NCBI RefSeq assembly: GCF_000011125.1
Contig: NC_000854.2
Span: forward strand, 270,001 to 302,000
Length of the DNA stretch: 32,000 nt
Origin: Aeropyrum pernix K1
GTDB taxonomy: Archaea; Thermoproteota; Thermoprotei_A; Sulfolobales; Acidilobaceae
Direction of reading: 5' to 3'
Part shown: positions 1-32,000 of the stretch, piece after piece
Layout: each line of letters opens with the position of its first letter
Position numbering within the stretch: the first letter of the stretch is position 1
The notes under the pieces: generated by a model
The model's input: only the letters and a program-made list of their open reading frames with translations
What the model was told of the DNA's origin: nothing
The model's database searches: none
Position numbers and translations under genes: made by a program

Positions 1-2
1 GA

Positions 3-458
3 GTACTGGCGGCGCTGAAAATACCCGTCATACAAGGGGCTTCATACTACCTGGGGGAGGCTACACCCCTTGTCTATAGCCTCGGCTACGCCCTAGGTGT
101 TACACTAGCCTCGACCTCGGCCTCAACCCTCCCGGCCTCCACAGCGGCGCTTGCTTCTACACTACTAGCAATGTATACGGGCGGCAGCCTCCCATGGCTG
201 GCCCTGTTCATTGTGGGGCTCGGCTACGGATGGGCGGTGTTCACCCTGGTTATGTACGTTCTCGATAGGGAGCCCAAGAAGGTGAGGATCGCAACAGTCT
301 CTGTGGTGGCGTGGAGCACCGCCGCCTCTCTCGCAGTGTTCGCTGTGACCTCAGTCATGGGCACGAGCCCCTACATGCCAGCCCTCGCCATACTGGTTCT
401 CGGGCTCGTGCTTTCGGCCGCCACCAGGCTGAAGAACGCCGGGGTTAGGTGGGAGTAG
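3..458 (+). CDS. Integral membrane protein, 5'-partial
   Basis: The ORF track starts it at the ATG at 171. My own translation of the same frame from position 3 (VLAALKIPVIQGASYYLGEATPLVYSLGYALGVTLAS...) has no stop, so the gene probably begins upstream of the window. The sequence is hydrophobic and helix-rich (LPWLALFIVGLGYGWAVFTLVMYVL, PALAILVLGLVLSAA). No family recognised. Confidence 0.55.
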   Translation, partial: VLAALKIPVIQGASYYLGEATPLVYSLGYALGVTLASTSASTLPASTAALASTLLAMYTGGSLPWLALFIVGLGYGWAVFTLVMYVLDREPKKVRIATVSVVAWSTAASLAVFAVTSVMGTSPYMPALAILVLGLVLSAATRLKNAGVRWE

Positions 459-464
459 GCGCGG

Positions 465-2096
465 CTACTCCACCGCTATTATCTCCCCCAGCACCTCCTC
501 CCCGGGATTGTAGACAGGCCTCCTCTGCAGTAGACTATTGTAGACTATCTCGGCCACATAATGGTATCTCTCCTCTCCAAGGACGGCCGCCATGTTCTCG
601 AGTATTACTGTGGAGGAGGCGTGCCCCAGATCCTCCAAGGCGTATTTAGCATTGAACTCCGCCTGGCTCGGGCTCATAGACGCCAGTCTCCTAACCGTCT
701 CCTCCGCGGCCTCCACAGCCTTGGAGGCCAGGCCCTTATCATACGCATCCCCAGCCAGAGCCCTGAGGTCCTCTAGCAGAGGCTTGTGCGCCCCCTTCTT
801 CCACATCGCCTCAAGCATGTCCAAGGCCTGTATATTGCTCGTCCCCTCCCATATCGGGGTTATCAGAGCCTCCCTATGCCACCTCTCCACAGCATACTCT
901 CTCAGGAACCCTATACCGCCGAAGAGCTCCATAGCCAGCATAGTAACCCTTGCAGCCGCCTGCGCCGTCATATTCTTTGCAATGTGCGTCATGAGCCTGG
1001 CATAGTGGTATGTCATGCTGTACGGCGGCCTGTCTCCCGTAGACTTCTCGAAGAGGTCTACAGCCTTGTGGGTGAGAGCCAGAGACTCCTCTATAAGAAC
1101 CTCCATCTCCAGGAGATCCCTTCTCACTAGGGGATGCTCTATTATTCTCTTCCCGAACGCCCGCCTATGCTTCGCGTAGTTATAGGCCTCCAGGTAAGCC
1201 TTCCTAGCTATCCCCACTGCGCCCGCTGAGTTGGCTATCCTGGATATCATCAGGTCCTCGAGGGTGTAGTAGATACCCTTGTCAGCGTCGCCGATAAGAT
1301 AGGCCTCGGAATCCTGGAGCTCCACCTCCCCGGTGGGCACAGCTATGGTCCCGCTCTTGTCCTTGAGCCTCCTCACACTATAGTTCAGCCCGCCGCCCCT
1401 CCTATAGCGGGGAACCGCGAATAGTGAGAGCCCCTTCGCGCCAGCCGGAGCACCCTCGGGCCTCGCCGTGACTAGGGCGATATCAGCCAGGCCTGCGCCG
1501 CTGGCGAAGTACTTGTAGCCCGTGAGCAGCCACACGCCGTCGCCCGCCTTCCTCGCAACAGTTTCGTTGGCACCTAGATCGCTTCCCCCCTGTATCTCGG
1601 TGAACCACGTGGCCCCTATCATCGGAGGCCTGTCCAGCCCTGCCAGCCTTCTATAGTAGTGCTTCAACTCCTCGCCGCCGTACTTCCAGAGGGCGTAGGC
1701 TGTCTGCATCGTTATAGTTAGTATGCACCCGACTCCGGGGTCGCCGACGAGATTTATACCGGCGAAGTGCTCGTGCCAGCTTCCGCCGACGTATGGGTGC
1801 CTGTTGACGCCATATTCGTACATAAGCCTGTCAACAGCCCTACGCAGTGCAGGATCGACCAGCACGGTGTCGCTTCTCTCACCCCTCACGGACCACATAA
1901 CATGGACGGGCCAGCTCAGCCTATCAACCCTGTAAGCCACCTCATAAAGCTCCGTGCCAACATACTCGCCAAGACCCGCCAGATCCGGCTCCTTCGATGT
2001 GAAGTACCTGAGCGTGTCCCTCAACGGCTTGTCAACAAGGTAATGGTTCAAACCGTAGGCCATAGAAACTTCTCCGAAAGCAGGCTCCAGAGGCAA
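465..2096 (-). CDS. Acyl-CoA dehydrogenase family protein, AidB-like (long form)
   Basis: 543-aa ORF. TEIQGGSDLGAN...YKYFASGAG...RRLKDKSGT..PTGEVELQD parallels the E. coli AidB core (TEKQGGSD..HKWFFS..ERLKDKLGN..EVEFQD, from memory). C-terminal ACAD signature EALITPIWEGTSNIQALD. The codon at 2096 is TTG; the ATG at 2063 (MAYGLNHY) lies downstream of a TATA-like cctataga (2109-2118, minus) and is the more likely start. Confidence 0.9.
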   Translation of the reverse strand: MPLEPAFGEVSMAYGLNHYLVDKPLRDTLRYFTSKEPDLAGLGEYVGTELYEVAYRVDRLSWPVHVMWSVRGERSDTVLVDPALRRAVDRLMYEYGVNRHPYVGGSWHEHFAGINLVGDPGVGCILTITMQTAYALWKYGGEELKHYYRRLAGLDRPPMIGATWFTEIQGGSDLGANETVARKAGDGVWLLTGYKYFASGAGLADIALVTARPEGAPAGAKGLSLFAVPRYRRGGGLNYSVRRLKDKSGTIAVPTGEVELQDSEAYLIGDADKGIYYTLEDLMISRIANSAGAVGIARKAYLEAYNYAKHRRAFGKRIIEHPLVRRDLLEMEVLIEESLALTHKAVDLFEKSTGDRPPYSMTYHYARLMTHIAKNMTAQAAARVTMLAMELFGGIGFLREYAVERWHREALITPIWEGTSNIQALDMLEAMWKKGAHKPLLEDLRALAGDAYDKGLASKAVEAAEETVRRLASMSPSQAEFNAKYALEDLGHASSTVILENMAAVLGEERYHYVAEIVYNSLLQRRPVYNPGEEVLGEIIAVE

Positions 2097-2276
2097 GAGA
2101 GCCGCACCAATCTATAGGATTGAGAGAGGGGACGCATAACAGTGAGCATCCAAGGAGGCGGGTTAGAGTGTGGGTGAAGCGGGCTGTAACCAAGGGATCT
2201 GCCCATACAAAGTGGAGCCTTGGCTAGAGTATGAAGGACAATGGTAATACGTGCTGTATTGGGGTTTCCGCCTGGT

Positions 2277-2759
2277 CTAGTGTAGCTCCCTATACACTTC
2301 TATCTGGAACTCTCTGAAGCCCAGCTGGCTGTAGAACCTTTTAGCCACGTAGTTTGTGATTGGGTAGAGGGCAGACATCATACCTGCACCTCTCCTTCTA
2401 GCCTCTTCCGCCGCCTTCTGGGTGAGGAGCTGTCCTATAGCCCTTCTTCTGTACCTTGGTTTCACGTAGATGTCTGTTATCACGGCTTTGATGCGGGGTT
2501 TGTAAAACCTCCTGTCTACAAGCTCCACCCTGATGAAGCCCGCTAAACCTTCTCCATGCTGAGCCACTATTATGAAGCTCTTGTCGTCCGATAGAGTCTC
2601 TCTAAAGTACCTCTCGGCCTCTGCCCTGATATCTTCCACAGTTTTGAAGAGGGGGTTCAACTCCTCGTTGAAGATCTTCTGCCTTACAATCATGTCTACA
2701 ATCTCAGCCTCGTCACTCTCAACAGCATGCCTCAGCACGACATCCCTACCTACAGCCAC
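2277..2759 (-). CDS. GNAT-family N-acetyltransferase
   Basis: 160 aa. Acetyl-CoA binding motif A (YVKPRYRRRAIGQLLTQKAAEEARRRGAG) and a C-terminal RFYSQLGF motif typical of GNAT. Confidence 0.85.
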   Translation of the reverse strand: MAVGRDVVLRHAVESDEAEIVDMIVRQKIFNEELNPLFKTVEDIRAEAERYFRETLSDDKSFIIVAQHGEGLAGFIRVELVDRRFYKPRIKAVITDIYVKPRYRRRAIGQLLTQKAAEEARRRGAGMMSALYPITNYVAKRFYSQLGFREFQIEVYRELH

Positions 2760-2765
2760 CCCACA

Positions 2766-3245
2766 TCACACCTCCTTTATCATAGTGTACATGAAGCTCC
2801 TGAAACCCAGCCTCTCATAAAACCTGTGTGCTATGGCGTTCTGGGCCGGGAATTCCCCGGCAACGGCTCGGGCGCCCAGCCTCCTCGCCTCCTCGGAGAA
2901 CCTCTCCAGGAGGAGTGACCCGAGCCCCAGCCTCCTCGCCTGGGGCTTCACATATATCTCCTTAACCACGGCCATCCTGCCGTTCGCCAGCAGCGGCATC
3001 TCCCTTATATAACCCCTTATATAGCCCACAACCTCCTCTGCAACCTGAGCCACAAGCACAATCTCACCGCCACCCCCCGCTACAATCTTCTCAGCCTCAG
3101 CTGCCGCAGCCTCCTTGGCGTCATCCTTCAGCGTCCAGAGCGGGTCGAACTCCTCGTTGAGCATGTAAAACCTGTATATGAGCTCGGCAAGGACCTCCTT
3201 GTCCCCCGGCCGTGGGGGCCTTACATGCACTCCCCTCTCATACAC
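2766..3245 (-). CDS. GNAT-family N-acetyltransferase (tandem paralogue of 2277..2759)
   Basis: 159 aa. YVKPQARRLGLGSLLLERFSEEARRLGA and RFYERLGF. Blocks are collinear with the neighbour (NEEFDPLW/NEELNPLF, VAQ..GYIR/VAQ..GFIR). Only 6 nt separate the two genes. Confidence 0.85.
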   Translation of the reverse strand: MYERGVHVRPPRPGDKEVLAELIYRFYMLNEEFDPLWTLKDDAKEAAAAEAEKIVAGGGGEIVLVAQVAEEVVGYIRGYIREMPLLANGRMAVVKEIYVKPQARRLGLGSLLLERFSEEARRLGARAVAGEFPAQNAIAHRFYERLGFRSFMYTMIKEV

Positions 3246-3268
3246 TCCTCCACACCCCCAAACTAAAG

Positions 3269-4609
3269 CTACACAAGCCTCTCTATCAGGCCCGCCGAGA
3301 GAAGGGCGCCGTACTTCCTCCTAGTCGTCTCTATTATAGCCCTAGCGTTCTCAAGCTCCTCAGCGTAGGTCCTCGGCTTCCTGGCAACCTTCTCCCTACT
3401 GGCAGCCCATGCGACGGCGGCCGCAACCCTGTAGTGGACCTGCCAGTCTGTTATGGGGGGGAGTATCCTATCCTCCTCGATTCCTATCTCCTCCTCAGTA
3501 TACCTAGCTATCTCCTCCGCCGCCGCTATAGCCATCCCATCAGTTATGGCCCGCGATCTCACGTCGAGGGCTCCCCTGAAGACCCCTGGGAACACGAGGG
3601 CGTTGTTGACCTGGTTGGGCAGGTCGCTCCTGCCTGTCGCGACGACCCTAGCGCCAGCATCCCTCGCCTCCCACGGCCATATCTCGGGGGTGGGGTTTGC
3701 GAGTGCGAACACTATGGGGTCTCTGGACATGCCCCTTATCCACTCCTTCTTGACAACCCCTGGCCCGGGCCTGGAGGCGGCGACTAGGGCGTCAGCCCCC
3801 CTGAGGGCCTCTTCCAAGCTACTCCCAGGCGCTAGCCCGCCCCCCTCCGTCTCCAGGGCGATTTCATACTTGTATCTGTTAGAGAAGAGAAGCCTGTCCA
3901 TATCCTCACGCTCGGGGTGGAGGACCCCCTTGCTGTCTACTACCACTATGTTCCTCGGATTGACGCCATAAGCCTTGAGGAACCTGTAGAGGGCTATGTT
4001 AGCAGCCCCGGCGCCCAGGAGGACTATCCTCGACTCTCTGAGGTTCTTACCCACTATCTTGAACGCGTTTATCAGCCCCGCTAGGCTGGCCGCCGCGGTT
4101 CCCTGCTGGTCGTCGTGCCACACCGGTATCTCCAGCTCCATCCTGAGGAAGTCGAGGAGGTAGAAGCACTTGGGGCTCTCAATATCCTCCAAGTTGACCC
4201 CTCCGAAGCTGGGCTCCAGATCCTTGACAAGGCTTGCGAAAGCGCCCGGCTCCCGGCGCCTATGTACTATGGGCACAGCGTCCACGCCGCCGAACAGCTT
4301 GAATATCAGTGCCTTCCCCTCCATCACAGGGTACGCGGCCTCTGGCAGCAGCTTGCCCAGCCCGAGGACCCGTGTGGCGTCGGTTACTATGGCGACCATG
4401 TTCCACCTGCTGGTGAGCTCGAAGCTCTCGTCCGGGTCCTTGTTTATCCTGATGCTCGCCTCCGCCACTCCTGGTGTGTACCATATTGCAAAGTCCTCAA
4501 CACCCGATACAGGAACCTTCGGCATGACCTCTATCTTGCCGCCGTACCTCCTGTATATCTCTATGATCCTCGCGCCCCCAATATCGTCGGAGCTGCTGTC
4601 TCCCGCCAT
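3269..4609 (-). CDS. NAD(P)-dependent malic enzyme (malate dehydrogenase, decarboxylating), short form
   Basis: 446 aa. Signatures: WYTPGVAE, VWHDDQQGTAAASLAGLINA, and the Rossmann motif LLGAGAANIA. Confidence 0.92.
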   Translation of the reverse strand: MAGDSSSDDIGGARIIEIYRRYGGKIEVMPKVPVSGVEDFAIWYTPGVAEASIRINKDPDESFELTSRWNMVAIVTDATRVLGLGKLLPEAAYPVMEGKALIFKLFGGVDAVPIVHRRREPGAFASLVKDLEPSFGGVNLEDIESPKCFYLLDFLRMELEIPVWHDDQQGTAAASLAGLINAFKIVGKNLRESRIVLLGAGAANIALYRFLKAYGVNPRNIVVVDSKGVLHPEREDMDRLLFSNRYKYEIALETEGGGLAPGSSLEEALRGADALVAASRPGPGVVKKEWIRGMSRDPIVFALANPTPEIWPWEARDAGARVVATGRSDLPNQVNNALVFPGVFRGALDVRSRAITDGMAIAAAEEIARYTEEEIGIEEDRILPPITDWQVHYRVAAAVAWAASREKVARKPRTYAEELENARAIIETTRRKYGALLSAGLIERLV

Positions 4610-4663
4610 AACCAGAGCTACCCAGAGGAGAGTGTGGAGTGTAGAGTATTAAAAAGGGGGTGA

Positions 4664-6343
4664 TTACTGCTGCGGCTCCTGCTCTAGTATGTTTGCGAAC
4701 TTCTCCCTCAGGCTCCTCTTGTTTATCTTACCCACGCTGGTCTTCGGAAGGTCGTCCACAAGCACAATCTTGTCTGGAAGCCACCACTTCGGTATTTCGC
4801 CCTTCTCTACGAAGTTCTTGGCGAGCCACTCCCTAACCTCCTCTGTAGTCAGCTTGTCCTGCCATCCGGGCTTCGGGACTATGATGGCGACGGGCCTCTC
4901 GCCCCACTTCGGATGCCTAGCACCTATCACCGCCACCTGCGCCACACCCGGATGCTGGCTTATGAGGCTCTCGAGCCTCAAGCTGCTTATCCACTCTCCC
5001 CCGCTCTTTATAATGTCCTTGTCCCTGTCCACGATCTGTATGTAGCCCTCCGGGGTCCAGACGGCTATGTCTCCGGTGTGGAACCAGCCTCCCCTCCAAG
5101 CCTTCTCCGTCTTCTCAGGGTCCTTGTAGTACTCTGGGGTGACCCAAGGCGTCCTCACCACTATCTCTCCCATGGTCTTCCCGTCCTTCGGCACGGGCTC
5201 CAGGGTCTCCGGGTCGGCCACCATCAGCTCCACCAGGGGGACTGGCCAGCCGGTTGTGAGGGATAGCTCCTCGCTCCTGTCCATGTACTTTTGGGGCACG
5301 TTTGCTAGAGTCAATATTGGCGCTGTCTCCGTCATGCCGTAGCCCACGATAACTTCTATGCCCCTCTTCCTAGCAGCGTCCGCCAGCCCTTTGGGGAGCG
5401 CCTGCCCCCCGTTGACGAAGAGGAGTCCTGAGAGGTCGTACTTACCGCTCTCCGGGTGGGAGAGCAGCATGTAGAGTATGGTGGGTACGCCCGCAGTGAC
5501 TGTAACCTTCTCGCCCACTATAAGGTCTAGGAGGACCTTGGGGTCTAGCCTGCCCGGGAACACCTGCTTCATCCCGGTGAGCGTCGCCATGTAGGGGAGT
5601 CCCCACGCTAGCACGTGGAACATGGGGACTATGTGGAGAAGGGTGTCATCCCCTGTAACCCTCCTCCTACCCCTAGTGGCTAGGGCTAGGGCCCCGCTGA
5701 GAGCGTGGACCACTATCATCCTATGGCTGTGGTACACGCCCTTCGGCAGCCCCGTGGTCCCGCTGGTGTAGCCCATCGCAGCCGGCCTGTTCTCGTCGAG
5801 CTCGGGCCACTCGAACCTCCCGCCGTGCTCCTTTATGAGGTCCTCATAGTTGTGTAGCCTCCTGCCTGCTATCCTGTCCGGGTGGGACTCGGCGTCCACT
5901 ATTACCACGTGCTCCACGCTGGGTGCGTGGGGGAGTATGGCCTCCGCGAGCTTCAGGAAGTCGCTGTGCACGATCAGAACCTTATCCTCAGCGTGGTTCA
6001 TTATGTAGGCTATCTCGTTGGGGGCTAGCCTCACGTTGAGAGGGTGGAGAACAGCCCCCATCATGGGGGCCGCGAAGTAGGTCTCATAGTGCCAGTGGGT
6101 GTTCCAGTCCATAGTTGCTACCCTGTCGAGCCCGGACACGCCGAGCGCCCTGAGGGCGTTGGCTAGGCTTTCAATCCTTCTCGCGGCGTCTGAGAAGGTG
6201 TATCTCTCCAGCCCCTTAGTGGTGCGGGATACTATCTCCAAGTCGCTCCACATGTAGAGGGCGTACTGGTAGATCTTGTGGATAGTGAGACTATAGCCCG
6301 GCCTCCATGGGGTCTTCTCGGGCAATGCCAAGAACTCTTTCAC
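4664..6343 (-). CDS. Medium/long-chain acyl-CoA synthetase (AMP-forming adenylating enzyme)
   Basis: 559 aa. AMP-binding motif YTSGTTGLPKGV, plus GYGMTET, WFHTGDIA and the C-terminal LPKTSVGKINKR. Confidence 0.93.
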   Translation of the reverse strand: MKEFLALPEKTPWRPGYSLTIHKIYQYALYMWSDLEIVSRTTKGLERYTFSDAARRIESLANALRALGVSGLDRVATMDWNTHWHYETYFAAPMMGAVLHPLNVRLAPNEIAYIMNHAEDKVLIVHSDFLKLAEAILPHAPSVEHVVIVDAESHPDRIAGRRLHNYEDLIKEHGGRFEWPELDENRPAAMGYTSGTTGLPKGVYHSHRMIVVHALSGALALATRGRRRVTGDDTLLHIVPMFHVLAWGLPYMATLTGMKQVFPGRLDPKVLLDLIVGEKVTVTAGVPTILYMLLSHPESGKYDLSGLLFVNGGQALPKGLADAARKRGIEVIVGYGMTETAPILTLANVPQKYMDRSEELSLTTGWPVPLVELMVADPETLEPVPKDGKTMGEIVVRTPWVTPEYYKDPEKTEKAWRGGWFHTGDIAVWTPEGYIQIVDRDKDIIKSGGEWISSLRLESLISQHPGVAQVAVIGARHPKWGERPVAIIVPKPGWQDKLTTEEVREWLAKNFVEKGEIPKWWLPDKIVLVDDLPKTSVGKINKRSLREKFANILEQEPQQ

Positions 6344-6418
6344 CGGATCATGCTATCTAGGCTTCTGATGGTTTTTAGTGTGGGAAAATGGTGTGGTATT
6401 AGCTCTATTGTCGAGCGT

Positions 6419-6835
6419 TCAGCAGCCCAGCCTCTCCAAAGCCGCCGTCAAAGATGAGTAGGCGTCTTCAAGCGTCTCAAAAACGGCTTTAACCCTGAGT
6501 ATGGGGAACCCGGGGAGGCTATCGTCGAGCTGGTACGAGAGGGGGCGGCCCAGCATGGTCATCAGCCCCAGAAGCGCCTTCATACCCTCCAGCGACTCGC
6601 CGACGGTGGATGGGTCCACGGGCAGCGGTATCGAGGCCTCAACTATCGGCCCCACCCCCGGCTCGTCCTTCACCTCAACCAACCCCCCGGCAACGTGTAT
6701 CCTCGTCACATCACCCTCCGCCTCGAACTGGCAGCCCATCTCGCTAAGGCGCCTCTGGAAGGCCCCCGACACCCCCCTACCCGCGTGCCCCGGTATACCC
6801 TCCTCACCGGGCTCTCCATGCAACACACTGCTCAC
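6419..6835 (-). CDS. Hypothetical protein
   Basis: 138-aa ORF with a GTG start that overlaps the stop of the upstream kinase gene by 4 nt. An internal ATG (MGCQFEAEGD...) is an alternative start. No motif recognised. Codon composition matches the host, which supports it being coding. Confidence 0.5.
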   Translation of the reverse strand: MSSVLHGEPGEEGIPGHAGRGVSGAFQRRLSEMGCQFEAEGDVTRIHVAGGLVEVKDEPGVGPIVEASIPLPVDPSTVGESLEGMKALLGLMTMLGRPLSYQLDDSLPGFPILRVKAVFETLEDAYSSLTAALERLGC

Positions 6836-7572
6836 CCCTCAACAATGCTCCCCTTCTCCCCCTTCAGCGCGCCCCATATGTTAGCCGGGTCGCTGCAGTC
6901 GAAAAACACTATCCTCAACCCGCTCCTCCTGGCAACGCTCAGAGCCACCATGTCCCATAGTGTGTAGGAGCCGGCCCGCTGAGAAGAGACCTTCACAAGT
7001 ATATCCTCGAGCTGCCTGTAAGTCAGCCTCCTAAGCAGCCTGGCCCCGGGGGTTGAGGGCTCGTCGCTATACACCCCCTCAACGCCTTTTAGACAGTTAA
7101 GCAGCGTCCTGGCACCCAGGGCCTCCGCAATAACAGCGGCCACCGCGTTCGTGCTCTGGCCCGGCTGGAAGCCCCCTGAGACCGGTATGAGGCCCGTCAT
7201 AAAGACTTCTAGAACCTCCCTTAGAGAGGCTAGAGGGTATGGCTGTGAGCGTGGGTAGAGCAGCTTAGCAAGCAGAGAGGCGTTGAGCCTGGAAGACTCG
7301 ATGCCCATCTCATCAAGCAAGGCCTCACTAACGCCAGCCCGCCTCAAAACGTCGATATAGCTCCTTGCCAGTCCGCCGCCCCCGACGACAACGGCAACCC
7401 TAAACCCCCCATCCACAAGGCCCCAGAGCACGTCCCTAAGCCGGGTTAGATAATCCAGGCGGGGCGGGTGCACGAGGCTCCCACTGATCTTGACGACGAC
7501 AGACTCCACCACCATAACCCCCCACGCGAGAGTGTAGGCTGAGAAGAGGAATAACGGTGAAACGCCCCCCAC
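6832..7572 (-). CDS. pyrH: Uridylate (UMP) kinase, archaeal type (amino-acid kinase fold)
   Basis: VVKISGSLV, VVVGGGGLARSYI and GFQPGQSTNAVAAVIAEALGA match the archaeal PyrH pattern. The first 19 codons look non-native; the start is probably the internal Met at about 7515 (MVVESVVVKISGS). Confidence 0.85.
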   Translation of the reverse strand: MGGVSPLFLFSAYTLAWGVMVVESVVVKISGSLVHPPRLDYLTRLRDVLWGLVDGGFRVAVVVGGGGLARSYIDVLRRAGVSEALLDEMGIESSRLNASLLAKLLYPRSQPYPLASLREVLEVFMTGLIPVSGGFQPGQSTNAVAAVIAEALGARTLLNCLKGVEGVYSDEPSTPGARLLRRLTYRQLEDILVKVSSQRAGSYTLWDMVALSVARRSGLRIVFFDCSDPANIWGALKGEKGSIVEG

Positions 7573-7738
7573 GGGTCTAAGGGGTATGGTCAGCTGTCCT
7601 GGCCTTCCCCATGCTACCCAGAGTCGGCGCTTTTAACCCTCATCACTCCCGGGGGGGTGGCCTGTCTCACCAGGGTATTACAGACTGGTACCCGGGAATT
7701 ATGGTTGGGGTGTTAATAGGTATATCGGTGAGCCTCGG

Positions 7739-7987
7739 TTGGCGCTGGAGGACCTCGTGGCGGTGTACAGCCAGGCTAAGGAGCTGGTGTGGCAGGGGGG
7801 CTTCGACGTCAGCTATTATCTCGTCGTGTTCGGTATAGCGCTGCTCTCGGTTGTCGGAGCGTTCACTCTAGGGCTGGTGGGCTACAGGCTGCTTAACGCC
7901 GCGGTAAACACTGATACGGCGGGCCTGCTGAAGATAACGTTCATACTGGCCTCGGTACTGCTTGTTGTGGGAGTGCTGCTGCCGTGA
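7739..7987 (+). CDS. Small membrane protein (two predicted TM helices)
   Basis: 82 aa with a TTG start. Hydrophobic segments YYLVVFGIALLSVVGAFTLGLVGY and ITFILASVLLVVGVLLP. Convergent with atpD. No family recognised. Confidence 0.5.
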   Translation: MALEDLVAVYSQAKELVWQGGFDVSYYLVVFGIALLSVVGAFTLGLVGYRLLNAAVNTDTAGLLKITFILASVLLVVGVLLP

Positions 7988-8015
7988 GGCAAAGGTCTGC
8001 GGGCCTTCGACCAGG

Positions 8016-8651
8016 CTACTGTGTTTTTGCCTCCATTTTCCTCTTTATAATCTTGAGCCTGACGAAGTCCTCCCTCATCCTGTCCTCGAGAACCAGTTTT
8101 ATGAACTTTATCGCGTTCTGGTAGCTCGGGAGTATAACGTAGTCGAGGGCGTTTATCAGCCTCTGGGTGTCCTTCAGCTCGCTTATGAGGCGCTGGAGGG
8201 TCTCCTCATACTCCGCTAGCTTCAGGAGCTTGTCCAGAATGCTCCTCATATCGAGGATTGACTGGACAAGCTTAGGGTCGGAGCCCGCGGGGAGTGGGAG
8301 AGGGGGCACCGTCTCCTCCCTCAGACTGAACACGGGAGTCTTCACTGCGAAGAGGGTTCTGGTGGAGACATCCACCTCGAGGCTACCCTCGGCGGGTGCT
8401 GTGAAAGCCCTAGCCCTCTCTATACCCTCAGCCGCCACGCCAAGGTAGTAGTTCTGGTATATCCTCTCCAGCTCGCTGTAAACCTCCCTCTGGTAGCGAA
8501 CGTACTCGGCCGCCATGCTGGTTATGTAGTGGAGTATAACCTCCCTCTTCTCCTCCATAACCCTTCTTATACGCCTCAGCATGGCCAGTTCTCGCCGGAG
8601 CCTGATGAGGTTTATCTTCGTCGGCAGCACTTTCCTCGGGTCTACAGCCAA
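8016..8651 (-). CDS. atpD: A1A0/V-type ATP synthase subunit D
   Basis: 211 aa. N-terminus [31 protein letters not shown] is the typical coiled-coil subunit D signature. It lies directly downstream of subunits A and B. Confidence 0.9.
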
Positions 8652-8710
8652 AGCACCTTACACCTCCCACGCTAGAGTGGATAAAGCATTTGATGCGGAG
8701 GGCAGGGCTT

Positions 8711-10111
8711 CTAGCCCGCCCTGTACTTCGGGTGGTACTTCTTTATAGTCTCCTCCTTTATGTTGACCAGCTCCTCCTCCGGCAGCACCGAGAGTATCTC
8801 CCAGGCTATGTCAAGAGTCTCCTCGATACTCCTGTTCTCCCTCTCACCCTGCTTGAGGAACCTCTGTTCGAAGAGGTCCGCGAACTTCAGGTACCGCCTG
8901 TCACGCTCGCTGAGGCTCTCCTCGCCAACCACCGCCGTGAGGCTCCTCAGCTCTACACCCCTGCTGTACGAGGCGTAGAGCTGGTTGCTTACCTCGGCGT
9001 GGTCCTCCCTGGTCTTCCCGGGGCCTATACCCTCCTTCATGAGCCTGGAGAGGCTCATGAGGACGTTTATCGGCGGGTAGATGCCCCTGTTGTGGAGCTC
9101 CCTGCTCAGCACTATCTGCCCCTCGGTTATATAGCCGGTGAGGTCTGGTATGGGGTGGGTTATGTCGTCGTTGGGCATAGTCAGTATGGGCATCTGGGTT
9201 ATGCTCCCCTTCTTCCCCTTGACCCTGCCCGCCCTCTCGTATATGCTTGCCAAGTCGCTGTAGAGGTAGCCTGGGTAGCCCTGCCTACCCGGCACCTCCT
9301 CCCTCGCAGCGCTTATCTCCCTAAGAGCCTCTGCGTAGTTGGTCATGTCTGTTATAATGACTAGCACGTGCATGTCCCTCTCGTAGGCCAGGTACTCTGC
9401 CAGTGTTAGGGCAGCCCTGGGTGTTATCAGCCTTATCATCGCCGGCTCGTCAGCGAGGTTGACGAACATGGCGACCCTCCCAAGGGCTCCCGTCTCCTCG
9501 AAGAACTTCTTGAAGAACAGGAAGTCATCGTACTTTATGCCTATTGCCGAGAAGACTACGGCGAACTCCTCCTCTTCACCCCTCACCGTGGCCTGCCTGG
9601 CAATCTGGGCCGCCAGCCTGTTGTGAGGTAGCCCCGCACCGCTGAATATGGGAAGCTTCTGCCCCCTAACCAGAGTATTCATACCATCTATAGCGCTTAC
9701 GCCAGTCTGTATGAAGTCCTCGGGGTAGGCCCTCTCAGCCGGGTTTAAGGGGGCGCCGTTGACGTCCCTCCTCTCATCAGCATCTATCTTCGGCCCCCCG
9801 TCGATAGGCTCGCCGAGGCCGTTCATTATCCTGCCCAGCATATCCTCCGTCACAGGTATCTCGAGAGGCCTCCCCATGAACCTTACCACAGTGCCCGTCG
9901 GGCTTATCCCGGTGGTGCCCTCGAAAACCTGGACCACGGCGTAGCCCATACCCACCTCGAGTACTCTACCCCTCCTCTTCTCGCCCGCGGCCGTCTCAAC
10001 CTCGACTATCTCATCGTAGGCTACCCTCGACACGCCCTCAACAACCAGGAGGGGGCCCTTAATCTCAGAAATATTCCTATACTCCCTCACGCCTAGAGCC
10101 ACGCGAACCAC
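8711..10111 (-). CDS. atpB: A1A0/V-type ATP synthase subunit B (non-catalytic)
   Basis: 466 aa. [88 protein letters not shown]. Confidence 0.97.
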
Positions 10112-10143
10112 CCCACACCATGTCTAGAGAGCCACAGTAAAGG

Positions 10144-11940
10144 CTAGCCCGACACAAGCTCATCCAGCGCCTTCAACGCCCTATCCCTAATCTCGTCTAT
10201 CTTCTCCAGCTGGTCGTTGGGTATGGTGAACTTCGCCTTCACTATGTCTATATAAAGCCTGCCGAGGGCCTGGAGTATCTGCTGGGTCGTCACGCCCTTC
10301 TCAATCAGCTCTAGGCTCTTCCTGTGTATGTCCATAATCATCTTCAGCAGCCTGAACTGCTTCTGAGGCGTTGCGAAGGCGTCTATGGGGTCGAAGGCGT
10401 TCTGCTTCAGGAACCCGTCCTTGATTAGCCTGGCCGTCTCCAGCACCATCTTATCCTTCTCGTCCAAACCCTCAGTACCAACCAGCCTGACTATCTCCTG
10501 GAGCTCGCTCTCCCTCAGCAAAATGTCCATAGCCTCGTCCCTATACTCCCTCCACCTCTTATCCACGTTCTCATGCCACCACTGCGTCACGAGGTCTACA
10601 TAGGCGCTGTAGCTCATGAGCCAGTTTATAGCCGGATAGTGCCTGCTGTAGGCGAGCTTCGTGTCGAGAGCCCAGAACACCCTGATGAACCTTGTAGTGT
10701 GGCTTGTGACCGGCTCGCTAAAGTCACCGCCCGGCGGGCTTACAGCGCCGACCACGGTCACGCTACCGCTCCTCTCCGGGGAGCCTAGGGCCTTGACCCT
10801 GCCCGCCCTCTCGTAGAACTCGGCCAGCCTGGAGGCGAGGTAGCTGGGGTAGCCCTCCTCGGCGGGCATCTCCTCGAGACGCCCAGCGATCTCCCTTAGC
10901 GCCTCCGCCCACCTGCTGGTGGAGTCGGCGACGAGGAGGACGTCGTAGCCCATGTCCCTGTAGTACTCTGCTATCGTTATGCCGACGTAGATGCTCGCCT
11001 CCCTAGCGGCTACCGGCATGTTGCTAGTGTTGGCTATGAGGACAGTCCTGTCCATCAGCGGCTTCCCGGTCCAGGGGTCCTTATACTGGGGGAACCTCTC
11101 GAGGACCTCGGTCATCTCGTTGCCCCGCTCGCCGCAGCCTATGTATATGACCACCCTAGCCTCGCTCCACTGGGCCAGCGAGTGGAGGGTCACCGTCTTC
11201 CCCGTTCCGAACCCCCCGGGCACGGCGCCCGTGCCACCCTTCGCCATGGGGAAGAACGTGTCTATAATCCTGACCCCAGTTATCAGGGGGAGCTGGGGCT
11301 CCAGCTTCTCCTTGAAGGGCCTGGGTATACGGACAGGCCACCTCTGGTGCATCCTAATCTCCACATCCCTACCGTCCCTCTCGACCACCGCTATCGTGTC
11401 CTCAACACTATAGTCGCCCTCGCTGGCGAGCCACTTAAGCCTCCCCCTTATCCCGGGGGGCACCATGACAACATGCTCTATCAGGCTAGTCTCCGGCACC
11501 CTCCCCAGGGCGTCGCCCCCCTCTACCTTATCACCCTCCTTCAGCGGCTCCGGCTTGAAGTGGAACTTCCTATCCCTGGGCAGGGGGGGCGCCTGTATCC
11601 CCCTCTCTACGAACATCCTCCTCCTAGGGTCTACCTCGGCCACCTTCTCGGCGATTATGGGGAGGGGCCTCTGGACGCCGTCGTATATTGTGCCTAGGAG
11701 GCCGGGACCCAGCTCCACGCTCAGGGGGGCGCCTGTGCCCACAACAGGCTCCCCAGGCTTGAGGCCGCTGGTGGACTCGTAGACCTGTATGAAAGCCCTG
11801 TCGCCCCTAATCCTCGTTATCTCGCCTATAAGCCTGTCCTCGCCAACATAGACCATCTCATACATCTGAGCGCCGCTCATCCCCTCGGCCACGACCAAGG
11901 GGCCCGAGATCCTAACTATAGACCCCTTAACAGCCAACAC
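10144..11940 (-). CDS. atpA: A1A0/V-type ATP synthase subunit A (catalytic)
   Basis: 598 aa. Walker [11 protein letters not shown], plus [12 protein letters not shown] and [43 protein letters not shown]. Confidence 0.97.
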
Positions 11941-11975
11941 TCCAGCACCCCCAAGCTAGACGATTCGAGACGGCT

Positions 11976-12578
11976 TTAAGCTTCGAACAGCGCCCTCTTC
12001 ACAGCCCTCCTTAGCCTAGGCTCCTCTGCAGCAATAATATTGTTCACAGTATAGTCCAGCCTCGCGCCCTCCGCAAGCTCCACGACAACGCCGCCGTATA
12101 TACCCTCCACCGCCTCGACGGAGACCCCGTCTAGGCCCAGCTTCCCTAGGACCTCCCTCACAATCTCCTCATCCTCGGGAGCACAGAGGACCTTCGCCAC
12201 AGAGCCGCCAGACTCCCCTGCGGCGCTGCCTAACACCCTCTCGAGATACTGCCTATAACTCTCCATACCCGCCTTCCTCCTCCTAAACTCGGCTAGAGCC
12301 TCCTCAATCAGCCTCGACACCAGCTCATCCTTAACCCTCTCAGCCTCAGTCCTGACCTCCAGATCCGCCTTAGACTTTAGGCCCTGCAGCCTCTCCCTAG
12401 CCTCCTCAACCCTCGACTCCAGCCTCTTCCTAGCAGCCGAGAGAGCAGACTTGTAAGCCTCCTCAACAAGCTTCAAACCAGCCTCCCTAGCCTCCTCAAC
12501 CCTCGCCAGGGCCTCTTTGAACGGCTTCTCGAGAACGGTGTCAGCAAACCTCCTAGGGTCACCCTGAACCTTGGCCAA
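11976..12578 (-). CDS. atpE: A1A0/V-type ATP synthase subunit E
   Basis: 200 aa. Long charged coiled-coil N-terminal half and a globular C-terminus (GIYGGVVVELAEGARLDYTVNNII...LFE) typical of archaeal subunit E. Operon context supports the call. Confidence 0.8.
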   Translation of the reverse strand: MAKVQGDPRRFADTVLEKPFKEALARVEEAREAGLKLVEEAYKSALSAARKRLESRVEEARERLQGLKSKADLEVRTEAERVKDELVSRLIEEALAEFRRRKAGMESYRQYLERVLGSAAGESGGSVAKVLCAPEDEEIVREVLGKLGLDGVSVEAVEGIYGGVVVELAEGARLDYTVNNIIAAEEPRLRRAVKRALFEA

Positions 12579-12593
12579 CAGCCATGCACCCCC

Positions 12594-12905
12594 CTAACCG
12601 AAGCCGAGGGCACGGGCTATTAGCTTCTTAACATCTATAGGCTCAGCCTTCTCGCCCATCGACGGTATTATCAGAAGCGTGACCCCGAGCCTGTCAGCCT
12701 CTCTCCGCAGCGACTCCTCATCCTCTACGAGATGCTTGAGCACCAGCACTATCCTTACGCCGTTCTCGACCACACTCCTCCTGAAGGCGTCCAGGACCTC
12801 CTCACTCCCAGCAACCTCCACGACGCTAGCGCCCACGCCCATAAACAGTGGGGCGGTCTCCCTGTCGACTATCGCGAGTATCCTGCCACCCGCCACAGCC
12901 ATCAT
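12594..12905 (-). CDS. atpF: A1A0/V-type ATP synthase subunit F
   Basis: 103 aa. ILAIVDRETAPLFMGVGASVVEV...VRIVLV fits the size and the iavigd..t..gf.l.G pattern of subunit F. It is the first gene of the visible operon. Confidence 0.75.
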   Translation of the reverse strand: MMAVAGGRILAIVDRETAPLFMGVGASVVEVAGSEEVLDAFRRSVVENGVRIVLVLKHLVEDEESLRREADRLGVTLLIIPSMGEKAEPIDVKKLIARALGFG

Positions 12906-13067
12906 ACAACACCTAAGCCTCCCGTGGCGCCTTCACAGTGAACCCATGGGACTATGGGAGCCGCAGACGCTTTTATCCAGCACCCAGGGCTCCACCTGTC
13001 TTAGCGAACGGCTGTATTGCGTGTATAACACCTCTTCCCCCTTCCGTCTGCCTAGGGTGGGGCTAGG

Positions 13068-14156
13068 GTGGCCATTATACTGGGGGGGATGGTGCCTAGG
13101 CCGCCGTGGAAGTACAGGCTATTGGCTGCTATACACGCCCACAGGAACGCGGGTGACCCGGGGGCCGATCCTCTGGTGAGAAGGGCTGTGGAGAGGCTCG
13201 TAGCCGTGACCTCGAGGGTAGTGTTTGGCGTTGAGAAGCCTGGCTGGATAACCTCTGGGGCGAGCGAGGGCAATCTCCTAGCACTCTACACCCTCCGGGA
13301 GGAGGGGTACCGGAGGGTTGTAGCGTTCGACACGTCACACTACAGCATCAAAAAGTCGGCGCTGACGCTATCCATGGAGCTCGACCTCCTCCCCACCCAC
13401 GGGGGGAGGCCCAGGCTAGACCTCCTGGAGAGGAGGATCACGCCCGACTCTGTTGTTGTGGCCACCGTAGGCACCACGCAGGAGGGGCTAGTCGACCCAG
13501 TGGAGGAGATAGCGGGGGTGGCGGAGAGCGTTGGGGCAGCGGTCCATGTTGACGCGGCCTACGGAGGCTACATAGCAAGGTTCCTAACCGGGAAGGCCCG
13601 GTTCAGACTCGAACCTCCCGTCATGACGGTAGTGGTGGACGCCCATAAGATCCCGGAGGCGCCCCCTCCCGCGGGCGTGATACTCGCCTCCAAGCAGAAA
13701 CTCCTAGACAACCTGTGGTTCGAATCACCCTACATACCAACAGGCAGGCAGTTCGGCATCCTCGGCACCAGGCCGGGAGGCCCCATAGTGGCGGCGTGGA
13801 GGAGGGTTGAGGACCTCGAGAGAAACCCCGGCTTCCCCAGGCTCGCCAGCATCCTAATGAGGAGGCTCAGGAAGACACTGAAAGCACTTGAAAGACTCGG
13901 CTACGAGACACCAGTAACTCCCGACCTACCAGTTGCCTGCGCCACACACCCCAGACTGGGAGAGGTCCTCGAAAGGCTCAAAGCCTCGGGAGTACGAGTC
14001 TACAGGTGCCGTTCACCCAAACCGTGCCTTCATGTAACAAATTATGGCAGGTTGTGTCGGGCACGGCTGGGGTCATCACGGTCTCCCCGGGGCTGCCTAC
14101 GGAAGCCCCTGGGGGCTTCCCTCGGGAACCCCGGGGTCACCGGGTTAGGTTTATAA
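13068..14156 (+). CDS. PLP-dependent group II decarboxylase (MfnA-like tyrosine/aspartate decarboxylase); the 3' tail is suspect
   Basis: ITSGASEGNLLAL, VATVGTTQEGLVDP, HVDAAYGGYI and the PLP-lysine motif VVVDAHKIPEAP. The last 40 codons or so (RCRSPKPCLHVTNYGRLCRARLGSSRSPRGCLRKPLGASLGNPGVTGLGL) are Cys/Arg/Gly-rich, run through GC palindromes and end exactly at the GC drop. The annotated 3' end may therefore not be native. Confidence 0.8.
   Translation: MAIILGGMVPRPPWKYRLLAAIHAHRNAGDPGADPLVRRAVERLVAVTSRVVFGVEKPGWITSGASEGNLLALYTLREEGYRRVVAFDTSHYSIKKSALTLSMELDLLPTHGGRPRLDLLERRITPDSVVVATVGTTQEGLVDPVEEIAGVAESVGAAVHVDAAYGGYIARFLTGKARFRLEPPVMTVVVDAHKIPEAPPPAGVILASKQKLLDNLWFESPYIPTGRQFGILGTRPGGPIVAAWRRVEDLERNPGFPRLASILMRRLRKTLKALERLGYETPVTPDLPVACATHPRLGEVLERLKASGVRVYRCRSPKPCLHVTNYGRLCRARLGSSRSPRGCLRKPLGASLGNPGVTGLGL
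14101..14120. repeat. Palindrome ggaagcccc-tg-ggggcttcc (9-bp arms)
   Basis: Read directly from the sequence. Flanked by two further GC palindromes, ccccgggg (14085-14092) and accccggggt (14128-14137). Confidence 0.9.
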
Positions 14157-14178
14157 GCTTAAAGCCTTATAAGTTTTA

Positions 14179-14193
14179 TTGGGGATTCCCCAA
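14179..14193. repeat. 15-nt perfect palindrome ttggggaTtccccaa
   Basis: Read directly from the sequence. It lies about 30 nt inside the island's left edge. Confidence 0.9.
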
Positions 14194-14220
14194 TATGAGC
14201 TACATAACGAAGAGATATGC

Positions 14221-14251
14221 TTAGATAGGCATTCAACACCAGCCTATCTAA
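14221..14251. repeat. Inverted repeat ttagataggc / gcctatctaa (10-bp arms, 11-nt spacer)
   Basis: Read directly from the sequence: 14221-14230 is the reverse complement of 14242-14251. Confidence 0.9.
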
Positions 14252-14265
14252 CAGCTCTACGCGGT

Positions 14266-14324
14266 ATAGAAAGATACAGTTCGATACAGAAAGTTACAGC
14301 TTAGTATTTCTGCCCCCGGTACAG
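14266..14324. repeat. Phased direct repeats: atagaaagatacag / acagaaagttacag (12/14 identical, period 20) containing G-N-TACAG heptamers
   Basis: Heptamers: gatacag at 14273, gatacag at 14283, gttacag at 14293 (exact 10-nt spacing), and ggtacag at 14318. Confidence 0.85.
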
Positions 14325-14390
14325 CGGGGTGAGAATAGTGATGATGCCGAGTATAAGACCGAAAACCTATATAAAATATCTAGCTTTGCA

Positions 14391-17300
14391 TTAAATAGGT
14401 CCTCCTGCACCGAAGTAGTATTCTTCCCGTTTCTCGATACTCACTTTCCTTCTGAACGGAATTCTTTCGGCAGGATTCTTTATACAAAGTATGACCGGTT
14501 TCTCTGTTCTAACACCATAGACTATATAGAGCCAGTAATTATCTCCCTTCTTCTCAGCCACCTTGAACTCCTCGCTTTTAAGCCCAAAGTTAAGGGATCT
14601 CTTAATTTTAGTCTTAACTTCGATGAACCTCTCCTCTTTGATACTTCCATCTTCTCCTCTTTTTACACTTCTCACATCATAATGCTCATGTCCCGAAACC
14701 CTTGTAGGTTCCCTATCTTCTTGTTTCTCATAGTCTAGTACAGTGGAGATAGCTTCATCTTCAGCCCAACCCCACACTTCCTCACTAGGCACATCCTTTA
14801 CTTCAGGTAGATTTGCAGAACTAATCATTATGAATGTGGGCTCCCTGATTTTCACTTGGGGCTCATATGTATGAAAGAATTTTTTAGCACCCAGCTTCTC
14901 CTTAACCTCCTCATACTCTTCAAGCATTTTAATTAGCTTAACAGCCCCATTCTTGAGCGCCGTTTCATAGAATGTATTGGGCGAAGAACTCATGATTTGG
15001 GGAATTAAATTAAGGACATCATCTAAGCCGTAAACTTCATCTACAGGAACTGAATTATCAAGTATTTTAAGGAGCTTGCTAAAGAGCTCCTTTCCCCTAA
15101 GTATAGTTAAGCTGTATGTCTCAACATTAGCCAATATCCCTATAGGCTCCCTATATCTAATTTCTCCGCCTATTAATACCTCAACTTCCGATAGAAGCAT
15201 TACCTCCTTTTCACTGCTTTGATAAACAAAATACTTTGCATGGTCATCTGTTCTGAAATAGGCCTGCAACCTTTTCAAGAAGGTCTCGGGGTTACTAATA
15301 GGTAGTTCAAACACAGTTCCATCTTTAGATCTTAAAAGTATCTTATCCTCTCTTTCCTCGAAACTTAGGTCTAGTATCTTAGAAAATGCTTCTCCAGCAT
15401 TTTTCAATGTCTCGACAACATCCTCCATATCTCTAAAGCCAGTTAGATGTAGCAACTCCTCCCGAACCTTTTCAGCGTCTGCTCTAACCGGAAATATTCT
15501 CTTATACTTTATCTCCCTTACGAGCCTCTTCAACGCCTTTATAAAGGCTTTAACAAAAGCACGGGCATCTTTGGCAACTAATTCGATAATCCTCGCTTCC
15601 GAGAGCGAAATTTTCCTATTCTCGAAGTTTATCTCAATTGGTATAAGGCCACCTATGGTCTCCCTCTCTTCAACAGCATGTTCTAATAATTCATTCCTTA
15701 TGGTTGAAAGGAACACTTGTTCTCCTAATATTGGTTCGAGTTTCCCTACTGAAATTGATATTCCATAGAGCTTCGCAAAGACAGTTTCAGCTACCTCTTT
15801 CTCCAGGCCATCGGCTAGGAATAGGTTAAACACATAGGTAGTTTTGTCCTGACCATATCTCCAAACCCTACCTATTCTCTGCTCAAGCCTTATGGGAGAC
15901 CAGGTTATCTCATAGTTGATAATGACATTGGCGTACTGAAGATTTAGTCCCTCACCAGCGACATCAGTTGTGACAAGAACTCTTCTACCATCCTCAGACA
16001 ACCACCTCTTTATATCCTCGATTTCACCCCTATTCTCAGAGGTAAATACCCTTACTATGCCTGGATCTCCAAACTCATCCTCGGCCCACTTCCTCAGCTT
16101 CTCGTAGAGATAAGTTGCAGTATCCTTAAACTCGGTGAACACAATGGCTTTCTGGCTAGCCAAATCTTTAAACTCGTCGGGAAGCTCCTCGGGAGGCGTA
16201 TATAGCACCAGTCCAAGTATTTTCTTCAGGGTTTCTACTTTGGAATCGACCGCTTTGCCTACTAAAATATCTTCAGCATACTTCTGAGCTTTCTTTAACT
16301 CTTCCCTAAACATATCGTCAAGGAGCTTATCGAAGTATATAGCTAGTCTCTCAAACTCTTCATCGAGCTCCTCATCTATTTCTCCGATATCTCCTGAGAG
16401 TATCTCGTCTAACTTCCTAGCGTAGTCTTCTATCTCCTCAGCTATTTTCTTCTGAGCCTCATCTGGGGTATACCCTCTGTCAATAAGCTCTATGAACCTG
16501 CCCCTCTTTTCCACAAGTTTGCCGAAAGTCTTTACTAGAGCCTGAGGACTCGAAAGCCCTCTCTTGACGAGTAAGGTTCTTAGTAAAGCTACTATGCTCT
16601 GTGCTCTACCTGTTTTCCAGCCTAGCTCCTTTACAATGTAGGTGTAATAGCTTCTTAGATAGGATGTTGTAAGCTCGGTTATAGTCCGCAGAAAGCCTCT
16701 CTCAACATCGTTAGGCTCTATAAGAACCGCCAGCATGTTGCAGGGTTTGAATATCTCGGCTCTTTCATAGATCTTGTTCACGTCATCCTTGTTTCTCCTG
16801 AAGAGGATTACATTATGTGTTCGCTGGTAGAATTCCGGCTTATCAAAAACTTTCTCAAGAGTGCTCACACTAGTTACGTCCAGAAGCGTTGGATCAACTA
16901 GTGCTAAACGTGAGAGATAATCGTTGGCCTTTCCTCTATGGGGTGTAGCCGATAACAGCAGCACTATAGCATCTCTATTCTCCATTATAAGCTTCCCCAG
17001 GTTTCTCCATCTCATGTTCGGTTCTCCGCCAACGACACCGAGCTTGTGGGCTTCGTCAACTACTATTGCATCCCATTTGTTTCTTTGGAGAAAAGCCATA
17101 TACTCTGGCCGCTTTAGAGTATCAATAGACCCTATGTACCATCCGGAAGGTAGCTCGGGTTGTTTGGCTCGGAAGTCTAGGCTTTTCCTTTCTATTAGGA
17201 TTGGATTGATGCCCATGCTTCTCATCTCGTCTTTCCATTGTTCAACAAGTACCGCTGGTACTGCGATTAGAACCCTCCCTAGCTTCTGGTTCTTGTAGTG

Positions 17301-17510
17301 TTCTATTGTCTTGAGTATTCTGAGTGCTGTAACGGTTTTTCCGAGCCCTATCACATCGGCTATGAGAATTCTAGTAGGCTTTATGAAGAGAGACTTGGCC
17401 ACCACCTCAGTCTGATGGAGTAGGGGATTTTTTTCGCCGTATATGAAAAAGGGATTGGAATCAAGATACCTTTCCGCGGTCCACAAGAGGGGGGCTATAT
17501 ATGGGTTCAT
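14391..17510 (-). CDS. SNF2/SWI2-family helicase (DEAH) with a C-terminal PD-(D/E)xK-like (DUF3883-like) module
   Basis: 1039 aa. Helicase motif I ADVIGLGKTVTA, II VVDEAHKLG, III LLLSATPHRG, V VTTDVAGEGLNLQ, VI LEQRIGRVWRYGQ. C-terminal 123 aa: DEAISTVLDYEKQ...HYDVRS...RFIEVKTK...LKSEEFKVAEKKGDNYWLYIVYGV. Confidence 0.9.
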   Translation of the reverse strand: MNPYIAPLLWTAERYLDSNPFFIYGEKNPLLHQTEVVAKSLFIKPTRILIADVIGLGKTVTALRILKTIEHYKNQKLGRVLIAVPAVLVEQWKDEMRSMGINPILIERKSLDFRAKQPELPSGWYIGSIDTLKRPEYMAFLQRNKWDAIVVDEAHKLGVVGGEPNMRWRNLGKLIMENRDAIVLLLSATPHRGKANDYLSRLALVDPTLLDVTSVSTLEKVFDKPEFYQRTHNVILFRRNKDDVNKIYERAEIFKPCNMLAVLIEPNDVERGFLRTITELTTSYLRSYYTYIVKELGWKTGRAQSIVALLRTLLVKRGLSSPQALVKTFGKLVEKRGRFIELIDRGYTPDEAQKKIAEEIEDYARKLDEILSGDIGEIDEELDEEFERLAIYFDKLLDDMFREELKKAQKYAEDILVGKAVDSKVETLKKILGLVLYTPPEELPDEFKDLASQKAIVFTEFKDTATYLYEKLRKWAEDEFGDPGIVRVFTSENRGEIEDIKRWLSEDGRRVLVTTDVAGEGLNLQYANVIINYEITWSPIRLEQRIGRVWRYGQDKTTYVFNLFLADGLEKEVAETVFAKLYGISISVGKLEPILGEQVFLSTIRNELLEHAVEERETIGGLIPIEINFENRKISLSEARIIELVAKDARAFVKAFIKALKRLVREIKYKRIFPVRADAEKVREELLHLTGFRDMEDVVETLKNAGEAFSKILDLSFEEREDKILLRSKDGTVFELPISNPETFLKRLQAYFRTDDHAKYFVYQSSEKEVMLLSEVEVLIGGEIRYREPIGILANVETYSLTILRGKELFSKLLKILDNSVPVDEVYGLDDVLNLIPQIMSSSPNTFYETALKNGAVKLIKMLEEYEEVKEKLGAKKFFHTYEPQVKIREPTFIMISSANLPEVKDVPSEEVWGWAEDEAISTVLDYEKQEDREPTRVSGHEHYDVRSVKRGEDGSIKEERFIEVKTKIKRSLNFGLKSEEFKVAEKKGDNYWLYIVYGVRTEKPVILCIKNPAERIPFRRKVSIEKREEYYFGAGGPI

Positions 17511-17520
17511 GATCTCACGC

Positions 17521-18069
17521 CTAGTCGAGCTTGTAGAGGACTTTTACCGCCCTGCCAACTCTTAGCATATGCCAATGCCATGCCGGGTTACTGGAGGCCT
17601 TCAACTCTCTATACCTATCCATCACTATTGTTGACAAAATGTTGATAAGGTTAGCGTTCATGGTCAACAAAAGATTCCTTAAAGCATTGAACCTCGCTTC
17701 TAAAGGCTTTTTATAAGTTGAAACCGTGACCGCAAAGAGTAGATGCCTCCGGAAGGCTACCTCGTTCGGCAGAAGTACAATAGGTTTTTCATAGTAGAGG
17801 TTCTGGCCTCGAATCTTAGACATTCTAACTTCAACAGTCTCCCCGCCGAGCTCTCTAGAGAAATCCAGTACTAGCTCCATAAACCTAACCGGGAAGGCTA
17901 TTCTTGCTTCGCCATTCCCGGCTGCTCTTGACGGCTCCTGACCTTCAAGTAGGCTGTAATATTCAATGTAAAACCTATGGGTTCTCAAAATGCCCTCATA
18001 CCTGTAATAAGGTTTCTTTCTCTTCCTAGCGGTAAAGGTGAAAACGTACCGTCCCTCCCTGGCCATCAA
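17521..18069 (-). CDS. Hypothetical 182-aa protein, operon component (possibly the DUF3780-type partner)
   Basis: ATG-started ORF lying 3 nt after the ATPase stop and 10 nt before the helicase start. Basic N-terminus (ARKRKKPYYRYEG). No catalytic motif recognised. The family assignment is from memory of gene neighbourhoods, not from an alignment. Confidence 0.7.
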   Translation of the reverse strand: MMAREGRYVFTFTARKRKKPYYRYEGILRTHRFYIEYYSLLEGQEPSRAAGNGEARIAFPVRFMELVLDFSRELGGETVEVRMSKIRGQNLYYEKPIVLLPNEVAFRRHLLFAVTVSTYKKPLEARFNALRNLLLTMNANLINILSTIVMDRYRELKASSNPAWHWHMLRVGRAVKVLYKLD

Positions 18070-18072
18070 CTA

Positions 18073-21000
18073 TTACCTCCTACTAGCTTTCTTTTTAACC
18101 TTAAACTTCAATCCCTTGGTACTGACTAGCAGCTTGGCCACATCACGTAGCTCTAGCTCTCCTTCGGGACTATACTCTATGTCGACAAGAGCACTCGCCT
18201 CTTTCATGTTTCGCAGTATGCTGTTTATGGGACTCCATAGTAGCTCGAAAACTTTAGGATCTGTAGTATCGACATTGAAACTTACGCTAACAGCCTTACC
18301 CGATACTGACAAGGAACCCCTTATTTTACCGGGATAAACTTTCGCAACCCTAGTTATGCTTGGCAAACCTACGACATCATTCACTCTGATACTTACAAGC
18401 TTAGCGTCCTCCTCTACCGCTTCACCCTCTTCTCCTATAGTTATCTCTTCCTCTATCCACTCTCCCTTAACAGAAACGCTTATTATTCTAGAATCCAGTA
18501 TGCTCCCGTTACCATACACTTCAACTTTGATACGGTAGTTCCCAGCCCTTCCAGCCTTCAACCTAAACTTGATAGGGAGAGGAGACTTGCCTTTGAACTC
18601 ACTAGGCTCTACGCTAAGCCCCTCATCCGGCTGAAGCTTTACTAGGAATTCGTTTTCATAGTTCTTTACGATGACTTCACCTGCAACTTCGTATTCTTTA
18701 TCTTCCAGTATATCATCTGGGAGCTCGTAATTCAACTCCACGAGGTATTTCTTCTCCTCGTAGAAGAGTTTCCCAGATTTTATCACGTTTTTGACATCGA
18801 ATTTAATATCCCTTATATCGAATACTTGACCGCTCCTATCCTTAACCTTGATAATCTTGTCGCTAGGGATGGACTCAGTTTCCCTTATTAACCACTCGTC
18901 GAAAACCTTCTCCCAGTAAACAAGCTCTACATCGTCCCACGAAGCTTTAATCCTGGTTAAATGCTCTCTTACTTTTTCAAGGAGTTTATTCCCTTCATCC
19001 AGAGCGTCTGCCTCCTCTTTGCTCTTAAAGATTGGCTTCCAAAGAAGCTTTCCCTTCACCCTGATAGCGTAATCTAAGCTTTTGACTAGGTCTTCAACCG
19101 CACCGATGAAGTCCCTGTATCTGATTATAGGTACGTTAGCCTTATCCGTGCTAAGTATGAAGTTCCAGAGTTCACCAACTTTTATCGGCTCCTCCTTTGG
19201 GTTTTTACCGAGATAGTCCTTAACTATGGATATTATGTTTTCACCCTTGAACTCATATGGAATTAGCTCTTTCTCCCTCAGGAACTCCTCTACTAATGGG
19301 AGAATTGGCTTGTCCGATTCTAATGACAGCCCTTCCTCGAAGCGTATCTGCCCAAGCCTATAGTAGTAGACTTTACGATAGCATCTGTTTATCATGTTCC
19401 ATGAATGTATATAATAATAGTCTTTCTTGCTTTCGACTTTCGTCTTTAGAAGATTTAACAACTCCTTTAAATATTCCTCGTCCCCTTTAACCACTTTCTC
19501 GCCTAGGAAAGCTCTCAAGTTCTCTTCTCTTATACTCTCCGTGGCAACATAGTACTTTAATATCTCTAATAGGCTGTCCCAAACAGTCTTACCCCTAAGC
19601 CCGGCAAGCTCTCTAATACCTGCGATATCCTCGGGAGCTAGCTTCTCCTCTTCACCCATACCCTCTACATGAGGCGCTAACACAACGATGTTATTTCTCC
19701 CTTTAAGAACCTTGAACAGCTCGTCTTTAGATATTTTATCAGCGAAAACTATTAATGCGGGATCTCTAGAGTCTAGAATCTCCTTAGGTATAGTAGCAGC
19801 ATTTTTGACTACAGCGTATCCAGCGAATACTGACTCCTCCTTGTAGCCCTTCGGAGGCCTTCCCCTCCCCCTCCTACCTATTAATCCCGATTCTAGAAGT
19901 TCTGCCAGCTTGTTTTTAGCCATCTCATCAGTAACATTCTTCTTCAATATCTCGATTAGCTCCTCAACAGAAGGTATGATTGTGAAGAACCATTTTGCAC
20001 TATCGCTTTCCGGGTCGCCGTGAACTATTAATTGGGGTAAAACACTCCTTAAAATGCCTAGAACACCCTTGGCGTCCTGCTCCGTCGGTGATACCGAGTA
20101 TATGAGATCTGCTGTAGTCGGGAACTCGCCCATGTTCATAGGTAGACCTAAGCCTACGAGGCTGTGCAACCATATGTTAGAAGCTAGTTTGAGGCCCAGC
20201 TTCGCTTCGTCTTCCTTGAGGCTCTTTAGCGCCCTTGACATAACCCTCTCATAGAACTCCTCTTTACTCAGCTTCTTCAGATTACCGAGGTTTTCGGGTA
20301 CTACCACGTTGCTTCTAAGTATTAAGTAGAATACTCTGTATTCATCAGGAGCGTTTCTTAGTATGGTTTCATCCAACACCTCACTTACAAACAACGGTAT
20401 GTGGTGCGGCATTATCAGATTTATTTCATCCTCAAGGGCGTCGAACAACCCTTCCTTCAAAGCCAATACTGTTTGAACAGCAATTTTAATCGCATCCCTA
20501 GTCCTCTGAAGGTACGGGAGCCTATAGGCTAGCTTCTCAAGTACGTTAAGAAACATGGGATGGAACGGGTAAGTCTCCTCAGCCTCCCTCCAGAAGCTCC
20601 TGTCGTCGAGGATCCTCCTAACCTGTGCTGGATACTCCCTATTAAACTCTCTGGAAACCAGCTCGTTAAAGAACTTCTTCAGCTCATTCTTCTTATGCGC
20701 GAATATCCTCTTCCTAAGTATCTCAGCTAGATCACGCCTTCCAACAGGCTTTATTATCTCCACGCTCGGCCTACTCAGAACCTCGTTAATTGCCCGTATT
20801 AATTCGGGTCTATGCACATACTCCATACCAGCTTTGGCTTCAGCCCCCCCTCCTCTAACCTCATAAGGTATGGATATTACTACTGCGACCTCGCTAACGT
20901 TGTACTTGCTTAGAGCCTCAGCTAGATTCATAAGAAACGCTGAAATCTTAGTGGGCTCTAGCCCACTCTGATCATAATATCTGCCAATCTCGTCTATCAG

Positions 21001-21639
21001 TACTAATGCTCTACTCCCGTTCAACAATTTAGACACGTCATCGGCATAGGGTGCTGTCTCCCTTTCGTCAGAGATTTTCACAATATCGTATCTACCAAGC
21101 TCATAGCCTAGATAGCCCCACAGCGTTTTGACCCTCCTACCACCAATCTCAATCGGCCTAACAGGGCTTGGAGCTAGATCACTATACTTGCAGTCTATGA
21201 CAACTAGGTTGAGGGACATATTCTTAATTAAATCCCAGTTCCCATCGACAAAGTCAGCTATATCGTTGTCGAGTATCCTCAGCTTGGATATAACGCTCTC
21301 TTTATCGTGTGAATCTCTAACAAGCTTAAACACATGGTATAGGAGTATGAGCGAGTGTGTTTTCCCTCCACCCAGGTCTGAGGGTAGGAGAATCAGGTTG
21401 CTTGAAACCGTGTAACGTTTGCCACCTATGGTTTCGGCTTTAAGACCTAGCAGATTCATAAACGCCTTTATGACCAGCTCCTTCATAGAGTCTGTTAAGT
21501 GTGTTCTGCTGAAGAACTCTGCCGGATCCTGGATGAATATAGGGGCGTTTCCCTTTACTAAATCACCTAAGTCAACGGCGGGCTCGTACCTTAAATTCTT
21601 TACTTCATCCCTTACCCTCAGGCTCCTTACATCAACCAT
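18073..21639 (-). CDS. Large P-loop NTPase, DUF499/BrxC(PglY)-like
   Basis: 1188 aa. Walker A SDLGGGKTHS (aa 87-96), Walker B ALVLIDEIGRYY (aa 211-222). Long helical middle region and a beta-rich C-terminal region (YEVAGEVIVKNYENEFLVKLQPDEGLSVEP...YRIKVEVYGNGSILDSRIISVSVKGE). ATG start 3 nt after the methyltransferase stop, preceded by gagggag. Confidence 0.85.
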   Translation of the reverse strand: MVDVRSLRVRDEVKNLRYEPAVDLGDLVKGNAPIFIQDPAEFFSRTHLTDSMKELVIKAFMNLLGLKAETIGGKRYTVSSNLILLPSDLGGGKTHSLILLYHVFKLVRDSHDKESVISKLRILDNDIADFVDGNWDLIKNMSLNLVVIDCKYSDLAPSPVRPIEIGGRRVKTLWGYLGYELGRYDIVKISDERETAPYADDVSKLLNGSRALVLIDEIGRYYDQSGLEPTKISAFLMNLAEALSKYNVSEVAVVISIPYEVRGGGAEAKAGMEYVHRPELIRAINEVLSRPSVEIIKPVGRRDLAEILRKRIFAHKKNELKKFFNELVSREFNREYPAQVRRILDDRSFWREAEETYPFHPMFLNVLEKLAYRLPYLQRTRDAIKIAVQTVLALKEGLFDALEDEINLIMPHHIPLFVSEVLDETILRNAPDEYRVFYLILRSNVVVPENLGNLKKLSKEEFYERVMSRALKSLKEDEAKLGLKLASNIWLHSLVGLGLPMNMGEFPTTADLIYSVSPTEQDAKGVLGILRSVLPQLIVHGDPESDSAKWFFTIIPSVEELIEILKKNVTDEMAKNKLAELLESGLIGRRGRGRPPKGYKEESVFAGYAVVKNAATIPKEILDSRDPALIVFADKISKDELFKVLKGRNNIVVLAPHVEGMGEEEKLAPEDIAGIRELAGLRGKTVWDSLLEILKYYVATESIREENLRAFLGEKVVKGDEEYLKELLNLLKTKVESKKDYYYIHSWNMINRCYRKVYYYRLGQIRFEEGLSLESDKPILPLVEEFLREKELIPYEFKGENIISIVKDYLGKNPKEEPIKVGELWNFILSTDKANVPIIRYRDFIGAVEDLVKSLDYAIRVKGKLLWKPIFKSKEEADALDEGNKLLEKVREHLTRIKASWDDVELVYWEKVFDEWLIRETESIPSDKIIKVKDRSGQVFDIRDIKFDVKNVIKSGKLFYEEKKYLVELNYELPDDILEDKEYEVAGEVIVKNYENEFLVKLQPDEGLSVEPSEFKGKSPLPIKFRLKAGRAGNYRIKVEVYGNGSILDSRIISVSVKGEWIEEEITIGEEGEAVEEDAKLVSIRVNDVVGLPSITRVAKVYPGKIRGSLSVSGKAVSVSFNVDTTDPKVFELLWSPINSILRNMKEASALVDIEYSPEGELELRDVAKLLVSTKGLKFKVKKKASRR

Positions 21640-21642
21640 AGT

Positions 21643-24600
21643 TTACACTCCCTCAATATAGTCTCTAACCAGCTTCGCCAAATTAGTTTCAGGATCGCTG
21701 GGATAGCTGCTTATAACCTTCGCTACCTCGACAGCCTCCCTAACCTGTTTGGGGTACTTACTGTATAGGATCTGATACGTTGTTTTAAACTCCGACCTAC
21801 CCTGTTTAGCATAGTACTCGAGCAGGTGGAGAGCATCGATAGAATTGAAACTTCTCCTCTCAGCATCCATCTTTATCGGGTTAACGCCTCTCACGCCAAG
21901 CAGCTTCTTAAGCTCCTCAATAGTGGAGTCTAGTGGTTCGAGCAAGGCGAACGCCTTTTGCTTAGCGACATTAGCGCCTTTAACCTCCTCGGCAGACTTT
22001 ATGATCCCGGCGTTCACAAACGTCTTGTAACCCTCCTTTTCCGGTCTTTCCACACTCCTTAAGAAGCCGTAGGAGAGAATTATGACGTCGTGGCTTGACA
22101 GAACTATAGGCTCTGCAGGGGCACTAGACAGTGTTGTCTGCCCCCCCGGCCTAGAGTAGCGCCTGAAGATGGCTTTAGAGGCAAGGTAAAATAGCGCTTC
22201 CGGAGACCTTATCGTCTCTGTAGCATTGGCTATGACCCTAGTGGCTATAGCGTAAGACTCCCTAACAACATCCCTCGATGTAAGCCCCCTACCAAAGTGG
22301 ACCACCCTATCGTAGGATGTGAACGTTGAGAGAGCTCCAAGCATCGTAGACAAGAACATATCGCTATCCGTCAGACCGGATTTAAACGCCTCATCCCTAG
22401 CCCTCCTAGCGTTCTCCAAAGCCTCTCTATACACATCAACATACTCGCCAACTCTTCCACCATCCTTACCCCTTTTCCTCCAGACAACAACGATGCTGGA
22501 CTCTAGAGCAGTCTTACCCCTAGCCGTAACCCTCTGCGGAGACTCAGTAGCGAAAGCCCACGCCCTAGTAACCCTTAAACCGGCTCTCCGCCACCCGGCC
22601 TCTACAAGCTCAATCCAAGCCTCTGGACTAGAGTGAGCAAAGTAAGTAACAATTAACCCATCATCCTTTAGAAGCTCTGACAGCCTCTTAAAGGCCATAC
22701 CCATAAGCCTCTCATAATAGTCCTCAGCCTCTCTAACCCCGAAGTACCTTAGTCTACCCTCATTATAGCTAATCTCATTTAATGCAAAACCCTCCCATTG
22801 AGTATTGGACACTAATGCATCACTATGGAACCTAAGAGCCAAGCCATCCCCACTTAAAGACCTCTTCAGCCAAACATAGTAGAAATCACTAAGCTCAGCA
22901 TAAGGTACATCATCCCTATAAGGCGGGTCAGTAACAATAACATCAAACCTCTCACCCTCTAGCTTACTAAGCACGGTAGCATCGTCAAGCAAAACCCTAA
23001 CCCTACCAGAACTACCAGAAACAGCAGAAACAAGATACAACAGAGCATCTACGACTGTCTCCACGCTATCGAAATAGTTATATGATATATCCTCGTGTGC
23101 TAGCCATGTATCACCCCAATTCCATGTCATTGCAATCCCGCGTGTAGACAAGCTATCTTGAACTTTATTGAGAACCCAGGAATCCGGCTTCCATCTTGTA
23201 ACAAGGCTATTATAGGTCATCGAGCGTAGAAATGCTATTGCTAAGTATGTTGTTATTGCTTCTGCGTATTTGTGGGCTTCTTCCCTGCTCCACCCTTCTC
23301 TCAGCTTCTCCTCCTCGATTCTCTTGCCTGTTTCTCGTATTAGTTTGACGAGTTTGACTAGGGTTAGGAGCTGGCGTGGGTTGAATAGCTTGAACCACTT
23401 ATCATTACCCCATGTGTAAGTCATCAAATTTCTATTATCATAGCTTGGTATTGGTTCTGTTGGTATGTCTGGGTCTCCCCATAGTTGTCTTAGTTTTTCT
23501 AGCGCTTTCCACAGCTTCTCGTCGTCCCGGTCCGTTGCCGGCTCGAACTTTAGGTCTTTGTTTGCTATCTTTACTTTGACTAGTAGTCTTGGTCTTGCTA
23601 GTGAGTTTCTCAGCTCCTCTAAAGCTATTCCTCCTTCAAGGTATTCTTCCAGCTTCTTATTCCAGTCCTTTAAAGCATGTTTTGGATAGAATTCTAATCT
23701 GCTCCTGATCAGGGTGTTGGCAACCTCGTTTTTAGTTCTGTAGGTCCTGCCCGTCCTTGGGTCTATATATGTTATTCTGCTACCGCATAGTAGGCATTCC
23801 GCTAGCTCGGGTCTACCGGCGACGTTAGGCGATGGTGACCCGCCTGTCTTGCCCTCGATTATCTTGATACCGATTTTATTCCCTTCCGTCTCGGGTTTCA
23901 TGTACGCATACCTCTTCCCTTTAACCTTGGCCAGCCACCAGTTGCCGACTAGTGGTGTATACCTGCCGCAGACGGGGCATTTGACTTCCCAAGTTCCAAT
24001 GTATACTGCTGCATCTTCGTCGTAAAGCTCTTTAATGTCAGGGTCTTCTCCAAGCCTCTTGGTAATCCATCTACCCCACCTGGCAACATCGTAGATCAAG
24101 GCTGGTATCTCGTAGGTTTTCCCGTCAAATATGCTCTTTTCCCTGATAAACCCGCTAACAGCTTTGTCAAGCTCTAATTCTCTAATTTCCCTTCCTAGTA
24201 CCCTGACCCTCGCTTCTGAATACTCCTTCGGATACTCAAGCATGGCTTTTAGGAATATGTAGGCTGTCGGCAGAAACTCTACGGCAACAACCTCGCCTAC
24301 ACCAAGCCTGATAGCCTCGAGGGGTATCGAGCCAAAGCCGGCGAAGGGATCCAACAGTTTAGCCTGCTTAAACCTCTCCTTCACACCACGAGGTAGAATA
24401 GGATTAAGCCTGTGAGGCACTTTACCAGCAATTAACCTCAACTCGCTCAGGAAGCCAGTCTTATCATAATCTCCGGGCAATAATGCCCCAGCTATTACAG
24501 CTCTAGCACCCGCCAGCGGCTTCCTAGTCCACCAGAACACCATCTCCCAGTAGGGCGGGCGGCCGCCACCCTGTTTCTCCCTGGCAGAAACCTCGTTGAT

Positions 24601-24666
24601 CAAGCTAATAGGGAATCTCGAGGTCTCTATAAACCTCTTATCCTCCCCACTAGCCACGTCTCCCAC
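21643..24666 (-). CDS. DNA methyltransferase (N6-A/N4-C type) with an inserted Zn-ribbon, DUF1156-like
   Basis: 1007 aa with a GTG start. N-terminal FPISLINEVSAREK...WWTRKPLAGARAVI. SAM motif I LLDPFAGFGSIP (aa 104-115, nt 24322-24357). CxxC...CxxC: CPVCG at aa 230 and CLLCG at aa 291. Catalytic motif IV VIVTDPPY (DPPY at nt 22918-22929). About 420 aa of C-terminal extension of unknown function. Confidence 0.9.
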   Translation of the reverse strand: MGDVASGEDKRFIETSRFPISLINEVSAREKQGGGRPPYWEMVFWWTRKPLAGARAVIAGALLPGDYDKTGFLSELRLIAGKVPHRLNPILPRGVKERFKQAKLLDPFAGFGSIPLEAIRLGVGEVVAVEFLPTAYIFLKAMLEYPKEYSEARVRVLGREIRELELDKAVSGFIREKSIFDGKTYEIPALIYDVARWGRWITKRLGEDPDIKELYDEDAAVYIGTWEVKCPVCGRYTPLVGNWWLAKVKGKRYAYMKPETEGNKIGIKIIEGKTGGSPSPNVAGRPELAECLLCGSRITYIDPRTGRTYRTKNEVANTLIRSRLEFYPKHALKDWNKKLEEYLEGGIALEELRNSLARPRLLVKVKIANKDLKFEPATDRDDEKLWKALEKLRQLWGDPDIPTEPIPSYDNRNLMTYTWGNDKWFKLFNPRQLLTLVKLVKLIRETGKRIEEEKLREGWSREEAHKYAEAITTYLAIAFLRSMTYNSLVTRWKPDSWVLNKVQDSLSTRGIAMTWNWGDTWLAHEDISYNYFDSVETVVDALLYLVSAVSGSSGRVRVLLDDATVLSKLEGERFDVIVTDPPYRDDVPYAELSDFYYVWLKRSLSGDGLALRFHSDALVSNTQWEGFALNEISYNEGRLRYFGVREAEDYYERLMGMAFKRLSELLKDDGLIVTYFAHSSPEAWIELVEAGWRRAGLRVTRAWAFATESPQRVTARGKTALESSIVVVWRKRGKDGGRVGEYVDVYREALENARRARDEAFKSGLTDSDMFLSTMLGALSTFTSYDRVVHFGRGLTSRDVVRESYAIATRVIANATETIRSPEALFYLASKAIFRRYSRPGGQTTLSSAPAEPIVLSSHDVIILSYGFLRSVERPEKEGYKTFVNAGIIKSAEEVKGANVAKQKAFALLEPLDSTIEELKKLLGVRGVNPIKMDAERRSFNSIDALHLLEYYAKQGRSEFKTTYQILYSKYPKQVREAVEVAKVISSYPSDPETNLAKLVRDYIEGV

Positions 24667-25230
24667 ACCTCGACAGGAGCTGTTACGCGATGATGTCTTA
24701 CCAGTGTGACCGTGAGAATTTTCCTGCCCGCGAGAGCCAAGGAATACACCTTGTAACGCATTCCATAGCCAAAGCTATAAAAGCCCTTGTAGAGGCTTTC
24801 CCTGTAGTAACAATTTTAGGGAAAAGCACTTTCAGGCACCCTCTATCAGAGGAGGTCATTACTTTGCCCAAGACTCAACAGGCCCCCAGCAGCTCCCACA
24901 CAATCATAGGCTCTCAAGCTTATGGCTTGAAACGTTTGAGAGCATGTTTAACATACTCAGGCATAACAGGCGAGTTTTTCCTTAGCCTCACAACTAATCC
25001 CAATATCCTTCCCATACATTTCCAACCATGTATAGAAGCTGCTCCTCTGATAATGAGATGGCGCGCCTCCCGCTTAGCTTATGGGGAATCCAAAGTCTCC
25101 ACTGATCACGTCACCGTGCATTACCATCGTTCCTTATAATTTGCTCGACTGTACGAGGGTGAAACGTGCTATACAGTACTTTTCCCATTGTTTGTGCTTT
25201 AGTTTTTAATAATGATGTTAAAGATGTTTG

Positions 25231-25325
25231 TGGAGCCGCCGGCGGGATTCGAACCCGCGACCACCGGCTTACAAGGCCGGCGCTTTAGGCCCCGCGCAGG
25301 GGTCTGCCTGCTGAGCTACGGCGGC
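25231..25325 (-). tRNA. tRNA-Thr (anticodon UGU), CCA encoded, with about 19 extra nt in the D-loop region (putative non-canonical intron)
   Basis: Minus strand: GCCGCCG-TA-GCTC-AGCAGG[CAGACCCCTGCGCGGGGCC]TAAAGC-G-CCGGC-CTTGTAA-GCCGG-TGGTC-GCGGG-TTCGAAT-CCCGC-CGGCGGC-T-CCA. Acceptor, anticodon and T arms pair perfectly. The gene is 95 nt, against about 76 expected. Confidence 0.85.
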
Positions 25326-25344
25326 CCTCCCAGGTTTTGATATG

Positions 25345-25350
25345 CTTATA
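25345..25350 (-). promoter_or_regulatory. TATA-box candidate for tRNA-Thr
   Basis: On the minus strand TATAAG starts 25 nt upstream of tRNA-Thr position +1 (GGTATAAGCATATCAAAACCTGGGAGG|GCCGCCG). That spacing suits an archaeal TATA box. Confidence 0.4.
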
Positions 25351-25380
25351 CCATTGGGGTTTAAAGGGTTTGGGGCTTGT

Positions 25381-25457
25381 TGGGGGCCTGGGAGCTTTGG
25401 GGGCTGGTGCCGCCGCCGGGATTCGAACCCGGGACCTCCGGATCTCCCAGGCCCCCA
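25381..25457. repeat. 14-nt perfect inverted repeat linking the tRNA-Met intron and the inter-tRNA spacer
   Basis: tgggggcctgggag (25381-25394) is the exact reverse complement of ctcccaggccccca (25444-25457). An 8-nt core, ctcccagg, recurs at 25327-25334. Confidence 0.95.
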
Positions 25458-25529
25458 GGCGACTTCGGCCTGTGGGTGTTTAGCCGGGCCGTATGAGTCC
25501 GGCGCTCTGCCAGGCTGAGCTACGGCGGC
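25405..25529 (-). tRNA. tRNA-Met (anticodon CAU, elongator-type; could be tRNA-Ile2), CCA encoded, 48-nt intron at canonical position 37/38
   Basis: Minus strand: GCCGCCG-TA-GCTC-AGCCTGGCA-GAGC-G-CCGGA-CTCATA[48-nt intron CGGCCCGGCTAAACACCCACAGGCCGAAGTCGCCTGGGGGCCTGGGAG]A-TCCGG-AGGTC-CCGGG-TTCGAAT-CCCGG-CGGCGGC-A-CCA. It is not initiator-like: G1-C72, and no GGG/CCC anticodon stem. Confidence 0.9.
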
Positions 25530-25571
25530 GCCCTGTATATGGGTGTTTCTGTGGTTGAGTGGTTATGTGTG

Positions 25572-25754
25572 TTAAGCTTGGTGTAGCTGTTTTAGTATGG
25601 CTTCGCGTATGAACTCGCTCCTTGTTAGCCCCTTCTTCTCTGCGCGGCGGTCTATCTCCTCGAGGAGGTCTGCCTCGATCTTGAATGTGACGACCTTGAT
25701 CCTTTTCTCCCTCCTTCTGGGGGCGTAGGTGACTATTATCTCCATGGCTGCCAT
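25572..25754 (-). CDS. Ribbon-helix-helix (CopG/MetJ-type) DNA-binding protein
   Basis: 60 aa. Beta-strand VVTFKIEADLL followed by two helices, EEIDRRAEKKGLTRSEFIREAILKQL. This is the classical RHH pattern. Confidence 0.85.
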   Translation of the reverse strand: MAAMEIIVTYAPRRREKRIKVVTFKIEADLLEEIDRRAEKKGLTRSEFIREAILKQLHQA

Positions 25755-25771
25755 TGAGTCTCCCCGGCTTT

Positions 25772-25789
25772 GGGTTTTTCTGGGTTTTG
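25772..25789. repeat. Direct repeat tgggtttt x2 (10-bp period) just upstream of the RHH gene
   Basis: The copies are at 25772-25779 and 25782-25789, which is 18-35 nt upstream of the RHH start codon at 25754. Candidate operator. Confidence 0.5.
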
Positions 25790-25890
25790 GAGTGTGATAT
25801 GCTGGCGTGGTTTGGAGGTCTATAGGGAGGGGGGTTTGCGTGTGTATCCCGTGGCTGGCCGAGAGTATTCCTAGCCTTGCCCTTACCCGG

Positions 25891-26697
25891 CTATCCTGTG
25901 GTTTGGAGGAGTGTGAGGGTTATCTCTATGCCCCCGTCCTCTTGTCCAGGTATTGCCAGGTCATACCTTATTTTTGATGCGGCTATTAGGCCGTCTATTC
26001 TGGCGAGCTCCATGCTGAGGGGCGCCTGGGCCCAGGGGTTTTGGCTCAGGCCAGCCGCCTGGGGTAGTAATACCACCTGCAGCCCCCTCTTCGCCCCCTC
26101 CGGCGTCTCCACCTTCTGGAAGCTAACGTTCACCCTGACGGCCGCCGAGACTGCGCCCTGAGCTATGAACTGGCCCCAGTCTATGCCTAGGGCGCCGCTT
26201 AGGTAGTAGTGTAGGTATAGGGGGGCTATGCCGGGGAATACTTCTACCCCGATGATCTCGCCCTGGCTCCCCTGGGCGAAGGAGAGGCCCGTTAGGAAAG
26301 CCTCCTCCCACCTGAGGACGTCCATGGGGGTTTCAAGGCCGGAGGCCGGGTCGATTCTAGCCATCGAGGTTAGGGCGTTCTCGCCGTACTCGTAGCGTAT
26401 CTTATACTGGAGCTCCCCGGCCTTGTAGAGCTCGGCCACCCCGCTCCTGGAGCTTGGGCTGTTGTCAACCACCACCCGGTACACGTCGCCGCCGACCCTC
26501 ACCTCGTACTCAAGCCTATCGACACTGTCGAGGATTGCGCCGAGGCTCGGTGTTGGGCTTGCAAGGCTTTTCAGCACGCCATAGTGCATGTAGTAGACAG
26601 CGGCCCCGCCAACAGCGGAGAGCAGGGCTAGGGCGGCGAAGACGGTGAACAACGGCTTGAAAGACACCAGCTTCATAACCCGCAGACACCCATCCAA
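25891..26697 (-). CDS. Membrane-anchored or secreted hypothetical protein
   Basis: 268-aa ORF from a TTG. The likely real start is the ATG at 26676 (MKLVSFKPLFTVFAALALLSAVGGAAVYY), which gives an N-terminal signal anchor. The rest is soluble and beta-rich. No family recognised. Confidence 0.6.
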   Translation of the reverse strand: MDGCLRVMKLVSFKPLFTVFAALALLSAVGGAAVYYMHYGVLKSLASPTPSLGAILDSVDRLEYEVRVGGDVYRVVVDNSPSSRSGVAELYKAGELQYKIRYEYGENALTSMARIDPASGLETPMDVLRWEEAFLTGLSFAQGSQGEIIGVEVFPGIAPLYLHYYLSGALGIDWGQFIAQGAVSAAVRVNVSFQKVETPEGAKRGLQVVLLPQAAGLSQNPWAQAPLSMELARIDGLIAASKIRYDLAIPGQEDGGIEITLTLLQTTG

Positions 26698-26760
26698 CCC
26701 CTGGGACTGCTAGTGGATTTAAAGCCTGCTGGCTCCGTTGGGTAGTGTGGGTGTCCAGCG

Positions 26761-27027
26761 GTGACACTAGGCCTGGACAGGGGTACCAACGCTATGGGCC
26801 ACGAGGGGTGGACCAGGGTTAGGTGCAGGGTATGCGGCACGTACCTAGACATAACAGGACAGCCGCCCGGGGGGAGGAGCATAACACTCGTGTACGCATG
26901 CCCCAGATGCGCCAAGGACTATGGAGCCTACTTCTGCAGGGCCGACGCGAGGAGCCTGAAATACCGCTGCCCCTTCTGCGGCTCCGAGCTAGTGGTCATA
27001 TCCCCCGTAACAACAACGCAGGTCTAA
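26761..27027 (+). CDS. Small zinc-ribbon protein (three CxxC pairs)
   Basis: 88 aa with a GTG start; an alternative ATG gives MGHEGW. Cysteine pairs CRVCG, CPRC and CPFCG. A palindromic tttaaa (26718-26723) lies in the divergent intergenic region. Confidence 0.55.
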   Translation: MTLGLDRGTNAMGHEGWTRVRCRVCGTYLDITGQPPGGRSITLVYACPRCAKDYGAYFCRADARSLKYRCPFCGSELVVISPVTTTQV

Positions 27028-27070
27028 CCCTCCAGCGGGCCCGGCCCCTCCATCCCCTCCGATATCCAGG

Positions 27071-27421
27071 GTGTTTTACAGGTTGATTGTTAGGGAGGAG
27101 TGGATAACCCCCCACAGGCGGGTTGTGGTCGTCGAGGACGGGGGGAGGAGGTTCTACAGCATAGACTTCTACATGGAGTGGCGCGGGGGGACGCCCCAGG
27201 GTTTGGAGAGGGTGGCGGGCGTCGGTGGTAAGGAGGTTTGGAGGCTCCCCCTGCTGGGGGGGTGTGAGGCCCTCTTCCTGGCGACCCCCGCCGGCCTTGA
27301 GGTCATAAGCCTCAGGCTCTCCACCAGCGTCGACCAGGATCCGGCTGGGGGTGACGCCAGGTCTGCCGTAGCCCTGTGTGAGGAGGGTTTTAGGCGGTGG
27401 CTAGGGTCTGCGCGCTCCTGA
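27071..27421 (+). CDS. Hypothetical protein
   Basis: 116 aa with a GTG start. It overlaps the next gene by 25 nt. No motif recognised. It is co-directional with and tightly packed against the neighbouring genes. Confidence 0.4.
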   Translation: MFYRLIVREEWITPHRRVVVVEDGGRRFYSIDFYMEWRGGTPQGLERVAGVGGKEVWRLPLLGGCEALFLATPAGLEVISLRLSTSVDQDPAGGDARSAVALCEEGFRRWLGSARS

Positions 27422-28113
27422 GCGGGGGTAAGGACAGCAACTACGCCCTATACCTCTCCCTCGCGAGGGGCGATGAGGTCGTCTGCATCCTGGCAGTGAA
27501 GCCTAGGAGGAGGGATAGCTGGATGTTCCACACCGCAGCACTGGAGGCCCCCCGGCTTCAGGCCGAGGCTATGGGCCTCTCCCACGCCTATAGGGAGGCT
27601 GTTGTAAGCGGGGTGAGGGAGAGGGAGGTGGAGGAGCTGAAGGCGGTGCTTACGAGGCTCAGGAGTGAGACCGGCTTCGACACTATAGTTCTGGGTGGAA
27701 TAGCCAGCAGGTACCAGCTGGAGAGGGCCAGGATGCTGGCCCGCCACGTGGCTGCGGGGGTCTACGCCCCCATCTGGGGTGTGGACCCTGAGGAGCATCT
27801 CCTCAACCTCGTCAGGAACGGGTTCAAGTTCGTCATATCGAGGGCTTCCACCATGGGGTTGGGCGCGGAGTATGTCGGGAGAGTCTTCGACGAGGACCTC
27901 GCCAGGGAGGTGATAGCGCTCTCGAGGAGGTACGGGTTCAACCCGGCGTTCGAGGGTGGCGAGGCAGAGACCCTGGTGCTCGACGCCCCCCACTACAGGA
28001 TGGGTTTGTGCGTGAGGGGCAGGGTGGCGAGGCTCCCCGGGGGGGTTTACGAGCTGGTGGTGGAGGGCATGAGGCTCTGCAGCGAGGCTAGGGTGGAGCT
28101 AGAGCAGGCCTAG
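27397..28113 (+). CDS. PP-loop ATP pyrophosphatase of the MJ0570/Dph6 family (putative diphthine-ammonia ligase)
   Basis: 238 aa. N-terminal PP-loop CALLSGGKDSNYAL, then WMFHT and the GGEAETLVLDAP pattern typical of this family. Confidence 0.85.
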   Translation: MARVCALLSGGKDSNYALYLSLARGDEVVCILAVKPRRRDSWMFHTAALEAPRLQAEAMGLSHAYREAVVSGVREREVEELKAVLTRLRSETGFDTIVLGGIASRYQLERARMLARHVAAGVYAPIWGVDPEEHLLNLVRNGFKFVISRASTMGLGAEYVGRVFDEDLAREVIALSRRYGFNPAFEGGEAETLVLDAPHYRMGLCVRGRVARLPGGVYELVVEGMRLCSEARVELEQA

Positions 28114-28899
28114 GAGCCTCTCCGAGTTCAATGATATAGCCTCCATAAGCCTGCCAGGATCCTCGCCCCTCGCCTCCGCAACGAGCTTCACAGTCTCCCT
28201 CACCATGAGAGGGCTGAGCCGGAGCCCCCTGTAGTTGTAGGGTCCATCGCTCTCCACGACAAGCGACCGGAGGGGTATCTCCCTCGCCACCCTCACGCTC
28301 TTCTCCTGCACCCTTATGGCGGAGTTTATGGAGAACCATACTCTACCCTCAGGCAGGGCCCTAGGCAGGGTGGCCGGCCCCGTGTACCAGTGGTACATGA
28401 ACCTCGCCCTGCTGGTCCACCCTATCCTGTGGGCGACGTGCTTCCAGGCGTCGGGGGCGTGTATGTTAAGCATCACCCCCATATCCTCCGCTAGCTGGAC
28501 GAACGCGTCGAAAACCTCGTTCTGCACCCTCCACGTGTACTCGTCAACAAACCTCCTATCAAGCCCGACCTCCCCCAGGCACGGGACCCCGTACCTGTAG
28601 GCCAGCCTCAGGACCTCCCAGGCCTCCCACACCCTACCCTCCCTCACGTTCCAGGGGTGGAAGCCAAGGCAGGGGACGACCCTCCCGCCGAACGTGTGCC
28701 AGAGGTCCAGAGTCCTCCACGCAGACTCAAGGTCATCGGAGACCGCTACAACCACAAGGCTCTTATCAGCGTCAAGTATCTCCTCCACCTCACGGTCGCT
28801 GTACTCGTGTAGGTGGACGTGCATGTCGTAGACCCTCAACCCCCTCCACCCCCTCATGCGGGTGGGGCTTTGGGGAGGTTTAACGTCTGGCTGCCACAA
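28099..28899 (-). CDS. TatD-family metal-dependent hydrolase
   Basis: Metal ligand motifs YDMHVHLHEY, GEVGLDRRF, MLNIHAPDA, MYHWYTG and VVESDGPY. The start is probably the internal Met at 28857 (MRGWRGLRVYDMHVH). Confidence 0.85.
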   Translation of the reverse strand: MWQPDVKPPQSPTRMRGWRGLRVYDMHVHLHEYSDREVEEILDADKSLVVVAVSDDLESAWRTLDLWHTFGGRVVPCLGFHPWNVREGRVWEAWEVLRLAYRYGVPCLGEVGLDRRFVDEYTWRVQNEVFDAFVQLAEDMGVMLNIHAPDAWKHVAHRIGWTSRARFMYHWYTGPATLPRALPEGRVWFSINSAIRVQEKSVRVAREIPLRSLVVESDGPYNYRGLRLSPLMVRETVKLVAEARGEDPGRLMEAISLNSERLLGLL

Positions 28900-29269
28900 G
28901 TGGGGTGGGGTTGCGGGCTTGAGGAGTCTTGACCGTGGGTCCTTGGCGGGGCTGGCTCTCGTGGCGGGTCTCTCAGCCTACCTGATCATAGAGGGTTACA
29001 TGGCCGCCGGGGGCCCCACCCTCTTTCCCCTCGCGGTGGCAGCCCTCTGGGTGGGGGGCGCCGCCGCCATTGCCTGGGGGAGGGCTTGGGGGCTCTACCC
29101 TTTCATGCTGGGTTGTCTGGGCTTCATACAGTGGAGGCTCCTGGCAGTGGTGCCGGGCGAGGGGGGTCTCCGCTGGGTGGCTGAGGTGTCCCTGGCCACC
29201 CTGCTGTGGTTCGTGGCGACCTTCGAGGTCCTCAGGCTGTGGCTGCGGGTGAGGCGTGGGCGCGTTTAA
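28856..29269 (+). CDS. Hypothetical membrane protein
   Basis: 137-aa ORF with several hydrophobic helices (LALVAGLSAYLII, LFPLAVAALWVGGAAAIAW, VSLATLLWFVATF). The true start is probably downstream, for example the TTG at about 28943, because the 5' part overlaps the divergent TatD gene. Confidence 0.45.
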   Translation: MRVGLWGGLTSGCHKWGGVAGLRSLDRGSLAGLALVAGLSAYLIIEGYMAAGGPTLFPLAVAALWVGGAAAIAWGRAWGLYPFMLGCLGFIQWRLLAVVPGEGGLRWVAEVSLATLLWFVATFEVLRLWLRVRRGRV

Positions 29270-29305
29270 TATAAAGCCTCGTACTCGAACCCGATTCACC
29301 CTGGG

Positions 29306-29524
29306 GTGCTCACGGGCATGGGCGGCAAGCACGGCAAGTACGTGTACGTCAAGAGGGGCGACGGCTGGTATGTGAAGGTTAGGGTGTTCAAGAACCGGCC
29401 CCAGGACAGCCCCGAGAGGTATCTTATAGTGGGGCCGAAGAGGAGGGAGGCGCCCATAACCTTCCAGGTTCTAGAGGAGGATGAGCTGCCGGAGGAGGTT
29501 AGGAGGGCCCTCTATCTTGTCTAA
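29306..29524 (+). CDS. Small basic hypothetical protein
   Basis: 72 aa (GKHGKYVYVKRGDGWYVKVRVFKNRPQDSPERYLIVGPKRRE...). The composition is not an antisense-type artefact. No family recognised. Confidence 0.4.
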   Translation: MLTGMGGKHGKYVYVKRGDGWYVKVRVFKNRPQDSPERYLIVGPKRREAPITFQVLEEDELPEEVRRALYLV

Positions 29525-30602
29525 ACCCCCCTGCGGCGAGCCTGAAGTCTCGGTCATAGTGCCGACTCTGAACGAGAGGGACAATATACGCCCCCTCTAC
29601 GTGGGGCTGAAGAAAAGCCTGGAGGGGGCTGGGCTCGAGTGCTTCGAGATAGTCTTCGTAGACGACTCCTCCACCGACGGCACTATAGAGGAGGTGGAGC
29701 GCCTCTCGAGGAGCGACCCCAGGGTTAGGCTTATAGTGAGGAGGGGCGAGAAGGGGCTCTCCCGGGCCGTGCTTGAAGGGCTACGCAGGGCTAGAGGGAG
29801 GGTGGCAGTTGTTATGGACGCCGACCTCCAGCACCCCCCGGAGACCGTGCCCCTCCTGGTTGAGAAGGTGGCTGGGGGGGAGGCGGACTTGGCAGTGGCA
29901 TCCCGCTACGCCCCCGGGGGCAGGGTTGAGGGGTGGAGCCTTGTCCGCAGGATTATAAGTAGGGGGGCGGTGCTGCTGGCGTGGCTCCTCATACCAGAGT
30001 CCAGGAGGACCAGGGACCCGGTCTCCGGGTTCTTCGCGGTGAACCTGGAGAGGGTCAGGCCCGCCATTGTGAGCGGCCGAGGCTTCAAGATTCTACTGGA
30101 GATACTGTATACAAACCCCTACGCCAGGGTAGTTGACGTCCCCTTCACATTCCGAGGGAGGAGCCGGGGCAGCAGCAAGCTCGGGCCCTCGACAATCCTT
30201 GACTACCTGCTCCAGGTCCTCCAGCTCTCGAGCATACCCCGCTTCATCGCCGTCGGCGCCCTCGGCTCCCTGGTAAACCTTGCCGTCTACACGCTGGCCT
30301 TCTCCGCCACCGGGGTGCACCCGCTGAGCAGCATACTAGGCTTCGAGGCCGGGCTCATACACAACGCCATACTGCACGACAGGATAACGTTCAGGAATAG
30401 GAGCATGTGGAGGAGCCACAGCTTCCTTAGGAGGCTGGCCAAGTACCACGCCACCAGCGCGGCAGGCATAGCAGTCGGCGTCGCGGCCTCAACAATCTTG
30501 TATAGCCTCGCAGGCCTCCACCCCCTCCTATCCCAGGCGCTGGGCATCGGAGCGGGCTTCATAGTAAACTTCACCCTAGCCTCAAGGTATATCTGGAGGT
30601 AG
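29481..30602 (+). CDS. GT2 glycosyltransferase (dolichyl-phosphate mannose/glucose synthase-like) fused to a GtrA-like membrane domain
   Basis: VSVIVPTLNERDNI, IVFVDDSSTDGT and VVMDADLQHPPE (DxD). The C-terminal four-helix region (RFIAVGALGSLVNLAVYTL...GAGFIVNFTLASRYIW) is typical of GtrA. The ATG is preceded by gaggagg. Confidence 0.88.
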   Translation: MSCRRRLGGPSILSKPPCGEPEVSVIVPTLNERDNIRPLYVGLKKSLEGAGLECFEIVFVDDSSTDGTIEEVERLSRSDPRVRLIVRRGEKGLSRAVLEGLRRARGRVAVVMDADLQHPPETVPLLVEKVAGGEADLAVASRYAPGGRVEGWSLVRRIISRGAVLLAWLLIPESRRTRDPVSGFFAVNLERVRPAIVSGRGFKILLEILYTNPYARVVDVPFTFRGRSRGSSKLGPSTILDYLLQVLQLSSIPRFIAVGALGSLVNLAVYTLAFSATGVHPLSSILGFEAGLIHNAILHDRITFRNRSMWRSHSFLRRLAKYHATSAAGIAVGVAASTILYSLAGLHPLLSQALGIGAGFIVNFTLASRYIWR

Positions 30603-30612
30603 GTGCCGCGCC

Positions 30613-31296
30613 TTGGCTGGCAGCAGGCTCAGGCAGCTGGAGGAGGAGGTGAGAAGGTGCACCAGATGCCCGCTCCACGCCACGAGGACCCACGCGGTCC
30701 CCGGGGAGGGCCCCGGTGAGGCGGGGGTTATGGTTGTGGGGGAGGCCCCTGGGAGGATGGAGGACAGGCTAGGCCGCCCCTTCGTCGGGCCCGCGGGGAA
30801 GCTGCTGGACAGCCTGCTCGAGCTCGCCGGCCTCTCCCGGGGAGAGGTGTATATCACGAATGTGGTGAAGTGCAGGCCCCCGGGGAACAGGGATCCGAGG
30901 GAGGAGGAGATAGAGGCGTGCCTCCCCTACCTTGTGGAGCAGATCAGCCTCATCAGGCCTAGGCTGGTGATAGCTGTTGGAAGGCACGCGGGGAGGACGC
31001 TCTTCAGGCTAGCAGGCCTGAGGTGGCCGGGCCTCGCCAGGGCGCGGGGTAGGGTTTGGAGGGGGAGGATAGGCGGTGTTGAGTTGTTGATAGCGGTGAC
31101 CTACCACCCGGCCGCGGCCCTCTACAACCCCGGGCTGAGGGGGGAGCTTGAGAGGGACTTCTCGGGTTTTATAAGGAGGAGCGTGGCGGAAGCCCTCTCG
31201 CGGGGCGGCGGTGGAGGGGGTGCTGGTCTGGACAGGTGGTTTTCACCAGATTCTAGAGGACCTGGCGAAGGAGCGGGCGGTGATGTAGACTCCTAG
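30613..31296 (+). CDS. udg: Family-4 (thermostable, Fe-S) uracil-DNA glycosylase
   Basis: CTRCPLHATRTHAVPGEG, VVGEAPGRMEDRLGRPFVGPAGKLLD, ITNVVKCRPPGNRDP, EIEACLPYL and YHPAAALY. TTG start. Gly-rich C-terminal tail. Confidence 0.92.
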   Translation: MAGSRLRQLEEEVRRCTRCPLHATRTHAVPGEGPGEAGVMVVGEAPGRMEDRLGRPFVGPAGKLLDSLLELAGLSRGEVYITNVVKCRPPGNRDPREEEIEACLPYLVEQISLIRPRLVIAVGRHAGRTLFRLAGLRWPGLARARGRVWRGRIGGVELLIAVTYHPAAALYNPGLRGELERDFSGFIRRSVAEALSRGGGGGGAGLDRWFSPDSRGPGEGAGGDVDS

Positions 31297-32000
31297 GGTG
31301 AATAGAAGGCCTGCGGTGGCGAAGGCGAACGCAACCACAGCACCCGTCTCGATACGCTGGGCCAGAGTATCCTGGCCCGTGGGGGCCGGCTGGGCGGGGG
31401 CCTCCAGCTGGGACTCCATAGCCTCCGCCGCTATGCTCCAGAGTATCGCGGAGGCTGTTGCCTCCTCCATCATAGCTATGGCAAGCTGGGGGTCGTCGCC
31501 CGCCAGGACCTCGGCGTACTGTATGTAGGCCTCTGTGAGGCCGCTCTGGAAGCCGAGGGAGGAGGCTCTGGCTAGGAGGACGGAGATTATAGCCTCCATC
31601 TCCCGGCGGTATAGCTCGAGGTCCTCGGGCTGGGGCGCCTCCTCGGGGGCGGCTGAGACGACCTGGAGCGTCATGCTGACGGCGTCCCTCAGGAAGCCTA
31701 TGGCGGCCACGTAGTTGCCCCTCTCCTCGTACATCCTGGCCTCGGAGACGAGTTTAGAGAGGGCAGCCAGGTAGGGTGCGAACCTGCCCTCTGGGAGGTT
31801 GTAGGCGTTTATCATGTATTCCACTAGGCTCCTACCGTAGTCGGCCGACGTGTAGCCGTACTCCCTGAACACGCTGTATATGATCCTGAGGTCCTCGGAC
31901 CTAAGCTCCCTCCCAATATCCTTAACAGCCCCCGCAGTCTTGAGCCAGCCCTCGACGCTCTCCAGCCTAGCCTTTATATAGCCCAGCTGTGCGGCGGCGC
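31243..32000 (-). CDS. Hypothetical protein with a C-terminal TM anchor, 5'-partial (continues beyond the window)
   Basis: The track gives 31243..31872 from a GTG. My translation of the same frame upstream (…AAAQLGYIKARLESVEGWLKTAGAVKDIGRELRSEDLRIIYS-VFREYGY) has no stop up to position 32000. C-terminal helix GAVVAFAFATAGLLFTLGVYI. Confidence 0.55.
   Translation of the reverse strand, partial: AAAQLGYIKARLESVEGWLKTAGAVKDIGRELRSEDLRIIYSVFREYGYTSADYGRSLVEYMINAYNLPEGRFAPYLAALSKLVSEARMYEERGNYVAAIGFLRDAVSMTLQVVSAAPEEAPQPEDLELYRREMEAIISVLLARASSLGFQSGLTEAYIQYAEVLAGDDPQLAIAMMEEATASAILWSIAAEAMESQLEAPAQPAPTGQDTLAQRIETGAVVAFAFATAGLLFTLGVYITARSFARSSRIW

Follow-up and report, generated by a model that had tools for sequence, protein, structure and literature searches.

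The stretch of DNA analysed here (the window) comprises 32,000 nt of Aeropyrum pernix K1 (forward strand of NC_000854.2, positions 270,001 to 302,000; assembly GCF_000011125.1). Between positions 14396 and 25227 it contains a genomic island specific to K1 (10.8 kb, GC 0.45), which is lacking in both A. pernix BDMD01000054 and A. camini. The island is one minus-strand operon of four genes in the order methyltransferase, ATPase, small protein and helicase, with intergenic gaps of 3 to 10 nt. Between the start of the operon and a tRNA-Thr gene lies a leader of 561 bp (24667 to 25227) without a recognisable gene. An open reading frame in the leader, ORF149 (24690 to 25139, plus strand), is probably spurious; neither it nor the other frames of the leader gave a Pfam or PHROG match. 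Nor did the leader resemble the csx1 cassette described below or the sequences that lie upstream of related cassettes.

The first gene of the operon (21643 to 24666, minus strand) encodes a DUF1156 N6-adenine-type DNA methyltransferase of 1007 aa that resembles HmaB and MtsC. Pfam DUF1156 (PF06634) matched its N-terminus (residues 18 to 65; 2.9e-10), and the motifs FAGFG (FxGxG) and DPPY were found at residues 108 and 580, respectively. In PADLOC, the generic model MTase_II (1e-203) came out ahead of HmaB (1e-57). The next gene (18073 to 21639, minus strand) encodes a DUF499 AAA+ ATPase of 1188 aa that resembles HmaC, MtsA and BrxC. Here, Pfam DUF499 (PF04465) matched over the full length (1083 bits), PADLOC returned HmaC (1e-31), and the motifs GGGKT and LVLIDE are present. 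The ATPase sequence is that of an A. pernix K1 protein (100% identity).

The last gene (14391 to 17510, minus strand) encodes an HmaA-like protein of 1039 aa, in which an Snf2 helicase is joined to a C-terminal PD-(D/E)xK nuclease (NOV_C/DUF3883). It was matched by Pfam SNF2-rel_dom, Helicase_C and NOV_C/DUF3883 (6e-20, residues 916 to 1005) and by PADLOC HmaA (2e-61), and it carries a Walker A motif (GLGKT) at residue 55 and DEAH at residue 152. The predicted nuclease motifs, YDVRS...EERFIEVK, are kept in the K1 protein and in the five homologues that we compared with it, and none of these proteins contains the HKD motif HxK(x)4D; the K1 protein also had no PLD domain in Pfam. In K1 and the five homologues the helicase domain begins near residue 30, with Walker A at residue 55; judged by these coordinates, there is no room for an N-terminal TUDOR domain. 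The stop codon of the helicase gene overlaps that of the tail of a decarboxylase gene on the opposite strand.

The remaining gene (17521 to 18069, minus strand) encodes a small protein of 182 aa from an unannotated family. It directly follows the ATPase gene, which is the position of MtsB in MANTIS. The protein had no match in Pfam, PADLOC, NCBIfam or PHROG, and even at E ≤ 10 neither it nor its homologues matched Pfam or PADLOC. A profile search of 1.84 billion proteins recovered only 17 representative clusters of this family. The AlphaFold model (pLDDT 89.5) consists of five strands followed by helices; it had no fold match in the PDB at E ≤ 0.001, and a sequence match in the PDB was not found either. 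A comparison with the haloarchaeal DUF7680 protein of equivalent position gave no link (hhalign probability 0.2%). Because there is no sequence link to MtsB/DUF3780, any role proposed for the 182-aa protein is a positional one.

As predicted from these sequences, the K1 operon is a DUF499-centred BREX-related (BR) defence system of the Hma/MANTIS kind. The features of the broad BR family, a DUF499-type AAA+ ATPase, a DUF1156 N6-methyltransferase and a Swi2/Snf2 helicase, are found together in the operon. The BR/Hma family has been classified (PMC12839542), and the supplements of that paper hold no Aeropyrum entry. Defence by Hma has been demonstrated experimentally in Halomonas (Halomonas meridiana HmaABC, PMC11232893). 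The Hma (Type-1 BR) system and the K1 operon share the same core enzymes, that is, the DUF499 ATPase, the DUF1156 N6-methyltransferase and the Snf2 helicase with a C-terminal PD-(D/E)xK nuclease, the activity of which is predicted in K1. Moreover, Hma is the best PADLOC match for both the K1 helicase (HmaA) and ATPase (HmaC). However, the N-terminal TUDOR domain of the Type-1 BR helicase appears from the domain coordinates to be missing in K1, and whereas the Type-1 BR locus is a simple three-gene locus, the K1 type has a fourth, small gene between the ATPase and helicase genes and, in its ancestral cassette, a fifth gene for a beta-CASP nuclease.

MANTIS (also known as Gao_RL or Type-2 BR), which acts by ATPase-loaded hemimethylation and restriction by a helicase-nuclease (bioRxiv 10.64898/2026.09.23.753747), likewise has four genes, a small protein directly after the DUF499 ATPase, a TUDOR-less helicase and a DUF1156 methyltransferase. 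It is the best model of mechanism available for the K1 operon. The two differ in that the small MANTIS protein (MtsB) is a standalone DUF3780 protein, which by sequence the 182-aa protein of K1 is not, and in that the nuclease fused to the MANTIS helicase is of the HKD/PLD type, whereas that of K1 is PD-(D/E)xK. With the NCBIfam equivalogs of MANTIS/Gao_RL for anti-phage DUF499 and DUF1156 proteins, the K1 proteins stayed far below the required scores, at 41 bits (cut-off 1200) and 138 bits (cut-off 1000), respectively. The gene order of K1 (methyltransferase, ATPase, small protein, helicase) differs from that of both Hma and MANTIS. A further likeness is to Type-3 BREX, whose BrxC, PglXI and BrxHII are homologous to the ATPase, methyltransferase and Snf2 helicase (PMC12839542) and gave weak PADLOC matches in the K1 operon; however, K1 has no PglZ, BrxA, BrxB/F or BrxL, and its nuclease is fused to the helicase instead.

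The nearest homologues of the K1 proteins, with 62 to 73% identity for all four taken together, lie on contigs of low-GC Thermoproteota hyperthermophiles. The GC content of these contigs is 0.36 to 0.41, and there the cassette matches its host in GC. The lower-GC thermophilic donor suggested by the sequence-only reading fits these data. In all six related cassettes that we compared, a protein of 417 to 423 aa with an HxHxDH motif, an RNase J-like beta-CASP protein, is encoded directly after the helicase, and no integrase or tRNA gene lies alongside; the neighbours are housekeeping genes or a defence island. The small gene is retained in K1 and in five of the six. A gene for a beta-CASP metallo-beta-lactamase nuclease was not found in the K1 window. 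The island had earlier been described as reduced to its defence cargo. This holds in so far as only defence genes are present, but that cargo is incomplete, the fifth gene of all six relatives being absent from it.

The limits of the island were obtained from the breaks in blastn homology to both Aeropyrum relatives, and lie at 14395/14396 on the left and at 25225 to 25228 on the right. Within the island, the mean GC content of ten 1-kb windows was 0.448 (maximum 0.482), compared with 0.600 (minimum 0.532) for twenty 1-kb windows of the flanks. GC3 was 0.44 to 0.54 in the four island genes and 0.71 to 0.84 in ten flanking genes. The island proteins are richer in Lys (8.0% versus 4.0% in the flanks) and poorer in Ala (6.4 versus 9.5%) and Gly (6.1 versus 8.5%). 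Both the GC discontinuity and the amino acid bias noted in the sequence-only reading were thus borne out. Its right edge, at the CCA end of tRNA-Thr, was also confirmed, as homology to the relatives resumes within 6 nt of that end. Its left edge (14151), on the other hand, was off by 245 bp and corresponds to a GC switch within a separate 300-bp insertion. A megablast search of the island against plasmids gave no match. The segment bears the marks of a horizontally acquired island, in that its composition departs abruptly from that of the flanks, it is specific to this strain, and its nearest homologues belong to other lineages.

To the left of the island lies a core-genome gene for an MfnA-like PLP decarboxylase (Pfam Pyridoxal_deC; NCBIfam MfnA, 1.7e-40), the protein being 96% identical to its A. 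pernix orthologue and 84% identical to that of A. camini. The body of the gene (13068 to 14010, plus strand) is split from its 3' end by a structured insertion of 300 bp (14011 to 14310) with a 4-bp duplication, TGCC. The insertion lies outside the island and is missing in both relatives. Because it interrupts the gene, the end of the decarboxylase reading frame, which continues into the insertion as far as a stop at 14156, is an artefact. The displaced 3' end (14311 to 14395, plus strand) comprises the last 85 bp of the gene, 27 codons and the stop, and is the left-hand border of the variable slot. Its identity to the corresponding gene ends in the relatives is 88 to 89%, with 6 of its 27 residues altered, compared with 96% identity over the rest of the decarboxylase.

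The fold of the 300-bp insertion gave z-scores of −4.5 and −6.7, and Rfam Sso133 matched it at 14083 to 14150 (minus strand) below the gathering score; we found no literature on Sso133 RNA. We rejected an archaeal BHB-spliced intron, as no helix-bulge-helix motif fits a precise 300-nt excision and the codons downstream are fast-evolving, and also a classical MITE, as inspection of the sequence revealed no terminal inverted repeats and no second copy was shown. Exact-pattern searches for the insertion were empty in three viral scans and a first metagenome scan, and a second metagenome scan yielded chance palindromes only.

The right border of the slot is the tRNA-Thr(UGU) gene (25231 to 25325, minus strand; Rfam tRNA, 61.1 bits), with the anticodon loop CUUGUAA, a 22-nt D-loop insertion (intron) in the Rfam alignment, and an encoded CCA at 25233 to 25231. 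ARAGORN called this gene as tRNA-Pro(GGG), which is a miscall, since the Rfam alignment gives Thr with the anticodon UGU. Both relatives carry this tRNA gene with 100% identity. Homology to these resumes 3 to 6 nt beyond the CCA end.

The same slot was then compared in A. pernix BDMD01000054 (csx1-bearing strain, GCA_004323575.1) and A. camini, which were reached by protein search and contig look-ups. When a genome collection was scanned with the decarboxylase, the homologues obtained were all from bacteria or distant archaea, with at most 45% identity, K1 and its relatives not being among the genomes reached; a more distant relative of the decarboxylase gene, with toxin–antitoxin genes downstream and no tRNA gene, was uninformative as a comparison. 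In A. pernix BDMD and A. camini the flanks are fully syntenic with those of K1 (97.4 and 84.9% identity, respectively). Whether relatives have an empty site, with the decarboxylase gene directly beside tRNA-Thr, was a check suggested by the sequence-only reading. No empty site exists in these two genomes: the slot between the same two end points holds a 1.7-kb csx1 cassette of GC 0.44 to 0.45 in both genomes, ending on the right where the K1 island does. Aligned from end to end, the csx1 cassettes of A. pernix BDMD and A. camini share 84% identity, a figure equal to the divergence of the flanks; csx1 is therefore ancestral. Since both relatives carry csx1 in exactly the slot of the K1 island, the island is a replacement. 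Remnants of csx1 or of a beta-CASP gene were not detected within the window, and we found neither a donor nor a second Aeropyrum strain with the island. The flanks beside the island contain no imported divergent tract, apart from the decarboxylase tail of 85 bp, which has 89% identity; relaxed selection accounts for this figure equally well as an imported tract.

In the three genomes compared, the slot thus holds csx1 twice and, in K1, a BR operon. Defence hotspots between core genes, such as the hma region of Halomonas (PMC11232893), are likewise slots with fixed flanks and cargo that varies by strain. The K1 case differs from the Halomonas hotspot in being archaeal and in that the slot is bounded by the 3' end of a tRNA gene and the stop of a convergent gene. 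From these data we consider it probable that the K1 island is a BR defence operon from a lower-GC hyperthermophilic archaeon that replaced the ancestral csx1 cassette, probably via host recombination.

The adjoining tRNA gene raises a different explanation, which we regard as unlikely: a virus or plasmid inserted site-specifically at the 3' end of tRNA-Thr, and later deletions removed its integrase, the att site at the far end and the greater part of its genes, leaving the defence operon. The right junction, at most 6 nt beyond CCA, lies at the place expected for a tRNA-targeting integrase, and Aeropyrum does host proviruses of this kind. APSV1 and APOV1 are integrated in tRNA genes and have an SSV1-type integrase, att direct repeats and split integrase halves at their flanks (PMC4158269), and AGV1 is a further tRNA-integrating Aeropyrum provirus with an SSV1-type integrase (bioRxiv 10.1101/2021.04.21.440749). 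Like APSV1 and APOV1 in this genome, the K1 island is foreign DNA adjoining a tRNA gene, but both the att repeats and the split integrase halves are missing around it. In the region from 13900 to 25200, a repeat search and blastn-short (word size 7) showed that no segment of the tRNA recurs as a direct repeat; the only matches were chance ones of 8 to 9 nt. The island ORFs contain no integrase, transposase or conjugation domain, in agreement with the lack of a recombinase noted earlier, and neither the search of all ORFs for domains nor that of the 561-bp leader with Pfam and PHROGs revealed an integrase, whether intact or as an intN/intC remnant. Of the hallmarks of an SSV1-type or pNOB8-type integrative element, the segment therefore shows the junction at a tRNA gene, but no integrase, att repeat or empty site.

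A later deletion could have taken the integrase together with the far att site, and the truncation of the cassette at its far end indicates that a deletion or an imprecise junction did occur there. Such a deletion, however, would have had to end exactly at the decarboxylase stop codon. Furthermore, the older csx1 cassette of the relatives shares both end points, which are simply the ends of conserved genes, and the six related cassettes of other hosts have no integrase or tRNA gene alongside. Without a copy of the tRNA 3' end or an int fragment, and with cassettes elsewhere lacking both tRNA and integrase, tRNA-directed integration of the island, as put forward in the sequence-only reading, is not supported.

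Ancient vertical inheritance of the segment, with a gene-specific bias behind its low GC and loss in the relatives, is very improbable. The same-slot csx1 cassette does have a low GC content (0.44 to 0.45) although it is older than the split between A. pernix and A. camini, so low GC alone is no proof of recent arrival. However, the island is missing both from an A. pernix strain with 97.4% identical flanks and from A. camini, and both share csx1; vertical descent would demand two independent, identical replacements by csx1. The sequence-only reading had named presence in all close relatives as the finding that would speak for such descent, and the opposite was observed. Our searches found no Aeropyrum homologue other than K1 itself, the next best match being 71% identical. 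We dismiss as negligible the view that the island is an assembly artefact or chimera of the reference: K1 short-read contigs do break near both ends of the region (14037, 14251/14276 and 25259), but the breaks fall inside the tRNA and the 300-bp insertion, as repeats would cause, with none at the island junctions, and Logan assemblies of at least two independent K1 sequencing runs cross both junctions at 100% identity, from 25259 down to 14253.

Returning to replacement of the csx1 cassette by an acquired BR operon, the following history would be consistent with the data. The operon would have come from a lower-GC hyperthermophilic archaeon and displaced the csx1 (CARF-HEPN) cassette that is still found in this slot of other Aeropyrum genomes, the slot extending from the decarboxylase stop codon to a few bases beyond the 3' end of tRNA-Thr. 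Neither in K1 nor in its other hosts does the cassette bring its own recombinase, and for this reason host recombination is the most likely agent of the exchange, either homologous, via the conserved flanks, or at a junction formed by microhomology or illegitimate recombination; an element-encoded tRNA-specific integrase appears less likely. The left junction is no more than about three codons away from the helicase stop, and the fifth gene (beta-CASP nuclease) was probably lost there. By analogy with characterised systems, the ATPase, probably aided by the small protein, would load the methyltransferase on short recognition sites, by which the cell's own DNA is marked. Unmarked incoming viral or plasmid DNA would be passed to the translocating helicase-nuclease and cut.

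A more specific reading, which we offer tentatively and regard as somewhat doubtful, is that these cassettes form a subtype characterised by a TUDOR-less helicase-PD-(D/E)xK nuclease, an activator-like small subunit whose fold has no precedent among solved structures, and a beta-CASP nuclease dedicated to the system. K1 would then carry a natural derivative without beta-CASP, installed by integrase-independent cassette exchange at a tRNA-side defence hotspot. Separately, and just as tentatively, the 300-bp insertion could be a new small mobile element with an sRNA-like hairpin.

The K1 segment is foreign, low in GC and strain-specific, an ordinary defence island with a few unusual details. The system in it is of a known kind, of which it represents a modestly new variant, and current understanding is not overturned. 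The locus provides a clean, dated archaeal example of a defence cassette swapped at a fixed chromosomal slot without a recombinase of its own, and it shows that adjacency to a tRNA gene is no evidence of integrase action. Since the csx1 cassette has held a GC content of 0.44 to 0.45 from before the species split, low GC is a poor clock of acquisition in this genus. The commercial enzyme ApeKI already comes from K1, for which the methyltransferase M.ApeKI is also documented, and the recognition motif of the island methyltransferase would for this reason be of practical interest. A. pernix K1 is a cultivable model growing at 90 to 95 °C, and with its thermostable BREX-related system one could test directly what the small subunit does, whether the beta-CASP nuclease is dispensable and whether methylation is ATPase-loaded.

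The compositional break claimed by the sequence-only reading is real and large. The mean GC content of 1-kb windows was 0.448 in the island (maximum 0.482) and 0.600 in the flanks (minimum 0.532), and GC3 was 0.44 to 0.54 in the four island genes versus 0.71 to 0.84 in ten flanking genes. Relative to the flanks, the island proteins had twice the Lys content and less Ala and Gly.

To locate the borders, we compared the orthologous loci of another A. pernix strain (BDMD01000054; L098) and of A. camini (AP012489; L095). Both flanks were collinear in the two relatives, with identities to the A. pernix strain of 97.4% (left) and 97.8% (right) and to A. camini of ≈ 84–85%; the decarboxylase protein was 96% and 84% identical, respectively. 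On the right, homology restarted 3 to 6 nt beyond the CCA end of tRNA-Thr; the right edge given by the sequence-only reading is correct. On the left, homology ended at 14010 and was back for 85 bp at 14311–14395, where the decarboxylase gene actually ends. The left edge had been misplaced at 14151, which is a switch in GC content (0.64, then 0.37) inside a 300-bp insertion. Judged by these alignments, the island proper is 14396–25227. The stop codons of the helicase (14391–14393, minus strand) and decarboxylase (14392–14394) genes overlap. Both island junctions were spanned at 100% identity by independent short-read K1 assemblies. The left flank also contains a C/D-box sRNA (7585–7650, minus strand; Rfam sR21 match, 64.7 bits).

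Rfam alignment placed tRNA-Thr(UGU) at 25231–25325 on the minus strand (anticodon loop CUUGUAA). This intron-containing gene has 22 nt inserted at a non-canonical site in the D-loop, and its CCA is encoded at 25233–25231; ARAGORN miscalls it as Pro(GGG). An adjacent minus-strand tRNA with the anticodon CAU (25408–25529; 50-nt intron) was missed altogether by ARAGORN. The 3′ 37 nt of the two tRNAs are 89% identical.

The sequence-only reading implied insertion into an empty site, to be sought in relatives as a decarboxylase gene directly beside tRNA-Thr. This is wrong: in both relatives a 1.7-kb cassette encoding Csx1 (CARF and HEPN domains) fills the slot between the same two end points (L098 11025–12722; L095 11030–12707). 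Aligned end to end, the A. pernix and A. camini cassettes share 84% identity, as do the flanks. Because the two divergences are equal, csx1 is by this measure the ancestral occupant, predating the A. pernix/A. camini split, and was later replaced by the island in K1. No csx1 remnant was found in K1. In the relatives, the cassette is broken into two or three ORFs and may therefore be decaying. Its GC content is 0.44–0.45; since low GC in this slot has outlasted a speciation event, composition alone gives no date of acquisition.

How did the operon arrive? Genuine Aeropyrum integrative elements carry att repeats and split integrase genes at their borders (PMC4158269). We found no repeat of the tRNA in 13900–25200 and nothing resembling an integrase in 24667–25227, the sole stretch that does not code for protein. 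Moreover, the csx1 cassette shares both end points; these points mark the end of selection on the neighbouring genes rather than a recombinase site. We therefore favour an exchange that needed no integrase, in a defence slot of variable content, with either homologous recombination in the flanks or an illegitimate junction as its route. We consider a decayed tRNA-Thr integrative element unlikely; in its favour, the tRNA-proximal junction is where such an element would be expected, and the far end is clearly truncated. The proposed tRNA-directed integration is unsupported, while the description of the island as foreign defence cargo lacking a recombinase holds.

The 300-bp insertion (14011–14310), flanked by a 4-bp duplication (TGCC) but lacking terminal inverted repeats, has no counterpart in either relative. 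Both strands fold far better than shuffled sequence (z of − 4.5 and − 6.7), and TATA-like palindromes lie next to a long GC-rich hairpin, which matched Rfam Sso133 over the full length but below the threshold (14083–14150, minus strand; 38.8 bits, threshold 44). In the K1 MfnA-like decarboxylase (13068–14156), the conserved last 27 residues (CPRYNGVRIVMMPS...) are swapped for 48 unrelated ones encoded by the insertion. In the displaced tail (14311–14394), 6 of 27 residues are changed, compared with 96% identity elsewhere, and the tail is probably no longer translated. Removal of the insertion by RNA splicing is argued against by this changed, probably untranslated tail and by the lack of a BHB motif. 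Short-read K1 contigs end at 14037 in three samples, exactly as expected from a repeat starting near 14008 in a k = 31 graph, the value that we assume for the Logan graph. Contigs also break at 14251/14276, and breaks at these places are what a multi-copy repeat would produce. No second copy of the insertion was demonstrated.

The island carries four minus-strand genes with gaps of 3 to 10 nt. They encode a DUF1156 methyltransferase (FAGFG and DPPY motifs), a DUF499 AAA+ ATPase (PF04465, 1083 bits), a 182-aa protein, and a Snf2 helicase whose C-terminus is a NOV_C/DUF3883 PD-(D/E)xK domain. The DUF499 protein is 100% identical to its A. pernix K1 database entry. The best PADLOC matches of the helicase and ATPase were HmaA (2e-61) and HmaC (1e-31), respectively; for the methyltransferase, a generic model, MTase_II, scored best (1e-203), ahead of HmaB (1e-57). 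The 182-aa family is tiny (17 representative clusters among 1.84 billion proteins). The K1 protein was modelled confidently (pLDDT 89.5) with five strands followed by helices, and it matched no solved structure.

[quoted passage not shown] A recent dissection of type 2 (Gao_RL), under the name MANTIS, assigned loading of the methyltransferase to the ATPase, stimulation of hemimethylation to the small protein MtsB, and restriction of unmodified DNA to a helicase-nuclease (bioRxiv 10.64898/2026.09.23.753747). By homology, the K1 operon may work in a MANTIS-like manner. Two features recall type 2: the gene after that of the ATPase is a small one, and the helicase leaves no space for a TUDOR domain at its N-terminus, since Walker A is at residue 55. 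However, the K1 helicase lacks the type 2 HKD motif, the Gao_RL equivalog cut-offs were missed by far, and the 182-aa protein is not DUF3780, the MANTIS small protein, by any sequence test. In the DUF499/DUF1156/helicase locus of the haloarchaeal plasmid pNG600 (Haloarcula marismortui), a DUF7680 protein (L106 3483–4100) occupies the small-protein position and is unrelated to the K1 protein by profile comparison. Hence, at least three unrelated small-protein families occur there. Given these mixed features, the K1 operon is a varied form of a familiar kind of system and not a clean member of any named subtype. Some MANTIS operons contain a CopG-like repressor; in K1, a gene for a 60-aa protein of the ribbon-helix-helix (CopG-like) type is located immediately beyond the two tRNAs (25572–25754), but it is kept in the csx1-bearing relatives and is therefore outside the island.

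The nearest homologues came from metagenomic contigs, a Desulfurococcales MAG and Infirmifilum. Identities to the same loci were congruent for all four proteins (62–73%), indicating that the cassette travels as a unit. Cassette GC in these hosts (0.39–0.41) matches the surroundings (0.33–0.41), in agreement with the suggested lower-GC thermophilic donor. No integrase or tRNA lies beside the cassette at the related loci. One cassette is surrounded by housekeeping genes; another, at L099 from a metagenomic host, belongs to a defence island (1–7000) in which Piwi-domain and EVE-domain proteins are its neighbours. The small gene is missing from L101, where a 367-bp gap (13570–13937) has no tblastn homologue, so the small subunit is not universally retained.

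In all six loci, the helicase gene is followed 3′ by a gene for a conserved metallo-beta-lactamase protein of 417–423 aa that contains an HLHLDH motif and is similar to RNase J/beta-CASP (L099 17220–18491; L101 17053–18315; L102 10126–11379; L103 15113–16366; L104 12764–14020; L105 11062–12318). PADLOC has no model for this protein, which seems to act as an accessory nuclease of the BR variant that has escaped description so far. K1 retains no trace of the fifth gene. Its helicase C-terminus is full length plus two or three extra residues, partly from flank DNA, which puts the left junction a few nucleotides at most from the native stop codon. The K1 system is within a recently catalogued superfamily; what is modestly new is this particular hyperthermophile variant with five genes, along with the truncated copy in K1.

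Follow-up and report, generated by a model that had tools for sequence, protein, structure and literature searches.

BREX-Related (BR) systems comprise a DUF499 ATPase, an N6-methyltransferase and a Swi2/Snf2 helicase (Rakesh & Krishnan, PMC12839542). The members of this DUF499-centred family have already been named, as Hma, Gao_RL/MANTIS and BR Types 1-3, and the Type-2 member MANTIS (MtsABCD) from Pseudomonas aeruginosa has been dissected both biochemically and structurally (bioRxiv 10.64898/2026.09.23.753747). MANTIS acts through ATPase-loaded hemimethylation and restriction by a helicase-nuclease: MtsA loads MtsC, methylation needs MtsB, and the effector is MtsD (bioRxiv 10.64898/2026.09.23.753747). 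The NOV_C domain of HmaA is a metal-dependent nickase that is required for defence against T4 (PMC11232893). An archaeal operon with the order COG1743, DUF499 and SNF2-nuclease was described by Bell, Wolf & Koonin in 2020 (PMC7641849).

Here we analysed a window of 32,000 nt from Aeropyrum pernix K1. A sequence-only reading had interpreted four of its genes as a PglZ-less, BREX-related system with an effector nuclease at the C-terminus of the helicase, which matches the DUF499-centred BREX-Related systems (PMC12839542). Its statements that the cassette was uncharacterised and that no mechanistic characterisation was known are outdated by the naming of the family and by the work on MANTIS.

A low-GC four-gene cassette of foreign origin

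The cassette consists of four closely packed minus-strand ORFs (14391-24666) separated by gaps of 3, 3 (or 6) and 10 nt. With a GC content of 45.0%, compared with 58.9% and 62.9% in its flanks, it forms an island in a chromosome of ~60% GC. Both the co-directional arrangement, with its coordinates and gaps, and the low-GC island had been described from the letters alone and were borne out.

The upper edge of the island in the GC profile is a non-coding stretch of 564 nt and lower GC upstream of gene 1 (24667..25230, no strand), presumed to be the promoter region of the cassette. It holds no conserved ORF, and a 149-aa plus-strand ORF within it (24690-25139) has no Pfam match. Two intron-containing tRNA genes (25234-25325 and 25408-25529) adjoin this stretch at the cassette border. 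At the lower edge lies an AT-rich intergenic stretch of 234 nt (14157..14390, no strand), the slot of a fifth gene in relatives, next to a high-GC plus-strand ORF for a PLP-dependent decarboxylase (13068-14156). The flanking genes are housekeeping genes. The cassette is horizontally acquired, as its base composition differs from that of its flanks and its relatives have GC contents of 38-46% (one 54%), and as two tRNA genes at the border and housekeeping neighbours frame it.

Three large proteins match known families

Gene 1 (21643-24666, minus strand; BAA79372.2), with a GTG start, encodes a DUF1156-type N6-adenine DNA methyltransferase of 1007 aa. Motif I, LLDPFAGFGSIP, lies at residue 104 and motif IV, DPPY, at residue 580. 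An insert of ~450 aa follows motif I and contains a CPVC...CLLC zinc finger (CPVC at residue 230, CLLC at residue 291). The order of motif I, insert and motif IV is shared with MtsC of MANTIS, by analogy with which the insert and its zinc finger would be the target-recognition domain. Pfam matches were DUF1156 (40.6 bits) and Cons_hypoth95 (30.9 bits); PADLOC returned MTase_II (677 bits), HmaB (193 bits) and DUF1156_MTase (101 bits), and the NCBIfam model DUF1156_antiphage, at 138 bits, stayed below its cut-off of 1000. Gene 1 is the counterpart of HmaB and MtsC.

Gene 2 (18073-21639, minus strand; BAA79371.1) encodes a DUF499 AAA+ ATPase of the ORC/Cdc6 clade (1188 aa), with a Walker A motif (GGGKTH, residue 90) and a Walker B motif (LIDE, residue 214). 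Its Pfam DUF499 match of 1083 bits aligns residues 119-1184 with profile positions 2-1024 of 1024. PADLOC scores were 108 bits for HmaC, 34 bits for DUF499 (Gao_RL) and 18 bits for BrxC, while NCBIfam DUF499_antiphage, with its cut-off of 1200, gave 41 bits. An N-terminal HEPN domain is absent. Gene 2 is the counterpart of HmaC and MtsA and a BrxC homologue.

Gene 4 (14391-17510, minus strand) encodes a RapA-like Swi2/Snf2 helicase of 1039 aa with a C-terminal nuclease. Its helicase motifs are GLGKT (residue 55), DEAH (residue 152) and QRIGRVWR (residue 544), and its C-terminus is a NOV_C/DUF3883 PD-(D/E)xK nuclease (residues 916-1005, YD...IEVK). Pfam matches comprised NOV_C (71.5 bits), Helicase_C (65.2 bits), ResIII (53.4 bits) and SNF2-rel_dom (52.2 bits). 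In PADLOC, HmaA scored 206 bits (residues 28-614 versus profile positions 104-672) and BrxHI/BrxHII 161-163 bits. RapA was the best PDB sequence match (query 43-209 versus RapA 168-335). When aligned with a bacterial Type-1 helicase, the gene 4 protein pairs its residue 19 with residue 90 of the latter, and neither an N-terminal TUDOR domain nor a PLD domain was found in the gene 4 protein. Because relatives conserve residues 1-36, we prefer the 1039-aa start to the RefSeq model of 1003 aa. Gene 4 is the HmaA counterpart and is predicted to be the effector.

Every motif that the sequence-only reading had claimed for genes 1, 2 and 4 is present, and of the profile matches it expected, DUF1156, DUF499, SNF2 plus Helicase_C and DUF3883/NOV_C were recovered with Pfam, whereas DUF3780 for the 182-aa protein was not. 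The family matches are far above chance, because DUF499 scores 1083 bits along the whole of gene 2, DUF1156, SNF2/ResIII, Helicase_C and NOV_C exceed their gathering thresholds, and independent archaeal contigs show an identical gene order at amino-acid identities of 45-68%.

The small protein belongs to a rare orphan family

Gene 3, APE_0414.1 (17521-18069, minus strand; BAA79370.2 / WP_148678889.1), encodes 182 aa from a TTG codon or 181 aa from an ATG at 18066, the latter probably being the start. It lies directly after the DUF499 gene, at a gap of 3-6 nt. Its family is strongly basic (median pI ~10, net charge +13.5), and this pI fits nucleic-acid contact. The AF2 model (pLDDT 89.7, pTM 0.88) has an alpha+beta fold, for which Foldseek gave no significant match in PDB or BFVD. 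No family match was obtained in Pfam (even at E=10), PADLOC or NCBIfam. All 43 homologues are archaeal or derived from metagenomes, and only 21 cluster representatives occur among 1.84 billion proteins.

An assignment of APE_0414.1 to DUF3780, as the sequence-only reading had suggested, was rejected. Besides the lack of a Pfam match, the profile-profile probability was 0.08 (hhalign), the PADLOC DUF3780 models missed the protein while catching a positive control at 135 bits, and the predicted order of secondary-structure elements differs from that of DUF3780.

APE_0414.1 lies between the DUF499 and helicase genes in every related locus long enough to show both neighbours, and in relatives the small gene starts within a few nt of the DUF499 stop or overlaps the DUF499 gene. 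It represents a rare orphan archaeal family in the place of a known cofactor, the MtsB/DUF3780 slot of MANTIS. Solely from its gene position, size and charge, we propose that it is a cofactor of the ATPase-methyltransferase module.

The cassette is conserved as a unit in archaeal relatives

We found 12 related loci (L001, L002/L013, L003, L004, L005, L006, L007, L008, L014, L016, L017 and L018) with the order methyltransferase, DUF499, small gene and helicase/NOV_C, which is the same in 11/11 whose contig reaches far enough; homologues are co-conserved and syntenic as a cassette, as had been anticipated. The four proteins diverge at similar rates (identity 62-67%, 54-66%, 45-63% and 55-68%). 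A fifth gene, encoding a beta-CASP-like MBL hydrolase, was present in 9/9 relatives extending beyond the helicase. A tblastn search of the window with the fifth-gene product of L001 (E<=1e-5) found no such gene in A. pernix, whose copy may be incomplete since it lacks this gene. An EVE-domain gene adjoins the cassette in L001.

Proposed mechanism and alternatives

We consider it reasonably likely that the cassette is an RM-like, BREX-related defence system, horizontally acquired from a lower-GC thermophilic archaeon. By analogy with MANTIS and HmaA, the DUF1156 methyltransferase, with sequence specificity conferred by the zinc-finger insert between motifs I and IV, would mark the DNA of the host, the mark probably being hemimethylation of a short asymmetric motif. 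It would not act alone: the DUF499 ATPase would load it on DNA, with ATP hydrolysis leading to turnover, and APE_0414.1 would serve as co-activator or adaptor in the role that MtsB (DUF3780) has in MANTIS, though unrelated to it in sequence. Unmodified sites bound by the complex would recruit the Swi2/Snf2 motor, which would translocate and nick or cut foreign DNA with its C-terminal NOV_C PD-(D/E)xK domain. In relatives, a second nuclease activity probably comes from the fifth, beta-CASP-like MBL protein, which A. pernix would have lost or never had.

Against RM-like logic, HmaA alone protected against T4 in Halomonas and HmaB overexpression left T4 infectivity unchanged (PMC11232893); for these reasons such logic is not proven for NOV_C-type systems. 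Gene 4 might instead be a single, Hma-style effector that senses infection and nicks DNA on its own in an abortive-infection-like manner, the other three genes being dispensable or modulatory and methylation playing no part in self/non-self discrimination. In E. coli, HmaA by itself gave protection against T4 that required the NOV_C nickase activity, T4 from an HmaB-overexpressing host was restricted no differently (PMC11232893), and gene 4 has its NOV_C domain and helicase core in common with Type-1 helicases. We nevertheless regard this explanation as unlikely. Wherever a related locus is long enough, the four genes stand in the same order at near-equal divergence, indicating that the other three were selected together with the helicase. 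Moreover, the catalytic motifs of gene 1 are intact, all four MANTIS proteins are required for restriction, and the TUDOR domain of HmaA-type proteins is missing from the A. pernix helicase.

It is similarly improbable that the A. pernix copy is a decaying passenger that is left, incomplete, from a five-gene cassette and has lost its defence function. The missing MBL gene and the foreign composition of the island would suit such a remnant, as would the literature searched, which reports no m6A motif for K1 and gives only M.ApeKI (m5C). However, none of the four ORFs is shortened relative to its homologues (~100% coverage) or interrupted by frameshifts or internal stops, every catalytic motif is intact, and three- and four-gene BR systems work elsewhere without an MBL partner.

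Restriction of modified foreign DNA, with the small protein as modified-base reader and the methyltransferase as antitoxin-like protector, was predicted for EVE-associated archaeal COG1743, DUF499, SNF2-nuclease and EVE operons (Bell, Wolf & Koonin 2020, PMC7641849) and would accord with the EVE-domain neighbour in L001 and with the speculation that DUF3780 is a modification reader replacing TUDOR (Rakesh & Krishnan, PMC12839542), but it is the least probable explanation, given that no EVE, ASCH, PUA or other recognised reader domain occurs in the A. pernix cassette, that the small protein matches none of the PDB reader folds in structure, and that in MANTIS the small protein serves to activate methylation and not to read it, the targets being unmodified sites.

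Comparison with known systems

Type-3 BREX (BrxC, the BrxXI methyltransferase, the BrxHII helicase, PglZ and others) has an ATPase, a methyltransferase and a Swi2/Snf2 helicase that are homologues of those found here (PMC12839542), and the A. pernix proteins match BrxC weakly and BrxHI/BrxHII at 161-163 bits. PglZ, BrxA, BrxB and BrxL are all missing from the A. pernix cassette and its neighbours, and its effector is a fused PD-(D/E)xK nuclease.

Haloarcula marismortui pHMA155 carries an archaeal four-gene cassette of DUF499, small protein (205 aa), methyltransferase and SNF2 helicase, in which the small gene overlaps the DUF499 end. That small protein belongs to Pfam DUF7680 and is unrelated in sequence to APE_0414.1 (probability 0.17-0.18) and also to DUF3780 (probability 0.74%). 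Unlike the A. pernix helicase, that of pHMA155 is extended by 275 aa at its N-terminus and lacks NOV_C.

HmaA, HmaB and HmaC of Hma (Type-1 BR, studied in Halomonas meridiana; PMC11232893) are the best PADLOC matches of the three large A. pernix proteins (E 1e-31 to 1e-61), and the C-terminal NOV_C/DUF3883 PD-(D/E)xK nuclease of the helicase and the N-terminal DUF1156 domain of the methyltransferase are common to both. However, the HmaC match extends over no more than the N-terminal third of gene 2. Type-1 systems have just three genes, whereas A. pernix has a conserved fourth, small gene between ATPase and helicase; and the Type-1 helicase opens with TUDOR, whereas that of A. pernix starts ~70 residues later, at the helicase core.

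MANTIS (formerly Gao_RL / Gao_29; Type-2) resembles A. pernix in its four genes, its DUF499 ORC/Cdc6-like AAA+ ATPase, the lack of PglZ, a small protein of ~180-200 aa encoded right after the ATPase, a DUF1156-type N6-adenine methyltransferase and an SF2 helicase-nuclease effector. The small protein of MANTIS is DUF3780 but that of A. pernix is not, and the MANTIS nuclease is an N-terminal HKD/PLD domain rather than a C-terminal PD-(D/E)xK domain (NOV_C). The gene orders also differ (ATPase, small, methyltransferase, helicase in MANTIS; methyltransferase, ATPase, small, helicase here), the NCBIfam Type-2 equivalog models give A. pernix 41-138 bits, far under their cut-offs of 1000-1200, and the host here is a hyperthermophilic archaeon with relatives that carry a fifth, MBL gene.

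Judged by sequence, the cassette belongs to the known DUF499-centred BREX-related family (Hma / MANTIS). A match to a characterised system component for component, which the sequence-only reading had envisaged, holds at family level for three of the four components and fails for the small protein. The locus fits neither published subtype, Type-1 or Type-2, because it combines a Type-1 nuclease, without the Type-1 TUDOR, with a Type-2-like small gene after DUF499 that is not DUF3780; its helicase-nuclease design is a mixed one.

Organization and origin of the cassette

Four co-directional genes on the minus strand make up the cassette, encoding a methyltransferase (gene 1, 21643–24666), a DUF499 ATPase (gene 2, 18073–21639), the small protein APE_0414.1 (gene 3, 17521–18069) and a helicase-nuclease (gene 4, 14391–17510). 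The gaps between genes 1 and 2, 2 and 3, and 3 and 4 are 3, 3 and 10 nt, respectively. The layout claimed by the sequence-only reading and all of the motifs that it cited were recovered in the window by ORF coordinates and a motif check. K1 entries identical to the four proteins (BAA79372.2, BAA79371.1, BAA79370.2 (= APE_0414.1) and BAA79369.1) are found on a 1.67-Mb contig. For gene 3, the ATG at 18066 is the more probable start, the one used in the 181-aa RefSeq model, and the gap between the DUF499 stop and the small-gene start in A. pernix is 3–6 nt. In the helicase start region (17403–17510), the RefSeq protein of 1003 aa (WP_158298216.1) begins 36 codons downstream of the 1039-aa GenBank start. 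The 1039-aa helicase and its 10-nt gap to gene 3 are supported because archaeal loci with the same cassette (hereafter relatives) align from residue 1–4.

The GC content of the cassette is 45.0%, compared with 58.9% and 62.9% in its flanks. The neighbors of this island that were tested are housekeeping genes: A-type ATP synthase subunits and a PLP decarboxylase on one side and, past two tRNA genes and one ORF, a diphthamide synthase, a glycosyltransferase and a UDG-family protein on the other. An ORF without a family match occupies 25891–26697. The tRNA gene next to the island is an intron-containing tRNA-Pro(GGG) at about 25231–25325; the second, on the minus strand at 25408–25529, was detected by Rfam (58 bits), missed by ARAGORN, and presumably also contains an intron, because it is ~122 nt long. 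The two are 83 nt apart and have repeats of 37 nt and 16 nt in common. Just beyond the pair lies a 60-aa ORF (25572–25754, minus strand) whose C-terminus, LTRSEFIREAILKQLHQA, looks by eye like that of a ribbon-helix-helix/CopG-type regulator. No att-like direct repeat spans the island, no integrase was found around it, and no relatives of the cassette were found on viral contigs. Transfer from a lower-GC archaeon would fit the composition, as the cassettes of the relatives are mostly 38–46% GC (one is 54%).

The three large proteins belong to the BREX-related family

BREX-related (BR) systems built around DUF499 occur in ~3,600 taxa and have been divided into three types (PMC12839542). Type-1 has three genes, with a helicase ordered TUDOR, Snf2 and C-terminal REase; Type-2 adds a standalone DUF3780 protein and has a helicase without TUDOR but with an N-terminal HKD/PLD nuclease; Type-3 adds PglZ and iSTAND (PMC12839542).

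Gene 1 carries LLDPFAGFGSIP (motif I) at residue 104 and DPPY at residue 580, with a CxxC...CxxC pair between them (CPVC at 230 and CLLC at 291). Pfam detected DUF1156 at residues 18–65 (40.6 bits) together with methyltransferase signatures, and the protein is predicted to be, as in BR systems, an N6-adenine methyltransferase with an N-terminal DUF1156 and a motif I–IV insert. In gene 2, DUF499 extends from end to end (Pfam, 1083 bits), with Walker A GGGKTH at residue 90 and LIDE at residue 214; Pfam and the two Walker motifs identify it as the DUF499 STAND/ORC-Cdc6-like AAA+ ATPase of the family. Gene 4 provides the Swi2/Snf2-family helicase in the same co-directional locus (gaps of 3–10 nt). 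Its motifs are GLGKT at residue 55, DEAH at 152, QRIGRVWR at 544 and a C-terminal D...IEVK; the Pfam domains SNF2-rel_dom, ResIII and Helicase_C all scored above threshold, and its closest solved structure is RapA. The family calls of the sequence-only reading, which hold for these three genes (DUF1156, DUF499, and SNF2/Helicase_C/DUF3883), were largely right.

The best named PADLOC match of each large protein was its counterpart in Hma, the Type-1 system: the methyltransferase HmaB for gene 1 (193 bits), the ATPase HmaC for gene 2 (108 bits) and the helicase HmaA for gene 4 (206 bits). Models of the Type-2 kind (Gao_RL) scored 101 bits (DUF1156_MTase), 34 bits (DUF499) and 89 bits (PLD_Helicase, matching the helicase part only). 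With the NCBIfam anti-phage-associated DUF1156, DUF499 and PLD-helicase equivalog models, whose cut-offs are 1000–1200 bits, the three proteins reached 138, 41 and 124 bits; the last value, against phospholipD_antiphage (cut-off 1100), again reflects the helicase part only. The Pfam, PADLOC and NCBIfam scores thus place the three proteins in these families but far from either reference set, with Hma the somewhat closer of the two. No cassette protein matched the Type-3 or canonical BREX partners PglZ, BrxA, BrxB or BrxL in Pfam or PADLOC. The interpretation of the cassette as a PglZ-less BREX-related system stands, and we consider its membership of the BR family very probable.

The domain architecture of gene 4 combines features of the known types. 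Like Type-1 helicases, it ends in a predicted PD-(D/E)xK nuclease with the D...EVK residues present, detected as NOV_C (DUF3883) at residues 916–1005 (71.5 bits) and sharing 36% identity over 55 aa with its equivalent in a Type-1 helicase. Profile and pairwise alignments found no N-terminal TUDOR. Position 104 of the HmaA profile aligns with gene 4 residue 28, RapA residue 168 with residue 43, and residue 90 of a bacterial Type-1 helicase (Planktothrix plasmid) with residue 19, and the helicase core starts near residue 30. Given these alignment starts and motif I at residue 55, there is no room for a TUDOR of ~70 aa. The N-terminal HKD/PLD nuclease of Type-2 is likewise absent, with no PLD match on gene 4 in Pfam.

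APE_0414.1 represents an orphan family of basic proteins

The 182-aa product of gene 3 had been predicted to be DUF3780. Yet it had no Pfam match even at E=10 and no PADLOC or NCBIfam match, and hhalign comparison of the small-family alignment (A2, 32 sequences) with a DUF3780 alignment (A3, 36 sequences) gave a probability of 0.08. The PADLOC DUF3780 models performed as expected on a positive control, assigning 135 bits to a true DUF3780 protein encoded on a Deinococcus plasmid. An identity with DUF3780, the standalone MtsB of Type-2 systems, is thus rejected at the sequence level. The family is strongly basic, with a median pI of 10.0 and a net charge of +13.5, whereas a DUF3780 sample has a pI of ~6.7.

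An AlphaFold2 model of APE_0414.1 (pLDDT 89.7, pTM 0.88) predicts an alpha+beta N-terminal half (β-β-α-β-α-β-β) and a C-terminal four-helix bundle. The DUF3780 model (pLDDT 85) has β-β-β-α-β followed by four to five helices. The modeled proteins are similar in size and gross plan, an N-terminal sheet and a C-terminal helical bundle, but differ in connectivity; this comparison covered the layout of the elements. Foldseek searches with APE_0414.1 gave nothing significant in PDB (best E 0.07, TM < 0.3) or BFVD (best E 0.017), and a profile search of PDB sequences with the family returned only noise. The weak top fold and sequence matches were assorted ferredoxin-like or ACT-like domains, which we do not consider meaningful.

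Other candidate identities were also examined. A detached TUDOR, or the N-terminus of a Type-1 helicase, was rejected (probability 0.19); no relationship to DUF7680 was detected; and a BrxA- or BrxB-like protein found no profile match and no Foldseek match in PDB.

At E≤1e-3, APE_0414.1 has 43 homologs (46–76% identity), each of them from a thermophilic archaeon or a metagenome; among 1.84 billion cluster representatives searched with a profile, only 21 family members were recovered. None of ten distant members matched DUF3780 or DUF7680 when scanned, and such Pfam matches as they had were weak and fell well short of threshold. A scan of one genome per species (185,579 species) with small-protein alignment A1 found at least 6 loci with the small protein, in Thermoproteota, Ca. 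Tiamatella, Baldrarchaeota, Bathyarchaeota and uncultured archaea; this count is a lower bound, because the scan did not return A. pernix itself, even though K1 encodes an exact copy matching the search patterns.

The cassette is conserved as a unit and extended by a fifth gene in relatives

We identified 12 related loci in metagenomes and metagenome-assembled genomes (L001, L002/L013, L003–L008, L014, L016, L017 and L018; L013 is the same contig as L002 and is counted once). The order methyltransferase, ATPase, small protein, helicase holds in each of the 12 as far as the contig extends; the short L005 covers only the first ~150 helicase residues, and the whole helicase is reached in the others. 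Co-occurrence of the four genes elsewhere, a check proposed with the original reading, is thus borne out. Identity to A. pernix is 62–67% for the methyltransferase, 54–66% for the ATPase, 45–63% for the small protein and 55–68% for the helicase. In the relatives, the spacing between the DUF499 stop codon and the small-gene start varies from a gap of 5 nt to an overlap of 14 nt, which is consistent with translational coupling. In a further locus (L012), a relative of the small protein with 25% identity precedes a helicase N-terminus with 61% identity. The shared order, identities, spacing and L012 pairing show that the four genes evolve as a unit.

In L015 (Ca. Baldrarchaeota, JAEOSG010000118.1), the small gene is intact at 60% identity, but the matches on either side of it are limited to 190 aa of the DUF499 C-terminus and 39 aa of the helicase N-terminus, suggesting a disrupted or rearranged cassette. 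Toxin-antitoxin pairs (MazE/PIN, Phd/VapC) lie between core genes of DUF499 cassettes at L006:5753–6380, L011:11776–12512 and L010:2800–2976, reminiscent of what has been described at hma loci as a "defence gene insertion hotspot".

In each of the nine loci that continue beyond the helicase, a fifth gene of ~415–428 aa follows directly downstream, often with an overlap (L001:13652–14923, L002:6005–7252, L006:13673–14935, L007:12720–14006, L014:11050–12315, L016:7089–8342 and L018:4013–5269, among others). Its product has a metallo-beta-lactamase (MBL) core (Lactamase_B_2, 28 bits) and weak DRMBL/RMMBL matches, and so looks like a beta-CASP-type nuclease. It had no PADLOC match, and the main text of the BR survey (PMC12839542) makes no mention of MBL-type proteins. 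No remnant of the fifth gene was found anywhere in the window; at its position A. pernix has a 234-nt AT-rich spacer (14157–14390) between the helicase and the high-GC PLP-decarboxylase gene.

Proposed mechanism

The sequence-only reading knew of no mechanistic study, a statement now out of date because the Type-2 system has been dissected as MANTIS in a September 2026 preprint (10.64898/2026.09.23.753747). There, the methyltransferase MtsC is loaded on DNA by MtsA, an AAA+ protein, and ATP hydrolysis leads to turnover. Methylation also needs MtsB (DUF3780), a small dimer, and leaves an asymmetric 6-bp site hemimethylated; restriction is carried out by MtsD, a dimeric PLD-helicase with a preference for unmodified sites in inverted orientation (10.64898/2026.09.23.753747). 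For Type-1, HmaA alone protects E. coli against T4, and its NOV_C is a metal-dependent nickase needed for defense (Chen et al. 2024, PMC11232893).

If the cassette works as MANTIS and HmaA do, the A. pernix methyltransferase would specify a short motif and mark host DNA, the DUF499 ATPase would load it using ATP, and the basic small protein would act as an MtsB-like co-activator or adaptor. The Snf2 motor with its PD-(D/E)xK domain would nick or cleave unmodified DNA, and in the relatives the MBL protein may add a second nuclease activity. Taken as a whole, we rate this scheme slightly better than even. No data on an m6A methylome of A. pernix were found in the literature searched.

Three alternatives bear on this scheme. 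The helicase could be the sole effector in the Hma style, given the activity of HmaA by itself; the 182-aa-type gene is conserved in every related locus extending far enough. Restriction could instead be modification-dependent, as proposed for EVE-linked versions. An EVE-domain gene (L001:2493–2930) and a HEPN_Swt1 gene (L002:7262–8695) adjoin the cassette, each in one relative, in agreement with published associations of these systems with EVE and HEPN. Finally, the A. pernix copy, with a spacer in place of the fifth gene, might be incomplete and inactive; its four core genes keep the order of the relatives.

MANTIS, the first mechanistic study of the family, left the role of the small cofactor and the transient loading complex unsettled. 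The archaeal variant tests whether cofactor function is generic, that is, whether different proteins do the same job: the protein in the place of the cofactor is basic, highly conserved and unrelated to it, and the motor is fused to a different nuclease. For structural studies of the assembled complex, proteins from A. pernix, which grows at 90–95 °C, are an appealing choice. The gain in annotation is modest: APE_0414.1 and its neighbors become a BR/Hma-like defense cassette instead of "conserved hypothetical".

Comparison with known systems

Operons of methyltransferase, DUF499 and SNF2-nuclease genes were noted by Aravind's group in 2013 (PMC3710099) and explicitly in archaea by Bell, Wolf & Koonin in 2020 (PMC7641849), and PADLOC named the three-gene version Hma. 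Unlike Hma, which has three genes only, the A. pernix cassette has a fourth gene (182 aa) between ATPase and helicase; it shares the C-terminal NOV_C of the Type-1 helicase but not its TUDOR. Like MANTIS, it has a four-gene core with the small gene directly after DUF499, but it lacks DUF3780 (at the sequence level) and the N-terminal HKD/PLD. The gene order also differs, being methyltransferase, ATPase, small protein, helicase in A. pernix, whereas in MANTIS and in the Deinococcus and Haloarcula loci the order is ATPase, small protein, methyltransferase. The locus on Haloarcula marismortui pHMA155 (L009:7890–11797 and L019:5139–8777) runs DUF499, DUF7680, methyltransferase, SNF2 helicase; its DUF7680 protein has 205 aa, encoded by a gene that overlaps the DUF499 stop, and its 1212-aa helicase lacks NOV_C and is extended at the N-terminus by 275 aa.

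Because DUF7680 is unrelated in sequence to both DUF3780 and APE_0414.1, at least three unrelated small-protein families appear to fill the slot after DUF499, a variety that the MANTIS authors anticipated in general terms (10.64898/2026.09.23.753747). One joint reading, which we advance tentatively and rate somewhat short of even, is that this slot is an exchangeable "cofactor" position, filled by DUF3780/MtsB in bacteria, DUF7680 in haloarchaea and the basic APE_0414.1 family in thermophilic archaea. APE_0414.1 would then replace MtsB functionally without being homologous to it, and would do so with a fold lacking a match in the structure libraries searched. A fourth BR subtype, as yet undescribed, would be defined by this protein in combination with the TUDOR-less helicase-REase and, in the relatives, the beta-CASP MBL nuclease. 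If this is true, its hyperthermostable proteins might allow capture of the ATPase-cofactor-methyltransferase-DNA complex that is transient in MANTIS.

The suggestion of a wholly uncharacterized kind of system does not hold, as the cassette is a member of the known and now partly characterized BR family. The novelty lies at the subtype level, in a variant that is confined to a small group of thermophilic archaea and that combines a helicase-REase lacking TUDOR with a basic small protein of an orphan family and, in relatives, with a beta-CASP MBL gene.
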